Assembly: GCA_015065325.1 (NCBI GenBank) | Contig: SVQO01000002.1 | Location: 93,005 to 157,004, forward strand | DNA length: 64,000 bases | Source of the DNA: Oscillospiraceae bacterium | GTDB lineage: Bacteria > Bacillota > Clostridia > Oscillospirales > SIG627 | Direction of reading: 5' to 3' | In this document: piece after piece, positions 1 to 64,000 of the stretch | Position numbering within the stretch: position 1 is the stretch's first letter | Layout: the number at the start of each line of letters is the position of its first letter | Position numbers and translations under genes: made by a program | The notes under the pieces: model-generated | Seen by the model: only the letters and a program-made list of their open reading frames with translations | Told to the model about the DNA's origin: nothing | Databases searched by the model: none

Positions 1-1
1 C

Positions 2-991
2 GACCTTCGCCCCGACACGGGTAACTGTACCGTTTGCAAAAATCGGGAAGCCGAGCGTTACGATCTGATGCTCATCGGCCACGTGGATACGGTCTTTGCC
101 AAAGGAGAAACGGCTCGCCGTCCCTTCCGCCGCGACGAGAAGAATTGTTACGGCGTGGGCGTGATCGATATGAAGCAGGGATGCCTTTCCATGCTTCACA
201 TTCTGGAGGCTCTGCCCAAGGACGTAAACGAGGCACTGAATATCGTTGCCGTTTTCAATCCCGACGAGGAAGTAGGCTCCCCCTGGTCCCGTCCCGTTTT
301 GCAGCGCTACGCCGCCCTTTGCGACAAGATTTTCGTCTTTGAGGCAGGCGGATCAAACGGCGCAGTCACCGTGGAGCGCAAGGGATCCACCTTCCTGACA
401 GTAAAATTTATCGGAAAAGCAGGGCACGCAGGCTATATGCTGGATAAGCCCTTCCTGTCCGCAGTCACCGAGGCGGTGCATTGGATCAATACCCTTCACG
501 CTTTTCACTCCAAGGAGACCAATACCTCCGTCAACGTAGGCGTATTTCAGGCAGGCGAAAAGCGGAACGTGGTCGCTCCCGAGGCAAGGGTGGAATGGGA
601 TATCCGTTACAGCCGACCCGAAATGCGGGATCAGATCGACGAGTGCATCCGGGAGCTGAAAAAGCACGGAGAGGAAAACGGCTACGGCATTGAGATCGAG
701 CTGCACCGCTCCACCCCCGCCCTGGTTCCTACCGAAAAGACCCTTTGTTACGTGGAACGGATGCGAAGCATTGCCGAAAGAATGGGACGTCCCTTTTCTC
801 TGAAGAAGCGAGGCGGTCTCAGCGATGCCAACCATATGGCGGCGTATTGCGACGTATGCATCGACAGTCTGGGTCCCACGGGAGATTTCGATCACAGCGA
901 CAAGGAGTACCTTGCCATTCATACCATCCGTCCCTATACGGAATTTGCATACGAGCTGATCTGTGATTTGGCAAAGGATAAAATGAAATGA
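2..991 (+). CDS. M20 family zinc peptidase (carboxypeptidase G2-like); 5' end outside the window
   Basis: The frame is open from the window edge, with no stop between 2 and the first ATG at 68. LIGHVDTVF, GVIDMKQG and NPDEEVGS blocks match the metal-ligand regions of M20 peptidases. The stop overlaps the next start (ATGA at 988). Confidence 0.75.
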   Translation, partial: DLRPDTGNCTVCKNREAERYDLMLIGHVDTVFAKGETARRPFRRDEKNCYGVGVIDMKQGCLSMLHILEALPKDVNEALNIVAVFNPDEEVGSPWSRPVLQRYAALCDKIFVFEAGGSNGAVTVERKGSTFLTVKFIGKAGHAGYMLDKPFLSAVTEAVHWINTLHAFHSKETNTSVNVGVFQAGEKRNVVAPEARVEWDIRYSRPEMRDQIDECIRELKKHGEENGYGIEIELHRSTPALVPTEKTLCYVERMRSIAERMGRPFSLKKRGGLSDANHMAAYCDVCIDSLGPTGDFDHSDKEYLAIHTIRPYTEFAYELICDLAKDKMK

Positions 992-2322
992 TCTTTAAAA
1001 CCGACTATAAGCTGGAAAAATTTATTCTCAATACCCGCTGGGAGGATCTCCCCGACTGCGTTAAGGAGCGGGTGCGCGGGTGCTTCCTGGATCTTCTGGG
1101 AGCACTGCTCATCGGCAGTCACAGTGAGCAATTTGAGGCAGGTCTAAAGCTTGCGGAAAGCCTGTACGGTAAGGGAGAGATCCCCGTGATCGGCTCCGAC
1201 AAGACCTTTTCCTTTATGGGTGCCTCCTGCGCGATGGGACACAGCTCCAACGCTTACGATATCGACGACGGACACAACATTATCCGAGCCCATCCGGGTA
1301 CCTCCTTCATCGGCGGGATCCTGGCGGCGGCATACGAGAAAAACATCAGCAGAAACGAATTCTTCACCGCCCTGACGGTAGCCTACGAGACTTGCATCCG
1401 AAGCGGCGAAGCCATTATGGACTACTACAAGTATGCCCATTCCAGCGGCACCTTCGGAGCCGTGGGCGTTGCGGCAGGCGTTGGCAGGATCTACGGCTTT
1501 ACCCCCGAGGAAATGAATAACGTCCTTTCCGTAGCGGAATTCAACGCACCTCTGGTGCCCGGGATCCGCAGCGTGGAATATCCCTCCATGAATAAGGACG
1601 GTGTTCCCTTCGGTGTGATGATCGGTACTCTTGCCGTTATGGCGTCCATGAACGGCTTCCTGGGCAATAAAAATCTTCTGGAAGCAGAGGAATACAAGCA
1701 TTATCTGGACGATCTGGGTGAAAATTGGGAGATTATGAACCTGTATTTCAAGCCCTATACCTGTTGTCGCTGGGGACACCCCGCCATCGATGCCTGCATC
1801 GGTCTTTTAAACGAGCACGGAATCACCTATGAGGATATTGAACGGGTCAAGATCAAAACCTTCTATAAAGCGACCCAGCTCTCCAAGATCGTTCCCAAAA
1901 CCGCCGACGAGGCACAGTATAACATCGCTTACCCCGTTGCCGCCGCTCTGATCTATAAGGACTTCGGCTACGCACAGGTCTGCAAGGAAAATCTGGGCGA
2001 GAAGCGGGTCGTGGAAATGATGTCCCGCCTGTCCTTCGAGACCGATACCGAGCTGGATGCCCAATTCCCCGCAAAGCGCATCTGCCGTGCGGAGATCCTG
2101 ACCAAGGACGGCAGAACCCTGATCTCCCCCGAATGTGAGCCCCGCGGCGAAGCCTGTGAAAACATCCGTTTCTCCTGGCTTACCGATAAATTCCGCCGCA
2201 TCGCTTCCCCCGTCTGTACCGACGAGGGGATTGAGACCGCCATTGAGCTGATCTCGGCAGAGGAGGATATGCCCCTGCGCCAAATGGTGGATCGGATCAA
2301 TTCGGCAAAATTCAGAAAATAA
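988..2322 (+). CDS. MmgE/PrpD family protein (2-methylcitrate dehydratase-like)
   Basis: 444-aa ORF translationally coupled to the upstream gene. Length and blocks such as RAHPGTSFIGGILAAA and YAHSSGTFGAVGVAAG resemble the PrpD/MmgE family. Recognised by eye only. Confidence 0.7.
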   Translation: MIFKTDYKLEKFILNTRWEDLPDCVKERVRGCFLDLLGALLIGSHSEQFEAGLKLAESLYGKGEIPVIGSDKTFSFMGASCAMGHSSNAYDIDDGHNIIRAHPGTSFIGGILAAAYEKNISRNEFFTALTVAYETCIRSGEAIMDYYKYAHSSGTFGAVGVAAGVGRIYGFTPEEMNNVLSVAEFNAPLVPGIRSVEYPSMNKDGVPFGVMIGTLAVMASMNGFLGNKNLLEAEEYKHYLDDLGENWEIMNLYFKPYTCCRWGHPAIDACIGLLNEHGITYEDIERVKIKTFYKATQLSKIVPKTADEAQYNIAYPVAAALIYKDFGYAQVCKENLGEKRVVEMMSRLSFETDTELDAQFPAKRICRAEILTKDGRTLISPECEPRGEACENIRFSWLTDKFRRIASPVCTDEGIETAIELISAEEDMPLRQMVDRINSAKFRK

Positions 2323-2339
2323 CTTTCAAAAAGCAAAAA

Positions 2340-2367
2340 GGCTTTCCGATGATCGGAAAGCCTTTTT
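2340..2367 (+). terminator. Rho-independent terminator after the PrpD-like gene
   Basis: Perfect 10-bp stem GGCTTTCCGA / TCGGAAAGCC with loop TGA, followed by TTTTT. Confidence 0.8.
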
Positions 2368-2410
2368 CGTATGTGTACTTTTGTTCTTGAAACCGTCTGC
2401 ACATTTTATC

Positions 2411-2758
2411 GCGCCTTGACGAAGCTGCTATCACCGATTTGCGCAGTAAAAAGGAGCGAGACGAGGCGCACAAGGGAAGGTCGAGTGAGTTTACTTCTGT
2501 AAATGATCGAGACTTTCTTCGCGGTGCAACGAAGTCGCAGCCGATTTGCGCAGTAAAAACCAGCGAGACGAGGCGCACAAGGGAAGGTCGAGTGAGTTTA
2601 CTACTGTAAATGATCGAGACTTTCTTCGCGGCGCAACGAAGTCGCAGCCGATTTGCGCAGTAAAAACGAGCGAGACGAGGCGCACAAGGGAAGGTCGAGT
2701 GAGTTTACTACTGTAAATGATCGAGACTTTCTTCGCGGTGCAACGAAGTCGCAGCCGT
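2411..2758. repeat. 107-bp tandem repeat, about 3.2 copies, in a convergent intergenic region
   Basis: The marker AAATGATCGA recurs at 2501, 2608 and 2715 (period 107). Full units start at 2521 and 2628, with a diverged copy from about 2411 and a partial copy at 2735..2758. The whole unit is reiterated, so there are no unique spacers. Confidence 0.9.
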
Positions 2759-3889
2759 TTTTACAAAGCAAATTTTGACTCTTGGTAAAAACGTGCACAA
2801 CACCTCGTAAGAAAAGGAATTAGCCCATTCGCCCAAAAGTTCGGCGGAAATTTCGGTTTCACCGCTTTTACCCATAACGGTCACTTCATCGCCTACTTTT
2901 GTTTCGGGGATAGAGGTCACGTCCACCATCATCTGATCCATGCAGATCCGTCCTACGACGGGGGCGGGGACACCGCCGATCAGCACGTAACCTTTTCCGG
3001 AGATACAGCGATTGTAGCCGTCTGCGTAACCGATACTGACGGTGGCAATGCGGCGACGTGTGGGTGCAACGTAGGTATGACCGTAGCCGATGGGGGTTCC
3101 CTGTTCCACGGTCTTTACGTGGATCACCTTGCTTTTTACCGTCATTGCACGCTCAAGCCGCAGAGGAAGGGGCATTTTCGGATCGGGAGAATAGCCGTAG
3201 AGAGAAATGCCGAAGCGGCAAAGATCGTATTTTCGTTTCATCCGCAGAGTGGCGGCGCTATTGCAAATATGACGCAGAGGGGGACGAAGACCGCGATCCT
3301 CTAAAAGGGCAAGGAAACGGTCGAATTTTGCTTCCTGCTCCAAGGCGGAGTCAAGGCTTTCTTCATCGGCGCAGGCGTAATGGCTGAAAACGCCTTCCAA
3401 AAGAAGCCCTTTCATAGACGCAAGCCTTGCCGCTTGGTCTGCGCCTGCGGGATCGGGGGAAAAGCCAATGCGACCCATTCCCGTATCCACGGCAATATGT
3501 ACCCGCGCCCTTTTGCTTCGTGACAGGGCAACTTGCGAAAGCGCGGCGGCACCATCCGTATCGTAAAGGGTGGCGGTCAGATCCTGTTCCACCAATTCTC
3601 CGTAACGGGCAGGAGACGTGTAGCCCAGGATCAAGATGGGCTTTTTGATTCCCGCCCCCCGCAGCTCTGCCGCCTCGTCGATACAGGCAACGGCAAAGTA
3701 ATCCGCCCGCTCCTCCAACGCCCTTGCAACGGGAACGGCTCCGTGCCCGTAGGCATTTGCCTTGACCACCGCCATTTTCTTCACCTCGGAGGGCAAAAGG
3801 GAGGACAGAGCGTCGAAATTGTGCAGGATCGCATCCATTTCTATTTCCGCATAGGTACGGTCACAAATAATTTCCGATTTTAATTGCAT
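2708..3889 (-). CDS. alr: Alanine racemase
   Basis: 393 aa with the AVVKANAYGHG PLP-lysine motif near the N-terminus and the usual ...GYADGY... and ...RICMDQ... blocks. The last ~20 codons (KTAATSLHREESLDHLQ) are encoded by the 107-bp repeat. Confidence 0.9.
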   Translation of the reverse strand: MQLKSEIICDRTYAEIEMDAILHNFDALSSLLPSEVKKMAVVKANAYGHGAVPVARALEERADYFAVACIDEAAELRGAGIKKPILILGYTSPARYGELVEQDLTATLYDTDGAAALSQVALSRSKRARVHIAVDTGMGRIGFSPDPAGADQAARLASMKGLLLEGVFSHYACADEESLDSALEQEAKFDRFLALLEDRGLRPPLRHICNSAATLRMKRKYDLCRFGISLYGYSPDPKMPLPLRLERAMTVKSKVIHVKTVEQGTPIGYGHTYVAPTRRRIATVSIGYADGYNRCISGKGYVLIGGVPAPVVGRICMDQMMVDVTSIPETKVGDEVTVMGKSGETEISAELLGEWANSFSYEVLCTFLPRVKICFVKTAATSLHREESLDHLQ

Positions 3890-3910
3890 GCAATCTCCTC
3901 AAGGGTGTTT

Positions 3911-5458
3911 TCAGGGAAGCAAAGCTCCGCTGAAAACGGTAGGCTTTTCACCGTTGGAAAGCTGAACACGGATCTCCACGGTGTTTTCGCCCGTTGCCAG
4001 CTCTTGAATTCCATCGGTCATGGTCCGATAATTTCCGTTTTCGTCCTTCGTCCAGGTGCTGTTGTTGTACGTCATACTCACCTCTCGCAGAGACGCCACC
4101 GTAGCGCGGTACACGTTTTCTTTCAACACGTTGCCGTCCTTGTCCTTCACCGTAACGAACACGTCGGAAACGGTGTAGTTGGAGCCGATATTCATTGCGG
4201 AAAGCTGAGCAAAGGTCAGAGCCGTGGTACCTTCGGGCAGATTGGTGAAGATCTGAGACTTCTCCACTGCCGCGCCGCTCATTGCGCGGATCTCCTCGCG
4301 GGTGAAGGAAAACAGCTTGTAGCGAGACTCAAAGGGAGCTACCGCGTAGGTGGTGTAAAGATCCAGCAGTTTTTTGTCTCCCTCGTCGGCAGGATCGAGA
4401 AATTCCGCAAAAGTAAAGGGGATGTAGGTCTGCTTCTGCAGAGCAGTGAAGGTATAGGGGCACTCGGTCTCGCCCTGATAATACAGATACTTACCGTTTA
4501 CGATCTGCTCAGGACGCCAAGCCTCGGGCTGTTCCAGACAGATGACCACACTGTTGGCGTAGTCAATGGAGCCGTCGGGAAGCTTCTTCATCTGTACCTC
4601 GCGTACCATCATGGTATGTCCGCTGCTGACCAGAAGATCTGCAGGGCGAAGCTGTGCGTAGCACTTGAACATTCCGTCCTCGCCGTTTGCCGCGTTCCAG
4701 TCGCGGATCACGTCCACCGTATCGTACTTGGTCGGGTTATTTGCGGTCTGTACGCCGAACTGGTCGATTTTTTCCATATTGGGATAGGTATATCCCACGG
4801 GAATAAAGCCGTTGGTCAGGGTCATATAGGCAGTTCCGTTGAAATTCGCGGAATTTACGGTTCTTGCCCAGCCCCAGAAGGATCCCCAGGAGCACTGATT
4901 AAAGAAGGTCATCATGCAGCGGTATTTTTTGTACAAATATCCGCCGCGCTGTTCCTGGTCGATCATAGCGCCGTTTTCTTCTCCGTATCCGCCGTTTTCC
5001 GCAAAGGCGCGCTCCAGATCCATTACGGCAGTTTCCTCGTCATAGTATTCCAACCAGCGGTAAAGGCTTCCCATTCCCTTGCTTTGATAAGGGATGCCGC
5101 CGTAGACGTAAAGAGGAGAGATCTTCTTGCGGCTTTTGCCGTAGGTCATATGGTAATCCTTGATCTCCATATTGGAGGTCCAGTGGAAGGTCAACTGCAG
5201 ATTAAAAAAGTCGATGGCAAGTTGGCGGCGATCCTCGATGGACATATCCTCGGTCACGATGGGAAAAGCCTCTACGTCTGCCCGGCGCAAACGGTTGGGA
5301 AGATACTCCTGCTCGGGTTTCTTCGCTTCCTCCTTCTTTTCCTCGGTCTTTTGAGGCACCGCAGTTGCGGTGGTCTTCTCATCCTCTGCACAGCCGGGGA
5401 GCAAGGTGATCAGGGATGAAAGCGCCAAAACCAAAGCGATCAAACGAAATTTTTTCAC
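3911..5458 (-). CDS. Lipoprotein, putative Cys-His hydrolase (CHAP/NlpC-P60-like signature); paralog of 41950..43320
   Basis: GTG start at 5458 lies 8 nt after GGAGG; the tracked ATG at 5530 has no RBS. Signal peptide with lipobox LLPGC. The NQCSWGSFWGWARTVN and SSGHTMMV blocks suggest a papain-like Cys/His pair (inference). Sits directly upstream of alr on the same strand. Confidence 0.6.
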   Translation of the reverse strand: MKKFRLIALVLALSSLITLLPGCAEDEKTTATAVPQKTEEKKEEAKKPEQEYLPNRLRRADVEAFPIVTEDMSIEDRRQLAIDFFNLQLTFHWTSNMEIKDYHMTYGKSRKKISPLYVYGGIPYQSKGMGSLYRWLEYYDEETAVMDLERAFAENGGYGEENGAMIDQEQRGGYLYKKYRCMMTFFNQCSWGSFWGWARTVNSANFNGTAYMTLTNGFIPVGYTYPNMEKIDQFGVQTANNPTKYDTVDVIRDWNAANGEDGMFKCYAQLRPADLLVSSGHTMMVREVQMKKLPDGSIDYANSVVICLEQPEAWRPEQIVNGKYLYYQGETECPYTFTALQKQTYIPFTFAEFLDPADEGDKKLLDLYTTYAVAPFESRYKLFSFTREEIRAMSGAAVEKSQIFTNLPEGTTALTFAQLSAMNIGSNYTVSDVFVTVKDKDGNVLKENVYRATVASLREVSMTYNNSTWTKDENGNYRTMTDGIQELATGENTVEIRVQLSNGEKPTVFSGALLP

Positions 5459-5539
5459 AAATAAAACCTCCTGAAAAGCAATTTGGGGAAAATGCTTTCT
5501 TATTATACCACTTTTCCCCAAAGCTTTCAAGAGGTATTT

Positions 5540-5974
5540 TTACAGATAGGAACGCAGGTCCACCGCCAGCTTTTCTTCCAAGGCGATCAGCCTTTTTGCA
5601 ATATCCTTGGCGCTTTCGTCCGCCGCCTTATATTGGTTCAGGTAGCGGCTCAGGGACTTGACCCCCATATTGCATCCGTCAGTCATCAGCTCCGCTACGG
5701 TGCTGTCCGAGTCCTTCATCCGCATTTTCCACTCGGTCTTCAGCTTACTCATTCCCTCTGCAATGGGATTGGGGTCCTTGCCGTCATCCTTAAATCGGTC
5801 CAGGGCATCCTCAATTTCTCGGCAAAGCTTTTCGTGCTCTTTTTTACAGTTTACCAAAATCTCCTTCATATCGGGATGGCGCACTTGATTTCTCACGTCG
5901 TCCAGGGACTCGATCCCCATTTGCACCCCTGCGTCGCATTCTCTCAGTAGTCGGATCGTATCTTGTTCTATCAT
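5540..5974 (-). CDS. Hypothetical small helical cytoplasmic protein
   Basis: 144-aa ORF preceded by GGAGG (GGAGGTTTTTCCATG). Charged, helix-prone sequence with no signal peptide and no family recognised. Confidence 0.55.
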   Translation of the reverse strand: MIEQDTIRLLRECDAGVQMGIESLDDVRNQVRHPDMKEILVNCKKEHEKLCREIEDALDRFKDDGKDPNPIAEGMSKLKTEWKMRMKDSDSTVAELMTDGCNMGVKSLSRYLNQYKAADESAKDIAKRLIALEEKLAVDLRSYL

Positions 5975-6030
5975 GGAAAAACCTCCTTTTTTTCTCTAGT
6001 ATGCCACGAAAAAAAGGATTTCATTCCCAC

Positions 6031-6064
6031 AAAAAAAACTGCGATCCGAGGATCGCAGTTTTCT
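6031..6064 (-). terminator. Terminator of the 6069..8315 gene
   Basis: 10-bp stem AACTGCGATC / GATCGCAGTT with loop CGAG. Flanked by an A-run on the plus strand, which is a T-run on the minus-strand transcript. Confidence 0.75.
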
Positions 6065-6068
6065 CAAT

Positions 6069-8315
6069 TTATTTCCCGGGGAAAAGCGGGTAGTTTTCCT
6101 TGAAGTTGACGTAGAACAGAAGATAAATGGCATCGTCCGAATCCACCTCTCCGCTGGAGTCAAAGTCTGCAGGCTGGCCGAGGGAATACGACTCGGGGAA
6201 GTTGATGGCAAAGAGAAGGTGAATGGCATCCTCCAAAGTAACCTCACCGTTGCCGTCCGTATCGCCCACCACGTAAGGAGGTCTCTCAAAGCCGCAAGCG
6301 TCGCAGATCAGATCGGTGTGATCATCGTAGGCGTGCGGTGTGCGGCTGCTTTCATCGATCGCGGAGCAGACGGAGCACTTCATCCAGTGATTCTCGTCGT
6401 CCTTATCCCGAACCGAGTAATCGTGGGTGATGACTCTTACGTTGTCGCAAGCGTCGCAGGTGGTATCGCAGGCGTTGTCGTAGGTATGAGCGGTGCGGCT
6501 GCTTTCGTCGATCGCGGAGCAAACGGAGCACTTCATCCAGTGATTCTCGTCGTCCTTGTCACGAACCGAGTAATCGTGGGTGATGACTCTTACGTTGTCG
6601 CAAGCGTCGCAGGTGGTATCGCAGGCGTTGTCGTAGCCGTGGGGGGCACGGCTGCTTTCGTCGATCGCAGAGCAGACGGAGCACTTCATCCAGTGATTCT
6701 CGTCGTCCTTGTCACGAACCGAGTAATCGTGGGTAATGACTCTTACGTTGTCGCAAGCGTCGCAGGTGGTATCGCAGGCGTTGTCGTAGCCGTGGGGGGC
6801 ACGGCTGCTTTCGTCAATTGCGGAGCAAACGGAGCACTTCATCCAGTGGGTCTCATCGTCCTTGTCACGAACCGAGTAATCGTGGGTGATGACTCTTACG
6901 TTGTCGCAAGCGTTGCAGGTGGTATCGCAGGCGTTGTCGTAGGTATGAGCGGTGCGGCTGCTTTCGTCAATTGCGGAGCAGACGGAGCACTTCATCCAGT
7001 GATTCTCGTCGTCCTTGTCACGAACCGAGTAATCGTGGGTAATGACTCTCACGTTGTCGCAAACGTCGCAGGTGGTATCGCAGGCGTTGTCGTAGCCGTG
7101 GGGGGCACGGGTGCTTTCATCTGCGGCAGAGCAGACAGAGCACTTCATCCAGTGGGTCTCGTCGTCCTTGTCACGAACCGAGTAATCGTGGGTAACGGTT
7201 CTTTCGTATCCGCAGTCATCACAGACGGCGTCGCAGGAATTGGTATAGCCGTGGGAGGTCACGTTGAACCGTTCGGTACAGCCGGCGGTTTCACAAAGGC
7301 TCCAATGGCCGTTTTCATCTCCTTCGAATACAGCGGAAGCCTTGCACTCGTGGACGGTAACCGTAGCGGTGGAGATCACGCAGTCCCCTGCCTTGCGAAG
7401 CTCGGGAACGATCTGATAATCGTCAAAGACGGCGTCTTCCTTCGCCTTCAGAACCAGCGTAAACACGTCACCGGAAAGGGAAAATTCAGAAGTAGCCGCA
7501 AACACGGCTTCCTTCTCGGGATTGACGGATTGCAGGGTTGCCTTTTCCAAAATGGTTTCGCTCCAGGTGCCCGATACCCACTCAAAGGCGGAAGGATCGT
7601 AGGCGCCGCGGAAATCCATACCGAAACCTCTGACCGTCACGGGAGAGGCGTTGGTCAGGGCGAAGGTCATCTGCACCTGATCGCCGCGATGAATGACATA
7701 ACGGTTGGTGGGCAGAGCACGGACAGCTCCGCAAGCAGAGCAGGTAGTATCCTGAGCTCCGTCGTATTGATGCTTGACGTAGCGCTTGGCGCTGCAAGCG
7801 TTACAGACGCTGTCACAAGCATTGTCATAGGTATGAGGCAGAGAAACGGTATCCCCCTCCGCGACGGCATCCAGTTTGCTGCTGGGAAGGACCTTGATCT
7901 CATAGCTTTCGGCGCAGGTCAGCGAAACCAAAGGCTTGAGCACGATGGAAAATATATCGCCGGAAACGTCAAAAGAACTCATGCCGCCGAAGGCTGCCTG
8001 GGTTCCGGGATTGACAGGCGTCAGCATAGAGCCTGCCTTTACCTGCTGAGACCAGTCACCGCTGACCCACTCGAAAACGGTGTGATCGTAGGCAGTGGCA
8101 TAGTCCAAACCAAAGCCTTGGGTATGGACCGTGGTATTGAGGGAAACGGTTACGGTAACAGTGCCGTCTTCTGCATAATTGTCGGTGGAAACACGGGTCT
8201 TCAGCACCACCTCGGACGCGGCGTTGCCTTCCGTTGCAAGAGGAATTCCCGCCACGGGACCAAGCACCAGGAGAAAAGCCATGAAGAAAGCAGTCAGTTT
8301 CTTGGTTACTCGCAT
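6069..8315 (-). CDS. Secreted scaffoldin-like protein: two cohesin-like domains, Cys/His-rich 51-aa repeats, C-terminal dockerin-like module
   Basis: Signal peptide MRVTKKLTAFFMAFLLVLGPVAG. Two segments fit the cohesin pattern (GTVTVTVSL..QGFGLDY..YDHTVFEWVSG and VQMTFALT..RGFGMDF..YDPSAFEWVSG). At least 6 near-identical repeats HDYSVRDKDDENHWMKCSVCSA..HGYDNACDTTCDACDNVRVIT. The C-terminus has paired calcium-loop-like segments GDTDGNGEVTLEDAIHLLF and ADFDSSGEVDSDDAIYLLF. Confidence 0.8.
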   Translation of the reverse strand: MRVTKKLTAFFMAFLLVLGPVAGIPLATEGNAASEVVLKTRVSTDNYAEDGTVTVTVSLNTTVHTQGFGLDYATAYDHTVFEWVSGDWSQQVKAGSMLTPVNPGTQAAFGGMSSFDVSGDIFSIVLKPLVSLTCAESYEIKVLPSSKLDAVAEGDTVSLPHTYDNACDSVCNACSAKRYVKHQYDGAQDTTCSACGAVRALPTNRYVIHRGDQVQMTFALTNASPVTVRGFGMDFRGAYDPSAFEWVSGTWSETILEKATLQSVNPEKEAVFAATSEFSLSGDVFTLVLKAKEDAVFDDYQIVPELRKAGDCVISTATVTVHECKASAVFEGDENGHWSLCETAGCTERFNVTSHGYTNSCDAVCDDCGYERTVTHDYSVRDKDDETHWMKCSVCSAADESTRAPHGYDNACDTTCDVCDNVRVITHDYSVRDKDDENHWMKCSVCSAIDESSRTAHTYDNACDTTCNACDNVRVITHDYSVRDKDDETHWMKCSVCSAIDESSRAPHGYDNACDTTCDACDNVRVITHDYSVRDKDDENHWMKCSVCSAIDESSRAPHGYDNACDTTCDACDNVRVITHDYSVRDKDDENHWMKCSVCSAIDESSRTAHTYDNACDTTCDACDNVRVITHDYSVRDKDDENHWMKCSVCSAIDESSRTPHAYDDHTDLICDACGFERPPYVVGDTDGNGEVTLEDAIHLLFAINFPESYSLGQPADFDSSGEVDSDDAIYLLFYVNFKENYPLFPGK
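6276..7193 (-). repeat. Six in-frame 153-bp tandem coding repeats (51-aa Cys/His-rich module)
   Basis: The marker CATCCAGTG (codons H-W-M on the minus strand) recurs at 6381, 6534, 6687, 6840, 6993 and 7146, an exact 153-nt period. The copies are nearly identical at nucleotide level. Confidence 0.9.
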
Positions 8316-8368
8316 ATTTGTTCTCCTTATCGTTTTTTATCCCCTGAAAAAGGGTAGAATACAGAACT

Positions 8369-8397
8369 ATTGTATCGTTTTTTCCTTTTTCTGTCAA
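8369..8397 (-). promoter_or_regulatory. Sigma-A-type promoter for 6069..8315
   Basis: The minus strand reads TTGACA, a 17-nt spacer, then TACAAT. Confidence 0.65.
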
Positions 8398-8437
8398 GAT
8401 AGAAATTCATCGAAAAGCTTCCGACGGACTGCCAATT

Positions 8438-9385
8438 TTACCCATTGACCGCGTTTTGCGCCTTTCCGTTCAACCAGGCGGCAAGATTGTCCCGCAAGAT
8501 CCCGATCAGACGGGCGCGGGTCTCCTTGGGTGCCCAGGCGATATGAGGGGTCAAAATGCAGTTTTTTGCCCCGATCAGCGGGCAAGTACTGCTTTGCGGC
8601 TCCACGGTCAGAACGTCCCCGGCAAAGCCTGCGATCACGCCGCCGTCCAAAGCGTCACGCAGTGCTTGCTCGTCTATCAGCCCGCCGCGGGCAGTATTGA
8701 TGAGGAAGGCACTTTTTTTCATTTTTGCAAGGCTTTCACGGGAAATGAGCTTTTCCGTCTCCGCCGAAAGGGGCAGATGCAGGGAAACGAAGTCACTGCG
8801 TGCGAAAAGCGCGTCGAGAGAAACGTGCTCCCGCCCACATTCTTTTTTTCTTCGTGTGTGGTAGATCACCTTCATTCCAAAGGCTTCCGCAAGCCTTGCA
8901 ACCTTTTCACCGATGCTTCCCATTCCCACAAGTCCCAGGATCTTCCCCTCCAGCTCCGTCAAAGGATAGGGATAGTAGCAAAAAAGCTCCGAGCGGGTCC
9001 AGTCCCCACGCGCGGTAGAAGCAGTATACGCCTCCAGGCTGGTGGCAAGGGCAAGGATAAAGGTCATGGTCATCTGCGCCACGGCAGAAGAAGAATAGTC
9101 GGGAATATTGGTCACCGTTACCCCCCTCTCGCGGCAGGCGGCAAGATCGATGTTGTTATAGCCGGTCGCCATAACGCCGATATATTTTAAATTCGGGCAG
9201 GAATCCAGCAGTGCCGGGGTCACCGACACCTTACTGCACAAAAGAACCTCGCTGTCTCCGATGACCGCGGGCAGCTCCTCCGGAGAAGGCTTTCCGTAAT
9301 AGGAGACCTCCCCCAGCTTTTCGATCTCGGCAAAGGACAGATCGTCCCCGCAGACGCTTTTCCATTCACAGGCACAAATTTTCAT
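8438..9385 (-). CDS. D-isomer-specific 2-hydroxyacid dehydrogenase (glycerate dehydrogenase-like)
   Basis: 315 aa with the NAD-binding GLVGMGSIGEKVA motif, the RGDW block and a catalytic-His region (LTPHIAWA) typical of the family. Confidence 0.85.
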   Translation of the reverse strand: MKICACEWKSVCGDDLSFAEIEKLGEVSYYGKPSPEELPAVIGDSEVLLCSKVSVTPALLDSCPNLKYIGVMATGYNNIDLAACRERGVTVTNIPDYSSSAVAQMTMTFILALATSLEAYTASTARGDWTRSELFCYYPYPLTELEGKILGLVGMGSIGEKVARLAEAFGMKVIYHTRRKKECGREHVSLDALFARSDFVSLHLPLSAETEKLISRESLAKMKKSAFLINTARGGLIDEQALRDALDGGVIAGFAGDVLTVEPQSSTCPLIGAKNCILTPHIAWAPKETRARLIGILRDNLAAWLNGKAQNAVNG

Positions 9386-9520
9386 ACAGTCACGCTCCTT
9401 TTCCCTATTTTACCATAGCTTGCTCCGCAGTTCAAGTCGGAGACGGTATTTTCGGACCGTACCTTCAACTTTTCTTTGTCTTGTTTCAAATATATTTATT
9501 TTACTTTTGACCCGAATCCC

Positions 9521-9549
9521 TTGACTTTTTCGGGGCGGAAAGGTACAAT
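9521..9549 (+). promoter_or_regulatory. Sigma-A-type promoter of the 9611..15104 gene string
   Basis: TTGACT (9521..9526), a 17-nt spacer, then TACAAT (9544..9549). Confidence 0.65.
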
Positions 9550-9553
9550 AAAA

Positions 9554-9597
9554 CTCGGTAAAAAGGAATTGTACCGAGAATGGTTTTCCATTCTCGG
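9554..9597 (+). promoter_or_regulatory. 5' leader with two overlapping, mutually exclusive hairpins
   Basis: Hairpin 1 pairs CTCGGTA (9554..9560) with TACCGAG (9572..9578). Hairpin 2 pairs CCGAGAATGG (9574..9583) with CCATTCTCGG (9588..9597). They share CCGAG, and the RBS GGAAGGAAGG follows directly. Confidence 0.4.
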
Positions 9598-9610
9598 AAG
9601 GAAGGTATTT

Positions 9611-11107
9611 ATGAGTCGAATCAAATTTGGCTGGAGCGAAGCAAACCTCTTGCCGCAAGGAAAAAAAGTGGACCTGGCAGGTCAGTTTTACGAGCGCATC
9701 ACCGACGTTGTGGAGGATGAGATCACCGTCACCGCCCTTGCTATGGAATGCGGTGAGGACGCGGCCATCTTCTGCGGTTGCGATCTGGTTTCCACCAGCC
9801 ATCAGCTTCTCCTCTCCGTCCGCGAAAAGCTCGCATCGAGACCCGATATTCCCGCGGATAAAGTAATCGTCAGCGCCATTCATACGCACACCGCACCTCA
9901 GTACGCGCGCCGTTCCGACAGCATCGGAAAAGGCAGTCGCGGTCTTTCTGCGCTGACCGATCTTTTGCCCAACGTAAAATACGAGCGGCTGGAAAGCTAT
10001 GAGGGAGACGATCTGTTCGAAGGGGAAGAAGCCCACGATTTTTTTGCTTCCCGCATCGCCGAGGCAGCCATTGCCGCCTGGGATAACCGCAAAGAAGGAG
10101 CGTACGCCGCAGGCTTCGGCAGAGCCGCCGTGGGTATGTGCCGCAGAGTTTGTTACGATGACGGCAGTGCAAAAATGTGGGGCGATACCTCCTTTGCCAA
10201 CTTCGAGACTTTGGAAGCAGGCAACGACAGCGGCATTGAACTGATCTTCACCTATTCCGCCGACAAGACTCTGACCGGTGTCATTGCAAACGTAGCCTGC
10301 CCCGCACAAGTATTAGAGCATCGCAGCTTCGTATCCTCCGACTACTGGGGCAAGGTAAAGAAAATGCTCCGCGAAAAGCTGGGTGAGGATCTGTTCGTTC
10401 TGGGTCTTTGCTCTGCCGCAGGCGATCAGTGCCCCCGTGATATGATCCGCTGGGTACAGCCGGAAAGTCCCATCAATGACCCCAACATCAAAAGAACCAA
10501 CCCCGTAGAGCGCGGCGCCGATCCTTCTATGTTTGATCTTTCCGGGTGCATCAAGGCAGCTCGCCGCATCAAGGACGAGATCCTGTACGCATTGGAGGAG
10601 GTTACCGAAACCGTTTCCGATACAACCCTCTCCCATACCGCTTACATCCTGGATTTGCCTCTTCGCCGTGTAAGCATTGCAGAAAAAGAAAAGGCTGAAG
10701 AAGTCATTCAACGCTTTGCCGAAGCAAACCGCGGAAAGACGATCAACTTCGAGGATAAGGCAAGAATGCACATTCACGCAGGCACCTTGAACCGCTACGT
10801 TCTGCAACAGCAATTCAACACCTTCCCCATCGAGGTCCATACCCTCCGTTTGGGCAACATTGCCTTTGCCACCAACCCCTTCGAGCTGTTTCTTGACTAC
10901 GGCAACAAGATCCGTGCAAGAAGCCCCGCCAGCCAAACCTTCCTGATCCAGCTTTGCTGTGGATCTTGGGGTTATCTTCCCACGAAAAAGGCAGAGGAAG
11001 GAAGTCACTATTCCGCCTACGTTTCCTCCGGCTATGCGGGACACGATGGCGGCGACCTTTTGGTGCGCAAGACCCTAACCGAGCTGAACAAACTGTTTCA
11101 AGACTAA
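9611..11107 (+). CDS. Leaderless (cytoplasmic) distant homologue of the HxH hydrolase family (ceramidase-like N-terminal domain candidate)
   Basis: ATG at 9611 follows GGAAGGAAGG, and the upstream part of the tracked ORF (9476) covers the promoter. No signal peptide. Shares block order with the array genes: VTALAMECGEDAAIFCGCDL, SAIHTHTAPQ, and IAFATNPFELF..GNKIRARSP..GSWGYLPT..EGSHYSAY. Confidence 0.65.
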   Translation: MSRIKFGWSEANLLPQGKKVDLAGQFYERITDVVEDEITVTALAMECGEDAAIFCGCDLVSTSHQLLLSVREKLASRPDIPADKVIVSAIHTHTAPQYARRSDSIGKGSRGLSALTDLLPNVKYERLESYEGDDLFEGEEAHDFFASRIAEAAIAAWDNRKEGAYAAGFGRAAVGMCRRVCYDDGSAKMWGDTSFANFETLEAGNDSGIELIFTYSADKTLTGVIANVACPAQVLEHRSFVSSDYWGKVKKMLREKLGEDLFVLGLCSAAGDQCPRDMIRWVQPESPINDPNIKRTNPVERGADPSMFDLSGCIKAARRIKDEILYALEEVTETVSDTTLSHTAYILDLPLRRVSIAEKEKAEEVIQRFAEANRGKTINFEDKARMHIHAGTLNRYVLQQQFNTFPIEVHTLRLGNIAFATNPFELFLDYGNKIRARSPASQTFLIQLCCGSWGYLPTKKAEEGSHYSAYVSSGYAGHDGGDLLVRKTLTELNKLFQD

Positions 11108-11141
11108 ATACAAAGCAAAAAAAGATAGAGGAGATCCGAAG

Positions 11142-12431
11142 ATGAAATTTACTGCAGCAGGAGACGCTCTTTGCCAGAGAAGACTCCCCCAAGACTACGA
11201 AGGCTTTGCCGAGATCCGCGACTTCATTCTGAAGGGAGACGGAAGATTTTTCAATCTGGAAACCACCCTTAACTATGAAGGTGAAGTTTACGCCAACCAG
11301 TTCTCCGGCGGTACCTGGGTACGCTGTACCCCCGAGGTTGCCGAGGATATGCTGGACTACGGCTTCAATATGACCAATATCAACAACAACCACGCCATGG
11401 ACTTCGCTCACGAGGGCATGATCAAGACCATCGAATACGTGGAAGAAATGGGTATCATTCAGGCAGGCGTAGGTATGAACCTGCACCAGGCAGCCGCTCC
11501 CGCGTATTTGGAGACCAAAAACGGCAGAATTGCCCTCATCGGCATCTCCACCAGCTTCAAGCCCCCTATGATGGCAGGGGAGCAGAGCCGCAGAATTCCC
11601 GGCCGTCCCGGTGTCAACGGTGTCCGCATCAGCCAGAAGCTGATGGTCCCCGAGGTAGCCTTCAAAACCGTTAAGGAGATCGGCGAAAAGACCCATATCA
11701 ACGACCCCAAGAATATTACCCGCGCCGAGGGGTATTTTCCCTGGCCCGAGGAAGGAACCGCAGAGCTGGGTGAGCTGAATTTCGTCCGCGGTGAGGAATT
11801 CAAGATCGTCAGTGAGCTGAACAAGGCGGATCTCAAGCGCGTTACCGATTCCATCCGTGAGGCCCAAATGCAGGCAGATTACGTAATGGTCTCCCTCCAC
11901 GCTCACCAGATCGTAGGCTCCGACAAGCACAGCGTGCCCGCCATTCTCGAGGAGCTTTGCCACGCCCTGATCGACGCAGGTGCCGACGCAGTGGTAGGTC
12001 ACGGTCCTCATCTGGTCCGCGCCATCGAGGTCTACCGTGAAAAGCCCATCTTCTACTCTCTGGGCGACTTCCTCATTCAGCTGTATCAGCTTCCCATCGC
12101 TCCCGAGGATTTCTATAAGAACTACGGTATGAATTCCGATTCCGCCGTGATCGAGCTTTTGAAAAAGAGAAGCCGCGACTTCTCCTGCGGCCTGATGGAG
12201 GATCCCAAAATGCGCGAATCCATCATCCCCTACTGGGAGACCGACGAGAACAAGAAGCTGACGAAGCTCGTTCTGATGCCCGTTACCGCAAGCCTGCGCG
12301 AGGGCAAGCATCTGGAAGGTCTTCCCCAACCCTCCAAGGATACCGCCTTCATCGAAAAGCTGGCAGATCTTTCCAAGCCCTACGGCGTGAATATCAAAAT
12401 GGAAGACGGACTTGCCGTCTGCACCTGGTAA
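11142..12431 (+). CDS. CapA/PGA_cap family metallophosphatase-like protein
   Basis: 429 aa. The NINNNHAMDFAHEGM block and ...HAHQ...GADAVVGHGPH... blocks are typical of CapA-family proteins. Confidence 0.7.
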   Translation: MKFTAAGDALCQRRLPQDYEGFAEIRDFILKGDGRFFNLETTLNYEGEVYANQFSGGTWVRCTPEVAEDMLDYGFNMTNINNNHAMDFAHEGMIKTIEYVEEMGIIQAGVGMNLHQAAAPAYLETKNGRIALIGISTSFKPPMMAGEQSRRIPGRPGVNGVRISQKLMVPEVAFKTVKEIGEKTHINDPKNITRAEGYFPWPEEGTAELGELNFVRGEEFKIVSELNKADLKRVTDSIREAQMQADYVMVSLHAHQIVGSDKHSVPAILEELCHALIDAGADAVVGHGPHLVRAIEVYREKPIFYSLGDFLIQLYQLPIAPEDFYKNYGMNSDSAVIELLKKRSRDFSCGLMEDPKMRESIIPYWETDENKKLTKLVLMPVTASLREGKHLEGLPQPSKDTAFIEKLADLSKPYGVNIKMEDGLAVCTW

Positions 12432-12445
12432 GGAGATTTTCACCC

Positions 12446-13585
12446 ATGAAAGCCGATCTGAAAGCATATTTGGAGGAATGTCTTCCCGAGCTCCATCAGC
12501 TTTTAAAGCAAATGTGCCTCATCCCTGCCCCCAGCGGATTTGAGGACGAGCGAGCAAAATTTGTGAAAAATTGGTTGGAGGAAGCAGGTGCCGAGGGCGT
12601 TATCATCGACGAAGCGAAGAACGTGATCCTCCCCATGAACTGTGACGGCAAAACGGATCTCACCGTCTTTGCCGCCCATACCGATACCGTATTTCCCGCA
12701 GAAACGGAGCTGAAGTTCACCAAGGACGAGAAAAACTTCTATTGTCCCGGTGTAGGCGACGACACCGCTTGCCTTGCCATGATGATGATGGTGATCAAGT
12801 ACCTCCTCCAAAAGAAGCTCCGTCCCGAGGGAGGCGTCCTTTTCGTGGCAAACGCCTGCGAGGAGGGCTTGGGCAACCTGAAGGGCACCCGCCGTCTCTT
12901 CGAGGATTATAAAGGCAGGATCGCCAAGTTCTACACCTTCGACGGCAGATACGTCTATACCAACGATCATTGCGTCGGCTCCCACCGCTATATGATCGAG
13001 TGTACCACCGAGGGTGGGCACTCCTTCAACGCCTTCGGCAACGCCAACGCCATTGCCACTCTTTCCCGCCTGATCGCCGATCTCTACACGGTGCAGGTTC
13101 CCGCAAAGGAAGGCACCAAGACCACCTACAACGTGGGAATGATCGAAGGCGGAACCTCCGTCAACACCATTGCACAAAGCGCAAAAATGCTTTACGAGTA
13201 TCGCTCCGACGATGCCGAGTGCCTTGCCGTAATGGAAAAGGCCTTCAAGGAAAAGCTGGCGGCGGCTCAGGCACAGAATTACGGCACTTTTTCCGTGGAG
13301 CTGGTAGGCGTTCGCCCCTGTCAGGGTGAGATCGACGAAAAGGTCCACAAGCCGATGGTCGATCGTGTCAAGGAGATCTGCACCGAGGAGACCGGCGTGG
13401 AATGCGTTTCCAAGTCCGGCTCCACCGACTGCAATATTCCTATGTCCGTAGGCGTCCCCGCCGTTTGCGTAGGCACCTATCAGGGCGGCGGCGCACACAC
13501 TCTGGAGGAGTGGTTGGAGATCGCCTCCCTCCCCATCGGTCTTCGCATCACCGCGAGACTGATCCTGGATTATTTCAACGCATAA
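12446..13585 (+). CDS. M20 family peptidase (PepT/ArgE-like)
   Basis: 379 aa with the FAAHTDTVF, PGVGDDTACLA and ANACEEGLGNLKG metal-ligand blocks of M20 peptidases. Confidence 0.8.
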   Translation: MKADLKAYLEECLPELHQLLKQMCLIPAPSGFEDERAKFVKNWLEEAGAEGVIIDEAKNVILPMNCDGKTDLTVFAAHTDTVFPAETELKFTKDEKNFYCPGVGDDTACLAMMMMVIKYLLQKKLRPEGGVLFVANACEEGLGNLKGTRRLFEDYKGRIAKFYTFDGRYVYTNDHCVGSHRYMIECTTEGGHSFNAFGNANAIATLSRLIADLYTVQVPAKEGTKTTYNVGMIEGGTSVNTIAQSAKMLYEYRSDDAECLAVMEKAFKEKLAAAQAQNYGTFSVELVGVRPCQGEIDEKVHKPMVDRVKEICTEETGVECVSKSGSTDCNIPMSVGVPAVCVGTYQGGGAHTLEEWLEIASLPIGLRITARLILDYFNA

Positions 13586-13640
13586 ACTCAGCAGGGGGCT
13601 GTCAAAGTCCCCTGCTATCTTCATTTTTCGGAGGTCAAAT

Positions 13641-15104
13641 ATGGGTACCGTAAAAATTGCCGCCGCCCGTCCCTTCAGCGGCGCTCCCAAGATCAATATC
13701 GCTTCCGTTTTCGGCGCTTCCCCCTGCAAGCCTTTTCTTCTGCGAATTCCCGTTACGGGTCAGCGTCCCGTTACCTACGGTGCATTCGACTTGCCGGAAG
13801 GTCTGCGTCTGGAGGGCAACATCATCTGCGGCAAGGCGTTAAAGGAGGGAGATTACTCCGTCACTCTGACTGCGGAAAACGCTCTGGGAAGGGCAAGTAA
13901 GCAGATCACGCTGGAGATCCGCCCCGGGAACGTACTGGTCACGCCTCTTTTGGGCTATACTACCTGGAACGCCTTTGGAGCCGAGGTGACCCAAAAGGAC
14001 GTGGAGGACACCGCCCGAAAGCTGGAGGAGCTTGGGATCACGGAATACGGCTACCGCTATATGAATCTGGATTCCGGCTGGCAGCACGCATACGGCGGAG
14101 AATTCGACGCGGTCATGCCTAACGATAAATTCCCGGATATGAAAAAAATGACGGACACGATCCACGCGTTGGGAATGAAGGCAGGCATTTACTCAACCCC
14201 TATGCTCACCGCCTGGGGCTGTCCCAAGGAATTTGAGTCCATCCCCGGCTGCACCGTCGGAGACCCCGATCCCCGCTTCACCTCGGAAAACGGCGGCATC
14301 GGCACGGTGCGCAAGGAGCGGGGCAACGCCCTGCAGTGGAACGCCTGGGGCTTCGACTATTTAAAATACGATTGGAAGCCCACCGATCCCTACAACGCAG
14401 AGCTGATGCGGCAGGAGCTTGTGAAGCTGGACCGCGATTTCGGCTTTTGCGTAACCATCCGCGCCATCAAGGAATACCACGATTACTGGTCCGCCTTCGT
14501 TTCCTCCTACCGTTCCTGCCCGGATACCCATCGGGAATGGCCAAACCTTCTGAAAATCTACCGCAGTTATTTTGATTTTGAGCCCTACGTCAAGAAGGGG
14601 CATTACCCCGATCTGGATCTTTTGGACCTGGGAACCTGCCGCTGTGAGGCGGTTCGCGGCACCTTTACCGAGGACGAGCAGATCTGCGCCTTTTCCGTAC
14701 GCGCTTTTCTCGGCTCCCCCATTCAGATCAGCAGTACCCTGGAGCACGCAGATGAATTCGAGCTTTCTCTGTACTGCAACGAGGAGATCATCGCCATCAA
14801 TCAGGACTGCTCCTTCCAAGCCGCCAAGCTCCTCTATCGTAACGAACGGGGAAGCTCCGTTCTGGACGTATTGGAGAAAAAGCTGGAGGACGGAGGCTTT
14901 GCCTACGCCTTGTTTAATATAGGCGAGACCGTACAAACGGTTTTGGGACGCTTCTCGGAAAAAGCACGTCTGCGGGACGTGTGGGCAAAGGAGGATCTGG
15001 AGCCTGCAAGCTATCTGGATCTCGTACTGATGCCCCACACCGTAAGGATCCTGCGATCCGACAAAAGACTGGAGACCGTGGCAAACGCCGTCTCCGACGC
15101 ATAA
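13641..15104 (+). CDS. GH27-type alpha-galactosidase with an N-terminal Ig-like segment
   Basis: GGAGG lies 6 nt upstream. The GYTTWNAFG, YRYMNLDSGWQ and FDYLKYDW blocks match the GH27 (melibiase) catalytic barrel. No signal peptide. Confidence 0.75.
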   Translation: MGTVKIAAARPFSGAPKINIASVFGASPCKPFLLRIPVTGQRPVTYGAFDLPEGLRLEGNIICGKALKEGDYSVTLTAENALGRASKQITLEIRPGNVLVTPLLGYTTWNAFGAEVTQKDVEDTARKLEELGITEYGYRYMNLDSGWQHAYGGEFDAVMPNDKFPDMKKMTDTIHALGMKAGIYSTPMLTAWGCPKEFESIPGCTVGDPDPRFTSENGGIGTVRKERGNALQWNAWGFDYLKYDWKPTDPYNAELMRQELVKLDRDFGFCVTIRAIKEYHDYWSAFVSSYRSCPDTHREWPNLLKIYRSYFDFEPYVKKGHYPDLDLLDLGTCRCEAVRGTFTEDEQICAFSVRAFLGSPIQISSTLEHADEFELSLYCNEEIIAINQDCSFQAAKLLYRNERGSSVLDVLEKKLEDGGFAYALFNIGETVQTVLGRFSEKARLRDVWAKEDLEPASYLDLVLMPHTVRILRSDKRLETVANAVSDA

Positions 15105-15113
15105 AGAGATTCA

Positions 15114-15223
15114 GGGGACTTTTGAAAAAGTCCCCCGAACCCCTCAAAACTTTCAAACGAAAAATCCCTTTTATAAAGTTTTCGGAGGTTTGGAACCCCT
15201 TTTTCAAAAGGGTTCCAAGAAAA
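15114..15223 (+). repeat. Bipartite hairpin element, copy 1 (candidate structured RNA or protein-binding repeat)
   Basis: Hairpin A is GGGGACTTT-TGAA-AAAGTCCCC (15114..15135). After a 49-nt spacer comes GAGGTTTGGAACCC..GGGTTCCAAGAAAA (15185..15223). Same layout as 30282..30391. Confidence 0.6.
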
Positions 15224-15424
15224 GAATTTCTTTCAAAAACTTCCAAAAAAAGAAAAAACACCCCTTTCCCACCCTATTCCCCACCCCCTCAAAAAAAATA
15301 CAATTTTTCCCCACCCCAAAAAAGAGAGGTGGGTGGGGACTTTCGGCAGAAATCTCGGGATAATATAGATAGCAAATGAAAGGGAACGATAGTTCCCTAA
15401 TTTGACACCAAGGAGGAATGAAAC

Positions 15425-18400
15425 GTGAAAAAACGGATATTAAGCTTATTGCTGACGTTGGTGATGCTCATAGGTCTCGTGCCCACGGCGGCATTCCCCG
15501 TCTTTGCGGAGGAGTCGGAGGAGCAGCCTAGCGTTGACAGCGAGGGCAATATCCTTATCTGGTCCTACGAACAGCTCGTCAGTGTTGCACAGAATGCCCG
15601 GATCAATGAAAGCTATCGCCTGGCGACGGATATTTACCAAACGGATAACTCCAACGATCTGGGAATTTGGGTCAGGTGCGACAGCCTTTGGCTGGATCTG
15701 AACGGTCACGTGCTGTCCCGCGAGACAAGGTCGCTGGATTCGGCGTTGTTTTTCGTGTGTGATGGTTCAACGCTGAACATCTATGACTCCTCGCCCGACA
15801 GTACCGGCACCTGCATCTACAATAATAACTATGTTTCTGACCCTTGCAGCGTGATCAATAACAGTGGCGGCAATGTGATCATCAACGGAGGCAACTACAT
15901 CGTCAAAATGGACAACCCCTCAGCCGAAGCCGCCGTATTATACGGCACTTCGGGTGAGTTTACGGTGTACGATGGCTACTTTGACTCTACCCAAGCAAGT
16001 AACGGCAACGCAGTGAAAATGCATTATAGTAACTCTCTCTACGATGAGCCCGACTGTATTATCTACGGCGGTAGGTTCTATAGCAAAAAAACTTGTATCG
16101 AAGCGGGGAGTCTTGCCAACTATTCCGATGTGTATTATCCCTATGTGTTTGTGTTGGGCGGCGAATTTTACACCAAAAGGATCAACGGCGATGAGTATGA
16201 AGGTAATTTCGCCTATTGTAACAACGGCTGGGGACGTGTCATTGCGGCAAACGGTCTGGTGCCCGCGAGATCGTTGAATGCGAGGGATCAGCGGTACGCC
16301 ACGGGCACCACGACAACGGTTGAAACGCTGACAGGAGAGCCCGGCAACGGCTGGGAATATGCTACCGTGACGCCCCCGCCTCGCATCGTAAGCGAGCAGC
16401 TGCCGAAGGAAGACCGCTGGTATTCCCTGTGCTGGCGTGACTACCTGAAAGCGGCAAAAGAGAATGAAAGCTACGATTTTTGGACTGCGAACCAAGAGGC
16501 GATCGAAGCGGAATTGGCAAAGATCGACGGATTTTCGGTCAATATATTCGATACCGAGGTCACTCTCAGCATTGAGGATAAGAAAGAGATCGATTCCGTT
16601 CGCTGGTACGTTTCCGCCTCTCCCGACTCAGGCTGGACAGAGCTTGTCGATTATCAAAACATCACCGGCCCCGTCACGCAGGATCCTCCAAATCCCGGGA
16701 AAACTCTTTATTATCGAGCTGTGGTCACCCGCAAAGGCGGCACCGAATACGAGGATATTATCTACGTAAACTGCAAAGAGCCTAAAAAGGTCAATGTTTC
16801 CGCCGATTTCTCCGGCACACCGTCAAACGCAACCTCCAACACCGACGGTGTTAAGGTAACCTCTACCAAGTGGTATAAGAAGAGCGGTTCCGACTGGGTA
16901 CAGCTCAGTGCATCCGACACCATCAAGGAAGGATATGCCTACCGCTGTGAGATAACTGTTGGCGCAACCGGTACTTTTACGTTTGCAGACGGCTACACCG
17001 TAGAAATTAACGGCATTGCCGCAACCAAGAAATCCGGCAATACCTGGTATGTGGACAGAACCCTTACCGGATATACAAGTTACGTAGACGTTTACGACAT
17101 TGCTCTGCCGGAGGCAGGTGCAAAGCCTGACTTTACCTATAACGACGAGGACTGCCGTCACAGCAGTGTTGCTCTTGTGGAGTGGTTTGAGTGTGATAAG
17201 GACGGCAAGAAACTGAGCGGTGCTTTATCCGCAGACTACAAATTCAAAGAGGATGCCTACTACCGTCTGGAAGTCACCGCAGTACCGGATGCAAATTATA
17301 AGTTTGATACAAGTACCCTTGGCTTCTATATCGGTCCAAAGGCAGTTCAGTTCTACTACCCCTATCAGGATACTACTTATCCTGACAGTGTGACCGGTTG
17401 GAAAGTATACCACGTGGACGATGCCAATGGCACCTATACCGTTCAGATCGGAGATATTACCCTGAAGGACGGCGACTATCTTGCAAACAATGCAACAGCT
17501 GTTACGACCACCAAGCCCTCCGGCGGCTATGCCTACTATAAGGACGGCGTGCTGACGCTGAACAATTTCGTAGCCGCAAAGCTTGTTCGCTACTATGAAA
17601 GATATCTTGAAGTAGAGCTGATCGGTGAGAACAAGATCGGCGCCATTGCAGATTACTACTATTGGGACACTACCTCCAATGATTATTTCACCGGTCTGGA
17701 GTTTTGCGGTGACGGCGATCTGGAATTTGATGACTACTACGATGCCCCGTGCTGCAACGTCAGCGTTAACGGTGACGTGTTCTTCAATGGCAGCGGCGAC
17801 ATTCTTCTCGATGCTGAATTTAATTGTTTCCAGTATACCGATAACGTGATCATCAATGACGGTTATGTGTATTGCTACTGTTCTCAATTCTGTGTGTTCG
17901 GTGATGATACGAACATCACGGTGAACGGCGGCAAGCTGAAAATGTATGACGGCGGCAGCTGGTACGATTATTTCATCTGTGACGGTGATCTTTTGATCTA
18001 CGCAGGCAGCGTGTACGTAAGTACTGATCCGAATAAAACCGAATTGGCAGACTGTGTGCCTTGGGACGGCGTAACTGATCTCAATACCTATGAATGCGTA
18101 TGGATCGTGGAGGAAAGTGCGACTGTCACCCACACCGTAACCTTTAAGGTAGACACTACTACCGTAGCCACCAAGACTGTTGAGGGCGGCAAGACCGTAA
18201 CTGCACCTGCCGATCCCGTGAAGGGCGATTACGACTTCTTCGGTTGGTATACCGACGACGGCGAACTCTTCGATTTTGTTACTCCCATCACCACAGATCT
18301 CACCTTGACCGCAAAATTCGGTTATAACGTATTCTTCTGGCTGGATCCTTCTGATGAATATCCTGTTGCATGGCGTGATGCAGAACCGGGACAGACAATT

Positions 18401-18739
18401 GAGGAACAAGGCGAACCCGGTCGGGTGGGTATGGTCTTTGTCGGTTGGTTTACGGATCCCGTCGGCGGCACGAAGTTCGACTACTCCACACCCATCACGG
18501 GGCGTCTTAACCTTTATGCAAGATTCGCGCCCGCTTCCTCTTACCTCAAGGGCGACGTAGACGGAAACGGCGTGGTGGATATGGACGATGCCATTTATCT
18601 CTTGTTCGCCATCAACTTCCCCGAAAGCTACCCCTTAAATCAGCCCGCAAACTTTGACGGAGTAGGCGAGGAGGATATGGATGATGCCATTTATCTTCTG
18701 TTCCACGTGAATTTCTCTGCAAATTATCCGCTACATTGA
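15425..18739 (+). CDS. Large secreted protein: beta-helix-like repeats, two Listeria-Bacteroides-type repeats, C-terminal dockerin-like module
   Basis: GTG start 8 nt after AAGGAGG, with a signal peptide. G/N-rich segments (NNSGGNVIINGGNYIV; ITVNGGKLKMYDGG). Two repeats of the type TVTFKVD..GKTVTAPADPVKGDYDFFGWYTDDGELFDF. The C-terminus has GDVDGNGVVDMDDAIYLLF and NFDGVGEEDMDDAIYLLF. Confidence 0.8.
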   Translation: MKKRILSLLLTLVMLIGLVPTAAFPVFAEESEEQPSVDSEGNILIWSYEQLVSVAQNARINESYRLATDIYQTDNSNDLGIWVRCDSLWLDLNGHVLSRETRSLDSALFFVCDGSTLNIYDSSPDSTGTCIYNNNYVSDPCSVINNSGGNVIINGGNYIVKMDNPSAEAAVLYGTSGEFTVYDGYFDSTQASNGNAVKMHYSNSLYDEPDCIIYGGRFYSKKTCIEAGSLANYSDVYYPYVFVLGGEFYTKRINGDEYEGNFAYCNNGWGRVIAANGLVPARSLNARDQRYATGTTTTVETLTGEPGNGWEYATVTPPPRIVSEQLPKEDRWYSLCWRDYLKAAKENESYDFWTANQEAIEAELAKIDGFSVNIFDTEVTLSIEDKKEIDSVRWYVSASPDSGWTELVDYQNITGPVTQDPPNPGKTLYYRAVVTRKGGTEYEDIIYVNCKEPKKVNVSADFSGTPSNATSNTDGVKVTSTKWYKKSGSDWVQLSASDTIKEGYAYRCEITVGATGTFTFADGYTVEINGIAATKKSGNTWYVDRTLTGYTSYVDVYDIALPEAGAKPDFTYNDEDCRHSSVALVEWFECDKDGKKLSGALSADYKFKEDAYYRLEVTAVPDANYKFDTSTLGFYIGPKAVQFYYPYQDTTYPDSVTGWKVYHVDDANGTYTVQIGDITLKDGDYLANNATAVTTTKPSGGYAYYKDGVLTLNNFVAAKLVRYYERYLEVELIGENKIGAIADYYYWDTTSNDYFTGLEFCGDGDLEFDDYYDAPCCNVSVNGDVFFNGSGDILLDAEFNCFQYTDNVIINDGYVYCYCSQFCVFGDDTNITVNGGKLKMYDGGSWYDYFICDGDLLIYAGSVYVSTDPNKTELADCVPWDGVTDLNTYECVWIVEESATVTHTVTFKVDTTTVATKTVEGGKTVTAPADPVKGDYDFFGWYTDDGELFDFVTPITTDLTLTAKFGYNVFFWLDPSDEYPVAWRDAEPGQTIEEQGEPGRVGMVFVGWFTDPVGGTKFDYSTPITGRLNLYARFAPASSYLKGDVDGNGVVDMDDAIYLLFAINFPESYPLNQPANFDGVGEEDMDDAIYLLFHVNFSANYPLH

Positions 18740-18755
18740 AAAAAACACAAACGAC

Positions 18756-18789
18756 AAAAAAGACAGACTCTCCCGAGTCTGTCTTTTTC
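18756..18789. terminator. Bidirectional terminator between convergent genes
   Basis: Stem AGACAGACTC / GAGTCTGTCT with loop TCCC, an A-run upstream and a T-run downstream. Confidence 0.8.
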
Positions 18790-18799
18790 GTTTTACTCC

Positions 18800-20074
18800 T
18801 TACAATACCCGAACGGGTCCTACGGGACGAATGGAAAGCACCATACAAGCACCCTCTCCGAACACGCCCTCCATCAACGCGCGAAACTCCTCTACCTTTT
18901 CCGCGGGAATGAAGTTTTGCGTGGTACCGCCGAAGCCGCCGCCGTGAATGCGGCAGGCTCCCTTACCGTCCAAAAAATTTGCGGCAAGGTTCAGTGCAAC
19001 GGCGGCTCCCTGATCTGCGTTCTCCATGGGGATCCAGACGTTGCCGAGTGCCTGAAAGGAGGACTGCCCGGAACGGTTCACAAGGGCAAGGAATCGGCAA
19101 AAATCTCCGTCCTTCAACGCCTTTGCCTGCTCCGTTACGCGGTCGGTCTCCAGACAGAAGTGCAAGGCGGCAAGAGCGGCCTCGTCCCCTGCTTTCCTGC
19201 GGACGCGGGGCAGCTGAGACAAAAGAAGATCAAAGGAGATCTCACAAAGCTTCTCCTTGCCGAAAAGCTTTGCCACCTGCTTCATACGCTGAGGGATCGC
19301 GGCGTATAAATGGGTTAAATCGGAGTGGTCGCCCCCCGGCTTCACAAGGCACAGCTTATGGCCGGACGCGGCAAAGGAAAAGGGAATGGGCTCGATGACG
19401 GGATTTTTCTCATCGGCAAAATCCATCATACTGATCCCGCCCACGGCGCAAGCCGCCTGATCCATCAAGCCACAGGGCTTTCCGAAGTATTCGCGCTCGG
19501 CAAACTGAGAGATTTTTGCGATCTCTACCGCTCCCACGTTGCCGGAATTGTAAAGGTGATTGAAGACCGTTCCCAAAAGCACCTCGAAAGCGGCGGAGGA
19601 GGAAACACCGCTTCCCTTGGGCACACAGCTCTCCGTGTAAGCGGTAAAGCCGCCCACGGCAAAGCCGCGGTCAAGAAAGCCCTTTGCCACACCGCGGATC
19701 AGAGCGGCGCTTTTTCCGAATTCCCCTTTTTTCACGGCAAGGTCGGACAAGCACACGGTATCGGGAGAGAATCCCTCGGAATGCACGTGGACCGTATCTC
19801 CGTTTTCACGCGCCACCACGGCGATCACGTCAAAATCCACACTGCCTGCCAGCACTCTGCCGCCGTTGTGATCCGTATGGTTTCCGCCGATCTCCGTTCT
19901 GCCGGGGGCAGAAAACACCGCCACGTCCTTTTCTGCTCCGAACAGTGCCTCGAAGGAATCCAAAGCCTTCAAATACCTTGCCTTCTGCACCTCGGCACGG
20001 TCGCCGTAAAGTGTGGTAAAAACGGCGTCTGCTTGATTCTCTTTTATATAAGCTCTCGCTTCCCGTAACTTCAT
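18800..20074 (-). CDS. galK: Galactokinase-family GHMP kinase
   Basis: PGRTEIGGNHTDHNGG (galactokinase signature variant) and the GHMP motif PKGSGVSSSAAFEV. The ATG at 20074 is 8 nt after GGAGG; the tracked start at 20080 is a TTG too close to the RBS. Confidence 0.7.
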   Translation of the reverse strand: MKLREARAYIKENQADAVFTTLYGDRAEVQKARYLKALDSFEALFGAEKDVAVFSAPGRTEIGGNHTDHNGGRVLAGSVDFDVIAVVARENGDTVHVHSEGFSPDTVCLSDLAVKKGEFGKSAALIRGVAKGFLDRGFAVGGFTAYTESCVPKGSGVSSSAAFEVLLGTVFNHLYNSGNVGAVEIAKISQFAEREYFGKPCGLMDQAACAVGGISMMDFADEKNPVIEPIPFSFAASGHKLCLVKPGGDHSDLTHLYAAIPQRMKQVAKLFGKEKLCEISFDLLLSQLPRVRRKAGDEAALAALHFCLETDRVTEQAKALKDGDFCRFLALVNRSGQSSFQALGNVWIPMENADQGAAVALNLAANFLDGKGACRIHGGGFGGTTQNFIPAEKVEEFRALMEGVFGEGACMVLSIRPVGPVRVL

Positions 20075-20154
20075 ATTCAATACCTCCCTGAATTCTGCCT
20101 TTTATTATATAGTTTGACAAAAAGAGTGTCAAGCGTATCGACAAAAAATACCAC

Positions 20155-20183
20155 TTGAATTATTGTACGGTTTATAGTACAAT
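20155..20183 (+). promoter_or_regulatory. Promoter of the WYL-regulator operon with an embedded inverted repeat (candidate operator)
   Basis: TTGAAT (20155..20160), a 17-nt spacer, then TACAAT (20178..20183). The inverted repeat ATTGTAC (20162..20168) / GTACAAT (20177..20183) covers the spacer and -10. A second palindrome, TTGACA-N7-TGTCAA, lies at about 20114..20132. Confidence 0.55.
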
Positions 20184-20206
20184 AAGGACGAAAAGGAGGG
20201 ATCACC

Positions 20207-21205
20207 GTGGCAAAATCATCCCGACAAAAACAAAAAATTCTATATTTGGCAAAATTTTTTCTGGAAGAAACCGACGAGGACCATCCCGCAAGTATGAGTG
20301 ACATTCTTGCCTACCTTTCCCGCGCAGGCATTGAGGCGGAACGCAAAAGCATTTATTCCGATCTGGAGGAGCTGAGTCTGTTCGGTCTGGATATCGTAAC
20401 GCTCCGAGGCAGAGGCGGCGGATATTTTTTGGGAGAACGGGATTTTCAGTTGCCCGAGGTTCGCCTTTTGGTGGATGCAGTGCAGTCCTCCCGCTTTCTC
20501 ACCCGCAAAAAAAGCGAGGAGCTGATCAAAAAGCTTCGCTCCCTCACCTCCCGACACCAATCCTCGGCACTAAGCCACACCGTGTCCGTTTCCGGACGGA
20601 TCAAAACCATGAACGAAAGCATCTACCGCAACGTGGATGCCATCGGCGGTGCCATTGAGCGGGGACACAAGATCCGTTTTCAGTATTTTGAATGGACGCC
20701 TGAGGGCAAAAAAAAGCTTCGCCGCGACGGGGAGCGCTACACCGTTTCCCCCTTCTTTCTGATCTGGGACAACGAGAATTATTACCTGATCGGCGTAGAG
20801 GAAAAAAGCGGCGAAAAACGGCATTTTCGCGTGGATAAGATGCTTTCCATCGAGGAGGTCGACCTGCTTCGCCAAGGGAAAGAACTTTTGGAGGGCGTAT
20901 CCCCCGCAGACTACGAAAACCGCGTATTCGGTATGTACGCAGGGAAGGAGGAGCGAGTCACTCTGCGATGGAGCAATTCCCTCAGCGGCGTCTTTTACGA
21001 CCGCTTCGGCGGCGATATGACTGTTCGCAAGGATGGAGACGGCTTTATCTCCTCCCACCGACTGATGATCAGCCCCGTATTTTACGCCTTTTTGATGGGC
21101 TTCGGCGGAGACGTGAAGATCCTGGAGCCCCAATGGGTCAAGGAGGAATTTTTCAACCTTGTGAAAAAGAATCTTGCCCCTTACGAAAGTGAGAACACCC
21201 TATGA
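20207..21205 (+). CDS. WYL domain transcriptional regulator (HTH-WYL)
   Basis: GTG start 6 nt after GGAGGG. N-terminal HTH-like segment (MSDILAYLSRAGIEAERKSIYSDLEEL). WYL-type core YTVSPFFLIWDNENYYLIGVEEKSGEKRHFRVDKM. Confidence 0.8.
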   Translation: MAKSSRQKQKILYLAKFFLEETDEDHPASMSDILAYLSRAGIEAERKSIYSDLEELSLFGLDIVTLRGRGGGYFLGERDFQLPEVRLLVDAVQSSRFLTRKKSEELIKKLRSLTSRHQSSALSHTVSVSGRIKTMNESIYRNVDAIGGAIERGHKIRFQYFEWTPEGKKKLRRDGERYTVSPFFLIWDNENYYLIGVEEKSGEKRHFRVDKMLSIEEVDLLRQGKELLEGVSPADYENRVFGMYAGKEERVTLRWSNSLSGVFYDRFGGDMTVRKDGDGFISSHRLMISPVFYAFLMGFGGDVKILEPQWVKEEFFNLVKKNLAPYESENTL

Positions 21206-22347
21206 AAAAAAGCTTACTTTTTCTGTCCCTTTCCCTGTTGCTTTGCACTCTGTTGAGCTTCGGGGCACAGGGCGCCTCCAAGGGAAGAATGTCCTTGAGC
21301 GGCGAGCTGACGGATCTGAAGCCGGGCAGCACCGTGGAGCTTACGGTTCTCCTCAACCAAAATCCCGGCGTCACCTCTCTGCGCTGCACGGTGGGCTTTG
21401 ACCCCAAGGTGCTGAAATTCGTTTCCGCAAAAGGAACGAAGACCCTGCCCGATTTCAGCTTTGAGGAACGGGAGGACGGAGTCCTTCTTCGATGGAACAG
21501 CGAAACGGATACCGTAGCCGCAGGCGAGGTGGCAAAGCTCACGCTGCGGGTAAAAAAGAACGCGCTTTTCGGAGACAGTGCCGTGACCCTTTCCGTTTCC
21601 GAAGCACTGTTCGACGCACAAAACAGCCGCGGGGAAGCCGTCCCCTTTGATACCGCGGGAATGAGCTTTACCCTGTCCTGTCCCCACGACGATCCCGAAC
21701 AGACCGTCGAGCTGGAGCCCACCTTCGAAACGGAGGGAATTCTGAAGCAGACCTGTCCCGTTTGCGGAAACGCGGATCTTCTTCCTCTGCTCCCCGAGGT
21801 GGAAAGCGCCGACGGCAGAGTGAAGGTCGCCTTTGCCGCAGGAGAGTTTTCCAACGGCAACCGCGTGGACGTGTTCATCGATCCCCTCTTTGCAGTCACG
21901 GAGGAGAAGGAAGCGCGGAAAATGCTGGGCAGCGATATGCTCCGTGCCTTTCGCATCCGTATTCTGAAGGACGGGGAGCCTTATATCCCCATTCGGGACT
22001 GCACCGTCAGCCTCCGCTACGACGCCTTTCTGCCCGAGGGGACGGTGCTTTACCTTCTGATGGACGGCGGTGCCTTACAACCGAAATTCACCCGCGAGGG
22101 ATCGGTCCTGACGTTTTCTTACAGCCCCGAGCTGTTCGCTCTGGTTGCCCGCACCCCTTACGAGGAGCCCGAGGTGCCTACGACCACCGCAAAGCCCACC
22201 ACCGCCACCGTCCGTCCCACCACCACCGAGGATCCCGTGGAAAAAGCACGGAGAAAGGATCTTTTTCTCATCGCCGCTGGCTGTGTTACCCTGCTTTTGT
22301 GCGGGACGGGAATGATCCTGCTTCTCGGGAGAAGAAAGCGTTTCTGA
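21202..22347 (+). CDS. Membrane-anchored cohesin-like surface protein
   Basis: ATGA overlap with the WYL gene stop. Signal peptide. LKPGSTVELTVLLNQNPGVTSLRCTVGFDPKVLKFVSAKG follows the cohesin consensus pattern (KPGDTV..V......G....F.Y DP.VL). Pro/Thr linker PTTTAKPTTATVRPTTTEDP, one C-terminal TM helix, then RRKRF. Confidence 0.7.
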   Translation: MKKSLLFLSLSLLLCTLLSFGAQGASKGRMSLSGELTDLKPGSTVELTVLLNQNPGVTSLRCTVGFDPKVLKFVSAKGTKTLPDFSFEEREDGVLLRWNSETDTVAAGEVAKLTLRVKKNALFGDSAVTLSVSEALFDAQNSRGEAVPFDTAGMSFTLSCPHDDPEQTVELEPTFETEGILKQTCPVCGNADLLPLLPEVESADGRVKVAFAAGEFSNGNRVDVFIDPLFAVTEEKEARKMLGSDMLRAFRIRILKDGEPYIPIRDCTVSLRYDAFLPEGTVLYLLMDGGALQPKFTREGSVLTFSYSPELFALVARTPYEEPEVPTTTAKPTTATVRPTTTEDPVEKARRKDLFLIAAGCVTLLLCGTGMILLLGRRKRF

Positions 22348-22451
22348 TGCTTCCTTAACCGTTTTTAAAAAAACACTTTACAAAGTTAATTTTTATAGAA
22401 CAAAATGTTCTTTTTTTCACGGACATTTCCATCTTTTCCTGCAAATTCTCC

Positions 22452-22480
22452 TTGACATTCCGACACTTTATATATATAAT
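22452..22480 (+). promoter_or_regulatory. Consensus sigma-A promoter of the hydrogenase operon
   Basis: TTGACA (22452..22457), a 17-nt spacer, then TATAAT (22475..22480). Both hexamers are perfect. Confidence 0.8.
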
Positions 22481-22585
22481 TTATAAGGTACGGCCATATT
22501 GATTTTGATATGGTTGATTGGGTACTCACTATCAAATTCCCGTGCCGCCCAATCGGTGCGGAAAAAAACATAAGGAGGGCTATTC

Positions 22586-23077
22586 ATGGCTCATTTAAGT
22601 GACGCGGCAGTAGCAAAGATCAACGAGATCTGCGATCGCTATGCCGACGAAAGAACACCCTTGATGATGATCCTGAGTGATATCCAGAAGGAATACGGCT
22701 ATATTCCCCTGGAGGTTCAGGAACTGGTCTCCGCAAAAACCGGAGTCAGCGTTGCCGAGATCTACGGTGTAGTAACCTTCTACTCCTTCTTCTCTCTCAA
22801 GCCCAAAGGAAAGTACATCATTGGCGTATGCCTCGGTACTGCTTGCTACGTAAAGGGTGCACAGCAGGTTATCGACAAATTTTCCGAGATCCTGAAGATC
22901 GCTCCCGGTGAGACCACCGAAGACGGTCTGTTTACCATTGATGCACTCCGCTGCATCGGTGCCTGCGGCATCGCTCCCGCAGTATCCATTAACGGAAAAG
23001 TTTACCCCAAGGTAGAAGTAAAGGCAATCCCCGGTATCATCGAGGAACTGCGCGCTGAGGGAGGTGCAAACGCATGA
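22586..23077 (+). CDS. hydC: [FeFe]-hydrogenase NuoE-like [2Fe-2S] subunit
   Basis: 163 aa, thioredoxin-like 2Fe-2S family with Cys pairs in GVCLGTACYV and RCIGACGIAP. First gene of a three-gene set with NuoF-like and HydA genes. Confidence 0.9.
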   Translation: MAHLSDAAVAKINEICDRYADERTPLMMILSDIQKEYGYIPLEVQELVSAKTGVSVAEIYGVVTFYSFFSLKPKGKYIIGVCLGTACYVKGAQQVIDKFSEILKIAPGETTEDGLFTIDALRCIGACGIAPAVSINGKVYPKVEVKAIPGIIEELRAEGGANA

Positions 23078-24957
23078 TTAAGAATTTTGAAGAACTGGAA
23101 GCAAAGCAGGCACAGTGTGCCAAGTGTATGGAAGGCAAGTTCCAGGGCGAAAGCGGTAAAAGAGCCGTCGTACTTTGCGGCGGTACCGGCTGTCTGTCCT
23201 CCAACTCTGCCGAGATCCAGCAGAAGTTCAAGGATCTGATCCGCGAGAAGGGTCTGGAAGAAAAGGTTACCGTCAACCAGGTCGGTTGCTTCGGTTTCTG
23301 CTCTCAGGGTCCCTTCGTAAAGATCTATCCCGAAGATACTCTTTACAGACTGGTTACTCTGGAAGACGTTGAGGAGATCGTTGAGAAGGACTTGATCGGC
23401 GGTGAGACCATCGAGAGACTTCTTTACATCGACCCCGTTACCCAGGAAAAGATCGCCAAGCAGGAGGACATCACCTTCTACAAGAAGCAGGTGAGAGTTG
23501 CTCTCCACGGTTGCGGCGTGATCAATCCCGAAGATATCAACGAGGCTCTGGGCGCCGACGCCTTCAAGGGTCTTGCTAAGGCTTTGAAGATGGACCGCAA
23601 GGCAGTTATCGATGAGATTTTGGCTTCCGGTCTCCGTGGCAGAGGCGGCGGAGGATTCCCCACCGGTATGAAGTGGACCTTCGCTTACAATCAGCCCGAC
23701 GGCGAGAAGTATGTTGTATGTAACGGCGACGAGGGTGACCCCGGCGCATTTATGGACCGTTCCATTCTGGAGGGCAACCCCCTTGCAGTTATCGAGGGTA
23801 TGGCAATCGCCGCTTACGCCATCGGTGCACAGAACGGTTACTTCTACGTTCGTGCTGAGTACCCCATCGCCGTAAACCGTTTGAAGCTGGCGATCAAGCA
23901 AGCTGAGGAGATCGGCCTTTTGGGTGACAACATTTTGGGTACCGACTTCTCCTTCCGCGCACACATCCGTCTGGGTGCAGGTGCATTCGTTTGCGGCGAG
24001 GAGACTGCTCTGTTGAACTCCATCGAGGGTCAGCGCGGTATGCCCCGTCCCCGTCCTCCCTTCCCTGCAGTAAAGGGTCTGTGGGATTGTCCCACCATCG
24101 TAAACAACGTAGAGACTTTGGCTTGCGTTCCCTACGTTCTCCGCAACGGTGCTGACTCCGTGAAGCAGTACGGTACCGAAAAGAGTGCAGGCACCAAGGT
24201 ATTTGCTCTCGGCGGTAAGATCAACAACGTTGGTCTGGTTGAGATCCCCATGGGTACCACTCTGCGCGAGCTGATCTACGACATCGGCGGCGGTATCCCC
24301 GACGGCAAGAAGTTTAAGGCAATTCAGACCGGCGGTCCTTCCGGCGGATGTCTGACCGAAAAGGATCTGGACACCCCCATCGACTTCGACAACCTGGTTG
24401 CAAAGGGCTCTATGATGGGCTCCGGCGGCGCAATCGTAATGGACGAAGACAACTGTATGGTTGACGTTGCAAAATTCTATATGGAGTTTATCTGCGACGA
24501 GTCCTGCGGTAAGTGTTCTCCCTGCCGTATCGGTACCAAGAGACTGCTCGAGTACCTCCAGAAGATCACCGACGGCAAGGCTACCATGAAGGATCTGGAA
24601 GAACTGGAAGAACTGGCTCAGACCATTAAGATCGGTTCTCTCTGCGCTCTGGGTCAGACCGCAGCAAACCCCGTACTTTCCACCCTGGCCTCCTTCCGCG
24701 ACGAGTACATCGCTCACATCGAGAAGAAGGAATGTCCCGCAAAGGTCTGCAAGAATCTGATGAAGTACACCATCGAGCAGGATAAGTGCTTCGGTTGCGG
24801 CGTATGCGCAAGAGCTTGTCCCGTTGATGCGATCCACAAGACCGACTACACCGCTCCCGGTAAGAAGCTTCCTTCCTACCAGATCGACGCTGACAAGTGC
24901 GTTAAGTGCGGTATGTGTATGTCTTCTTGTAAGTTCCACGCAATCGTAAAGAAATAA
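23074..24957 (+). CDS. hydB: [FeFe]-hydrogenase NuoF-like flavoprotein subunit
   Basis: GLRGRGGGGFPTGMKW FMN/NADH block and CGKCSPCR cluster motif. Two C-terminal ferredoxin motifs (CFGCGVCARACP, CVKCGMCMSSC). ATGA overlap with hydC. Confidence 0.9.
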   Translation: MIKNFEELEAKQAQCAKCMEGKFQGESGKRAVVLCGGTGCLSSNSAEIQQKFKDLIREKGLEEKVTVNQVGCFGFCSQGPFVKIYPEDTLYRLVTLEDVEEIVEKDLIGGETIERLLYIDPVTQEKIAKQEDITFYKKQVRVALHGCGVINPEDINEALGADAFKGLAKALKMDRKAVIDEILASGLRGRGGGGFPTGMKWTFAYNQPDGEKYVVCNGDEGDPGAFMDRSILEGNPLAVIEGMAIAAYAIGAQNGYFYVRAEYPIAVNRLKLAIKQAEEIGLLGDNILGTDFSFRAHIRLGAGAFVCGEETALLNSIEGQRGMPRPRPPFPAVKGLWDCPTIVNNVETLACVPYVLRNGADSVKQYGTEKSAGTKVFALGGKINNVGLVEIPMGTTLRELIYDIGGGIPDGKKFKAIQTGGPSGGCLTEKDLDTPIDFDNLVAKGSMMGSGGAIVMDEDNCMVDVAKFYMEFICDESCGKCSPCRIGTKRLLEYLQKITDGKATMKDLEELEELAQTIKIGSLCALGQTAANPVLSTLASFRDEYIAHIEKKECPAKVCKNLMKYTIEQDKCFGCGVCARACPVDAIHKTDYTAPGKKLPSYQIDADKCVKCGMCMSSCKFHAIVKK

Positions 24958-24972
24958 GGAGGAAAGCGGATC

Positions 24973-26778
24973 ATGGCAAAAATTAATTTGATTATCGAAG
25001 GTATCCCCTACGAAGTTGAAGCAGGGCTTACCGTTCTTGAAGCCGCTCGCCTTTGCGGCTATGAAATCCCCACCCTCTGCGCTTTCAACCACGGCGAGTG
25101 CAACAGAGGCTCCTGCCGTGTATGTCTGGTAGAGGTTCAGGAAGGCAGAAAGAACGACGCCGGCGAGGTTATGTACGGTCCTCAGCGTCTGGTTGCTTCC
25201 TGCGTTTACCCCATCACCCCCGACATGAAGGTCATCATCTCCTCCCCCAAGGCTACCGCTGCCCGCCGCGCTTCCGTAGAGCTGCTTCTCTCCAACCACT
25301 CTATGAAGTGCCAGCAGTGCGATAAGAACGAGAAGTGCGAGCTTCTCCACGTTGCAAAGATCACCGGTGCCAGAGAGGATATGTTCCTTGGTACTCAAAC
25401 CGAGACCACCTACGACGACGTTACCCCCTCCATCGTTCGCGACACCTCTAAGTGCGTGCTCTGCGGCAGATGCGTTGCCCGCTGTGCAAACGCTCACGGC
25501 GACGGCGTTTTGACCTTCCAGAACAGAGGCTTTAAGACTATCATCGGACCTGCGCAGAACAGAACCTTCGACAAGGCTCCCTGTATCATGTGCGGTCAGT
25601 GTATCAACGTATGTCCCACCGGTGCTCTGATGGAGAAGAACGACATTGCAAAGGTTGACGCTGCAATGGCTTCCGGCAAGTACGTAGTGGTTCAGACCGC
25701 TCCCGCAGTTCGTGCCGCTCTCGGTGAAGAGTTCGGTATGAAGATCGGTACTCCCGTTACCGGTAAGATGGTTGCGGCTCTCAGAAGACTGGGCTTCAAG
25801 AAGGTATTCGATACCAACTTTGCCGCAGACCTTACCATTATGGAAGAAGCTACCGAGCTGCTCGGCAGAATCAAGAACGGCGGCAAGCTTCCTATGATCA
25901 CCTCCTGCTCTCCCGGATGGGTCAATTACGCCGAGATCCGTTACAACGATCTTCTCGGTCACCTGTCCTCCTGCAAGTCTCCTCACGAAATGATGGGCTC
26001 CGTTCTGAAGCACTTCTGGGCTGAGAAGGCAGGCATCAAGGCAGAGGATCTGTTCGTTGTTTCCGTAATGCCCTGTTCCTCCAAGAAGTACGAGGCAGAT
26101 CGTGAACAGCTCAAGACCCGCGGTCTCAAGGACGTTGACGCAGTTCTCACCACCAGAGAGCTGGGCAGACTCATCAAGAGAAGCGGTATCAACTTTGTAA
26201 AGCTCCCCGATGAAGAATTTGATATGGACCTGATCGGTGAATACACCGGTGCAGGCGTTATCTTCGGTGTTACCGGCGGCGTTATGGAGGCTGCAGTTCG
26301 TACTGCTCACTTCGTTCTCACCGGCAAGGAGATCGAAGGCGTGAAGTTCGAAGCTGCCCGCGGCTTTGACGGCATCAAGGAAGCAAGCCTTGACCTCAAC
26401 GGTCAGACCATTAACATCGCAGTTGCTCACGGCATGAAGAATGCAAAGGTTCTGCTGGACCAGATCCGCGCAGGCGAGAGCAAGTATCACTTCATCGAGA
26501 TCATGGGATGCCCCGGCGGTTGTATCAACGGCGGCGGTCAGCCCTACGTGAGAGAGTGCTTCCTCCCCAACGAGGACGCTGACATTCTGGACACCTACAA
26601 GGCTAAGCGTGCCGCAGCCCTCTACTCCGAGGACGAGAGACAGACCGTTCGTCAGTCTCACAACAATCCTCAGATCAAGGCTCTGTACGAGCAGTTCCTT
26701 GGCGAGCCCAACTCTCACCTGGCGCACGAGCTTTTGCACACCGAATACGTTGCAAGAGTTCCCTTCCCCGAAAACTAA
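24973..26778 (+). CDS. hydA: [FeFe]-hydrogenase catalytic subunit
   Basis: N-terminal 2Fe-2S and 4Fe-4S Cys motifs (CVLCGRCVARC, CIMCGQCINVCP). H-cluster motifs MPCSSKKYE and EIMGCPGGCINGGGQP. The L1 motif reads TSCSPGW rather than TSCCPxW. Confidence 0.9.
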   Translation: MAKINLIIEGIPYEVEAGLTVLEAARLCGYEIPTLCAFNHGECNRGSCRVCLVEVQEGRKNDAGEVMYGPQRLVASCVYPITPDMKVIISSPKATAARRASVELLLSNHSMKCQQCDKNEKCELLHVAKITGAREDMFLGTQTETTYDDVTPSIVRDTSKCVLCGRCVARCANAHGDGVLTFQNRGFKTIIGPAQNRTFDKAPCIMCGQCINVCPTGALMEKNDIAKVDAAMASGKYVVVQTAPAVRAALGEEFGMKIGTPVTGKMVAALRRLGFKKVFDTNFAADLTIMEEATELLGRIKNGGKLPMITSCSPGWVNYAEIRYNDLLGHLSSCKSPHEMMGSVLKHFWAEKAGIKAEDLFVVSVMPCSSKKYEADREQLKTRGLKDVDAVLTTRELGRLIKRSGINFVKLPDEEFDMDLIGEYTGAGVIFGVTGGVMEAAVRTAHFVLTGKEIEGVKFEAARGFDGIKEASLDLNGQTINIAVAHGMKNAKVLLDQIRAGESKYHFIEIMGCPGGCINGGGQPYVRECFLPNEDADILDTYKAKRAAALYSEDERQTVRQSHNNPQIKALYEQFLGEPNSHLAHELLHTEYVARVPFPEN

Positions 26779-26790
26779 GCAAAGCCAAAA

Positions 26791-26821
26791 AGGACTCCGA
26801 ACAATCGGAGTCCTTTTTTTG
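26791..26821 (+). terminator. Terminator of the hydrogenase operon
   Basis: Stem AGGACTCCGA / TCGGAGTCCT with loop ACAA, followed by T7. Confidence 0.85.
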
Positions 26822-26849
26822 TTGAAAAATCCACCTTTTCTGTTATAAT
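26822..26849 (+). promoter_or_regulatory. Promoter of the GH89-like gene
   Basis: TTGAAA (26822..26827), a 16-nt spacer, then TATAAT (26844..26849). Confidence 0.6.
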
Positions 26850-26912
26850 TTGAGTTGCAAAAGAAAATTAAAAAAGGTATTCTATAGATATTACAGAAAG
26901 GAGCGAAACGTT

Positions 26913-29141
26913 ATGAAAATTTTTGCCGCTATCAAAGTTTTTTCTCTTGCCGCAGAAGAACTGGGAAGATTTTGTAAAAAGATCACCGACAAAGAAGCCG
27001 AAATTACCCGCGCCCTCCCTCATTCGGATGATACCGTCTTCCTTTGCCCTACAAACCACCCCCTTGCCGATCCTCGCGTCCGAGAAAACAGCGACGAATT
27101 TGCCATCGTTTCTCACAAGGAAAACGGAAGAACCCTGCTTGTCATCACGGCAGGCAGACCGCGCGCCGCCTTTTACGGAGTTTACGCCTTTCTGGAAGAA
27201 GCGGCAGGCTGTCACTATTTTTGGGACGGCGACGTGATCCCCAAAGCGCCCTCCATTCCTTTAGAAAACTTTGATCTGTACGAAAAGCCTCGCTTCGAAT
27301 ACCGCGCCATTCGTTATTTTGCCCACCGTAGTTTGCACCGTTTTCAGGCGGAGCATTGGAGCTTTGAGGATTGGAAACGGGAAATAGACTGGATGCTCAA
27401 GCGCCGTCTGAATCTCTTTATGCTACGCATCGGCACCGACGACCTGTTTCAGCGCGCTTTTCCCGATATCGTCCCCTATCCCTCCAACGAAGAACCGCTC
27501 CCCGAGCAAATGAAAGGGTATGATGATCGAACCACCTTTTGGTCTCTGCAATTCCGCGGACAATTGAGAAAACAGATTCTGGACTATGCCTTCCGGCACG
27601 ATCTTTTACACCCGGAGGATTGCGGAACAATGACCCATTGGTATTCCAGAACCCCTCTTGCATTTTTGGAAAAGGTTAAGCCTGCCTTGATGCAACAAAA
27701 AAGCGCAGGCTATTCCGAGCAAACAGGGCTGGCATGGGATATTACCGACGAAAAAAATCTGAAAAATTATCAGCACCTGACCCAAACCCACATCAAAGAA
27801 TTCGGAAAGCCTGAAATTTTTCACACCATCGGTCTGGCAGAACGCTCTATGAACGGAGACCGCGAAGAAGGCTTTTTCATTAAAAAACACGCCTACGATA
27901 CCGTTACCGATTTTGTCCGCAAAAATTATCCCAAAGCGCCCATCCTCGTTGCCGCCTGGGATTTCTACTTCACGTATTATGCGGAGGAAGTGCGGAAAAT
28001 GATTCACACCTTCGACCCGCAAACCCACATTATTCTGGACTACACCGTAGATCTGAAGAAAACCCAAAACGATTTTGAACAGTGGGACGTGGTGGGAAAA
28101 TTCCCCTATATCTTCGGTATTTTCCACGGCTATCAGCCCCAAAGCCATATCCACGGCGACTATGCCTATCTGGATCAAAAACTAAAGGTAGCGGACGAAG
28201 ATTCCTTCTGCAAGGGAATGGCATACTGGCCCGAGCTGTCTCATAGCGACACCTTGATGCTGGAATATTTTACCGACAATGCTTGGCGCCCCGACTATCT
28301 CTCCTTGGAAGAAAAGGTAGCGCGCTTCTGCAAAAAGCGTTACGGCATCCATGCCAAGGCAATGCAGGAGGTTTGGACAGCCTTTATCCCCTTGTACGAG
28401 CTTACCAAGGATCAGCGCTATGACATGAGTAGTTTCTTCCACCTGTTTGAAAACAACAGAATTGCAAAGCGTCTCTGGAAGCGAGATGACCCCAAGCACA
28501 CGGATGCGGTTGTCAAAGCTCGGAACAAGGTAGCCGAAGGAAAAGCCGCTTTCTCCGATATGGAAAAAGCACTGTCCAAACTTGCTTCCCTCCCCAAAGA
28601 GCTTTTGGAAAATGAATTCATCGCAAGAGATTCCCTTGATCTTTTAAGAACCATTGCGGAGCGCAAACTCGACGTGGAAGTTCTATCAGCCCTTTTAGCT
28701 TGGGTAGACGGAAATCCCGCGGAATTCTGCCAGAAGGAAAAGCCTTGCCTTTGCGGGATGGAATTGTTTGCGCGAATCCTTGCCGTCTCGGAAGAATTTT
28801 CCATTTATCATACCCACGAAAATCTAAAAACAGTCACAAACGTCAACCCCTGCTTTGAAGAGACATTGAAAAACAATCTGATCAACAATTACTGCAGAAG
28901 CTCCGCTTGCGAAGCGGCACGCTTCGTATATCTGCCTGAAATGAAATTGCTGTTTGAAAAGCTTTCCAAAGCAATGCCCGATACCATTCCGGATTTCACC
29001 GAAGAAAAAAAGCAGGTCTTTTCTGAATTTTTATCCACTCCTTTGAGCGAGATGAAACCAAAAAAAGAAGACTTTTCCGAGGTTTGTAAAGATGCTTTAT
29101 CACAGTTTTTTTGCAACGAAGGGAACGGTCAAATTAAATAA
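26913..29141 (+). CDS. GH89-like (alpha-N-acetylglucosaminidase-like) glycoside hydrolase, no signal peptide
   Basis: ATG at 26913 lies 9 nt after AAAGGAG. HWSFEDWKREIDWMLKRRLNLFML parallels the NAGLU block W.W.RWEREIDWMALNGINL. Candidate catalytic Glu residues sit in GLAERS and YWPELS, and a ...RFCKKRYG block is present. Motif-level call only. Confidence 0.55.
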   Translation: MKIFAAIKVFSLAAEELGRFCKKITDKEAEITRALPHSDDTVFLCPTNHPLADPRVRENSDEFAIVSHKENGRTLLVITAGRPRAAFYGVYAFLEEAAGCHYFWDGDVIPKAPSIPLENFDLYEKPRFEYRAIRYFAHRSLHRFQAEHWSFEDWKREIDWMLKRRLNLFMLRIGTDDLFQRAFPDIVPYPSNEEPLPEQMKGYDDRTTFWSLQFRGQLRKQILDYAFRHDLLHPEDCGTMTHWYSRTPLAFLEKVKPALMQQKSAGYSEQTGLAWDITDEKNLKNYQHLTQTHIKEFGKPEIFHTIGLAERSMNGDREEGFFIKKHAYDTVTDFVRKNYPKAPILVAAWDFYFTYYAEEVRKMIHTFDPQTHIILDYTVDLKKTQNDFEQWDVVGKFPYIFGIFHGYQPQSHIHGDYAYLDQKLKVADEDSFCKGMAYWPELSHSDTLMLEYFTDNAWRPDYLSLEEKVARFCKKRYGIHAKAMQEVWTAFIPLYELTKDQRYDMSSFFHLFENNRIAKRLWKRDDPKHTDAVVKARNKVAEGKAAFSDMEKALSKLASLPKELLENEFIARDSLDLLRTIAERKLDVEVLSALLAWVDGNPAEFCQKEKPCLCGMELFARILAVSEEFSIYHTHENLKTVTNVNPCFEETLKNNLINNYCRSSACEAARFVYLPEMKLLFEKLSKAMPDTIPDFTEEKKQVFSEFLSTPLSEMKPKKEDFSEVCKDALSQFFCNEGNGQIK

Positions 29142-29201
29142 TTCTTGCGCGGAAAGCAGTTTTATGCTATAATTTTCTCAGTAAATTCAGGAGGATCCAA
29201 A

Positions 29202-30218
29202 ATGTCAAATTATATCCGCGTCAACGACTTTGCACCAAAAAACGGAGAATTGACCCTGTTCTGTAAAAAGGTCGGCACCAAAAAGTCCGACGGCTTTGCC
29301 ATTGTGGAAAACGACAAGGTTTACGTGATTGACGCAGGCAGAGGGGATGACAGAGAGCTGCACCTGTTTTTGAGGGAGCTCCGTGAAAAATGGTTATCCA
29401 ATCAAGACGACGCAAGCCTTTTGGAGGATGAAAACGCCAGGCTTGAGATCCATATTATCGTATCCCATCCCCATCCCGACCACATTGCGGCGTTTAAATA
29501 CCTTCTTCCCGATTTTAAGCTTTGCATTATGAGCATCATTGCACCTATGCGCGCCTACCTTAGTCTGGACGTCCCCGGTGCTTTGGAAAAGCTGACGGCT
29601 TTTGAGGACAGACTGGAACTGTATGAGAAAATGCTCCCCGTATACCTCCATCCCTGCCGCGAGATCACACGGGTGCCTTACGGTGAAAAGCAAACGATCC
29701 GCCTTCCCGACAGCAATACGGTGCTGGATCTGTACCCCTCCCAATTCGATTGGTCCGAGGACCGTCCCAGTGAGTCCGAGGGCATTCGCTTTCTGAAAAA
29801 ATACCTATCTCCCACCTATGCGGACGATCCCGAGCACGGCTACTCCAACGGTGCCGCCAACGGAAATTCCCTCTGGGTCAAGATCACCAAGGGAAGCTCC
29901 GTTGCCCTCATTACCGGCGATCAGCGCGCCTCTGACGAAATGCTGGGCTCTATGATCCGCTACTACGGCGAGGAGGAATTCCGCTGCGATATTCTCAAGC
30001 TCCCCCACCACGGAGAAAAGAATTACCCGCCCTATCTGCTTTCCGTCGCTCAGCCCACCGTTACCATTTTCACCTGCGCAGAAGGATATGACACCCCCGA
30101 AACTCAGGATATTTGCGAACGCATCAGCGATGTTTATTACCTCCGTGACGGAAACCTGTTCTTCCGCATTACGGAAAACTCCATCACTCCCTACGGTATC
30201 TCCCCACGCAAACGCTGA
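29202..30218 (+). CDS. MBL-fold metallo-hydrolase (ComEC-type beta-lactamase domain)
   Basis: ATG at 29202 follows AGGAGGA. HxHxDH motif VSHPHPDHIAAF and a LKLPHHGEKN block. Confidence 0.75.
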   Translation: MSNYIRVNDFAPKNGELTLFCKKVGTKKSDGFAIVENDKVYVIDAGRGDDRELHLFLRELREKWLSNQDDASLLEDENARLEIHIIVSHPHPDHIAAFKYLLPDFKLCIMSIIAPMRAYLSLDVPGALEKLTAFEDRLELYEKMLPVYLHPCREITRVPYGEKQTIRLPDSNTVLDLYPSQFDWSEDRPSESEGIRFLKKYLSPTYADDPEHGYSNGAANGNSLWVKITKGSSVALITGDQRASDEMLGSMIRYYGEEEFRCDILKLPHHGEKNYPPYLLSVAQPTVTIFTCAEGYDTPETQDICERISDVYYLRDGNLFFRITENSITPYGISPRKR

Positions 30219-30225
30219 ATTAAAA

Positions 30226-30255
30226 AACCTCGATGAAATTCATCGAGGTTTTTTT
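30226..30255 (+). terminator. Terminator after the MBL gene
   Basis: Long stem AACCTCGATGAA / TTCATCGAGGTT followed by T7. Confidence 0.8.
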
Positions 30256-30281
30256 GACTTGTTCATTTTTATAAAACGAGC

Positions 30282-30391
30282 CTTCTTTCTTTGAAAAGAA
30301 AGAAGCAAAGAAACTTTCCACCAAACAGAATTCCTGTTTGTGATACGTTTTTAGAGGTTTGGAACCTTTTTACAAAAAGGTTCCAAGAAAA
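30282..30391 (+). repeat. Bipartite hairpin element, copy 2
   Basis: Hairpin A' is CTTCTTTCTT-TGAA-AAGAAAGAAG (30282..30305). After a 48-nt spacer comes GAGGTTTGGAACC..GGTTCCAAGAAAA (30354..30391), containing the 13-bp palindrome TTGGAACCTTTTT/AAAAAGGTTCCAA. Confidence 0.6.
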
Positions 30392-30419
30392 CAAAATACC
30401 GACAAAATTTACAAAGCAG

Positions 30420-31367
30420 TTATCTTTCTTCGCGGAAATAAGGCACACCCAATCCCGCAGGCGGCTGATTTTCCTTCTTGTTGCGAATGCTGATAATGAC
30501 CAGAACCAGAATGGTAAACACGTAGGGAAGCATTTTCAAAAGGTAGGTCATTTCCAAACCAAGGTGCCAACCGAACAGGGTAGGAAGGTAGGAGTTCGCT
30601 ACGAAGAAAATCCCGAAAAGGAGACCGCCGACCAGAGCAAGAACGGGGCGCCAAAGAGCAAAGATCACCAGAGCCACGGCAAGCCAGCCCATAGGCTCGA
30701 TGGACTTGTAGGCTTCCTGAGAACCTACGTAAACCATAATGTAGTAGAGTCCGCCCAGAGCGGAAATTCCGCATCCGATACAGGTAGCAAGGTATTTATA
30801 TAAAGTCACCTTAATACCGACGGCATCTGCCGCACCGGGGTTTTCACCGACTGCACGGAGATGGAGTCCGACACGGGTCTTTTTCAGCACGAAGGAAACC
30901 AAAAGGGTCAGCAGAATGGCAAAAGCCACCATCCAACCGCAATACTGCCAAATACTGCCACCAAAGGGGTAGCGGAAATAAGGCAGAGCGTACTGGCACT
31001 TTTCCCAAGAAACGTAGGTCACCACATAGTTGGTCATAGAGACACCGAAGGTGGTCATAACAAGACCGGTCACGTTCTGATTGGCACGGAGAGAAACGGT
31101 GAGGAAGCTGTAAAGCAAGCCCATCAGCGTTCCTACAAGGAAGCAGACTATGGTAGCAATCAGGACGATGAGAACGGGATGAAGTTTTGATCCCGCCATC
31201 ATCTGCAAGGCTACGCAGGAGCCTGCCCCGCCCATACACATAATACCGGGAATACCGAGGTTCAGATGGCCGGCTTTTTCTACAATGATCTCACCCAGCG
31301 CGCCAAGCAGCAAGGTGATCCCGACGGGAATGGCGTTTAAAATAAAATTCAAAAGCGCTTCGCTCAT
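30420..31367 (-). CDS. ABC transporter permease (BMP/nucleoside-type, YufQ/NupQ-like)
   Basis: 315-aa polytopic hydrophobic protein. ATGA overlap with the upstream permease gene. Last gene of the binding protein-ATPase-permease-permease string. Confidence 0.85.
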   Translation of the reverse strand: MSEALLNFILNAIPVGITLLLGALGEIIVEKAGHLNLGIPGIMCMGGAGSCVALQMMAGSKLHPVLIVLIATIVCFLVGTLMGLLYSFLTVSLRANQNVTGLVMTTFGVSMTNYVVTYVSWEKCQYALPYFRYPFGGSIWQYCGWMVAFAILLTLLVSFVLKKTRVGLHLRAVGENPGAADAVGIKVTLYKYLATCIGCGISALGGLYYIMVYVGSQEAYKSIEPMGWLAVALVIFALWRPVLALVGGLLFGIFFVANSYLPTLFGWHLGLEMTYLLKMLPYVFTILVLVIISIRNKKENQPPAGLGVPYFREER

Positions 31368-32584
31368 TTTGCCTCCTCCTTTCTCTCGGTCTTTTTGGAT
31401 CCGAACTCAAATTTGCGGAACTTTAATTGATAATTGATGAAGAATTCACATCCTACGATAAAGAACAGGATAATGGCAACGAGAATATTGGGAAGGTCCG
31501 TGGGAATACCGGTGGGAGCGTTTTCTCCCATACTGCGGGTCAGGAAGTTGTCGATCTGAACACTGCCCAGATTGGTATTCAGACACGCGGCACCTTTGTC
31601 CAAGAAGGCAACGATGCCTGCCGTACCGATCATGACCAGAGGATTAAATTTTGCCATCCAAGAAACCATAATGGCGGTAAAGCCGAGGCCGCCGGCAGTT
31701 TCGGTGGAAACAGAGTTATCGAAGACCGCAACGATCAAAAAGCCAACCAAGCCGCACAAAAGACCGGAAAGAGCCATGGTACGCATGGTAACCTTCTTTA
31801 CGCTGATTCCCACGTAGCGGGCGGTATTTTCCGACTCACCCACGACGCTGATCTCGTAGCCGTGCTTGCTGTACCGCAGATAAATAAACATCAGCAGTGC
31901 GACGGCAAAAATGATAACGATCATCGTTAACTCGTCGCCGTAGTGCTCCACAGAAGGAAACAAATTTAAATGCCCGTGAGGAAGCGGATCCATATTGGGA
32001 TGCTTAGGATTCCAAAAGACGAGCATAAACTCAATCAATTGAATAGCAACATAGTTCATCATCAGGGTAAACAGCGTCTCGTTGGAATTCCAGAGCGCTT
32101 TGAAGAAGGAGGGGATAAAGCCCCACAGTGCGCCGGCCAGAAGTGCCGCTGCCAGCATCATCAAAAGAAGCACGGGCTCGGAAACCTTTCCTCCGAAGTA
32201 GATGACGCAGGTGACGGATGCCAGCGCTCCCATCAGTACCTGTCCTTCGCCGCCGATATTCCAAAATCGCATTACGAAGGCGGGAGTCAAAGCAAGGGCA
32301 ATACCCAAAAGTCGGGCAAGCGCCTCGGCAGTCAGCCACTGACGGCGCTCCGTTCCAAAGGTACCGTCCACCATACTTTTGATCAGCATATCGGGACTTA
32401 CGTCCGCGAAGATCAGGGCAAACAGGATACAGACGGCAATCGCCAGCAAAACGGCACCGAAGCGGATCAGTATGCTTTTCCAGAAGGGAATACGGTCTCT
32501 TTTCGCAACGTGGAAAAGAGGCTCGTGAGCACTTTTTTTCTTTTCACGTGCTTCACTCTTTACTTTGCTTTTCACCTTGCTCAT
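31364..32584 (-). CDS. ABC transporter permease (YufP/NupP-like)
   Basis: 406 aa with a basic N-terminus followed by multiple TM helices. Overlaps the 3' end of the ATPase gene. Confidence 0.85.
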   Translation of the reverse strand: MSKVKSKVKSEAREKKKSAHEPLFHVAKRDRIPFWKSILIRFGAVLLAIAVCILFALIFADVSPDMLIKSMVDGTFGTERRQWLTAEALARLLGIALALTPAFVMRFWNIGGEGQVLMGALASVTCVIYFGGKVSEPVLLLMMLAAALLAGALWGFIPSFFKALWNSNETLFTLMMNYVAIQLIEFMLVFWNPKHPNMDPLPHGHLNLFPSVEHYGDELTMIVIIFAVALLMFIYLRYSKHGYEISVVGESENTARYVGISVKKVTMRTMALSGLLCGLVGFLIVAVFDNSVSTETAGGLGFTAIMVSWMAKFNPLVMIGTAGIVAFLDKGAACLNTNLGSVQIDNFLTRSMGENAPTGIPTDLPNILVAIILFFIVGCEFFINYQLKFRKFEFGSKKTERKEEAK

Positions 32585-34136
32585 CGCTTTCTCCCCCTTC
32601 CTTGGCTTTCTTCTTGCGGTCGTCCTTGGTCATCAAAAGACCGACCTCCTCTTTGGTGATGCTTCTGCCGTCACAAATTCCCGTGACCTTACCGCCGCAA
32701 ATGACCATAATGCGGTCGCAAAGCTCCAGAAGCACGTCCAGATCCTCACCTACGAAGATCACCGCAACGCCCTTTTGCTTTTGCTTGGTAAGCAGATTGT
32801 AAATGGTATAGGAGGAGTTGATATCCAGTCCTCTTACCGGATACGCCGCCATCAGCACCGTAGGCGCAGAGGAGATCTCTCTGCCTACCAGCACCTTCTG
32901 CACGTTACCGCCGGAAAGACGGCGAACGGGAGTGGATACGCCGGGAGTGGATACCTCCAGGCTTTCAATGATCTCCTCAGCCAGCTTTTTCGGCTTTTTT
33001 CGATCCAGGAACATAAAATGTCCCTTCTTATAGCTGCGGAGCATCATATTATCTACGATATCCATATTGCCCACCAGACCCATACCCAGTCTGTCCTCGG
33101 GCACGAAGGAAAGACGAACGCCCAGATCACGGATCTGCACGGGAGACTTCCCTTTCAGATTTTCGGGAACGCCGCTTTCGGGATGGAGGTAGAAGACCTC
33201 GCCCGCATTCAGCTTTTGCAGACCGGCGATGGATTCCAGAAGCTCCTTCTGTCCGCTGCCCGCAATGCCCGCAATACCCAGGATCTCTCCTGCGTTTGCG
33301 GTAAAGGTGATATCATCCAGGATCTTTCTTCCGTCCTCGTCGGAAAGGGTCAGTCCCTTTACCTCCAGACGGGGGGTGGGATTTTCGGGCTCGGGTCGGT
33401 CAATGTTCAAGCTGACCTTTTTGCCCACCATCATTTCCGTCAAAGCCGCTTCGTTGGTGTCGGCAGTTTCCACCGTAGCGATATGCTCGCCCTTGCGCAG
33501 AACTGCAACGCGGTCGGAAATGCTCATCACCTCGTGAAGCTTATGGGTAATGATCAGAATGGACTTGCCGTCTTCACGCATTTTCCGAAGCACCTGGAAC
33601 AGTTTATCCGTTTCCTGAGGAGTAAGGACCGCCGTAGGCTCATCCAAAATCAAAATGTCCGCACCGCGGTACAACACCTTGAGGATCTCTACGGTCTGCT
33701 TCTCGGAAACGCTCATTTCGTGGATCTTTTTGCGTGGGTCAATATGGAAGCCGTAACGCTTACACAGGTCGAATACCTTGTCGTTTACCGCCTTCAGGCT
33801 GTATTTCTTTCCGTCCTTTACGCCCATGGTAATATTTTCGGCGGCGGTAAATACGTCCACCAGCTTAAAGTGCTGATGGATCATTCCGATCTTGTAGCGG
33901 AAGGCATCCTGCGGAGAGCGGATCACCGCTTCGTCTCCTCCCACGAAGATCTGTCCCTCGTCGGGATAGTAAATGCCGGAGATCATATTCATCAGAGTGG
34001 TTTTTCCGCAGCCGTTCTCACCCAGAATAGCAAGGATCTCCCCTTTGTAAACGGTCAGATCCACCTTGTTGTTGGCAATGACGGGGCCGAAAAACTTCGA
34101 TACTCCGCGAAGCTCCAGGCTTATGTTCTGATTCAC
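32553..34136 (-). CDS. ABC transporter ATP-binding protein (duplicated ATPase)
   Basis: Walker A GENGCGKTT and Walker B ILILDEPT. The second half has GIAGSGQKE and the LSGGNVQKV signature. Confidence 0.9.
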   Translation of the reverse strand: MNQNISLELRGVSKFFGPVIANNKVDLTVYKGEILAILGENGCGKTTLMNMISGIYYPDEGQIFVGGDEAVIRSPQDAFRYKIGMIHQHFKLVDVFTAAENITMGVKDGKKYSLKAVNDKVFDLCKRYGFHIDPRKKIHEMSVSEKQTVEILKVLYRGADILILDEPTAVLTPQETDKLFQVLRKMREDGKSILIITHKLHEVMSISDRVAVLRKGEHIATVETADTNEAALTEMMVGKKVSLNIDRPEPENPTPRLEVKGLTLSDEDGRKILDDITFTANAGEILGIAGIAGSGQKELLESIAGLQKLNAGEVFYLHPESGVPENLKGKSPVQIRDLGVRLSFVPEDRLGMGLVGNMDIVDNMMLRSYKKGHFMFLDRKKPKKLAEEIIESLEVSTPGVSTPVRRLSGGNVQKVLVGREISSAPTVLMAAYPVRGLDINSSYTIYNLLTKQKQKGVAVIFVGEDLDVLLELCDRIMVICGGKVTGICDGRSITKEEVGLLMTKDDRKKKAKEGGESDEQGEKQSKE

Positions 34137-34170
34137 TTTCTTTCCTCCGAATCGGTCTTGTTATGGAAGA

Positions 34171-34198
34171 AAGGCGGAGCCTCGGCTCCGCCTTTTTT
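34171..34198 (-). terminator. Intercistronic hairpin / partial terminator between the binding-protein and ATPase genes
   Basis: Stem GGCGGAGCC / GGCTCCGCC. On the minus-strand transcript it is followed by TTTCTTCC. Position is typical for uncoupling binding-protein from transporter expression. Confidence 0.45.
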
Positions 34199-34211
34199 GC
34201 TTGTCTTTTTC

Positions 34212-35489
34212 TTAGAACTTTGCGTTCAGAAGCTTAATACCGTCGATCTGAAGATCGAAGTAAGGAGCAGAACGATACTTAGATTCTTCGAACATCAGCA
34301 CACCGGTCTTGGTTACAACCTCGGTATCGGCTGCAAACTCAGCATCGGTATCAACGTCTGCCATATAGGAGGTCACAACGCCCTTTGCATCGGTGGTAGC
34401 ATTCTTGTTCTTTTCGTCGGTAACGGTTGCAGTAAAGTTCTTAACTTCAAATACCTGACGGGTATTGCCAACGAGCTGCTTCTTGTATTCTTCAATAGCC
34501 TTTGCGGTGCCGGCAGCAGCAGCCTTTTCGTTGATCTCGGTGAGAACAACGGAGCCGGTCTCGATGGTACCGGTGTAATCTACGGGGATCTCCTTGCCCT
34601 TACCAGCCATGGTCTTCTCACAGATCAGCTTGAAGTAGGGGGTCCAGTCGATCTTGGAAGCTACGATAAAGGTCTTGGGGCAAGCGGCAGCATTGGAAAT
34701 GTTGTAGGAAATGTTGGGGATGCCCTTTTCTTCACAAGCGGTAGGAGCACCCATGGAGTCTGCGTGCTGGGAAATGAGAACGCAACCGTTCTGGATCAGA
34801 GCGTTTGCAGCGTTCTTTTCTTCGATCTCGTCATACCAGGAGCCGGTAAACTGTACTTCCATGGTAACTTCGGGAACGATCTCCTTTACGCCCAGGTAGA
34901 AGGAGGTGTAGCCGGAAATAACTTCCGCATAGGTGAAAGCACCAACGTAACCGATCTTGGGAACGACGGTGGGATCCTTATCCATCATTTCCTTCAGCTT
35001 CAGACCTGCAGCGATACCAACCAGGTATCTGCCTTCGTAGATCTCAGCAAAAGCGTTGTGGAAGTTGGGGAGCTTTTCGGTGTGAGCCATAGTACCGGTA
35101 GCGTGGCAGAACTGAACGTCCTTAAATTCCTTGGCAGCCTTCAGAAGGAAGGACTCGTGGCCGAAGGAGTTAGCAAATACGACGTTACAACCTGCATCTA
35201 CCAGGTCGGCAGCTGCATCGTAGCAAGCGTTGGTCTCGGGGATGTTCTTCTTGAAGATGATCTGCTCATCCTTCAAGCCGAGCTCCTTCTGAGCCTTCTT
35301 CACTGCGTCGATGAAGTTCTTGTCATAGGTGGATTTCTCGTCGTGGAGGCAGATTACGCCCAGCTTGAAGTCGCTCTTTGCAACGGGAGCATCTGCACCG
35401 CCCTCTTTCTCACCTGCACCGCAAGATGCGAACAGGAAGCAAGAAAGGAGCATGCTCATCACGAGAATGACGGAAAGAATTCTTTTCAT
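34212..35489 (-). CDS. BMP-family substrate-binding lipoprotein
   Basis: Lipobox LFASC with a short linker. GVICLHDEKSTYDKNF, GYVGAFTYAEVISGY and FTGSWYD blocks fit the Bmp/PnrA/Med family. Confidence 0.85.
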   Translation of the reverse strand: MKRILSVILVMSMLLSCFLFASCGAGEKEGGADAPVAKSDFKLGVICLHDEKSTYDKNFIDAVKKAQKELGLKDEQIIFKKNIPETNACYDAAADLVDAGCNVVFANSFGHESFLLKAAKEFKDVQFCHATGTMAHTEKLPNFHNAFAEIYEGRYLVGIAAGLKLKEMMDKDPTVVPKIGYVGAFTYAEVISGYTSFYLGVKEIVPEVTMEVQFTGSWYDEIEEKNAANALIQNGCVLISQHADSMGAPTACEEKGIPNISYNISNAAACPKTFIVASKIDWTPYFKLICEKTMAGKGKEIPVDYTGTIETGSVVLTEINEKAAAAGTAKAIEEYKKQLVGNTRQVFEVKNFTATVTDEKNKNATTDAKGVVTSYMADVDTDAEFAADTEVVTKTGVLMFEESKYRSAPYFDLQIDGIKLLNAKF

Positions 35490-35560
35490 GTTCTTTTCTC
35501 CTTATAAATAATAATGTTCTTGTCATTTCGGGAAATTTTCATCTCCCAAAACACGATTAC

Positions 35561-35589
35561 ATTTTAATACAAACACGCCCAAATGTCAA
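35561..35589 (-). promoter_or_regulatory. Promoter of the second binding-protein gene and transporter
   Basis: The minus strand reads TTGACA, a 17-nt spacer, then TAAAAT. Confidence 0.65.
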
Positions 35590-35633
35590 CATAATTTAAC
35601 AAATTCTCCACATTTTAGCGGTCTGTTTTCCAC

Positions 35634-37007
35634 TTAAAATTTTGCATTCAAAAGGGTAATACCGTCGATCTGCAGATCAAAGTAGGGGGCGGAGCGATAC
35701 TTGGATTCCTCAAAGCTTTTTCCGTCTTGGGAAACTGCCTCGGTGTCAGCTTCAAAGTCGGAATCGGTATCAACGTCTGCCATATAAGAAATCAAAACGC
35801 CGTTTGCATCGGTGGCGGCATTCTTGTTCTTGTCATCGGAAGCGGTTACGGTGAAGCTCTGCGTATCGAATACCTCGAGAGAACCTTTTTTCAGCTTTTT
35901 CTCATATTTTTCCACCGTTTCCTCGGTATCGGAAGCGGCAACGCTCTCGTTGATCTCGGTAAGAGCTACGGAGCCTGTCTCAAGGGTACCGACGTAATCG
36001 GTGGGAATATCCTCTGCGTCGCCCGCCATAGCCTTCTCGCAGATCAGTTCAAGGTAGGGAGCCCAGTCGATCCTCGAAGCTACGATATAGGTATTGGGGC
36101 AAGCGGCAGCATTGGAAACGTTGTAAGAAACGTTGGGGACTCCCATTTCTTCGCAAGCGGCGGGAGCACCCATGGAGTCTGAATACTGAGAGATAACAGC
36201 ACATCCGTTTTCGATCAAATTCTTGGCAACGTTCTTTTCTCCGATCTCGTCATACCAGGAGCCGGTGAACTGTACTTCCATGGTAACCTCGGGAACGATC
36301 TCTTTTACCCCCAGATAAAAAGCGGTGTACGCGGAAATCACCTCCGCGTAAGTAAACGAACCTACGAAACCGATCTTGGGAATGACGGTGGGATCCTTCG
36401 CCATCATTTCCTTCAACTTCATACCTGCGGCGATCCCCGTCAGATACCGTCCCTCGTAAACGGACGCGTACGCGTTGTGGAAGTTGGGGAGCTTCTCGGT
36501 ATGAGCCATGGTACCGGTAGCGTGACAGAACTGAACGTCATCATATTTCTTGGCAGCCTTCAGAAGGAAGGGCTCGTGACCGAAGGAGTTGGCAAAGATC
36601 ACCGTGCATCCTTCGTCCACCAGCTCCTCCGCCGCGTCGTAGCAAGCTTTGGATTCGGGCACGTTTTTCTTAAAGATGATCTGCTCATCCTCCAGATCAA
36701 GCTCCCGCTGAACCTTCTTCACTGCGTCGATGAAGTTCTTGTCGTAGGTGGATTTCTCGTCGTGAAGGCAGATCACGCCCAGCTTAAACGCCGTTTTGTC
36801 TTCGGTTTCCTCATCCTCCTCGGTGTATCGGTCGGCAGAGTCCTCCTCGCGGGTGCGCTTATCGTCTTCATCCTCCTCGGTCTCGGAAACGTCTTCGGTA
36901 TCATCATCCCAATCGTCGTCCTCATCCCTTTTCTTTTCACAGCTTGCGAAAAGAAAACAGGAAAGGATCATACTCAGTGCCAAAACAATGGAAAAAAATC
37001 GTTTCAT
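35634..37007 (-). CDS. BMP-family substrate-binding lipoprotein with a ~50-aa acidic tether
   Basis: Paralog of 34212..35489 with the same blocks. Lipobox LFASC is followed by EKKRDEDDDWDDDTEDVSETEEDEDDKRTREEDSADRYTEEDEETEDK. Confidence 0.85.
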   Translation of the reverse strand: MKRFFSIVLALSMILSCFLFASCEKKRDEDDDWDDDTEDVSETEEDEDDKRTREEDSADRYTEEDEETEDKTAFKLGVICLHDEKSTYDKNFIDAVKKVQRELDLEDEQIIFKKNVPESKACYDAAEELVDEGCTVIFANSFGHEPFLLKAAKKYDDVQFCHATGTMAHTEKLPNFHNAYASVYEGRYLTGIAAGMKLKEMMAKDPTVIPKIGFVGSFTYAEVISAYTAFYLGVKEIVPEVTMEVQFTGSWYDEIGEKNVAKNLIENGCAVISQYSDSMGAPAACEEMGVPNVSYNVSNAAACPNTYIVASRIDWAPYLELICEKAMAGDAEDIPTDYVGTLETGSVALTEINESVAASDTEETVEKYEKKLKKGSLEVFDTQSFTVTASDDKNKNAATDANGVLISYMADVDTDSDFEADTEAVSQDGKSFEESKYRSAPYFDLQIDGITLLNAKF

Positions 37008-37147
37008 GGTCTTTTCTCCTTAAAAATTTATCAGCATCGAGTCCGTCAAGTTCTCTGCCGTCCTCAATACGAATTTATTCTATTATATTCTGCTCCGTTT
37101 ATCAAGTTCTTTTGCATATTACGTCAATTTTTTTCTCCCTTTTCCAC

Positions 37148-37176
37148 TTGAAAAACAGCTCAGACCGTGCTATACT
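37148..37176 (+). promoter_or_regulatory. Promoter of the esterase gene
   Basis: TTGAAA (37148..37153), a 17-nt spacer, then TATACT (37171..37176). Confidence 0.6.
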
Positions 37177-37207
37177 GCAAAGCAGAAGAAACAAAAAGGA
37201 GCTTGTT

Positions 37208-37987
37208 ATGGCATTTCTTGAATTTCGCTATTTTTCCAAGGCGATCCGCACGAGTGTTACGGTAAACGTCATTTTGCCGGAGGTCGGTAAAACCGAGGAG
37301 GGCGTAGGCAGAGTACCTTGGCCTTATAAAACCGTCTGGCTCCTTCACGGGCTGAACGGGAACCAGAATTCCTGGGTGGAAAACACCTCCATCGAGCGCT
37401 ATGCCCGGGAGCGCGGACTTGCGGTGGTAATGCCCTGCGCGGATCGAAGCTGGTACACCGACACCGCCTACGGTGCCAAATATTTCACCTTCGTCTCCGA
37501 AGAGCTGCCCGTGGTTTGCCGCAGTTATTTTCAAGGTATGAGCGACAAGCGGGAGGACAATCTGGTCATCGGGCTTTCCATGGGCGGATACGGCGCTTTG
37601 AAATGTGCGCTGACCCATCCCGAGCGTTACGGAGCCGTTGCGGCACTGTCCGGCGCGCTGGATATTACCCGAAAGGGCAGACCGTACAGTCCGGAGGAAT
37701 GGCGCGGGATTTTCGGCTTTGAGCTGAAAAGCGCGCTGGAGCTGGAAAACACCCGACACGATCTGTTTTATCTTACCCGAGAAAACCGAAAAAATGCACT
37801 CCCCTTTCCCAAGACCTATCTGTGGTGCGGCACCGAGGATGCACTCATTGCCGTCAACCGCACGTATCGGGATCTGCTGACCGAGCTTGATATTCCGCAT
37901 CTTTACGAAGAATCCCCCGGTACCCACACCTGGAAGTATTGGGATGAAAAGGTGGTCAACGCCTTAAATTACCTTTTGGACGAATAA
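37208..37987 (+). CDS. Esterase (tributyrin esterase / S-formylglutathione hydrolase family)
   Basis: ATG at 37208 follows AAAAAGGAG. MAFLEFRYFS.. N-terminus, GLSMGGYGAL nucleophile elbow, and a HTW block near the C-terminus. Confidence 0.8.
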   Translation: MAFLEFRYFSKAIRTSVTVNVILPEVGKTEEGVGRVPWPYKTVWLLHGLNGNQNSWVENTSIERYARERGLAVVMPCADRSWYTDTAYGAKYFTFVSEELPVVCRSYFQGMSDKREDNLVIGLSMGGYGALKCALTHPERYGAVAALSGALDITRKGRPYSPEEWRGIFGFELKSALELENTRHDLFYLTRENRKNALPFPKTYLWCGTEDALIAVNRTYRDLLTELDIPHLYEESPGTHTWKYWDEKVVNALNYLLDE

Positions 37988-37996
37988 TCGCATTGC

Positions 37997-38024
37997 AAAA
38001 AAGCACCCTTTCGGGTGCTTTTTC
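37997..38024. terminator. Bidirectional terminator between convergent genes
   Basis: Stem AGCACCC / GGGTGCT with loop TTTC, an A-run before and a T-run after. Confidence 0.75.
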
Positions 38025-39530
38025 TTATCCGTTGGCGGCAGTGTAGCAAACGTTGAGAAGTCTTACCATTTCGGCGGCAAATTCCTCCCCGCAGCCCTCG
38101 CGGAATACGCAGGTGTAAACCTCGTAGCCGCCGTTTTTCCAGGCAAGAGCGGAAGGAATATAACTGAAGGAGCCGTTGGTATAGCCGAAAACAAAGGTCA
38201 TTTTAAAGGGAGAGGCGGCACGGACCTCCTGTCCGTTGGTATCAAACATTTCGTAAGGTGCGGCAACGAAGCCTACGTCGCCAAAGGTGATGGCGGTGAA
38301 GGGGACCACGCTGCTCTCGACATTTGAGGCGCTTTCCACGGCACTTGCCTCGTAGCGGGACTGGAAGCCGTACTTGGAGATCAGCTCGCTCTGCTCGGGA
38401 GTATCCTTCCCTGCAGCGTTAACTTCCTTTGCCTGGGCGATCCTCTCAGCAGAGTATTGGCGACGGAGCGCGGTGTAATCACTGTGAGCGATCTGCAGAG
38501 GACCGGTCTCCATTTTTTCCTCGGAAGCGATCGCCTGCTTGGCAACGTCAACAAAATGAGGCGTGCCCTTTACGAAGTTTTCGTACTTGCGTTCACCGGG
38601 AATATTGGACTGGAAGTTTAGGTTGCCGGAAGCACCGTTGCAGTAGGAGAACAGATACTTTCCGTCTTCCTCCATTGCCTCGCGGAAGGTGTGCACGAAG
38701 TCCGCAGAGATCTGACCGGGGTACAGATTGGAAGCAGAGCCGTAGTGAGTCTGATAATTGACCATCACCACGTCCTTCTTATCGCCCTCACGGTCGAAGC
38801 GGAGCACACGCATTTCGTTGTCCGCCTCGGTCTCGTGGCGAGCAATGGGGGAATTGGTGTTATCTCTCATATGGATTCCGGTAAAGGTACCGTCCTCGCG
38901 GATATAGCGGCGAACGAAGGTAATGCCGTCGGTATGGCTCTTACCGCTGTACGCCTCGGCGGGAGTCAGATCCTGCAAAGCCTGCTGGCTGAGCAAGGGA
39001 AGCTGCTTGTAATATACCTGGCTTTTCCAGCCGATAACGGAGGGATCGTCGTAGTTGCAATCTACCGCGGAGTGGGAGTGCGAAGAGTTGATAAAGATAT
39101 TCTCGTAAGGAATCTCCACGCCCTTCAGATTCTTGGTGAGAAGCTCCTTGGTTCTCTGGATCAGAGCGGCACCGATATTACGCATATCCACCGTAACGAT
39201 GAGAGCCGCCTTTTCTCCGTCGGAAATGGCAACACAGGTGATCTGCAGAGGATCGTGGGCACTCTTGGCATAATCACCGTTGTAGGAAAGGGTAGGCCAA
39301 GAGATAGGGGTGATATCTCTGCGGGCATAGCCTACGGAAAAGCCCTCGGGCAGGGTAATGGGACCTGCCTTCACTTCATCCTCTTTTTTTTCGGTCTTTT
39401 TTTCAGCTTCGGCAACGGTCTTTGCTTCCGCCGTGGCTTGGGGCTGTGCACTCTCCAGGGAGGGGGAGGCGCAGGACACCAGAGAAAGCAGAGTCATCAA
39501 TGCCAAAAGACCTGCAAAAATGCGTTTCAT
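38025..39530 (-). CDS. HxH hydrolase-family lipoprotein, outlying copy on the opposite strand
   Basis: ATG at 39530 (MKRIFAGLLALMTLLSLVSC lipobox) follows GGAGA. Carries the family blocks GYARRDITP, DPLQITCVAISDGE, SSHSHSA, FVRRYI, HETEADNEMRVLRFDR, NYQTHYG, NGASGNLNF, PYEMFDTNGQEVR. Confidence 0.85.
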   Translation of the reverse strand: MKRIFAGLLALMTLLSLVSCASPSLESAQPQATAEAKTVAEAEKKTEKKEDEVKAGPITLPEGFSVGYARRDITPISWPTLSYNGDYAKSAHDPLQITCVAISDGEKAALIVTVDMRNIGAALIQRTKELLTKNLKGVEIPYENIFINSSHSHSAVDCNYDDPSVIGWKSQVYYKQLPLLSQQALQDLTPAEAYSGKSHTDGITFVRRYIREDGTFTGIHMRDNTNSPIARHETEADNEMRVLRFDREGDKKDVVMVNYQTHYGSASNLYPGQISADFVHTFREAMEEDGKYLFSYCNGASGNLNFQSNIPGERKYENFVKGTPHFVDVAKQAIASEEKMETGPLQIAHSDYTALRRQYSAERIAQAKEVNAAGKDTPEQSELISKYGFQSRYEASAVESASNVESSVVPFTAITFGDVGFVAAPYEMFDTNGQEVRAASPFKMTFVFGYTNGSFSYIPSALAWKNGGYEVYTCVFREGCGEEFAAEMVRLLNVCYTAANG

Positions 39531-39608
39531 AAAAGTCTCCTTTTCATGGAAAGAGTTGATTTTGCTTATTATAGCACGCTCTCGGCACAAAATGCGTGAA
39601 TAATTTGT

Positions 39609-39649
39609 AAAAACAGACGGAGATCTTCCAAAGAAAATCTCCGTCCGTT
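39609..39649 (-). terminator. Terminator after the Gfo/Idh/MocA gene
   Basis: The minus strand reads ACGGACGGAGAT..ATCTCCGTCTGT followed by TTTTT. Confidence 0.7.
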
Positions 39650-39668
39650 GTGCACTGTGACGAATACG

Positions 39669-40967
39669 TCAATCGTTCTCAAAGCCGTAACGGGCAAAAA
39701 CCTCGTCCACCTTCACGATTTTCTCCCCGTGTCTTGCCTCCTCGGCGGCAAAGCCGATCAAATGGTTCTTTACGGAGATATTGATATCTGCGGCGCGGTA
39801 GCCGTCGTAGGAGCCGGACATAAATTCGTACAGCTCACGGATAATGCCCTGGTCTCCGCCGCCGTGGCCGCCGTTGATGGTCTCGTCCACCTTCAGCGTG
39901 GGAACGGTCCAGTGCTTTCGGTCATCGAAGGTGAACACCTTGATCTGCGTATCCGACATATGCGCCATGATCTCACCGCGGGTACCGTAAATGCGGATGT
40001 ATCTGCCGCCGTAGTTGAAGGCATTCATGGTCAGGGTCGCAGTAGCACCGCCGCTGAATTCCATATTCACCACCTGATGATCCACCACGTCGTTATTCGC
40101 CTGATAAACGCACAGACCGTAATCCGTGGTCTTCAGAGCGGTCATGATCTCACTTTCGGTCGGATTTTCAAAATTCTCGGCAATTCCGTTGGTAATGATT
40201 CTCTTTCTGGCAATGCTTGCAGGGCCGCAGTAGTAGGCAACGCAGTTATAGGGGCAGGTATCTCCCGCGGGGCATCCGCCGTCCGCACAGCGCACCGGTG
40301 CGCCCTCGGGTGCGTTTTCCTTGCGGAAATGCATCAAGCTGCCGAAGGAGCTGACCTTCTTGCAGGGCTTGTCCAGAAGCCACTGGATCATATCCAGATC
40401 GTGACAGCATTTGGCAAGGAGCATAGGTGTCGACTCCTCCTCCTTGTGCCAGTTTCCGCGCACGTAACTGTGACTGTAATGAATATGTCCCACCGCCTCG
40501 GTCTGCTCCAAAGAGATCACGTCTCCGATAACCCCTTCCATGAGAAGCTGCTTGATCTTTCCGAAGAAGGGCGTATAGCGCAGCACGTGGCACACCAGCA
40601 CCTTCACGCCCTTGGCGTTGGCGGCGTTGGCAATGTCGGCGCATTCCTGCGCAGTCTGGGCAACGGGCTTTTCCAGAAGCAGGTCGTACCCCAGATCGAT
40701 CGCCTTCAGCGCAGGCTCATAGTGCATATTGTCCACCAGCGCGATGACGCAAAGATCAGCAAACTTGGGCTGAGCCAGCACCTCCTCCCAGGAATTGTAA
40801 AGTCCGCTGTCGGGAACGCCGTGCATCTGCTGGATGGTCCTTCTTCTGCTCTCGGAGGGGTCGGCAACCGCCACCACCTTATACTTATCGGGCATTTCCG
40901 CCATATGGTCAGCATAGCGGATTCCGCGGTTTCCCGCACCAAGTAATACAACGCTCAAAGGTTTCAT
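39669..40967 (-). CDS. Gfo/Idh/MocA family NAD(P)-dependent oxidoreductase
   Basis: ATG at 40967 (MKPLSVVLLGAGNRG Rossmann start) is 8 nt after GGAGA; the tracked start at 40982 is a TTG. Confidence 0.8.
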   Translation of the reverse strand: MKPLSVVLLGAGNRGIRYADHMAEMPDKYKVVAVADPSESRRRTIQQMHGVPDSGLYNSWEEVLAQPKFADLCVIALVDNMHYEPALKAIDLGYDLLLEKPVAQTAQECADIANAANAKGVKVLVCHVLRYTPFFGKIKQLLMEGVIGDVISLEQTEAVGHIHYSHSYVRGNWHKEEESTPMLLAKCCHDLDMIQWLLDKPCKKVSSFGSLMHFRKENAPEGAPVRCADGGCPAGDTCPYNCVAYYCGPASIARKRIITNGIAENFENPTESEIMTALKTTDYGLCVYQANNDVVDHQVVNMEFSGGATATLTMNAFNYGGRYIRIYGTRGEIMAHMSDTQIKVFTFDDRKHWTVPTLKVDETINGGHGGGDQGIIRELYEFMSGSYDGYRAADINISVKNHLIGFAAEEARHGEKIVKVDEVFARYGFEND

Positions 40968-41093
40968 AACAGGTTTCTCCAATCGTGAAAAGAATCTTGA
41001 TTTTCTTACAAGTGCATTGTATAATACAAAATGTATAAAAGCAAGGGGAAATCTTGCTATTTTTTAACACAATCTTGCTATCGGGAGAAAAAG

Positions 41094-41912
41094 ATGCAAA
41101 GCTACACCTACGAGATCCACGCCTTCGGCGACCCCCTGCTCCCCTTTCGCTTCCGCCCCTATATGGACGTGACCGAGCGACGATCCCCGGCGAACTGGCA
41201 CGAGGAAACGGAAGTCCTATACTGCTTCGGAGGGACGGGACACGTTCAGCTGGGAGGAGAAAGCGTTCCCTTTGAGAAGGGGGATACGGTGGTGGTCAAT
41301 ACCCGTACCCCTCATTTCGTAATGAGCGAGGAAAGCGTCCAATATTGCTGTCTCATCGTAAAGGGCGGTTTTCTGAAGGAAAACGGCGTAGATCCCGCTC
41401 TTTTGCATTTCGAGCATCGGATCCAAGGCGGTGAAATGCAGGAGAAGGCAGAGGCGGTTCGGGCAGCATTCGGCGTCTACGATCCCGGGCGTCCCGAAAG
41501 CGTTTTGCAGATCCGAAGTGCGGTGCTCTCCCTGTTTTGCCTTCTCTGCCAAAAGCACGCTTCTCCCTCGCGGGAGCAGAAAAAAAGCAACGAGGCGGTA
41601 AACCGTGCTCTGACCTATTTACACACCCGTTTCAGAGAAAAGCTCTCCCTGGACGAGCTGGCGGCGTGGGTGGGGGTCAGCAAGTTTCATCTGTCGCGGG
41701 AATTCAAGCGCGCCACAGGCAGGCCCGTGATGGAAACGGTCTTACTCCTGCGCCTGTACGAGGCGAAGGAGCTGATTGAAAAGGGAGAGCGTATCTCAGA
41801 CGCCGCACGCTCCTGCGGTTTTTCCAATCTCTCCTACTTCACCCGCTGCTTCCGCAAGCAGTTTGCCCTCCTCCCCTCCGACCTTCGCAAAAAATTAAAT
41901 CGGAACACGTAA
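41094..41912 (+). CDS. AraC family transcriptional regulator (cupin + HTH)
   Basis: ATG at 41094 follows GGGAGA. The C-terminal block LDELAAWVGVSKFHLSREFKRATG...NLSYFTRCFRKQF is a typical AraC HTH pair. Confidence 0.85.
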   Translation: MQSYTYEIHAFGDPLLPFRFRPYMDVTERRSPANWHEETEVLYCFGGTGHVQLGGESVPFEKGDTVVVNTRTPHFVMSEESVQYCCLIVKGGFLKENGVDPALLHFEHRIQGGEMQEKAEAVRAAFGVYDPGRPESVLQIRSAVLSLFCLLCQKHASPSREQKKSNEAVNRALTYLHTRFREKLSLDELAAWVGVSKFHLSREFKRATGRPVMETVLLLRLYEAKELIEKGERISDAARSCGFSNLSYFTRCFRKQFALLPSDLRKKLNRNT

Positions 41913-41949
41913 AAAATGCTATGGAAGCCAAACTTCCATAGCATTTGCT
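41911..41949. terminator. Bidirectional terminator between convergent genes
   Basis: 13-bp stem AATGCTATGGAAG / CTTCCATAGCATT with loop CCAAA. Confidence 0.75.
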
Positions 41950-43320
41950 TTACTGCGGGAGAATGAGAGCGCCGTTTTCGTAAATGGGAACGAGCTGACC
42001 GTTGCCCAGCTGTACCGTGATCTTGACCGAGCAACCCTTTTCCTCGTGGGCGATAGGGGCAATGGAGATCACCGTGAACAACTCGTAGTAAAAGCTTCCG
42101 ATATAGCCGGGGTGGGCGTTGCGGGTATAGACCGTCTCGGACCGGGCGTCGACAGCGGTGACGGTCACCGAGGAAATGGGGTAATTTGCCGTCAGAGTGG
42201 CGTCTCTCAGATCCGAAAGGCTTTCGATCTTCTTGCCGTCCTTGTGAACAAGCGCCAGCTTCAAGGGCTCCACGGGATCCTCCCCGCAAAATTCCGCAAA
42301 GGTAAAAGGAAGGTAAGACGACTTGAACATATTCTGAAAAGAGATCCGCCCGTCTATTCGTCCCTCCAGCCAAACCGTTTTCCCGTCCGAGCGAGTGGTT
42401 TCCAGGGGGGTAGAAGTCTGCTCCAGAACGGTCACGAAGCTGTTTTCCCCGTCGATGCTTCCGTCGGGAAGATAGCTTACCTCGGCAGCGGCGGAAACCA
42501 TTTGTACGTGGTTGGCGTTGGAGGTCGTCTTGGGATACAGCTGGATCAATCCGTCCGCGGGAAGAAGGGCGGCGTAAGAGCGATACATGGTCTGCTCTCC
42601 GTTTGCTTCACAGACCGCACGGGTCCCGTCCCCCTCGTCCCAGCGGGTAATACCCGTATAGGTATAGGGGCCCACGGGCAAAAAGCCCTCGCTTTTTACC
42701 ATTCTCGCGTTGGACCAGCCTTGCTTCGTAAGATCGTCGGAGGCTCCGAGCATAGTATTGACCACTCGGCTCCACGCCCAATAGCAGGAGGAAGAGCAGT
42801 GATTGCTGATCAAAGCGGTGAGCCGATCGGTGGTAAGACCCTCGGCAGAGATCACACCGGTCGCCGGGTCGTACAGCTCCATCACCGTGTAAAGATTGCC
42901 GGAGGTGCCGCAGTTGTTCCCCGCCCGATACGGACAGCCCGCGTACAACGTGCCCCGCTCAAAATGCATCGGCTTATTGTTGTGCATTTCCGTTTCGATC
43001 CTGTAATCCAGATCCCGATCGGGGGTCCACTCGAAGGAAAGCTGAAGCCGCATAAAATCCACGCAGATCCGACGCAATTCATCGCTTGACATAGACGAGT
43101 CGGCAATGGGAATGGCATCGATCCGCTCGCGGGTCAGCGGAAACAGGATCTCGGGATAAACGAAGGCCTCCTCAACGGGCTTCTCCTCCGTTTTTTCAAC
43201 CGTTTCCCCGGGCGCGGGAGATCCCTGAGGGGCAAGAGACTGCGAAGAACATCCCACCGCGGTCAAGGTGACGACAAGCGCCAACAGCAGCGAGAGGCTC
43301 CGCTTACCGTCGATTTTCAT
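41950..43320 (-). CDS. Lipoprotein, putative Cys-His hydrolase; paralog of 3911..5458
   Basis: ATG at 43320 overlaps the nadE stop (ATGA). Lipobox LTAVGC. Shares LQLSFEWT, NHCSSSCYWAWSRVVN, NHVQMV, LPDGSID and YLPFTFAEF with the 3911..5458 product. Confidence 0.6.
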   Translation of the reverse strand: MKIDGKRSLSLLLALVVTLTAVGCSSQSLAPQGSPAPGETVEKTEEKPVEEAFVYPEILFPLTRERIDAIPIADSSMSSDELRRICVDFMRLQLSFEWTPDRDLDYRIETEMHNNKPMHFERGTLYAGCPYRAGNNCGTSGNLYTVMELYDPATGVISAEGLTTDRLTALISNHCSSSCYWAWSRVVNTMLGASDDLTKQGWSNARMVKSEGFLPVGPYTYTGITRWDEGDGTRAVCEANGEQTMYRSYAALLPADGLIQLYPKTTSNANHVQMVSAAAEVSYLPDGSIDGENSFVTVLEQTSTPLETTRSDGKTVWLEGRIDGRISFQNMFKSSYLPFTFAEFCGEDPVEPLKLALVHKDGKKIESLSDLRDATLTANYPISSVTVTAVDARSETVYTRNAHPGYIGSFYYELFTVISIAPIAHEEKGCSVKITVQLGNGQLVPIYENGALILPQ

Positions 43321-44054
43321 TTTTTCCAATCCTCAAAAGTGGGAACGGGCTGCAGCTTGTGCAAGCTTCTGCCGTGGTAACGCTCGATGATCGCGCGGTC
43401 CTCGTCGGTGGCCTGGCCGGTGAGAATGTACTTGTCGATGGCGGCGTAGGTCACACCCATTTCCTTTTCGTCGGTCTGTCCCTCGAACAGTCCTGCGGAG
43501 GGAGCCTTTTCAATAATGGAGGAAGGCGCGCCCAGATAGCGCAGAAAATCGTAAACCTCGCCGACGGTCAGGTCGGTAATGGGGTTGAAGTCAAAGCCTC
43601 CGTCGCCCCACTTGGTAAAGTAGCCCATATAACGCTCACTGCGGTTGCCCGTACCGCCTACCAGACAGCCCTCGGCGGCGCCGATGGCGTAGAGGGTAGT
43701 CATACGCAGTCTGGGGGCAATATTGGTCAGCGCCTGAGAATTGAGCTCCGCCACCCCTTTCAGCGCGGCAACCTCTGCTTCCTTGACGGCGGTCAGATCC
43801 ACCAAGCGATTTTCGATGCCGAATTTCTCGCAAAGAGCCTTGGCGTCCTCCAGATCCTTGCCGAAATTCACCGAGGATCCGCAGGGCATCATCACGCTGA
43901 TGGTATTGTCGCACGCCATTTTGGACAAAATTCCCACCAGGGCACAGTCCTTACCGCCGGAATTGCCGAATACGATGCCGCGGCTGTGGCTTTTTTCCAC
44001 CAATTCTCTGATAAACGCAACTCTCTGTTCCGTTTCCTTTTTGTAATCTCTCAT
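43317..44054 (-). CDS. nadE: NH3-dependent NAD+ synthetase
   Basis: 245 aa with the PP-loop motif FGNSGGKDCALV (SGGxDS-type). Length and blocks fit NadE. Confidence 0.8.
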   Translation of the reverse strand: MRDYKKETEQRVAFIRELVEKSHSRGIVFGNSGGKDCALVGILSKMACDNTISVMMPCGSSVNFGKDLEDAKALCEKFGIENRLVDLTAVKEAEVAALKGVAELNSQALTNIAPRLRMTTLYAIGAAEGCLVGGTGNRSERYMGYFTKWGDGGFDFNPITDLTVGEVYDFLRYLGAPSSIIEKAPSAGLFEGQTDEKEMGVTYAAIDKYILTGQATDEDRAIIERYHGRSLHKLQPVPTFEDWKK

Positions 44055-44113
44055 AGCTTCTCTCCTTGTGGGAAAATTCTGATTTCATCATATCACAAGA
44101 AAAAACAAAGGTC

Positions 44114-44156
44114 AACCGAATTTTCCATTGCAAAATAAAAAAAGCCGTGATACAAT
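44114..44156 (+). promoter_or_regulatory. Array promoter 1 with a degenerate box
   Basis: Box AACCGAATTTTCCATTG (44114..44130), TTGCAA (44128..44133), a 17-nt spacer, then TACAAT (44151..44156). Confidence 0.6.
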
Positions 44157-44185
44157 CAAAGAAGAAACACGAAAGGAGCCTCTTA

Positions 44186-45625
44186 ATGAAAAAGATCATT
44201 GCTTTACTTTGTCTTTTATCGCTTTGCCTGCCCCTGTGCGCATGCACCTCGGAGCTGCAAGCGGAAACCGTTGACGTGAAAAAAACAGAAACGGCAAAAG
44301 AAACCAAGCAGGAGAAGAAACAGGAAAAAGGGGAGATCGTCTACCCCGCCGCCTTTGCCGTAGGCTACGCCCGCATTGATATTACGGGCTCTCTCCCCAT
44401 CCCGATCTTTGAGGACACGGGCACCAAGATCGCCGACCCCTTGTACCTGACCTGCACCGCAGTTTGGGACGGAGAACAGGTGGCTCTCTTGATGTCTGCG
44501 GATCTGCGCGGCATACAGGAAAAAGCCGTGGAAGGCACCAAGGACATGATCTACAAGCAGTTCAAAATCCCGAAGGATAATATCATCATCAATTGCACCC
44601 ACACCCACTCCGCACCGGTGGCAGGTACCGGCGGTGAAGCCTCCCGCGTTCGCTGGAATGCAAACTACTATAAGCAGCTCCCCATCGTTGTGGAAGAGGC
44701 TCTGCGCGATTTGGACGTGGTAGAAGGCGTCTTCACGGGCAAAAGCCACACCGAAAGCCTCACCTTCGTCCGCAGATATCTGATGCCCGACGGCACCTAT
44801 AAGACCCACGGAGACAAAACCGCACTGGGTCACGAAACCGAGGCGGATACCCAGCTTCAGACCCTGCGCTTTGACCGCAAGAGCAAAAAAGACGTTCTGA
44901 TGATCAATTATCAGACCCACCACTGCAGCGGAATCGGCAAGGGCAAGGTCTCCGCAGACTTCGTCGCTCCCTACCGCACCGCCGCAGAGAAGGAACTGGA
45001 CTGCCACTTTGTCTATCATCAGGGTGCAGGCGGCAATATCAATTTCATTTCCCCCATTCCCGACGAAAGAAAATATCCCAATTACATCTCCGCCGCAGAG
45101 GGCTTTATGATCGCCACCCGCGACGCCCTCTCCAAGGAAGAACCCATCCAAACGGGCAAGATCCAAATGATTACCCGCCAGCTGACCGTCACCGTAAAGA
45201 AGGATCCCCCCGAACGGGTCGAAGCAGCGAAAAAGGTTATGGAGGCAGACGAAGCCTTGCGCAGCACCCTTGCCACGCAGTACGGCTTTGAAACCTGGCG
45301 CGCCGCAAACTCCACCCTCACCCGTGCCGACAAAGGAGACACCGAGCAAATGCCCCTGACCACCATCTCCTTCGGCGAGATCGCCTTTGCCGCCGCCCCA
45401 ATTGAAATGTTCGATACCAACGGCAAACAGGTTCGCGACGGTTCCCCCTTCAAAACCACCTATATCTGTTCTCTGACCAACGGTTCCTTCGGTTACGTCC
45501 CCTCCGCGCTTGCCTTCCCCCACGGTTCCTACGAGGTGAACGCCTGCTCATACGTCCCCGGCACCGGTGAGCAGATCGCAGAAGAACTGATCAATATGCT
45601 GAACGAGTGTAAATCTGCTTCTTGA
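44186..45625 (+). CDS. HxH hydrolase-family lipoprotein, array member 1
   Basis: ATG at 44186 follows AAAGGAG. MKKIIALLCLLSLCLPLCAC lipobox and a K/E/T-rich tether. Motifs GYARIDITG, DPLYLTCTAVWDGE, NCTHTHSAP, FVRRYL, HETEADTQLQTLRFDR, GAGGNINF, PIEMFDTNGKQVR, ECKSAS end. Confidence 0.85.
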   Translation: MKKIIALLCLLSLCLPLCACTSELQAETVDVKKTETAKETKQEKKQEKGEIVYPAAFAVGYARIDITGSLPIPIFEDTGTKIADPLYLTCTAVWDGEQVALLMSADLRGIQEKAVEGTKDMIYKQFKIPKDNIIINCTHTHSAPVAGTGGEASRVRWNANYYKQLPIVVEEALRDLDVVEGVFTGKSHTESLTFVRRYLMPDGTYKTHGDKTALGHETEADTQLQTLRFDRKSKKDVLMINYQTHHCSGIGKGKVSADFVAPYRTAAEKELDCHFVYHQGAGGNINFISPIPDERKYPNYISAAEGFMIATRDALSKEEPIQTGKIQMITRQLTVTVKKDPPERVEAAKKVMEADEALRSTLATQYGFETWRAANSTLTRADKGDTEQMPLTTISFGEIAFAAAPIEMFDTNGKQVRDGSPFKTTYICSLTNGSFGYVPSALAFPHGSYEVNACSYVPGTGEQIAEELINMLNECKSAS

Positions 45626-45637
45626 AAGGAGTTTATT

Positions 45638-47077
45638 ATGAAAAAAATTATTGCTTTACTTTGTCTTTTATCCCTTTGCCTGCCGCTGTGCGCATGCGGC
45701 TCGGAGCTGCAAGCGGAAACTGTTGACGCGAAAAAAACAGAAACGGCAGAAAAAGCCACGCAGGAGAAGAAACAGGAAAAAAAGGAGATCGTCTATCCCG
45801 ACTCCTTTGCCGTAGGCTACGCCCGCGCAGATATTACGGGCTCTCTCCCCATCCCGATCTTTGAGGATGAGGGCACTTCCGTTCGCGATCCCCTGATGCT
45901 GTCCTGCACCGCAATATGGGACGGTAAACAGGCGGCGCTTCTGATGTCCGCCGACCTCCGCAGCATGAACAGAAGCGTGTTTGAAAGAAGTGCGGAGATG
46001 ATCCAAAAGCAGTTCAAAATCCCCGCGGAAAATATCATCATCAACTGCACCCATACCCACGAGGCTCCCTCTGCAGGCGGCGGAAGCGATTCGGGCCTTC
46101 GCTGGCTCGCCAATTACTACAAACTCCTGCCCGGTCTGGTAGAAGATGCTCTCCTGGATCTGGACGAGGTAGAAACGACCTACACCGGAAAAAGCTACAC
46201 CAAATCCCTCACCTTCGTGCGCCGCTATCTGTTGCCCGACGGCTCTTATAAGACCAATCCCGGTGCTCAAGCCGTAGTCGCACACGAATCCGACGCGGAC
46301 CCCGAACTGAACACCATCCGCTTTGACCGCAAAACAAAAAAGGACGTTCTGCTGGTCAACCACCAGACCCACTACGTGGGCGGTGTCGGTGAGGGCGCGG
46401 TATCCTCCGATTTCGTCGGCCCCTTCCGCGCCAAGGCTGAAAAAGAATGGGACGTTCACTTTGTTTACCATCAGGGTGCAGGCGGCAACATCAACTTCGT
46501 TTCCCCCATCCCCGGCGAAAGAATCTACTACTCCTACACCGATGCCGCAGAAGGCTATATGATCGCCACCCGCGAGGCGCTTTCTAAGGAAGAAGTGATC
46601 CAAACGGGCAAGATCCAAACCCTTGCACGCCCCATTACCGTCACCGTAAGAAAAGAGCCCGCAGAGGTGGTTGAGCTTGCAAAAAAAGTAATGGCAGCAC
46701 CCGAAAATATGCGAGGAACCCTTGCCGCACAGTACGGATTTGAATCCTGGCGTCACGCCAATTCCACCGTGGGCCGCGCGAACAAGGCAGAAACCGAGGA
46801 CCTTTCCCTGACCGCGATCTCCTTCGGCGAAATCGCTTTCTGCGCTTTCCCCTACGAAATGTTCGACACCAACGGCAAAGAGGTGCGGGACGGCTCCCCC
46901 TTCAAGACCACCTTCATTTGCTCCCTGGCAAACGGCTCCTACGGCTACATTGCTTCCGCGCTTGCCTTCCCTCACGGAACCTATGAGGTAAATGCCTGCC
47001 AGTACGTAGCGGGAACGGGTGAACAGCTTGCCGGCGCAATGCTTACCATGCTCGGCGAGTGTAAATCCGCCGTTTAA
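45638..47077 (+). CDS. HxH hydrolase-family lipoprotein, array member 2
   Basis: 12-nt gap from member 1 and a near-identical signal peptide and tether. NCTHTHEAP, FVRRYL, HESDADPELNTIRFDR, GAGGNINF, PYEMFDTNGKEVR. Confidence 0.85.
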   Translation: MKKIIALLCLLSLCLPLCACGSELQAETVDAKKTETAEKATQEKKQEKKEIVYPDSFAVGYARADITGSLPIPIFEDEGTSVRDPLMLSCTAIWDGKQAALLMSADLRSMNRSVFERSAEMIQKQFKIPAENIIINCTHTHEAPSAGGGSDSGLRWLANYYKLLPGLVEDALLDLDEVETTYTGKSYTKSLTFVRRYLLPDGSYKTNPGAQAVVAHESDADPELNTIRFDRKTKKDVLLVNHQTHYVGGVGEGAVSSDFVGPFRAKAEKEWDVHFVYHQGAGGNINFVSPIPGERIYYSYTDAAEGYMIATREALSKEEVIQTGKIQTLARPITVTVRKEPAEVVELAKKVMAAPENMRGTLAAQYGFESWRHANSTVGRANKAETEDLSLTAISFGEIAFCAFPYEMFDTNGKEVRDGSPFKTTFICSLANGSYGYIASALAFPHGTYEVNACQYVAGTGEQLAGAMLTMLGECKSAV

Positions 47078-47089
47078 CCGAGTAAATAT

Positions 47090-48532
47090 ATGAAAAGGCT
47101 GTTTGCTTTTCTTTGCCTTTGCGCAATGATTTTCCCCCTCGCCTCCTGCGCCGCCGACTCTCTTGAAACCGAAACGGTCAAGGAAGAGGCGGAGGTAAAA
47201 ACCGTGGCGAAAGAAAAAAAGACGGGAGCCCTCTTTTACCCCGACTCCTTTGCCGTCGGTTACGCCCGCGCGGATATTACGGGAACCCCTCCCCACCCCT
47301 CGCAAAGCGGTGAATTAACCGGGGTGCACGACCCGCTGATGCTGACCTGCACCGCCGTCTGGGACGGAGAACAGGCGGCTCTTATCATGAGCGCCGACGT
47401 TCTGCAGATCAATCGCGACGTACATCTTCGCCTGTGTCGGATGGCAGAGGAAAAATTCGGAATCCCCGAGGAGCGCATCATCCTCAGTGCCACCCATACC
47501 CACACCGGTCTGACCGTGGGAAACGATTCTCCCGCAGGCGCTCGCTTTCTGACCAATTTTTACAAGGTGTTTCCCCAAGTCGTTGAGGAGGCACTGCGGG
47601 ACCTGGACGAGGTAGAAGCGGCATACGCGGGAAAGGGCGAAGTAGAGGAGGGCGTGACCTTCGTCCGCCGCTATCTGATGCCCGACGGGACCTACAAGAC
47701 CCACGGAGATGAAACTGCCGTGCGGCACGAGACCGATGCGGACCGCGAGCTGAGAACCGTCCGTTTTGATCGCAAAACGAAAAAGGACGTTCTGCTGGTA
47801 AATTATCAAACCCACCACGGCGGCGCGGGAAGCGTTTATCCCGGTTGTATTTCCGCAGACTGGGTCCACCCGTTCCGTAGCAGTGCGGAACAGGAATTCG
47901 ACTGTCTCTTCTCCTACCAAAGCGGTGCGGAGGGCAACATCAATTTCGTATCCCCCATCCCGGGGGAGCGCAAATATCCCACCTTCGTCAAAGCCATCCC
48001 CGCCTTTATCACGGCGACCAAAGCTGCCCTTGAAACGGAGGAAAAAGCGGAGACGGGCAAGATCGTCTCTGCGAGCACCGTGGTCGTCGCCACCGTAAAA
48101 AAGGATACCCCCGAGCGTATCGCACGGGCACAGGAGATCTCCGGTGCGGAGAACGAGGAGAAAAAGACTTTTCTGGTAAAGCAATACGGCTTTCAATCCG
48201 AGCACGAAGCGGGAGCTGTTTTAAAGCGGAACAATCAGCTCGGCGAAACCGAGGACGTACCGCTGAATTGCATCGTCTTCGGCGACCTTGCCTTTGCCGC
48301 CTTTCCCTTCGAGCAGTTTGACACAAGCGGAAAGGAGGTTCGGGACGCCTCCCCCTACAAAATGACCTTCATTAACGGACTTTCCGGCGGTACCTACGGC
48401 TATATGCCTACCCTGGAAGCCTTCCCCCACGGCGGCTACGAGGTAGCTGTCTGTCCCTATACCCCCGGCTGTGCCGAAATGTTTACGGAAGCAATGCAAA
48501 AACTTTTGACCGAATGCAAGAATAAGGAGTGA
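47090..48532 (+). CDS. HxH hydrolase-family lipoprotein, array member 3
   Basis: Lipobox FPLASC. SATHTHTGL, FVRRYL, HETDADRELRTVRFDR, GAEGNINF, PFEQFDTSGKEVR. Confidence 0.85.
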   Translation: MKRLFAFLCLCAMIFPLASCAADSLETETVKEEAEVKTVAKEKKTGALFYPDSFAVGYARADITGTPPHPSQSGELTGVHDPLMLTCTAVWDGEQAALIMSADVLQINRDVHLRLCRMAEEKFGIPEERIILSATHTHTGLTVGNDSPAGARFLTNFYKVFPQVVEEALRDLDEVEAAYAGKGEVEEGVTFVRRYLMPDGTYKTHGDETAVRHETDADRELRTVRFDRKTKKDVLLVNYQTHHGGAGSVYPGCISADWVHPFRSSAEQEFDCLFSYQSGAEGNINFVSPIPGERKYPTFVKAIPAFITATKAALETEEKAETGKIVSASTVVVATVKKDTPERIARAQEISGAENEEKKTFLVKQYGFQSEHEAGAVLKRNNQLGETEDVPLNCIVFGDLAFAAFPFEQFDTSGKEVRDASPYKMTFINGLSGGTYGYMPTLEAFPHGGYEVAVCPYTPGCAEMFTEAMQKLLTECKNKE

Positions 48533-48537
48533 TTACA

Positions 48538-49812
48538 ATGACAATTTTTACCGTTGGCTTTGGAAGAAAACAACTGACGGGGCCCCTGCCCATCAACACA
48601 TGGAACAGCACCGCCGATACCTACCGCGACCCCCTTTATCTGACCTGCGTGGCTCTCTCCGACGGAGAAAGCACTGCGCTGATCATGAGTGCGGATGTTA
48701 TGAAGATCGACGGAGGCGCCTTTGAGGAATGTGCCAAGCGCTTGAAGGAAAAGCTTGGGATCGAGAGAAAAAGCATTCTCATCAGTGCCATCCATTCCCA
48801 TTATGCGCCCACCATCAGTCGCACCTGCCCCTGGGCAGAGAGCTTCTTTGCATCGGCTGTTGAGGTAGCAGAAAGCGCCATCGCCGATCTGGCTCCCGCC
48901 AAGGTGTTCGCGGGGAAGGGCCACACCGACTCTCTGACCTTCGTGCGCCGCTATTTGCTGGCAGACGGCACCTGGAAATTCAATCCGAGCGCCGCAGACA
49001 ACCCCGTTGCCCACGAATCCGAGGCGGACAGCGAAATGCGCACCCTACGCTTTGTCCGCGAGGGAAAAAAGGATATTCTGATGGCAAACTATCAGACCCA
49101 TTACCACGGCGGCGTCGGAAAAAACGTAATCACCGCCGACGTATTCGGAGATTTCAGAGCCCTTGCGGAAGAAGCGCTCGGCTGTGAGTTTATGTACTGC
49201 AGCGGTGCATCGGGCAATCTGAACTTCTTTTCCGTCATCCACGGCGAGAGAAAGCACCCCTCTATCGGTGCTGCGGCGGCGGAACTGCTTCGCACCGCAA
49301 AGGAATCCATTGCCTCGGAAACCGAAGTGAAAACGGGCAAGCTCGTGACCGCCACCTCCGTTTACAAGGGCAAAGTCCGCCACGATTCGGAGGAGCGCAT
49401 CGCCCAGGCCAGACAGATCCGCGATGCAGGACGGGATACCCCGGAGGGTGCCGAGCTGGTGAAAAAATTCGGTTTCGTCAACAAGTACGAGCCCGGTGCC
49501 ATTTTGGTCCGCAACAATTTGGGAGAAACGCTGGATCTGCACTTTTTCACCGTTGCCTTCGGCGACGTTGCCGTATCCGGCGTCCCCTTCGAGCAGTTTG
49601 ATACCAACGCCCAAGAGGTACGCGCCGCTTCTCCCTTTAAAATGACCTTTACTCTGTCCATGACCAACGAATCCTTCGCCTACGTGCCCTCCGCCCTTGC
49701 AGACCACCACCGTTCCTACGAGGTGGCAACCTCCAAGTTCGTTCCCGGAAGCGGTACCGAATTTGCCGCGGAGCAGCTCCGTCTTCTGGGCGAATGCAAA
49801 AGCGCCTATTAA
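48538..49812 (+). CDS. HxH hydrolase-family protein, array member 4, leaderless (no signal peptide or tether)
   Basis: ATG at 48538 is 9 nt after the AAGGAG that lies inside the last codons of member 3. The product starts MTIFTVGFGRKQLTGPLP, at the first conserved block of the family. SAIHSHYAP, FVRRYL, HESEADSEMRTLRF, GASGNLNF. Confidence 0.8.
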   Translation: MTIFTVGFGRKQLTGPLPINTWNSTADTYRDPLYLTCVALSDGESTALIMSADVMKIDGGAFEECAKRLKEKLGIERKSILISAIHSHYAPTISRTCPWAESFFASAVEVAESAIADLAPAKVFAGKGHTDSLTFVRRYLLADGTWKFNPSAADNPVAHESEADSEMRTLRFVREGKKDILMANYQTHYHGGVGKNVITADVFGDFRALAEEALGCEFMYCSGASGNLNFFSVIHGERKHPSIGAAAAELLRTAKESIASETEVKTGKLVTATSVYKGKVRHDSEERIAQARQIRDAGRDTPEGAELVKKFGFVNKYEPGAILVRNNLGETLDLHFFTVAFGDVAVSGVPFEQFDTNAQEVRAASPFKMTFTLSMTNESFAYVPSALADHHRSYEVATSKFVPGSGTEFAAEQLRLLGECKSAY

Positions 49813-49859
49813 AGCAAAATAACCGTACAGACAGAAATAGAAAGAAAGGACTGTCTCCC

Positions 49860-51317
49860 ATGAAAAGGCTTATTGCACTTCTCTGCCTTTTGGCGATCTG
49901 TCTGCCCCTGTGCGCTTGCTCCTCCTCCCTGGAGAGCACCGCCACCGTACCCGCAGAAAAGGCGACGGAAGAACAAAAGACCGAAAGCACCAAGAAGGAA
50001 AACGACGAGATCGTATATCCCAAGGATTGCTTTTCCGTCGGCTACGCCCGCGTGGATATCACACCCAAGGAGGTGCTTCCCATTTTTGAGGGCACCGGTG
50101 ATTCTGCCCACGATCCTCTCCAGCTGACCGTCACCGCCCTTTGCGACGGAGAAAGTGCCGCGCTCTTGATCTCCGTGGACGTTCGGTCCATTCGCATCGG
50201 CATCGCGGAGGCCTGTCAGCGTCTTATCGAGCTGAGTGTAAAGGTGCCCGCGGATCGGGTGCTGATCAACGCCACCCATACCCATTCCGCTCCCGCTCCC
50301 GGCTTTGACGCGGAAAAGGAGACCCAATGGGTCAACAACGTTTTATACAAGCAGCTTATCGTCGCCGTAAAGGAGGCACTGCGTGATCTGACTCCCGCCG
50401 AGGCCTATACGGGCGTCTCCCATACCGACGGGATCACCTTCGTCCGCCGTTATCTGAAGGCAAACGGAAAATATCAGACCAACGCCTCCGCTGCGGACAA
50501 CCCTGTCGCACACGAATCCGTTGCCGACAACGAAATGCGGGTGATCCGCTTTGAGCGCGAAGGGAAAAAGGACGTTCTGATGGTCAATTACCAGACCCAC
50601 TACGGCGGAGCTCCCTCCCTCTACCCCAACCAATACTCCGCGGACTTCGTCCACACCTTCCGTCAGGCGGCAGAAACGGAGCTGGATTGCCTCTTTACCT
50701 ACCACAGCGGCGCCTCCGGCAACCTGAACTTCAATTCTCCCATTTCCGGTGAAAAGAAATGCGCCAATTTCGTGGACGCCACCGAGGAGCTGATGCGAGC
50801 GGCAAAGGACGCCGTCGCCAAGGAAGAAAAGGCAGTGACCGACAAGCTCCGTTCCGCTTCCTCCAAATACGCCGCAAGCGTGATAAAAGAATCCGAGGAG
50901 CGTCTTACCCACGCGAAAGAGGTCAACTCCCTTCGAAGCGCAGGCAAGGACTTTCATTCCCTGCTGAACAAATACGGCTTTGCTTCCAAATACGAGGCAA
51001 CCGCCGTGATCATGCGTGCGGGACTGGGTGAAAATCCGGAGATCCCCTTTACCGCCATTTCCTGCGGCGATCTTGCCTTTGTCTCCGCCCCTTACGAAAT
51101 GTTTGATACCAACGGACAGGAGGTCAGAGCCGCATCCCCCTTTAAAACCACCTTTATCTGCTCTTTGACCAACGGCTCCTTCGGCTACGTGCCATCCGCT
51201 CTTGCCGTTCCCCACGGCTCCTACGAGGTGATCATCACCTACTTTGAATACGGAAGCGCAGAGAAATTCGTCGCCGAAATGGTACGACTGCTGGGCGAGT
51301 GTAAAAACGCAAACTGA
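49860..51317 (+). CDS. HxH hydrolase-family lipoprotein, array member 5
   Basis: ATG at 49860 (MKRLIALLCLLAICLPLCAC). NATHTHSAP, FVRRYL, HESVADNEMRVIRFER, GASGNLNF, PYEMFDTNGQEVR. Confidence 0.85.
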   Translation: MKRLIALLCLLAICLPLCACSSSLESTATVPAEKATEEQKTESTKKENDEIVYPKDCFSVGYARVDITPKEVLPIFEGTGDSAHDPLQLTVTALCDGESAALLISVDVRSIRIGIAEACQRLIELSVKVPADRVLINATHTHSAPAPGFDAEKETQWVNNVLYKQLIVAVKEALRDLTPAEAYTGVSHTDGITFVRRYLKANGKYQTNASAADNPVAHESVADNEMRVIRFEREGKKDVLMVNYQTHYGGAPSLYPNQYSADFVHTFRQAAETELDCLFTYHSGASGNLNFNSPISGEKKCANFVDATEELMRAAKDAVAKEEKAVTDKLRSASSKYAASVIKESEERLTHAKEVNSLRSAGKDFHSLLNKYGFASKYEATAVIMRAGLGENPEIPFTAISCGDLAFVSAPYEMFDTNGQEVRAASPFKTTFICSLTNGSFGYVPSALAVPHGSYEVIITYFEYGSAEKFVAEMVRLLGECKNAN

Positions 51318-51326
51318 ATCAATACC

Positions 51327-51359
51327 GAAAACGGAAGATTTTTCTTCCGTTTTTCTTTT
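51327..51359 (+). terminator. Array terminator (AACGGAAG-type hairpin) after member 5
   Basis: Stem AACGGAAGA / TCTTCCGTT with loop TTTT, then a T-run. Confidence 0.8.
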
Positions 51360-51370
51360 CGAATCGGTAA

Positions 51371-51416
51371 AAATTCACTAAATATTCACCCTTTTTCTTC
51401 TCTCTCTTGGTAACAT
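51371..51416 (+). promoter_or_regulatory. Array promoter region upstream of member 6 (diverged box)
   Basis: AAATTCACTAAATATTCACC resembles the AAC(C/T)GAATATTCATTG box. A TAACAT -10-like hexamer sits at 51411..51416, and the -35 is unclear. Confidence 0.35.
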
Positions 51417-51451
51417 ATACATATACCTTCATATAAAAGGAGAAGTGTTTC

Positions 51452-52897
51452 GTGAAAAAGCTCATGGCGTTTCTTTGTCTTTTGGCGATCTGTCTGCCTC
51501 TTGCCGCTTGCGCAGACCCTTCCCCGGAGAGTACGGAAAACAAGCCAGCGGAAAAGCCGACGGAAGTAAAAAAGACACAAGCAGTTGAATCGGTCAAGGA
51601 TTTTAATATAGAAACGGATCTGCCCGAGGGCTTTGCCGTAGGCTTTGGCAGAGTGGATATCTCCGGTCCCTTGCCCGTAGACGTATGGGAGGGCGAGGCA
51701 ACCAAGGTCCGCGACCCCATCTACCTGACCTGCACCGCCGTTTCCGACGGTCAAAATGTTGCCCTGCTTATGGCGGCAGATACCCGCGGCATCAAGCTCT
51801 CCGCCTATGAGAGCGTTGCCAAAGCAATGAATAAGAAATACGGCATTCCCAGAGAAAACGTCCTCATCAACGTAACCCACTCCCACCACGCTCCCACCAT
51901 CGGCTCCAACGCCCGTTGGCTGACGAATTTTCACAAGCTGGTCCCCGTGGCAGTGGAGGAAGCTCTGCGGGATCTGACGCCCGCCAAAGCGTATGCAGGC
52001 AAGGGCTACACCGAGAGTCTGACCTTCGTGCGCCGCTATCTGCTGGAGGACGGCAGCTATATGACCAACGCCAACGCCGCCGATAAGCCCGTGGCACATG
52101 AGACCGAGGCGGATAACGAGCTGCGCACCGTCCGCTTTGAGCGGGAGGGCAAAAAGGACGTTCTGATGGTCAACTACCAGACCCACTATATGGGCGGTAT
52201 CAACAAAGCGGAGCTTTCCGCAGATATTTTCGGAGCCTTTCGCAAGAGCGTGGAAAAGGAGCTGGGCTGTCTTTTCGTTTATTACAGCGGCTCCTCGGGC
52301 AATCTGAATTGTAATTCCCCCATTGAAGGAGAACGGATCTATCACACCTTTGAGGAAGCTGCGGTGGAATTCACCCGCGCCGTCAAGACGGCACTGGAGA
52401 ATGAAGCCGAAGTCGCCACAGGCAAGGTCGTTGCAAAAACCTCCGTCTATAAGGGAACCGTGCTCCACGACGATCCCGCCCTTGTAGAGAAAGCGAAGGA
52501 GATCGCCGACGCAGGCAGAGACACGGCTCAGGGAAAAGCCCTGATCGCCAAATACGGCTTTATCTCCAAGTATGCGGCAACTGCCGTGGTGACCCGCGCC
52601 AATATGGGCGAGACCCAAGATCTGAACTTTTTTGCCGTTTCCTTCGGCGACATTGCTTTCGCCACCGCACCCTACGAGCAGTTTGATACCAACGGCAGAG
52701 AGGTTCGCGACGCATCTCCCTTCCCCGTAACCTTTACGCTGTCCATCACCAACGAGTCCAACGGATACGTTCCCTCTGCCTACGCTTTCGGGCATTACAG
52801 CTACGAGGTAGCCATTTCTCGCTTCATTCCCGGGAGCGGAGAGGAATTTGCACGTGAGCAGGTTCGCCTGCTGGACGAATGTAAAGTAGCATCATAA
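51452..52897 (+). CDS. HxH hydrolase-family lipoprotein, array member 6
   Basis: GTG start after AAAGGAG. Lipobox LPLAAC. GFGRVDISGPLP, NVTHSHHAP, FVRRYL, HETEADNELRTVRFER, GSSGNLNC. Confidence 0.85.
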   Translation: MKKLMAFLCLLAICLPLAACADPSPESTENKPAEKPTEVKKTQAVESVKDFNIETDLPEGFAVGFGRVDISGPLPVDVWEGEATKVRDPIYLTCTAVSDGQNVALLMAADTRGIKLSAYESVAKAMNKKYGIPRENVLINVTHSHHAPTIGSNARWLTNFHKLVPVAVEEALRDLTPAKAYAGKGYTESLTFVRRYLLEDGSYMTNANAADKPVAHETEADNELRTVRFEREGKKDVLMVNYQTHYMGGINKAELSADIFGAFRKSVEKELGCLFVYYSGSSGNLNCNSPIEGERIYHTFEEAAVEFTRAVKTALENEAEVATGKVVAKTSVYKGTVLHDDPALVEKAKEIADAGRDTAQGKALIAKYGFISKYAATAVVTRANMGETQDLNFFAVSFGDIAFATAPYEQFDTNGREVRDASPFPVTFTLSITNESNGYVPSAYAFGHYSYEVAISRFIPGSGEEFAREQVRLLDECKVAS

Positions 52898-52910
52898 AAA
52901 GGAGTTCATT

Positions 52911-54350
52911 ATGAAAAAAATCGTTGCAATTTTCTGTCTTTTGGCGCTTTGTCTGCCCCTGTGTGCCTGTTCTTCCTCCTCTTTGGAAAGCGCCGAGCCA
53001 AAGCCCGCGCAGACCGCCACCGCAGACGAGAAAGAAACCAAAGCCCCCGCAAAGCTTGAAAAATTCGATATGGAAAAAGATCTGCCCGAGAACTTTTCCG
53101 TAGGCTTCGGCAGAGTAGATATTTCCGGTCCCCTGCCCGTAGGGATCTGGGAGGGCGAGGCGACCAAGGTCCGCGACCCCCTTTACCTGACCTGTATCGC
53201 CGTTTCCGACGGTGAAAACGTAGCGCTTCTGATGAGTGCCGACGCAATGGGAATTCAGCTTTCCGTTTACAACCAATGTGCAAAAAAAGTGATGCAGGAA
53301 TATGGCATTCCCGCGGAGAATCTGCTCATCAACGTGACCCACTCCCATTCCGCGCCCAGCATCGGCTCCAACGACCGCTGGCTGAAAAGCTTTTATGAAA
53401 AATTCGACGACGCGGTAGAGCAGGCACTCCACGACCTTGCACCTGCAAAGGCTTACGCGGGCAAGGGCTACACCGACTCTCTGAACTTCGTGCGCCGCTA
53501 TCTGATGCCCGACGGCTCCTGGGTTACCAATGCAGGCTCCACCGCCGTTGCCCACGAATCCGAGGCGGACAACGAGGTCCGTACCCTTCGCTTTGAGCGC
53601 GAGGGCAAAAAGGATATTCTGATGACCAACTACCAGTCCCACTATATGGGCGGCGCGGGTGAAGAAAATCTTTCCGCAGATATTTTCGGAGAATTCCGCA
53701 AGGAATCGGAAAAGGAGCTGGACGTGCTTTTCGTCTATTTCAGCGGCTCCAGCGGCAATCTGAACTTTAATTCCGCCATTCCCGGTGAGAGAAAGTACTT
53801 CAACTGGAATGAAGGTGCCAAGGAATTCGTCCGCGCCGTCAAGGTCGCTCTGGAGGGTGAAGCGGAGGTCGCCACAGGCAAGATCGTGGCAAAAGCCTCC
53901 GTCTACCAGGCAAAGGTCAAGCAGGACGATCCCGAGCGCATCAAACACGCCGAGGAGATCGCCGCCACCACCGACGAAAAGCTGAAAGCGGAAAAGATCC
54001 GCCTGTACGGCTTCCTTTCCAAATACGAGGCAAGTGCCGTGGTGACCCGCGCAAGCTTGGGACCCACCAAGGATCTTCACTTCTTTGCCGTCTCCTTCGG
54101 CGACGTCGCCTTTTCCACCGCTCCCTTCGAGCAGTTTGACACCAACGGGCAGGAGGTCAGAGCCGCATCCCCCTTCAAGATGACCTTTACGCTGTCCATG
54201 ACCAACGAGTCCAACAACTACGTACCCTCCGCCCTGGCTGAGGAGCATTACAGCTACGAGGTTTCCACCTGCCGCTTTGAAAAGGGCAGCGGAACCGCCT
54301 TTGCAAACGAGCAAATCCGTCTTCTGGGCGAATGCAAAAGCGCCTATTAA
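52911..54350 (+). CDS. HxH hydrolase-family lipoprotein, array member 7
   Basis: 13-nt gap from member 6. Lipobox LPLCAC. GFGRVDISGPLP, NVTHSHSAP, FVRRYL, HESEADNEVRTLRFER, GSSGNLNF. Confidence 0.85.
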   Translation: MKKIVAIFCLLALCLPLCACSSSSLESAEPKPAQTATADEKETKAPAKLEKFDMEKDLPENFSVGFGRVDISGPLPVGIWEGEATKVRDPLYLTCIAVSDGENVALLMSADAMGIQLSVYNQCAKKVMQEYGIPAENLLINVTHSHSAPSIGSNDRWLKSFYEKFDDAVEQALHDLAPAKAYAGKGYTDSLNFVRRYLMPDGSWVTNAGSTAVAHESEADNEVRTLRFEREGKKDILMTNYQSHYMGGAGEENLSADIFGEFRKESEKELDVLFVYFSGSSGNLNFNSAIPGERKYFNWNEGAKEFVRAVKVALEGEAEVATGKIVAKASVYQAKVKQDDPERIKHAEEIAATTDEKLKAEKIRLYGFLSKYEASAVVTRASLGPTKDLHFFAVSFGDVAFSTAPFEQFDTNGQEVRAASPFKMTFTLSMTNESNNYVPSALAEEHYSYEVSTCRFEKGSGTAFANEQIRLLGECKSAY

Positions 54351-54396
54351 AGCAAAATAACCGTATAAACAGAATAGAATGAAAGGACTGTCTTCC

Positions 54397-55884
54397 ATGA
54401 AAAAGCTTATTGCACTTCTCTGCCTTTTGGCAATCTGTCTTCCCTTGTGCGCCTGCGCCTCCCCCTCCTTGAAAAACACCGAGGGAAAGCCCGCGCAGAC
54501 CGCCACCGTCGAAGAACAGAAGCAGAACACCCCCGCTGTGAAAACCGAAAAATTCAAAATTCCCGAGGATCTGCCCGAGGGCTTTGCCGTAGGCTACGGC
54601 ATCATTGATATTACGGGCAAGACCCCCATCTCTTACTTCGGCGGCATTGCCGACGGCGTTCACGATCCGCTGATGCTGACCTGCACCGCCGTTTCCGACG
54701 GTGAGACCGTGGCACTGATCATGACCGCGGACCTGAAGAAAATGCTGGACAACGTATCCGTCAAGTCCCTGGAGATCATTGAGAAGCAGTTCGGCATTCC
54801 CGCTTCCAACGTGATCCTCAGCTGTACCCACTCCCATTCCGCACCCGACGCAGGCTCCTCTGCCGAGGGCAATCCCCAGTGGATGCAACAATATTACAAG
54901 CAGCTTCCTCTGGCAGTCGATGCCGCTCTGAGGGATCTGGACGTAGTGGAAAAGGCATACGCGGGTACGGCAAATACCGAGCATCCCATCGGCTTCGTTC
55001 GCCGTTATCTGCTGGCAGACGGCACCTATAAAATGAACCCCTCTACCTCCGACAATCCCGTGTCACACGAATCCGTTGCCGATCCCGAGCTGAGAACCAT
55101 CCGCTTCGACCGCAAGAACAAAAAGGACGTTCTTCTGGTCAACTTCCAGACCCACTACGGCGGAGCAACCAGCACCTACCCCAGAAAGCTTTCCGCCGAC
55201 TTCGTTCACCCCTTCCGTCAGGAGGCACAGAAAGCGTACGACTGTCTGTTTGCTTATTACAGCGGCGCCTCCGGCAACATCAACTTTAATTCCGCCATCC
55301 CCGGTGAGCGTTACTACGAAACCTGGCTGGATGCCATCGACGGCTTTATGGAAACCACCGACGCCGCTTTGAAGGCAGAGGAGGAGATCAGTCTGGGCAA
55401 GATCCAAACCGCAAGAAGCACGGTTGCCGCCACCGTCCGCCACGATCCCGAGGAACGGGTCAAGCAGGCGCAGGAGATCGCTGATGCCGGCTACGACGAG
55501 ACCGAGGCAGGACGTGCTCTGATGGAAAAATACGGCTTTGACGGCTATTACGACGCTTCCTTTACCGTCACCCGCTCCAAGCTGGGAGAAAGCATGGACG
55601 TTGCACTGAACGCCATTGCCTTCGGCGACGTTGCCTTTACCGGCTATCCCTATGAAATGTTCCACGAAAACGGCAAGGAGGTCAGAGACGCCTCCCCCTA
55701 TAAAATGACCTTTATCTGTTCTCTGTCTCTGGGAGCCTTCGGTTATATTCCCTCCGCACTGGGCTATTCCCACGGCGGCTACGAAACCTACAACTGCCGC
55801 TTCGTCGGAGGTACCGGTGAACAACTGGCGCAGGAATCCGTCCGTCTTCTGAACGAATGTAAAAGTGCAGGAGGATCCAAATGA
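54397..55884 (+). CDS. HxH hydrolase-family lipoprotein, array member 8
   Basis: ATG at 54397 (MKKLIALLCLLAICLPLCAC). EKFKIPEDLPEGFAVGYG, SCTHSHSAP, FVRRYL, HESVADPELRTIRFDR, GASGNINF. Confidence 0.85.
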   Translation: MKKLIALLCLLAICLPLCACASPSLKNTEGKPAQTATVEEQKQNTPAVKTEKFKIPEDLPEGFAVGYGIIDITGKTPISYFGGIADGVHDPLMLTCTAVSDGETVALIMTADLKKMLDNVSVKSLEIIEKQFGIPASNVILSCTHSHSAPDAGSSAEGNPQWMQQYYKQLPLAVDAALRDLDVVEKAYAGTANTEHPIGFVRRYLLADGTYKMNPSTSDNPVSHESVADPELRTIRFDRKNKKDVLLVNFQTHYGGATSTYPRKLSADFVHPFRQEAQKAYDCLFAYYSGASGNINFNSAIPGERYYETWLDAIDGFMETTDAALKAEEEISLGKIQTARSTVAATVRHDPEERVKQAQEIADAGYDETEAGRALMEKYGFDGYYDASFTVTRSKLGESMDVALNAIAFGDVAFTGYPYEMFHENGKEVRDASPYKMTFICSLSLGAFGYIPSALGYSHGGYETYNCRFVGGTGEQLAQESVRLLNECKSAGGSK

Positions 55885-56744
55885 ATTATTGGACGCAAAG
55901 CAGTAAAAACATTTACGTCGCCGCACACCGCGGCTGGAGCAAAAAATACCCCGAAAACACCATGCTCGCCTTCCGCAAGGCACTGGAGCTGGGCGTGGAT
56001 CAACTGGAGACCGACGTACGCATTACCCGTGACGGAGAACTGGTTCTGATCCACGACGCCACGGTGGACCGCACCACAAGCGGCAGCGGCAAGGTGTGCG
56101 ATATGACGCTTGCCGAGCTGCAGGAACTGGATGCCGGCTCTTGGAAGGATCCCGCCTTCGCAGGGGAAAGGATCCCCAAATTTACGGATCTGCTGGAGCT
56201 TGTAAAGGACCACCCCACCATCACGCTGGACATCGAATTGAAGGAATATCCCGTGGACGGCATCCCCCCCATCAAGCTGCACGCCGAGGTGAAGGAACAC
56301 CCCGTTGACGGTTCGGATGAGACCGCCTTTACCATTTGCGACCGCATCTTGAAAACCATCGACGACTACGGCTTTACCGACAGAGTCGTCATCAACACCT
56401 GGAGCGGAAGGCTCCACGAATACATTTATGAAAAATACGGAAACAAGTACCGTCTGCATCTGTATTTCCCCTCTCCCCTGATGGGAAAAATGACTCTGGA
56501 GCCCTATTCCTTCGGCTATTGCTGCTGTATGTTCGCCTCTGACGGACAGCCCGGCGACCGACGGGTCGCCACCCGCGAGGAATGTGCCGAAATGCTGGCA
56601 AAGGGCATTCGCCCCTGGGCGGGTACCGCGGTAAAAACTCCCGAAATGGTGGACGTTGCCATAGCCTCGGCAGTAGAGCTGATCACCTGCGACGATCCTG
56701 AGCTGATCCTGAATTGTCTGCGGGAAAGAGGCTACCACAAATAG
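55881..56744 (+). CDS. Glycerophosphodiester phosphodiesterase (GDPD family), no signal peptide
   Basis: ATGA overlap with member 8. The HRGWSKKYPENTMLAF and ETDVRITRDGELVLIHDATVDRTT blocks are the GDPD catalytic signature. Confidence 0.85.
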   Translation: MNYWTQSSKNIYVAAHRGWSKKYPENTMLAFRKALELGVDQLETDVRITRDGELVLIHDATVDRTTSGSGKVCDMTLAELQELDAGSWKDPAFAGERIPKFTDLLELVKDHPTITLDIELKEYPVDGIPPIKLHAEVKEHPVDGSDETAFTICDRILKTIDDYGFTDRVVINTWSGRLHEYIYEKYGNKYRLHLYFPSPLMGKMTLEPYSFGYCCCMFASDGQPGDRRVATREECAEMLAKGIRPWAGTAVKTPEMVDVAIASAVELITCDDPELILNCLRERGYHK

Positions 56745-56770
56745 TTTTTCAATAAGGAGACCACGCTTTT

Positions 56771-58225
56771 ATGAAGAAGTTCATTGTCATTCTTTGTTTG
56801 CTGTCCCTGTGTCTTCCCCTGTGTGCCTGTTCTTCCGCCTCTCTGGAACCGGAAGCACCCGCAAAAAAAGAGGAGACGGCGGAAAAGACACAACAGAAAG
56901 ACAAGGGACCCCTCACCTATCCCAAGGGCGTTTTTTCCGTGGGCTACGGCATCGGTGATATCACCTGTACCACGCCCCTGCCTATCTATAACGGCATCGC
57001 GCATCAGATCCACGACCCGCTGATGCTTACCGTCACCGCCTTTTGCGACGGACAGGATAACGTCGCTTTGGTTATGAGTGCCGACCTGAAGGGAATGCAC
57101 CGTCCCGTCTTCGAGCGGACTGCTTCCATTATCGAAACGAAATTCCACATTCCCAGAGAAAATATCATTCTCAGCTGTACCCATACCCATTCTGCACCCA
57201 CCGTCGGTGAAACCAATGCGGAGGTCATGCGCTGGGCGCCCATTTATTACCAAACCTTCCCCGCCATCGTGGAGGAGGCGCTCCGCGATCTTGATCCCGT
57301 GGAAGCTGCCTACGGCGGCAAGTCTCAGGCAGAGAGTATTTCCTTCGTGCGCCGCTATCTGCTGGAGGACGGCACCTATAAGATGAACCCCTCCGCCGCC
57401 GATAAGCCCGTGGAGCACGAATCCGTTGCCGACAACGAGCTGAGAACCGTCCGCTTTGACCGCAAGAACAAGAAGGACGTTCTCATGGTCAACTACCAGA
57501 CCCACTACGGCGGCGCTACCTCCAAATATCCCGAAAAGATCTCCGCAGACTTTATCGCCCCCTTCCGCAAGCAAGCCGAAGCGAAATGGGACTGTCTGTT
57601 CGCCTATCAGAGCGGTGCAGGCGGAGACGTGAATTTTAATTCGCTCATCCCCGGTGAAAAAATCTACGCAAATTACGAGATCGCCGTGGAAAAGGGCTTT
57701 ATACCCGCCACCGAACGGGCACTGGCAAATGAAGAAAAACTGGAGCTGGGCACCATCCGCGGCGCCGAAGGATTTTCTACCGCCACCGTCAAGAAGGACG
57801 ATGCACAGCGCGTTGCCCACGCGCGCAAGGTCCACGCACTGGAGGACGGAGAGCAAAAAACGCAACTGATGAAGGAATACGGCTTTTCCACCAAGTACGA
57901 GCCGGGTATGGTGATCAAACGCAATGCCGAAATGGGCGATACGGAGGACGTTCCTCTGAGCTGTATCACCTTCGGTGACCTTGCCTTTGCCGCCTTCCCC
58001 TACGAAATGTTCCACGAAAACGGAAAGCAGGTGCGGGACGCCTCGCCCTACAAGATGACCTTTATCAACTCCATCGCCGGCGGCAGCTACGGCTACATTC
58101 CTACCAAAGAGGCATTCCCCCACGGCGGTTATGAAGTTGGCGTCTGCCGCTATACCGAGGGCTGCGGTGAACAATTTGCGGCATTTATGCTGGACCTTTT
58201 AAATCAATGTAAAAATCCCGCGTAG
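56771..58225 (+). CDS. HxH hydrolase-family lipoprotein, array member 9
   Basis: 26-nt gap after the GDPD gene. Lipobox LPLCAC. SCTHTHSAP, FVRRYL, HESVADNELRTVRFDR, GAGGDVNF, PYEMFHENGKQVR. Confidence 0.85.
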   Translation: MKKFIVILCLLSLCLPLCACSSASLEPEAPAKKEETAEKTQQKDKGPLTYPKGVFSVGYGIGDITCTTPLPIYNGIAHQIHDPLMLTVTAFCDGQDNVALVMSADLKGMHRPVFERTASIIETKFHIPRENIILSCTHTHSAPTVGETNAEVMRWAPIYYQTFPAIVEEALRDLDPVEAAYGGKSQAESISFVRRYLLEDGTYKMNPSAADKPVEHESVADNELRTVRFDRKNKKDVLMVNYQTHYGGATSKYPEKISADFIAPFRKQAEAKWDCLFAYQSGAGGDVNFNSLIPGEKIYANYEIAVEKGFIPATERALANEEKLELGTIRGAEGFSTATVKKDDAQRVAHARKVHALEDGEQKTQLMKEYGFSTKYEPGMVIKRNAEMGDTEDVPLSCITFGDLAFAAFPYEMFHENGKQVRDASPYKMTFINSIAGGSYGYIPTKEAFPHGGYEVGVCRYTEGCGEQFAAFMLDLLNQCKNPA

Positions 58226-58231
58226 AAACAG

Positions 58232-58270
58232 AAACGGAAGTTTTCGGACTTCCGTTTTTTTGTTTTTTTT
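58232..58270 (+). terminator. Array terminator after member 9
   Basis: Stem AAACGGAAGT / ACTTCCGTTT with loop TTTCGG, then a long T-run. Confidence 0.85.
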
Positions 58271-58311
58271 ACCGAATGTTCATTGCTTTCCTTTCATTTT
58301 TTTGTTACAAT
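58270..58311 (+). promoter_or_regulatory. Array promoter with box, upstream of member 10
   Basis: Box TACCGAATGTTCATTG (58270..58285), TTGCTT (58283..58288), a 17-nt spacer, then TACAAT (58306..58311, preceded by TGT). Confidence 0.6.
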
Positions 58312-58343
58312 AAGAAAAAATTCCCTCAACAAGGAGGTTTACA

Positions 58344-59828
58344 ATGAAACGAATTCTGGCACTTGCTTTGGCACTTTTCACCTTGCTTCCGCTGTGTGCC
58401 TGCACTTCCGGTTCTCTGGAAAGCACGGCTCCCGCAGAAAATGCAAAGACCGCAGAGCAGAAGAAAACGGCTGAAAAAGCACCTGAAAAGACCGAGCTTG
58501 AAAAATTTGATATGGAAAAGGATCTGCCCGAGGGTTATGCGGTAGGCTACGGCATCGCCGACGTAACGGGTACGGTCTTCCCGCTCTCCTACTACGGGGG
58601 AAGTGCAGTGGGCGCATCGGATCCTTTGATGCTGACCTGCGTGGCAATGTCCGACGGCGAAAACGTTGCTCTGGTCATGACCATAGATCTGAAGAAGATG
58701 TACGCTAAGGTATTCAACCAGTCTCTGAGCATCATTGAGAAGAACTTCGGCATCCCCGCGGAAAACGTGATCATCAGCTCCACCCACTCCCATTCCGCTC
58801 CCGATGCGGGTGAGGACGTTCCCGGCAACATTCAGTGGGTACAACAGTACTACAAAAAGCTTTACGCGGCAGTAAACGAAGCGCTCCACGATCTGGATCC
58901 GGTGGAACACGTCTTTACCGGCAAGGCAAACGAGGAGCACCCCATCGGCTACGTACGCCGCTACTATATGGCAGACGGTTCCTTTAAGACCATTGCCTCC
59001 TCCAATCCCTGCAAGGATTTCGTTGCTCACGAATCCGTTGCCGACCCCGAATTCCGCACCATTCGCTTTGACCGCAAGAACAAGAAGGACGTTCTCATGG
59101 TCAACTTCCAGACCCACTACGGCGGCCAGGTTCCCGCCAATATGCTTTCCGCGGACTTTGTCCACCCCTTCCGCAAGCAAGCACAGGAAGAATGGGATTG
59201 CCTCTTCGCTTATTACAGCGGTGCAGGCGGAAACATTAATTTCAAATCCGAAATTCCCGGAGAGCGTTACTACGAGGAGCCCTCGGATGCCATTGCAGAA
59301 TTTATGGGAAGCACCCAACGGGCAATGGATGCAGAGGAGGAAGCAGCCCTCGGCAAGGTGTCCTGCGCACGCAGTATGTATCCCGGCAAGGTCCGCCACG
59401 ATCCCGAGGAACGGGTCAAGCAAGCGCAGGAGGTAGTATCTGCAGGATACGAAACCGAAAAGGGTATTTCTCTGATGGCGCAGTACGGCTTTGACAGCCA
59501 TTTTGAGCCCGCCTTTATCGTAACCCGCTCCAGGCTGGGCGAGACCCTTGATATTCCTATGACCGCAGTTTCCTTCGGTGAGATCGCCTTCACCGGCCAC
59601 CCCTACGAAATGTTCCACGAAAACGGTAAGGAGGTTCGCGACGGTTCTCCCTTCAAAACCACCTTTATCTGTTCCCTCTCCGGTGATGCTCTGGGGTATA
59701 TCCCTTCCGCACTGGGATATTCCAACGGTGGCTACGAAACCTTCAACTGCCGCTTTGCCGCAGGAACGGGCGAGGAGCTGGCGCAGGAAGCAATTCGGCT
59801 TCTGAACCAGTGCAAAAACGCAGCCTGA
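58344..59828 (+). CDS. HxH hydrolase-family lipoprotein, array member 10
   Basis: AAGGAGG RBS. Lipobox LLPLCAC. EKFDMEKDLPEGYAVGYG, SSTHSHSAP, YVRRYY, HESVADPEFRTIRFDR, GAGGNINF. Confidence 0.85.
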   Translation: MKRILALALALFTLLPLCACTSGSLESTAPAENAKTAEQKKTAEKAPEKTELEKFDMEKDLPEGYAVGYGIADVTGTVFPLSYYGGSAVGASDPLMLTCVAMSDGENVALVMTIDLKKMYAKVFNQSLSIIEKNFGIPAENVIISSTHSHSAPDAGEDVPGNIQWVQQYYKKLYAAVNEALHDLDPVEHVFTGKANEEHPIGYVRRYYMADGSFKTIASSNPCKDFVAHESVADPEFRTIRFDRKNKKDVLMVNFQTHYGGQVPANMLSADFVHPFRKQAQEEWDCLFAYYSGAGGNINFKSEIPGERYYEEPSDAIAEFMGSTQRAMDAEEEAALGKVSCARSMYPGKVRHDPEERVKQAQEVVSAGYETEKGISLMAQYGFDSHFEPAFIVTRSRLGETLDIPMTAVSFGEIAFTGHPYEMFHENGKEVRDGSPFKTTFICSLSGDALGYIPSALGYSNGGYETFNCRFAAGTGEELAQEAIRLLNQCKNAA

Positions 59829-59840
59829 TCCAAAAATCCC

Positions 59841-59873
59841 AAACGGAAGTCTTCGGACTTCCGTTTCTTTTGT
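59841..59873 (+). terminator. Array terminator after member 10
   Basis: Stem AAACGGAAGTC / GACTTCCGTTT with loop TTCG, then TTTCTTTT. Confidence 0.8.
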
Positions 59874-59880
59874 AAAAATT

Positions 59881-59921
59881 AACTGAATATTCATTGTATT
59901 TTTCGCGTTTTTTGGTAAAAT
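59881..59921 (+). promoter_or_regulatory. Array promoter with palindromic box, upstream of member 11
   Basis: Box AACTGAATATTCATTG (59881..59896) with the perfect palindrome TGAATATTCA (59884..59893). TTGTAT (59894..59899), a 16-nt spacer, then TAAAAT (59916..59921). Confidence 0.65.
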
Positions 59922-59950
59922 GAGATCAGAAACGACCTAGGAGGTTTGCT

Positions 59951-61426
59951 ATGAAAAAAATCCTTGCACTCATTCTTGCGCTGGTCACAGTTTTTTCCCT
60001 GTGTGCCTGCTCTTCCGATCCTTTGGAAAGCACAGCTCCCGCAGAAAACACAAAGACGGCTGAGCAGAAAAAGACGGAAAGTGCCGAGCCCGTGAGAAAA
60101 GCTGAAAAATTCAAGGTCCCCGACGATCTTCCCGAGGGCTTTGCCGTAGGCTACTCCATTATTGATATTTCCACCGTCCCCCTGCCTATGTACGACGCTA
60201 CCGCCCAAACCATCCACGATCCCCTGATGCTGACCTGCACCGCCATTTCCGACGGAGAAAACGTTGCCCTGATTATGTCCGCAGATCTCAAGGGTATGAA
60301 GCGTAACGTAGCGGAAAGCTCTATGAAGATCATTGAGAACCGTTTTGGCATTCCCGGCAAAAACGTGATGTTCAACTGCACCCATACCCACTCCGCTCCC
60401 ACCGTAGGCGGCAATTCTGCCGAGCTTGCCCGCTGGGAGACCAAGTACTATAAGCAGCTGCCTATTCTGGTTTCCGAGGCGCTTCACGATCTGGATCCGG
60501 TGGAAAACGCCTACATCGGCAAAGGAATTGCCGAGGGCATCTCCTTCGTCCGCCGATATCATCTTGCCGACGGCGGCTTTAGAACCAACGCATCGGCATC
60601 CAAAAATCCCGTCGCTCACGAATCCGTGGCGGATCCCGAGCTGAGAACCATTCGCTTTGACCGCAAGAACAAGAAGGACGTTCTCATGGTCAACTATCAG
60701 ACCCACTACGGCGGAGCAACCGGTCTCTATCCCGAGCAGCTCTCCGCTGACTTTATCCTCCCTTTCCGTGAGCAGGCGGAGAAAAAGTACGACTGTCTGT
60801 TCACCTACCAGAGCGGTGCAGGCGGAAACATCAACTTTAATTCTTCTATCCCCGGAGAAGACCCCTACCCCACCTTCCTGGACGCCATCCCCGCCTTTAT
60901 GGAAGCAACCGACGAAGCTCTGGCGGCTGAGGAGCTTGCACAGCTTGGCACCATCCGCTCCGCGGAAAGCATTTACACCGCCACCGTCAGAAAGGACTCT
61001 CCCGAGCGTGTACAGCAGGCACTGGAATGTCAGGCGGCAGGATGGGAATCCGAGCTGGGGATCTCTTTGATGCAAAAGTACAACTTCGAAACCAAGTACG
61101 ACGCGTCTCACACCATTTCCCGCAACCGTGAAAAGGGCGATACCGAGGACGTGAACTTTTCCGCCATCGCCTTCGGCGACATTGCCTTCACCGCTTTCCC
61201 CTACGAAATGTTCGACACCAACGGAAAAGAGGTCAGAGACGGTTCTCCCTACAAGATGACCTTTATCTGCTCCCTCACCAACGGTTCTATGGGCTATATG
61301 CCCTCTGCCCTCGCCTTCACCAACGGCAGCTACGAGGTGCTCAGCTGTCCCTACGTGGCAGGCTGCGGCGAAGAATTCGCCCAAGAAATGCTCCGCCTGC
61401 TGAACGTCTGCAAAAATCAAGCTTAA
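59951..61426 (+). CDS. HxH hydrolase-family lipoprotein, array member 11
   Basis: TAGGAGG RBS. Lipobox VFSLCAC. EKFKVPDDLPEGFAVGYS, NCTHTHSAP, FVRRYH, HESVADPELRTIRFDR, GAGGNINF. Confidence 0.85.
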   Translation: MKKILALILALVTVFSLCACSSDPLESTAPAENTKTAEQKKTESAEPVRKAEKFKVPDDLPEGFAVGYSIIDISTVPLPMYDATAQTIHDPLMLTCTAISDGENVALIMSADLKGMKRNVAESSMKIIENRFGIPGKNVMFNCTHTHSAPTVGGNSAELARWETKYYKQLPILVSEALHDLDPVENAYIGKGIAEGISFVRRYHLADGGFRTNASASKNPVAHESVADPELRTIRFDRKNKKDVLMVNYQTHYGGATGLYPEQLSADFILPFREQAEKKYDCLFTYQSGAGGNINFNSSIPGEDPYPTFLDAIPAFMEATDEALAAEELAQLGTIRSAESIYTATVRKDSPERVQQALECQAAGWESELGISLMQKYNFETKYDASHTISRNREKGDTEDVNFSAIAFGDIAFTAFPYEMFDTNGKEVRDGSPYKMTFICSLTNGSMGYMPSALAFTNGSYEVLSCPYVAGCGEEFAQEMLRLLNVCKNQA

Positions 61427-61432
61427 ATCCCC

Positions 61433-61464
61433 AAAAAAACGGAAGCGACGCTTCCGTTTTTTTC
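61433..61464 (+). terminator. Array terminator after member 11
   Basis: AAACGGAAGCG-A-CGCTTCCGTTT followed by a T-run. Confidence 0.8.
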
Positions 61465-61489
61465 TTTATGAAAGCTTATTTGTAAAATT

Positions 61490-61531
61490 AACCGAATATT
61501 CATTGCTTTTTTTCTCTGCTTTTAGTAAAAT
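61490..61531 (+). promoter_or_regulatory. Array promoter with palindromic box, upstream of member 12
   Basis: Box AACCGAATATTCATTG (61490..61505, palindrome GAATATTC at 61494..61501). TTGCTT (61503..61508), a 17-nt spacer, then TAAAAT (61526..61531). Confidence 0.65.
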
Positions 61532-61571
61532 GTTCACAGAGTCCCTATCATATGAAAGGAAGTTGGTTCCA

Positions 61572-63050
61572 ATGAAAAAAATTTTCGTACTGTTTCTTGC
61601 ACTGACGATGATCCTGCCTCTTTGCGCTTGCTCCTCGTCTCTTGATCCTGCGGCAACGAAAGCCGAGGAAGCAAAAACCGAGGAAAAGGCCCCGGAAAAA
61701 GCACCCGCAGCAGAGGATAATAAGCCCGATCAGTTCAATATTTCCGAGGATCTGCCCGAGGGCTTTGCCGTAGGCTACGCCATCGGCGATATTACCTCCA
61801 CCCCCATCTCTATGTATAACGCAACCGCGGAAAGCGTGCACGACCCCTTGCAGCTGACCTGTATTGCCATCTCCGACGGAGAAGGAAACGTGGCTCTTGT
61901 TATGACCGCGGATCTCAAGGGGCTAAATCGTGACGTCTTCGAGCGCTCCACCGATATCATCCAAAAGAATTTCGGCATTCCTGCGGAAAACGTGATGATC
62001 AGCGCCACCCACACCCATTCCGCACCCACCGTGAACGCCGGCTCAGACACCAATATGACCCGTTTTCGTTCCAAGTACTACCAGCAGCTTCCCATCATCG
62101 TAGAGGAAGCCCTGCGGGATCTGGACGAGATCGAATCCTGCTACACCGGTAAGGGCACCGCAAAAAGCATTGCCTTCGTGCGCCGCTATCTGCAGCCCGA
62201 CGGAAGCTACATCACCCACGGAAACAAGTCCTCCGTCAAGCACGAGACCGATGCAGATCCCGAGCTGAGAACCATCCGCTTTGACCGCAAGAACAAAAAA
62301 GACGTTTTGATGGTCAACTACCAGACCCACTACGGCGGAGCAACCGGTATGTATCCCGCACAGCTCTCCGCAGACTTCGTCGCTCCCTTCCGCGATGCCG
62401 CCGAGAAGGAACTGGATTGTCTCTTTGCTTATTACAGCGGCGCAGGCGGTAACATCAACTTCAACTCTCCCATTCCCGGGGAAAAGATCTACGCAACCTT
62501 CCTGGATGCCATTCCCGAATTTATGCGCGCTACCAATATGGCACTCGATGCCGAAAAAGAGGCGCAGGTCGGTACCATCCGTTCCGCCTTTGCTTGGCAC
62601 ACCCAGGCGATCCGCAAGGATCCCCCCGAGAGAGTGGCGCAGGCAAAAGAGGTGGTTGACGCAGGCAGAGAGACCACCGAAGGAAAGACACTGATCGGAA
62701 AATACGGTTTCCTCAACAAATACGAGCCCACCTCCATCGTAGCGCGTAACACCACCTACGGCGCCACCGAGGACGTTCCTCTGTCTGCCATTGCCTTCGG
62801 AGACATTGCCTTTACCGCATTCCCCTACGAAATGTTCGATACCAACGGCAAGGAGTGCCGCGACGCTTCTCCCTACGATATGACCTTCGTGCTTTCCCTG
62901 GCAGGCGGCGGTTACGGCTACATTCCCTCTGCATTTGCTTATCCCCACGGCGGCTACGAGGTATCCATCTGCCGCTTCACCGAGGGATGCGGCGAAGCCT
63001 TCGTTGCAACCATGCTGAACCTTTTGAACCAGTGCAAAGCGGGTGCATAA
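61572..63050 (+). CDS. HxH hydrolase-family lipoprotein, array member 12
   Basis: ATG at 61572 (MKKIFVLFLALTMILPLCAC); the upstream part of the tracked ORF (61503) covers the promoter. SATHTHSAP, FVRRYL, HETDADPELRTIRFDR, GAGGNINF. Confidence 0.85.
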   Translation: MKKIFVLFLALTMILPLCACSSSLDPAATKAEEAKTEEKAPEKAPAAEDNKPDQFNISEDLPEGFAVGYAIGDITSTPISMYNATAESVHDPLQLTCIAISDGEGNVALVMTADLKGLNRDVFERSTDIIQKNFGIPAENVMISATHTHSAPTVNAGSDTNMTRFRSKYYQQLPIIVEEALRDLDEIESCYTGKGTAKSIAFVRRYLQPDGSYITHGNKSSVKHETDADPELRTIRFDRKNKKDVLMVNYQTHYGGATGMYPAQLSADFVAPFRDAAEKELDCLFAYYSGAGGNINFNSPIPGEKIYATFLDAIPEFMRATNMALDAEKEAQVGTIRSAFAWHTQAIRKDPPERVAQAKEVVDAGRETTEGKTLIGKYGFLNKYEPTSIVARNTTYGATEDVPLSAIAFGDIAFTAFPYEMFDTNGKECRDASPYDMTFVLSLAGGGYGYIPSAFAYPHGGYEVSICRFTEGCGEAFVATMLNLLNQCKAGA

Positions 63051-63062
63051 GCCCGATCCTTG

Positions 63063-63092
63063 AAACGGAAGCCTGACGGCTTCCGTTTTTTT
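63063..63092 (+). terminator. Array terminator after member 12
   Basis: Stem AAACGGAAGCC / GGCTTCCGTTT with loop TGAC, then T7. Confidence 0.85.
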
Positions 63093-63132
63093 ATAAAAAA
63101 GCGAGAAGCTCCTCTCTTTTTCTGTAAAAATT

Positions 63133-63173
63133 AACTGAATATTCATTACTTTTCTCTCTGTTTTTGGTAAAAT
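63133..63173 (+). promoter_or_regulatory. Array promoter with palindromic box, upstream of member 13
   Basis: Box AACTGAATATTCATTA (63133..63148) with the palindrome TGAATATTCA (63136..63145). TTACTT (63146..63151), a 16-nt spacer, then TAAAAT (63168..63173). Confidence 0.65.
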
Positions 63174-63227
63174 GGTGAAAAGGGTGTACCTATATATTAT
63201 CACCCAAAGAATGAAAGGACTGCTCTT

Positions 63228-64000
63228 ATGAAAAAAATCGTCGCCATCCTTTGCTTGCTTGCAGTCGTGCTGCCCCTGTGCGCCTGCGCTTCCCCTTCCC
63301 TGGAAAGCGAACAAATTAAGCCTGCACAGGAAACCAAGCCCGCTTCAGAGAAGAAGACCGAAGCTACTCCGAAAAATGAAAAATTCAAGGTTCCCGACGA
63401 TCTGCCCGAGGGCTTCACCGTAGGCTTTGGCAGAGGGGATATCTCTATGACTCCCCTGCCCATTTACGAGGGAACCGCAGAGACCATACACGACCCCATT
63501 ATGCTGACCTGCACCGCCGTTTCCGACGGTGAAAACGTGGCACTTCTCATGTCTGCCGACCTGAAGAGCATTCAGCGCGGTCTGACCGTTCAGACCAGAA
63601 ATAAGATCACGAAGGATTTCGGCATTCCCGGAGAGTTTGTGATCATCAACACCACCCACTCCCATAACGCCCACACCGCAGGCGGCACCACCGCCGAATT
63701 GACCCGCTGGACAAAGATTTGGTACGAGCAGGTCAAGATCGTGGTGGGAGAAGCGCTCCGTGACCTTGCCCCCGCGGAAGCCTACATCGGCGTTTCTCAT
63801 ACCGAGGGCATCACCTTCGTTCGCCGTTACCTTTTGGCAAACGGCAAATACCAGACCAACCCCTCCGCCTCCAACAATCCCGTTGCCCACGAATCCGAGG
63901 CAGACAACGAGCTTCGCACCCTCAGATTTAAGCGCGAGGGCAAGAAGGACGTTCTTCTGGTCAACTACCAGACCCACTACGGCGGAGCAACCGGTATGTA
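63228..64000 (+). CDS. HxH hydrolase-family lipoprotein, array member 13; 3' end outside the window
   Basis: Absent from the ORF track because no stop is reached. My translation from ATG 63228 gives MKKIVAILCLLAVVLPLCACASPS..EKFKVPDDLPEGFTVGFGRGDIS..DPIMLTCTAVSDGE..NTTHSHNAH..FVRRYL..HESEADNELRTLRF..NYQTHYGGATGM, open to the window edge. Confidence 0.8.
   Translation, partial: MKKIVAILCLLAVVLPLCACASPSLESEQIKPAQETKPASEKKTEATPKNEKFKVPDDLPEGFTVGFGRGDISMTPLPIYEGTAETIHDPIMLTCTAVSDGENVALLMSADLKSIQRGLTVQTRNKITKDFGIPGEFVIINTTHSHNAHTAGGTTAELTRWTKIWYEQVKIVVGEALRDLAPAEAYIGVSHTEGITFVRRYLLANGKYQTNPSASNNPVAHESEADNELRTLRFKREGKKDVLLVNYQTHYGGATGM

Follow-up and report, generated by a model that had tools for sequence, protein, structure and literature searches.

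Bacterial multigene families such as the duplicated tuf genes and the rRNA operons undergo ectopic gene conversion and concerted evolution, in which short, non-reciprocal homogenised tracts are formed, in a RecA-dependent manner in the cases studied. Conversion tracts are detected as mosaic identity combined with phylogenetic incongruence. In the vsp locus of Mycoplasma bovis and the vlp locus of M. hyorhinis, the genes carry a highly conserved 5′ cassette made up of the upstream region and the signal peptide, and these loci encode phase- and size-variable surface antigens that are rearranged by site-specific recombination or repeat slippage. The closest published precedent for the locus described here is the lpl cluster of Staphylococcus aureus, for which translocation by circle excision and re-integration was modelled (PMC2568036). 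In that cluster a central conserved region of 132 nt is the site of the crossovers, genes are shuffled by halves, the two halves of one ORF, 5′ and 3′, have incongruent phylogenies, and a junction-spanning unit of 3′ region, intergenic region and 5′ region is inherited together (the Tsuru-Kobayashi unit).

We analyzed a 64,000-nt stretch of a metagenome-assembled Oscillospiraceae genome (the window) that carries an array of 13 related lipoprotein genes (members 1 to 13), and compared it with the syntenic arrays of eight related uncultured Clostridia, giving nine genomes with 1:1 orthologous arrays. Like the lpl cluster, this is a tandem array of paralogous lipoprotein genes in which recombination between paralogues appears to have led to conversions and translocations, possibly including circle excision and re-integration, and the patch described below joins a 3′ region, an intergenic region and a 5′ region in the manner of the junction-spanning unit. 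The lpl study, however, concerned strains of one species, whereas the comparison here is between species about 20% diverged in protein sequence (the nearest relatives available are about 80% identical to the window at the amino acid level), and the exchanged unit here is about 150 nt, bounded by a C-terminal box and the lipobox. In further contrast to lpl, almost all gene bodies have N- and C-terminal halves that lead to one and the same orthologue. Among the splittable genes, the exceptions were a few copies of the recent member 1/member 2 pair and, in two relatives (loci L002 and L004), the last gene, which was poorly matched; no lpl-type central recombination was seen in this test, whose reference set lacked member 13 and in which some 20 genes (among them most copies of member 6 and several of members 4 and 7) were unsplittable.

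With tuf and rRNA conversion this array shares short, non-reciprocal homogenised tracts between paralogues, but there whole genes that must stay identical are homogenised, whereas here the bodies stay diverged, exchange is limited to gene ends, spacer and signal peptide, and the event appears to coincide with altered gene order and operon structure. The resemblance to vsp and vlp lies in tandem lipoprotein genes with near-identical upstream and signal-peptide sequence in otherwise divergent members; unlike those loci, this array encodes enzyme-like proteins. Programmed antigenic or phase-variation cassettes were considered and rejected, as every array member is a full-length, expressed-type gene, a Pfam scan of ten neighbouring ORFs upstream of the array (30420..44054) revealed no recombinase or transposase, and contigs from other assemblies were identical to the window, with no population heterogeneity seen at the locus.

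Regarding the encoded proteins, the best score of an array member to the ceramidase Pfam family PF04734 was 25.9 bits, over the N-terminal part only and short of the gathering threshold of 32.1 bits, while a profile built from 12 members matched human neutral ceramidase (4wgk) with E 2.5e-8 over about 190 residues. The array proteins are thus distant relatives of neutral/alkaline ceramidases, not demonstrated ceramidases. The array genes also share a conserved central box, RFDRKNKKDVLMVNYQTHYGG, with up to 98% nucleotide identity.

The 4/5 and 7/8 gene junctions share one tract

An earlier note on this DNA had described the boundary of members 4 and 5 as re-used at the boundary of members 7 and 8. 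A blastn self-comparison bore this out: the two junction copies (Table 1) are 92.6% identical over 148 nt, with 10 mismatches and 1 gap (E 6e-51), and rank second in strength among the repeats of the array. No other self-match in the array of the window extends over two genes; the other 5′-terminal self-match, between members 1 and 2, begins at the start codon. The patch is unbroken, with 35 nt of 3′ region, 47 nt of intergenic region and 66 nt of 5′ region forming one unit, the last part encoding the signal peptide to just past the lipobox cysteine. It opens with 50 identical nt (49778..49827), one more than the 49 reported before; of the roughly ten differences and one 1-nt indel previously counted in 137 nt, the indel is present but the mismatches number eight (137 versus 136 nt). 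Both spacers carry the GAAAGGACTG motif described with the ribosome-binding site, and the recurrence of the RBS-proximal motif before member 13 was likewise found, the run AGAATGAAAGGACTG at this third copy being present in the 7/8 spacer as well. The LLGECKSAY end that had been attributed to members 4, 6 and 7 holds for members 4 and 7, but not for member 6, which has LLDECKVAS.

Table 1. Positions in the window of the two junction copies, the neighbouring genes and the associated elements.
Feature	Position	Strand	Remarks
Member 4	48538..49812	+	424 aa, ATG at 48538; ceramidase-like paralogue without signal peptide
Probable recipient junction copy (j')	49778..49925	+	last 35 nt of member 4, 47-nt spacer, first 66 nt of member 5
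4/5 spacer	49813..49859	+	non-coding, 47 nt; Shine-Dalgarno-like AAAGGA
Member 5 (lipoprotein)	49860..51317	+	signal peptide of member-8 type; mature part a member-5 orthologue
Terminator-plus-promoter cassette	51318..51451	+	now between members 5 and 6
Cassette hairpin, followed by U run	51327..51354	+	-15.4 kcal/mol, z -3.1
Cassette promoter/operator-like module	51365..51416	+	predicted from sequence
Member 7 (lipoprotein)	52911..54350	+	3′ end forms the upstream portion of the probable donor junction
Probable donor junction copy (j)	54316..54462	+	last 35 nt of member 7, 46-nt spacer, first 66 nt of member 8
7/8 spacer	54351..54396	+	46 nt; 4 mismatches and 1 indel relative to the 4/5 spacer
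Member 8 (lipoprotein)	54397..55884	+	signal peptide forms the downstream portion of the probable donor junction
RBS-proximal motif GAAAGGACTGYYY, third copy	63213..63225	+	upstream of member 13

The gene bodies flanking the tract are 50-80% identical. In sliding 50-nt windows over the aligned two-gene blocks, identity was 88-94% at the junction compared to 62-70% directly upstream and 48-56% directly downstream; a junction no more conserved than the adjacent coding sequence, the result that the earlier note had named as speaking against its observation, was not seen. The tract ends are sharp (49777/49778 and about 49925). Third codon positions were identical at 19/22 sites in the member 5-8 tract and 11/12 in the member 4-7 tract (30/34 together), compared to 224/460 and 212/412 in the remainder of the same gene pairs (about 50%). 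In a simulation that models site-specific conservation and the overall identity of each pair (66 gene pairs, 400 simulations), z was 9.3 for the member 5-8 5′ tract and 8.4 for the member 4-7 3′ tract, both ranking in the top four pair-specific tracts, with P=0.0025 per pair, which is the floor at 400 simulations. Also outstanding in the window were the linker shared by members 7 and 10 (z=12.3) and, for members 1 and 2, the 230 nt at the 5′ end (z=12.2). The differences are spread unevenly along the tract, with 0 in the first 50 nt versus 10 in the following 98 nt ((98/148)^10, or about 0.016, by hand calculation). Such a spread is not predicted by a single event and could point to another conversion at a later time, or to the coding box being under constraint.

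The tract is incongruent with both flanks

For each of members 4, 5, 7 and 8 there is a separate 1:1 orthologue (72-80% amino acid identity) in the relatives covering its position; locus L002 holds a 1:1 counterpart for all of members 1 to 13, and the shorter loci hold one for each member covered. This comparison with relatives, which the earlier note had proposed, indicates that each of these genes is older than the event. Window member 7 is matched at 100% by the final 35 nt of member 4, which have 51-66% identity to six member 4 orthologues; over the 210 nt before them, identity is 72% to member 7 and 78-86% to member 4 orthologues. Likewise, member 5 is 91% identical to window member 8 in its first 66 nt, versus 67-80% to member 5 orthologues, while its mature part is 58% identical to member 8 versus about 69-75% to member 5 orthologues at the nucleotide level; mature member 5 has 72-79% amino acid identity to member 5 of the relatives. 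The body of member 4 is orthologous to member 4 of the relatives and its final 11 codons are of member-7 type; the tract is phylogenetically incongruent with both of its flanks. Together with the sharp ends, this supports one of the two origins that the earlier note had put forward, a conversion tract spanning the junction.

As for direction, window member 7 ends in GECKSAY* as do its orthologues in similar form (GECKNAY* in L002, NECKSAY* in L009), but member 4 orthologues end otherwise (QTCKEEN*, MECKNQ*, KQCKQAN* and similar). The pattern AGC.(G)AAAACA.AGAAAGGA is common to the window's 7/8 spacer and the 7/8 spacers of L003, L004 and L010, and the sequence of the window's 4/5 spacer was found in none of the relatives. 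Judged from these sequences, the 7/8 boundary is the probable donor and the 4/5 boundary the probable recipient. The transfer was non-reciprocal: the donor retains the orthologous state, and the set of members is the same in the window and the relatives. A third, unsampled source of both copies is a less likely alternative.

Gene order and the terminator/promoter cassette

The order in the window is member 4, 47 nt, member 5, cassette, member 6, member 7, 46 nt and member 8. The ancestral order, retained in seven relatives, is member 4 (or member 3), a terminator/promoter cassette, member 6, member 5, member 7, member 8 and GDPD; in the relatives member 5 therefore lies further downstream, past the cassette, whereas in the window it lies upstream of it. 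In L002, L003, L005, L008, L010 and L011, the spacer behind member 4 measures 132-161 nt and has a hairpin and U run together with the module GTAAAAATTCACCAAATATTCACCC...TTGGTAACATA, and in L009 an equivalent 147-nt cassette stands after member 3. Among the compared arrays, only the window has a post-member-4 spacer of 47 nt, and this spacer is without a terminator, a promoter-like module or a stable RNA fold (fold z -1.3). The window's cassette between members 5 and 6 is 92% and 90% identical to the post-member-4 cassettes of L008 and L010, respectively, versus 80-84% to the other cassettes of the window, and corresponds to the cassette directly after member 4 (in L009, member 3) in the relatives. 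The adjacency of members 4 and 5 is thus confined to this lineage and new there, with the patch replacing, or bypassing, the ancestral terminator/promoter cassette.

Similar tracts in related arrays

Tracts spanning gene junctions occur also in L005, L008, L009 and L010. In L008 the junction of members 1 and 2 is 91.7% identical over 133 nt to that of members 2 and 3, and in L011 the 5′ ends of members 2 and 3 are 98.7% identical over 75 nt. In 39/90 genes the signal-peptide DNA is nearer to a same-genome paralogue than to any orthologue. Similar junction and signal-peptide tracts have thus arisen independently in relatives. The tracts cluster at gene ends, and exchanges within the diverged enzyme bodies are not seen.

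Discussion

Taken together, these data make it probable that a patch of about 148 nt at the 4/5 boundary was copied from the 7/8 boundary of the same array by non-allelic homologous recombination. Copying would have occurred by ectopic gene conversion or an equivalent pair of crossovers, with the terminal box and signal peptide offering the best homology for exchange. The patch opens with the conserved C-terminal box (the codons for RLLGECKSAY*), continues across the spacer and stops at the lipobox cysteine in the signal peptide of the following gene; given these limits, only the last 11 residues of member 4 are altered and mature member 5 is left untouched. Unequal crossovers at the conserved terminal boxes may have relocated member 5 to a place upstream of the cassette, as may, alternatively, circle excision and re-integration at these boxes, and the 7/8 junction would have been copied onto the new 4/5 boundary during this rearrangement or later.

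A less likely alternative is that the 4/5 junction travelled with the translocated member 5, having come from an ancestral member 6/member 5 or member 5/member 7 junction already homogenised with 7/8. In L005 the member 5/member 7 junction is 98.5% identical to the member 7/member 8 junction over 67 nt, and in L010 nucleotides 1-184 of member 5 are 95% identical to those of member 8, so that junctions flanking member 5 can indeed turn 7/8-like. Window member 5 ends in codons (GCA AAC TGA) resembling those of member 4 orthologues (GCA AAC TAA in L008), and the terminal box of window member 6 begins GTTCGCCT, like that of member 5 orthologues; the 3′ ends of members 5 and 6 are thus the hybrids expected of terminal-box crossovers, and translocation by a circle has the published lpl precedent (PMC2568036). 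However, each of these 3′-end hints spans <10 nt and more events are required. This route is a variant of the main explanation, as the sequence would still derive ultimately from the 7/8 junction via recombination.

Functional constraint appears improbable as the source of the likeness; under this reading both boundaries would share an element acting in cis, be it a region for translation initiation, a site of RNA processing or a regulatory RNA of another kind, combined with a signal peptide under strong purifying selection. The 13-nt RBS-proximal pattern does occur three times versus 0.03 expected, and the signal peptides of the family are alike at the protein level. On the other hand, the orthologous 7/8 spacers of the eight relatives measure 16-33 nt and are of different sequence, the window's 47-nt spacer occurs in 0/8, and synonymous positions are identical in the tract. 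Signal-peptide DNA between paralogues has a mean identity of just 65% and reaches at least 90% in only 2.2% of pairs. The spacers and tracts fold no better than shuffled sequence (z -0.5, +0.9, -1.3, +0.7) and an Rfam search of the junctions gave no match at E<=1; on these grounds a structured cis-regulatory RNA was rejected.

The other origin considered in the earlier note, a two-gene segmental duplication in which members 4-5 and 7-8 derive from one duplicated pair whose bodies diverged while the junction stayed alike, is very improbable and is refuted by the orthologue comparison. Members 4 and 7 do belong to the same subtype (56% amino acid identity), their 3′ parts being locally 76-84% identical, but members 5 and 8 are just 49% identical and each is nearer to another paralogue (member 5 to member 13 at 56%, member 8 to member 10 at 66%). 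Since the four genes have separate 1:1 orthologues in the relatives, they are older than the junction similarity; moreover, members 4 and 5 are non-adjacent in the relatives, the GECKSAY end is absent from member 4 orthologues, and neutral sites, namely third codon positions and spacer, are nearly identical inside the tract, while in the bodies they are saturated. Least probable of all is a chimeric join of reads from paralogous boundaries during metagenome assembly: although the genome is metagenome-assembled and the array repetitive, the 50-nt exact run is shorter than the reads and the final k-mer (k141, inferred from contig names), 10 sites distinguish the two copies, the exact protein of member 5, which takes in the patch as well as the member 5 body, was found on 23 examined contigs of ENA, JGI and NCBI assemblies with the same neighbours in 22, and the ENA/JGI contigs L001 and L012, which carry both junctions, and L013, which carries the 4/5 junction, match the window at 100% identity wherever they overlap it.

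As a predicted consequence, member 5 would have been severed from the cassette-driven operon; it would now share a transcript with members 1-4, and its translation would start from the ribosome-binding site that came with the copy. Exchanges at gene ends would be tolerated because the terminal box and the signal peptide are interchangeable between paralogues. The copying of such a patch is an ordinary evolutionary process, which in this array would also have abolished an operon boundary.

Results

A junction duplicated within the array

The window holds 13 tandem paralogous genes for ceramidase-like lipoproteins (members m1-m13) on the + strand from 44186 to 64000, and blastn self-comparison confirmed that the m4/m5 boundary recurs at the m7/m8 boundary (49778..49925 vs 54316..54462; 148 nt, 92.6% identity, 10 mismatches and one gap). 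This patch opens with the 35 nt that end the upstream gene (RLLGECKSAY*), continues through a non-coding spacer of 47 nt (4/5) or 46 nt (7/8), and closes with the initial 66 nt of the downstream gene, which encode the signal peptide to the lipobox Cys. An earlier note had counted about ten differences and one 1-nt indel in about 137 nt and an identical start of 49 nt; the indel and the identical run at the 5′ end were both recovered, with the mismatches over that length numbering 8 and the run measuring 50 nt. Its further statement that the flanks are more diverged was upheld when the two-gene blocks were aligned and scanned in sliding windows, with 88-94% identity in the junction, 62-70% immediately upstream and 48-56% immediately downstream. 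The differences between the copies are unevenly placed (0 in the first 50 nt, 10 in the next 98 nt; hand-calculated probability ~0.016), and this pattern points either to constraint on the coding box or to that box having undergone a second, later conversion.

Because gene ends are conserved throughout the family, pair-specific tracts were scored by a simulation in which each site matched at its family-wide rate and each pair at its own overall identity. Among 66 pairs, the 5′ tract of m5-m8 (z=9.3) and the 3′ tract of m4-m7 (z=8.4) were both in the top four. Third-codon identity was 19/22 and 11/12 within these tracts, as against 224/460 and 212/412 in the remainder of the same gene pairs.

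Coordinates of the array genes, regulatory features and other elements of the window
Feature	Coordinates	Strand	Remark
m1	44186-45625	+	
m2	45638-47077	+	
m3	47090-48532	+	
m4	48538-49812	+	no signal peptide
m5	49860-51317	+	
m6	51452-52897	+	57-nt linker segment from 51590
m7	52911-54350	+	57-nt linker segment from 53052
m8	54397-55884	+	57-nt linker segment from 54541
GDPD	55881-56744		glycerophosphodiester phosphodiesterase, between m8 and m9
m9	56771-58225	+	
m10	58344-59828	+	57-nt linker segment from 58494
m11	59951-61426	+	57-nt linker segment from 60098
m12	61572-63050	+	57-nt linker segment from 61722
m13	63228 to past window end	+	57-nt linker segment from 63372
14th family member	38025-39590	-	
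Cassette	51318-51451	+	between m5 and m6
Promoter/operator-like module	44103-44156		before m1 (weaker)
Promoter/operator-like module	51365-51416		before m6
Promoter/operator-like module	58259-58311		before m10
Promoter/operator-like module	59870-59922		before m11
Promoter/operator-like module	61479-61531		before m12
Promoter/operator-like module	63122-63174		before m13
Intrinsic-terminator hairpin	51330-51354		after m5
Intrinsic-terminator hairpin	58233-58259		after m9
Intrinsic-terminator hairpin	59841-59866		after m10 (variant)
Intrinsic-terminator hairpin	61438-61461		after m11
Intrinsic-terminator hairpin	63064-63090		after m12
AraC-family regulator gene	41031-41912		neighbour of array
PnrA/Bmp-type substrate-binding paralogues	34212-35489; 35634-37007	-	adjoining; 83% over 753 nt
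Tandem repeats	6340-7195		period ~153 nt, ~92% identity; within long ORF 6069-8315 or 6219-8357
Tandem repeats	2434-2757		period ~107 nt, 97-98% identity

The array and its proteins

The source record is a metagenome-assembled ‘Ruminococcaceae bacterium’ (locus tags E7580_013xx-014xx). Array members share 40-71% protein identity pairwise, and every member but m4 has an N-terminal lipoprotein signal peptide (MKK...LPLCAC type). The neutral ceramidase N-terminal domain scored at best 25.9 bits against these proteins, under the cut-off of 32.1, and a profile built from 12 members matched human neutral ceramidase (4wgk) with an E value of 2.5e-8; on this basis they count as distant, uncharacterised relatives. 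An NCBIfam search with the array proteins gave no match. The m4 family (422-426 aa, N-terminus M..FSVGYGR) retains its signal-peptide-less form in L002, L003, L005, L006, L008, L010 and L011, loci of related bacteria, and is absent from L009; given this conservation, m4 represents a cytoplasmic subfamily, not a truncated pseudogene. The 14th member lies ~4.6 kb upstream of the array and has short 89-92% identical tracts in common with m4 and m5. Some members are broken in relatives: L010 has its m9 orthologue divided between two ORFs (13753..15151), and L005 carries an m2-like fragment of 240 aa followed by an m1-like remnant (4485..5207).

Gene order in related arrays

The comparison with relatives, proposed earlier for related strains, drew on syntenic arrays of eight uncultured Clostridia (L002-L005, L008-L011) and on two partial loci, and provided both an orthologue set and an altered gene order. 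Each window member has a 1:1 orthologue in the relatives, mostly at 70-85% protein identity (62-76% for the m6 counterparts). A scan of genome contigs with m4 found three loci only, none from a close relative. The order in L003, L005, L008, L010 and L011 is m4, a long spacer of 132-155 nt, m6, m5, m7, m8 and GDPD; L009 is arranged alike without m4, its long spacer (147 nt) following m3, and the L004 contig begins at m6 and continues with m5, m7, m8 and GDPD. L002 reads m4, long spacer (161 nt), m5, m6, m7, m8, and the window reads m4, 47 nt, m5, long spacer, m6, m7, 46 nt, m8. Judged from the gene order of the relatives and the position of the cassette that forms the long spacer, the m4-to-m5 adjacency is new in the window's lineage. 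A single m5 relocation common to the window and L002 was rejected, as a neighbour-joining tree of gene bodies paired the two in 0/200 bootstraps, and the gene thus changed place independently in the two lineages. Within L002, the m5/m6 spacer with the m6 signal peptide (8493..8626) resembles its own m7/m8 spacer with the m8 signal peptide (11387..11520) at ~81% gapped identity; the 7/8 junction may have acted as donor in that genome as well, at the opposite flank of the relocated m5.

Breakpoints and direction of transfer

In a codon alignment of 3′ ends, window m4 follows its orthologues through ...GCCGCGGAGCAGCT at 49777 and is identical to window m7 thereafter. Its last 35 nt match m7 at 100% and its own orthologues at 51-66%, as against 72% and 78-86%, respectively, for the 210 nt before. 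The first 66 nt of m5 match window m8 at 91% and the m5 orthologues at 67-80%, as against 58% and ~69-75% for the mature part, and past the lipobox Cys window m5 resembles its L002 orthologue (...KTESTKKE..IVYP). This switch of identity bears out the conversion tract across the junction that had been suggested earlier. The m7 orthologues end in GECKNAY* (L002) and NECKSAY* (L009), the m4 orthologues in QTCKEEN*, MECKNQ*, EKCKQES*, KQCKQAN*, KACKREN* and KECKNQ*, and AGC.(G)AAAACA.AGAAAGGA is common to the 7/8 spacers of the window, L003, L004 and L010; these ends and spacers indicate that the 7/8 junction is the original and the 4/5 junction the copy. The 47-nt 4/5 spacer was found in no relative. 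With donor, recipient and both breakpoints placed to within a few bases, this is a clean, well-polarised boundary-spanning recombination patch.

Constraint on a cis-element, by which the two junctions would simply be kept alike, is unlikely, since orthologous spacers are not conserved among the relatives; both folding and an Rfam search gave nothing when an RNA element was looked for at the junction. A recent two-gene segmental duplication, raised earlier as the source of the 4/5 and 7/8 pairs, is refuted by the orthologue set, in which m4, m5, m7 and m8 are four old lineages, each with its 1:1 orthologue, and by a protein identity of only 49% between m5 and m8. An assembly artefact is likewise refuted, as the exact m5 protein (patch joined to m5 body) was read on 23 contigs, 22/23 of them with the same neighbouring genes, and ENA and JGI contigs show no difference from the window (100% identity) along stretches of 21.4 kb, 13.5 kb and 3.0 kb. 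An exact-pattern scan of metagenome contigs for the junction core GCCTATTAAAGCAAAATAACCGTA returned no match and is uninformative, as L012, a JGI contig of the window's organism, carries both patch copies.

Mechanism of the transfer

The 7/8 junction was thus copied non-reciprocally onto the 4/5 boundary, the tract opening with the C-terminal box and closing at the lipobox. The copy would have arisen by homologous recombination between paralogues, either during the m5 relocation or later. Two weak hints at 3′ ends point to terminal-box crossovers as the way in which the relocation itself came about: window m5 ends GCA AAC TGA (compare GCA AAC TAA in L008 m4), like no m5 orthologue, and the terminal box of window m6 starts GTTCGCCT, like several m5 orthologues. 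Circle excision and re-integration, proposed for the S. aureus lpl lipoprotein cluster (PMC2568036), would yield exactly such terminal-box hybrids. The ten ORFs scanned in 30420..44054 included neither a recombinase nor a transposase; the interval holds NAD synthase, an oxidoreductase, the opposite-strand 14th family member and a PnrA-type ABC transporter, whose substrate-binding paralogue pair adjoins ABC ATPase and permease genes. The mechanism is ordinary; the patch discloses no new one and belongs with the known events of ectopic gene conversion among members of bacterial multigene families.

Predicted consequence for operon structure

Conserved as a cassette, the long spacer consists of a hairpin with U run (AAACGGAAG-loop-CTTCCGTTTTT) followed by GTAAAAATTCACCAAATATTCACCC...TTGGTAACATA. 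The window copy between m5 and m6, whose hairpin folds at -15.4 kcal/mol (z -3.1), matches the cassettes that follow m4 in L008 (92%) and L010 (90%) more closely than it does the window's others (80-84%); the 47-nt 4/5 spacer showed neither terminator hairpin nor promoter-like module. A strict terminator pattern gave 5 matches vs 0 expected, two being both strands of one site, and hence four sites, all within the array; the hairpins are near-identical (AACGGAAG-loop-CTTCCGTTTTT). Promoter-like modules, located by anchored listing, have the consensus GTAAAAATTMACYRAATATTCAYY-N17-19-T(G)GTAAMAT with a direct repeat (~AAWTTCAC, ~10 nt spacing; direct-repeat module AAATTCAC-N2-AATATTCAC) and may be activator sites; an AraC-family regulator gene neighbours the array. 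In the relatives m5 belongs to a predicted cassette-driven operon m6-m5-m7-m8-GDPD-m9, and in the window it should now close an operon m1-m5. The patch leaves the mature m5 protein as it was.

Similar tracts at other gene ends

Internal repeats that span junctions or lie at 5′ ends rank among the top in most relatives: m5[1-184] vs m8[1-184] in L010 (95%), the m5/m7 vs m7/m8 junctions in L005 (98.5% over 67 nt), m1/m2 vs m2/m3 in L008 (91.7% over 133 nt, plus a tract of 734 nt), a 737-nt tract in L009, the m2 and m3 5′ ends in L011 (98.7% over 75 nt) and a tract in L003 (85% over 192 nt). Within the window, m1 and m2 are 91% identical along their initial 230 nt (44186..44415 vs 45638..45867) and 75% as whole genes at the DNA level, a further 5′ homogenised tract. 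Identity in the initial 60 nt is hardly higher among orthologues (68.6%) than among same-genome paralogues (65.0%), and 39/90 genes match a same-genome paralogue more closely than any of up to eight orthologues. The N- and C-terminal halves of nearly every testable gene body give the same orthologue, which argues that exchange is confined to gene ends; likely reasons are that homology is best there and that such exchanges leave the mature enzyme unaffected.

Just before the mature domain, 7/12 secreted paralogues of the window have a linker ending (E)KFxxxxDLPEG. An (I/V)xYP linker occurs in every orthologue with a readable linker in eight related genomes, and the YP form is retained in window m1, m2, m3, m5 and m9. 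The m7-m10 linker tract scored z=12.3 in the pair-specific simulation. The pattern is suggestive of a variant specific to this genome that reached seven genes by conversion, perhaps under selection.

Discussion

The S. aureus lpl cluster offers the nearest precedent, and in it the unit of evolution comprises a 3′ region, the intergenic stretch and the next 5′ region (PMC2568036). Both systems have a junction-spanning unit of recombinational origin; however, the unit in the window is much smaller, and the crossovers in the central conserved region that define lpl are absent, such shuffling having been rejected because the halves of nearly every testable gene body agree on the orthologue. The present case extends the idea of a unit spanning two genes to another phylum-level setting and a smaller unit. 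Its practical use is as a warning for such arrays, in which orthologue assignment, classification by signal peptide and the assembly of MAGs need caution.

A wider reading, which we consider rather doubtful, is that in this clade the module of C-terminal box, spacer and signal peptide serves as a portable recombination cassette, with entire enzyme-coding bodies re-ordered and reassigned among operons while their mature proteins stay intact, as in the two independent moves of m5, and with the linker variant EKFxxxxDLPEG spread within the one genome by selection-driven conversion. If true, concerted evolution would be compartmentalised in this family, gene ends being homogenised as catalytic bodies diversify. 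For the tandem array itself, the gene order shows a rewiring in which m5 passed a terminator/promoter cassette and would now be part of a different transcription unit, with all residues of its mature protein kept.

Follow-up and report, generated by a model that had tools for sequence, protein, structure and literature searches.

In an uncultured gut Clostridia bacterium, a tandem array of lipoprotein genes carries a terminator and promoter pair between several of its genes, which raises the question of why the same cassette recurs along the array and what the box within it is for. The array was analysed in a contiguous stretch of 64,000 nucleotides (the window) and runs beyond its end, to at least 18 members (m1, m2 and so on) in total. 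A sequence-only reading had taken the cassettes to divide the array into separately controlled units, each preceded by a palindromic site for a common dimeric regulator. The cassettes did prove to be credible terminator and promoter pairs, and the list of units was borne out, with the refinement that the unit starting at member 13 is m13-m14-m15 (operon extent from L001). The words "separately controlled" were too strong: the units m6-m9 with a GDPD gene, m10, m11, m12 and m13-m15 would be transcribed separately yet respond to the same signal, as the presence of the same box on each implies common control. We consider it rather more probable than its negation that the cassette consists of two independent conventional elements standing back to back, and that the box is the site of a trans-acting activator, a direct repeat of the OmpR/PhoB-like kind. 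The cassette is an ordinary kind of feature, and the box is a new motif. The features are collected in Table 1.

Table 1. Predicted terminators and promoters of the array, with coordinates in the window.
Feature	Position	Strand	Description
Box-less sigma-A-type promoter, m1-m5 unit	44128..44156	+	TTGCAA-17-TG-extended TACAAT
Terminator after member 5	51329..51358	+	Hairpin AAACGGAAGATTTTTCTTCCGTTT and T-run; dG -12.0; stem family with compensatory changes
Class B promoter, m6-m7-m8-GDPD-m9 unit	51366..51416	+	GGTAAAAA-TTCACT-AAATA-TTCACC, 20 nt, TAACAT; box 51372-51390; -10 51411-51416
Terminator after member 9	58232..58264	+	dG -12.1, T7 tail
Degenerate class A promoter, member 10	58260..58311	+	TTTACC-GAATG-TTCATT, TTGCTT-17-TGTTACAAT; box 58268-58284; -10 TACAAT 58306-58311
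Terminator after member 10	59841..59872	+	dG -14.9
Class A promoter, member 11	59871..59921	+	TGTAAAAA-TTAACT-GAATA-TTCATT, then TGGTAAAAT; box 59877-59895; -10 TAAAAT 59916-59921
Terminator after member 11	61437..61467	+	dG -12.0
Class A promoter, member 12	61480..61531	+	Box 61486-61504; -10 TAAAAT 61526-61531; no TG extension
Terminator after member 12	63063..63095	+	dG -16.5
Class A promoter, m13-m14-m15 unit	63123..63173	+	Box 63129-63147; -10 TAAAAT 63168-63173

The pattern AAACGGAAG-N(1-12)-CTTCCGTTT matched five times in the window, always on the + strand and always between array genes, while none was expected from shuffled sequence. These exact matches, one of them at 51329, confirm the hairpins and T-runs previously described in the intergenic regions. 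All five lie on the coding strand, 5-15 nt past a stop codon, were folded by RNAfold at -12 to -16.5 kcal/mol and have a T-run behind them. Across all copies 26 distinct hairpins were collected (-9 to -18 kcal/mol), and their stems display compensatory changes at depth 8 (G-C in 17, A-T in 9), depth 9 (C-G, T-A, T-G and A-T) and depth 5 (G-C or A-T), with the reservation that the search pattern itself dictated part of the outer stem. The hairpins are predicted to be canonical intrinsic (Rho-independent) terminators, which they resemble in their G+C-containing stem of 9-11 bp, loop of 3-6 nt, T-run, upstream A-tract, site just past the stop codon and compensatory substitutions; they differ in how little the outer stem, AACGGAA/TTCCGTT, varies among old paralogues and between species, which is unusual. 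Inner stem and loop change freely around this constant part. Each terminator would stop transcription of the lipoprotein gene that precedes it.

Searching the window for AACYGAATATTCATTG with up to three mismatches returned four matches (58270, 59881, 61490 and 63133) against 0.85 expected, and four was reached by no shuffle. The palindrome coordinates reported earlier are correct and the box is real, but its extent had been drawn too short, as the conserved block spans GTAAAA to the -10: it reads GTAAAA(A)-TTMACY-RAATA-TTCAYY, followed by about 20 T/C-rich bases and (TG)nTAAAAT. The box proper, of about 19 bp (AATT-TTMACY-RAATA-TTCAYY), occupies the upstream half of the promoter. The diverged version claimed for 51318-51451 exists as well, with the box AATTCACTAAATATTCACC at 51372-51390. 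The approximately 44 kb of the window that lie outside the array contained no further box.

The m10-m13 paralogues share 50-62% protein identity and 47-54% identity at third positions; they are old, and silent sites in the coding sequence flanking the cassettes have reached saturation. In the window, class A promoter blocks are nevertheless 83-87% identical, as opposed to 41-50% for the 5' UTRs, and at least six related species have kept the block almost unchanged in their orthologous arrays, in which the flanks have diverged and the m11 orthologues are about 80% identical. Taken together, these observations point to purifying selection on the promoter block. In an information profile, values were high between -8 and +43, counted from the box start, and about 0.2 bit on either side of that range, although the box positions were pattern-selected and the profile is therefore unbiased only for the flanks.

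Individual positions along the array were kept to different degrees. Near-identical class B blocks (TTCACC-AAATA-TTCACC) head the corresponding unit in L003, L004, L008, L083 and L135; the m11-position block is kept in L003, L004, L005, L006, L009 and L102; and each of the six related arrays has a block upstream of its m13 or m14 orthologue, with a terminator-to-promoter spacer and 5' UTR that have diverged. The m10-position cassette is present only in the window and L009, with the GAATGT variant in both. At the m12 position L003, L004, L006 and L009 have no cassette (gaps of 17-25 nt) and L008 has a degenerate one. Cassette number and positions thus vary between species, and gain or loss would alter how many paralogues own a regulated promoter. 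We propose that whole units of gene plus flanks were duplicated in tandem as the array grew, that the reiteration of the cassette would be a by-product of this, and that purifying selection afterwards preserved the terminator stems and the promoter block while their surroundings diverged.

The promoters themselves are predicted to be of the housekeeping-sigma type, a weak -35 being paired with an extended -10. The -35-like elements named in the sequence-only reading (TTGTAT, TTGCTT and TTACTT) are present 16-17 nt 5' of the -10, but match the consensus TTGACA at only three of six positions, below the promoter scanner's threshold; class B promoters lack TTG altogether. The -10 is TG-extended in four of the five window copies (TGGTAAAAT, TGTTACAAT, TGGTAACAT), the fifth, in the 61427 region, being TAGTAAAAT, and the extension is kept in orthologues. 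Because of the weak -35 none of the cassette promoters was called by the scan. The combination of a weak -35 with a TG-extended -10 suggests that the cassette promoters depend on an activator. Placing the start 7 nt past the -10, the box would lie at about -53 to -33, and an activator bound there would, on the most likely reading, compensate for the poor -35; activation as opposed to repression, like the class of the factor, is what we infer.

The promoter scan did call the promoter of the m1-m5 unit, which has a stronger -35 than the boxed cassette promoters. This had been described as a promoter-only version of the cassette, and TTGCAA-17-TACAAT indeed exists upstream of member 1; the box assigned to it is coincidental and not conserved. 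In the L164 orthologue, the promoter of a related species, TTGAAA-17-TGTTAAAAT is kept and the GAATTTTC "core" is absent.

Beyond the window, at least 153 exact matches to the box were found in two public collections. Among the matches listed, 15 were also followed by a -10 at 20-22 nt, a Shine-Dalgarno sequence and an ORF, and all others failed this filter. Ten of the 15 are family arrays; the other five precede unrelated genes in Clostridia-like contigs, namely those for a P-type ATPase, a metallo-beta-lactamase-fold lipoprotein (in two species), a HAD phosphatase adjoining glpK, and sufC. These five promoters belong to organisms other than that of the window, and their genes share no obvious functional theme. 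That the box recurs at unrelated genes in related Clostridia, its promoter geometry unchanged, argues for the site of a trans-acting factor that is not private to the array, and the box is probably the binding site of a regulator. The earlier proposal of a common-regulator site holds to the extent that the box is shared by all these promoters, is under selection and occurs at unrelated promoters elsewhere, and only in part as regards the dyad symmetry ascribed to it.

No regulator gene was found beside the boxes, those at the other loci included, and no ORF in the window encodes a response-regulator or histidine-kinase domain. The AraC gene at 41094..41912, named previously as a candidate, gains no support from linkage to the array, which is not conserved: in the related genome GCA_054271455.1 its orthologue stands next to a divergent GFO/IDH/MocA gene on a different contig, and no regulator gene stands beside the array start. 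The conserved partner of the AraC gene is this divergent GFO/IDH/MocA gene and not the array.

The dyad reading holds that (T)GAATATTC(A), centred near -40, is the operator of a symmetric dimeric helix-turn-helix regulator acting in the class II activator manner. TGAATATTCA is a perfect 10-bp palindrome in two of the four window copies and in many orthologous ones, and its centre lies at about -39.5 to -40.5 from the inferred start, near the -41.5 of a classical class II activator site. The dyad is, however, not the feature that is conserved. The right half, ATTCA, is invariant, whereas the left half is found as TGAAT, CGAAT, TAAAT or CAAAT; the half-site centres are 5 bp apart, where about 10 bp is typical of the sites contacted by helix-turn-helix dimers; and nothing downstream of the palindrome is symmetric to the conserved TTMAC on its upstream side. 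In class B (m6-type), as kept in five species, only the 6 bp AATATT are symmetric and the box is a perfect direct repeat, TTCACC-AAATA-TTCACC, with an 11-bp period (6/6 matches; 10/11 for the 11-mer unit); the window m6 copy reads TTCACT-AAATA-TTCACC. The pattern TTMAYY-N5-TTMAYY fits every copy, and T0, T1 and A3 match T11, T12 and A14 in all of them. Class A copies score 4-5 of 5 pairs as a palindrome versus 3-4 of 6 positions as a direct repeat, so that the choice of the repeat rests mainly on class B and on the never-varying positions. A symmetric dimer on a 10-bp palindrome fits less well, and we regard it as unlikely, if still worth bearing in mind. The favoured reading is that the box is a direct repeat of TTMAYY with an A/T-rich spacer, an architecture used by OmpR/PhoB-type winged-helix response regulators.

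The block might also do without any dedicated regulator, its A/T-rich part (GTAAAAATT...AATATT) being read by RNA polymerase as an intrinsic, UP-element-like booster of promoters whose -35 is weak and whose -10 is extended. It does lie at about -60 to -38, where UP elements are situated, accompanies weak -35 hexamers and stands in front of functionally unrelated genes. UP elements are degenerate A/T tracts, though, and the block is more base-specific than that (C4 and C13 invariant; A7, A8, T9, A10 and T11 fixed), is lacking from other same-family promoters of the same genome and has no counterpart in the remainder of the window, all of which makes this scenario improbable. Nutrient repression of the array through a CodY-type site merits very little credence. 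Class A AATTAACTGAATATT with T at its centre agrees with the 15-bp CodY consensus AATTTTCWGAAAATT at 12 of 15 positions, but there are four mismatches in class A with a central C and five in class B, the register differs from that of the conserved core, the arms in the CodY register form a poor palindrome (4/7), the conserved TTCAYY falls outside the 15-mer, a repressor would not usually bind upstream of the -35, and a literature search on the motif gave nothing relevant. Equally hard to credit is a similarity without function, left by recent duplication or gene conversion or carried by a small mobile intergenic repeat (REP- or Correia-like) with hairpin and promoter. The hairpins preceding m10 and m11 differ by a single base and cassette positions vary between species, both of which fit some copying within the array. 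Against this stand the silent-site saturation of the coding sequence on both sides and the persistence of one consensus in at least six species although the 5' UTRs and the spacer (0-50 nt; about 45 unconserved nt between terminator and promoter at m13) are not conserved. This combination argues that hairpin and promoter are separate elements under separate selection. Complete cassettes were confined to family arrays in the window, L007, L162 and the matches listed in both collections, the non-family boxes have no hairpin, and with a hairpin-promoter spacing of 0 to about 50 nt the cassette does not behave as a REP, MITE or Correia-like repeat.

Among known systems, the box most resembles those of OmpR/PhoB regulators (the E. 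coli pho box; the B. subtilis PhoP box, TT(A/T/C)ACA-N5), in which, likewise, two direct repeats of 6 bp follow each other with an 11-bp period, separated by an A/T-rich spacer, and take in or stand in for a weak -35 some 20 nt before a good -10; the downstream repeat of our box, at about -38 to -33 from the predicted start, would do the same. The array half-sites TTCACC and TTAACY match TT(A/T/C)ACA at five of six positions, but TTCATT at only four, and the array promoters have a single repeat pair, as against the four repeats that are usual at PhoP promoters of B. subtilis. Unlike OmpR/PhoB systems, the window has no response-regulator gene. The GDPD gene within the m6-m7-m8-GDPD-m9 unit is glpQ-like, and glpQ is a classical Pho-regulon gene; this is the only hint of a Pho link, and the non-family boxed genes (suf, P-type ATPase) are not typical Pho genes. 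CRP/FNR-type class II sites share a palindromic core near -40 and a poor -35, but the array palindrome measures 6-10 bp with half-sites 5 bp apart in place of about 10, has asymmetrically conserved halves and is not kept in class B.

Surface-lipoprotein families of Mollicutes and spirochaetes likewise include tandem paralogue arrays whose genes each retain a separate promoter and terminator, and the present array is similar in its head-to-tail lipoprotein duplicates, each with a near-identical 5' control region; it differs in that its promoters are predicted to be co-regulated and not individually switched. No sign of phase variation was seen: the T-runs span 4-7 nt, and assemblies from different samples have the identical sequence. 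Other clusters of the same family have different reiterated terminator-promoter cassettes, without the box.

The region under study forms the distal part of an array in which paralogous lipoprotein genes follow one another head to tail. Their products (approximately 480-495 aa) each start with a signal peptide that has a lipobox cysteine at its end, and show a weak match, under the curated cut-off, to the Pfam neutral-ceramidase N-terminal domain. Searches of the member 11 sequence against solved structures and NCBIfam returned nothing informative on protein function. The window contains thirteen members, members 8 and 9 being separated by a GDPD gene, and the array runs on past the window edge, as seen in contigs from other samples that encode an identical member 11 protein (L001, positions 13278-21476). 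The new transcription unit that the sequence-only reading had placed at member 13 is still predicted to start there, but its content is fuller: in L001, members 13, 14 and 15 make up a tight operon, followed by three or more further members of ∼450 aa with unrelated intergenic regions. The array comprises at least 18 members in total. Among members 10-13, identity is 50-62% at the protein level and only 47-54% at third codon positions, and the paralogues are by this measure old.

All coordinates quoted in the sequence-only reading were correct when checked against the sequence. The hairpin that it described, AAACGGAAG-loop-CTTCCGTTT, was found in five copies on the coding strand, just past the stop codons of array genes; none is expected by chance. 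The 26 distinct hairpin versions range from -9 to -18 kcal/mol and each is followed by a T-run; their inner stems and loops vary freely, and full compensatory changes are present at stem positions 5, 8 and 9 (G-C to A-T, C-G to T-A or A-T). The cassette hairpins are thus predicted to be canonical intrinsic terminators. An Rfam scan of positions 43000-64000 found no family near threshold, so that the cassettes contain no riboswitch or sRNA of a known family. The outer stem AACGGAA/TTCCGTT (AAACGGAA/TTCCGTTT) is near-invariant among old paralogues and between species, a constancy to which the search pattern itself adds; the variants seen were GCGGAA/TTCCGC in one comparison contig (L083) and loss of the C-G pair in two others (L102 and L146). 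This constancy is not obviously due to a simple structural constraint. One possible, less likely explanation is that the sequence of the outer stem itself may be a recognition site, for instance of an RNA-binding factor tuning read-through or 3'-end stability, in which case termination and re-initiation would be jointly controlled at each cassette.

Downstream of the hairpin lies a promoter block made up of a ∼19-bp box and a -10 element. With up to three mismatches, the box AACYGAATATTCATTG was matched four times in the window, compared to 0.85 expected. The broader pattern AATTMACYRAATATTCAYY is matched exactly at the four positions listed in the table, and the + strand of the 64-kb window has no other match; the one remaining match, which has three mismatches, comes from the - strand at the 59877 palindrome. 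A "promoter-only" box had also been proposed upstream of member 1, and this one is a coincidence: in the orthologous promoter the -35, the spacing and the extended -10 are all retained, but the GAATTTTC core is missing. No relevant paper came up for TGAATATTCA or the direct-repeat strings in a literature search, and the box is a new motif.

More family arrays were obtained from two scans of public collections; in the arrays of related species, the member 11 orthologues are ∼80% identical to that of the window. The class A promoter blocks described below (three copies, 51-52 nt) are 83-87% identical, as compared to 41-50% in the 5' UTRs downstream. In a profile of 25 distinct cassette copies, the stretch between 8 nt 5' of the box and the end of the -10 has a high information content, which drops to ∼0.2 bit on either side of the block, the box columns of this profile being pattern-selected and the flanking columns alone unbiased. 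The spacer between terminator and promoter varies from 0 to ∼50 nt and is unconserved; hairpin and promoter are therefore two separate elements and not one repeat unit, and each appears to be under purifying selection. A mobile-repeat origin was rejected, as the window, L007, L162 and the matches listed in the collection scans showed no complete cassette outside arrays, and the spacing within cassettes is free. A 489-nt insertion with several hairpins separates the terminator from an intact promoter block upstream of the member 11 orthologue in one related array (L005, 9512-10000). The long 5' UTRs of the cassettes upstream of members 13 or 14 share a GTATAC/GTGTAC-like motif ∼10-15 nt past the -10; none was found in leaders of the member 11 type.

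Positions of cassette features, related intergenic elements and box-bearing genes (L numbers denote comparison contigs; m, array member)
Feature	Location	Strand	Remarks
Near-invariant outer stem	window 51329, 58232, 59841, 61437, 63063		also in orthologues
Exact match to AATTMACYRAATATTCAYY	window 51372, 59877, 61486, 63129	+	
GTATAC/GTGTAC-like motif	window 63184-63189		equivalent 5' UTRs in L003, L004, L008, L033, L158
Class B cassette order	window		m5, cassette, m6
Class B cassette order	L003		cassette, m5, m6
Class B cassette order	L004, L008		cassette, m6, m5
L007-type cassette: terminator AAAAAATGCTATGG..CCATAGCATTTTT, then TTGTRT-17-TGTTATACT	L007 1463-1570, 3053-3158	-	between family genes
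Third intergenic type: CCGCCTTTTTTGAAAAAAAGGCGG hairpin, conserved ...AAAGAAAGTAAGAGAAAGGCT leader	L006 18917-19137, 20479-20641; L009 17284-17421, 18778-19022		
Box-bearing P-type ATPase gene	L040		
Box-bearing metallo-beta-lactamase-fold lipoprotein gene	L127, L128		two species
Box-bearing HAD phosphatase gene	L131		divergent from glpK
Box-bearing sufC-sufBD	L157		

The -10 of the cassette promoters is TAAAAT (or TACAAT, TAACAT) and mostly TG-extended. Their -35-like hexamers match TTGACA at just three of six positions, which is why a generic promoter scan missed them; the same scan did call the promoter of member 1, which has no box and reads TTGCAA-17-TACAAT. Dependence on an activator is usually marked by the combination of a weak -35, an extended -10 and a conserved block upstream, and we infer it for the cassette promoters. 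Other readings of the block fared less well. An UP element is hard to square with the invariant C, the G/C-flanked positions and the fact that other promoters lack the box. Phase variation by way of the promoter T-runs is unlikely, given runs of 4-7 nt and the 14 kb shared with assemblies from two other samples, which are identical bar one base. When compared to sigma-factor and regulator consensus sequences, none of the ECF, SigE, SigG, SigH, Spo0A, VirR/LytTR, Fur, Rex or ARG readings fitted both box classes with conserved spacing.

The box had been described as a dyad-symmetric site, and class A copies, GTAAAA(A)-TTAACY-GAATA-TTCATT, do contain the palindrome; taken alone, this class would favour a dyad. 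The symmetry itself is not conserved, however: the left half varies (TGAAT, CGAAT, TAAAT, CAAAT) while the right half is fixed, and the half-sites are merely 5 bp apart. In class B, which in five other arrays reads GTAAAAA-TTCACC-AAATA-TTCACC and heads the GDPD-containing unit (in the window copy the first repeat is TTCACT), AATATT is all that is retained of the palindrome. What this class has instead is a direct repeat, perfect and with a period of 11 bp; the full unit AAAWATTCACC agrees at 10 of 11 positions. Counting from 0 at the first T of TTMACY, T0, T1, A3, T11, T12 and A14 are invariant in all copies, with a pyrimidine each time at positions 4/5 and 15/16. All copies can therefore be written as TTMAYY-N5-TTMAYY, the spacer being A/T-rich. 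Because of this fit, the variable left half and the closeness of the half-sites, a direct repeat is tentatively preferred to a dyad.

Direct-repeat sites of this kind are used by OmpR/PhoB-type response regulators, and the box is accordingly read here as a putative site of that kind, a reading that changes the type of regulator to look for. Its repeats match the Bacillus subtilis PhoP half-site, TT(A/T/C)ACA, at four to five of six positions; this is a lead and not a claim of membership, and the non-family genes that carry the box are unlike Pho genes. A CodY-type site was also considered: class A fits it at 12 of 15 positions, but class B fits it poorly.

Cassette positions vary between related arrays. 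One cassette is found upstream of member 11, and another upstream of member 13 or 14, in every array having those genes; a cassette upstream of member 10 is present in the window and L009 only, in both with a degenerate GAATGT, and that between members 11 and 12 is specific to the window's lineage. The units had been thought to be separately controlled. Separate transcription is still predicted; separate control is not, since all units have the same box and are thus presumably regulated together. Reiteration of such cassettes is a general by-product of whole-unit duplication. Another family cluster of the same genome (L007) has a different reiterated terminator and promoter, without the box, and the distal members of related arrays that resemble members 16-18 have a third repeated intergenic type, unrelated to the box cassette. 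The ATGCTATGG/CCATAGCAT stem of the L007 cassette also forms the hairpin at window 41913-41950, between the AraC gene and a minus-strand gene for a 459-aa lipoprotein. Gene order near the class B cassette differs between species (window 49857-52897 compared to L003, L004, L006 and L008), and the LuxS/PNP/PseudoU-synthase genes, which flank the array start in L164, are at another locus (L007) in the source genome; together these differences indicate rearrangement.

Exact-pattern scans of two public collections gave at least 153 box matches, the majority of them chance occurrences in unrelated, often A+T-rich taxa. When filtered for a -10 at 20-22 nt, a Shine-Dalgarno sequence and an ORF, at least 15 passed among the matches listed (10 family arrays and 5 unrelated genes); the other listed matches, mostly in unrelated taxa, failed. 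The contigs of the five unrelated genes all have 47-59% G+C, and the three that came from the genome collection are labelled Clostridia, Eubacteriales or Ruminococcus. These matches support a putative trans-acting factor with sites beyond the array. The source genome was absent among the matches listed in a 20-mer box scan of the genome collection, and a partial-length query with the box-bearing metallo-beta-lactamase-fold lipoprotein gave six weak matches, none from that genome.

No two-component or response-regulator gene was found within the window. The AraC gene (41094), one of two regulator candidates suggested earlier, was rejected because it is unlinked to the cassettes by synteny: its orthologue is on a different contig in the genome of L003, where the array start is regulator-free; AraC orthologues are consistently paired with a divergent GFO/IDH/MocA gene. 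The other candidate, at 20207, was confirmed as a WYL-domain gene, and the box was not found in the part of the window that contains it. An extra member of the lipoprotein family lies outside the array, upstream of the AraC gene (window 38025-39590, - strand), and in a related genome three more come immediately downstream of the AraC orthologue (L162, 10900-15380); the promoters of all these have no box.

The cassette described in the sequence-only reading is confirmed, and its interpretation holds in part. Taken together, a conventional terminator would end the upstream transcript and an activator-type promoter would then restart transcription, the pair having been multiplied by tandem duplication and then kept by selection. 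A terminator and an activator-dependent promoter repeated via tandem duplication is a textbook mechanism. The box is chiefly valuable as a lead to the regulator and the inducing signal of a large, uncharacterised family of lipoproteins, for which it offers a concrete cis-element, AATT-TTMACY-RAATA-TTCAYY, 20-22 nt upstream of an extended -10; both would hint at the role of the ceramidase-like lipoproteins and the embedded GDPD enzyme. A bolder scenario, to which we give rather low credence, is that the box defines one regulator's regulon in uncultured ruminant-gut Oscillospirales-like Clostridia, including a very large ceramidase-like lipoprotein array and the GDPD gene, with cassette gain and loss serving as an evolutionary switch of paralogues between operonic and stand-alone regulated expression.

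Elsewhere in the window, the sequence AACCGAGTAATCGTGG and its flanks occur in six copies at exact 153-nt intervals (6411-7191), inside ORFs 6069..8315 (-) and 6219..8357 (+). This period implies that a large protein, which has a cohesin-domain match, contains tandem repeats of 51 codons.
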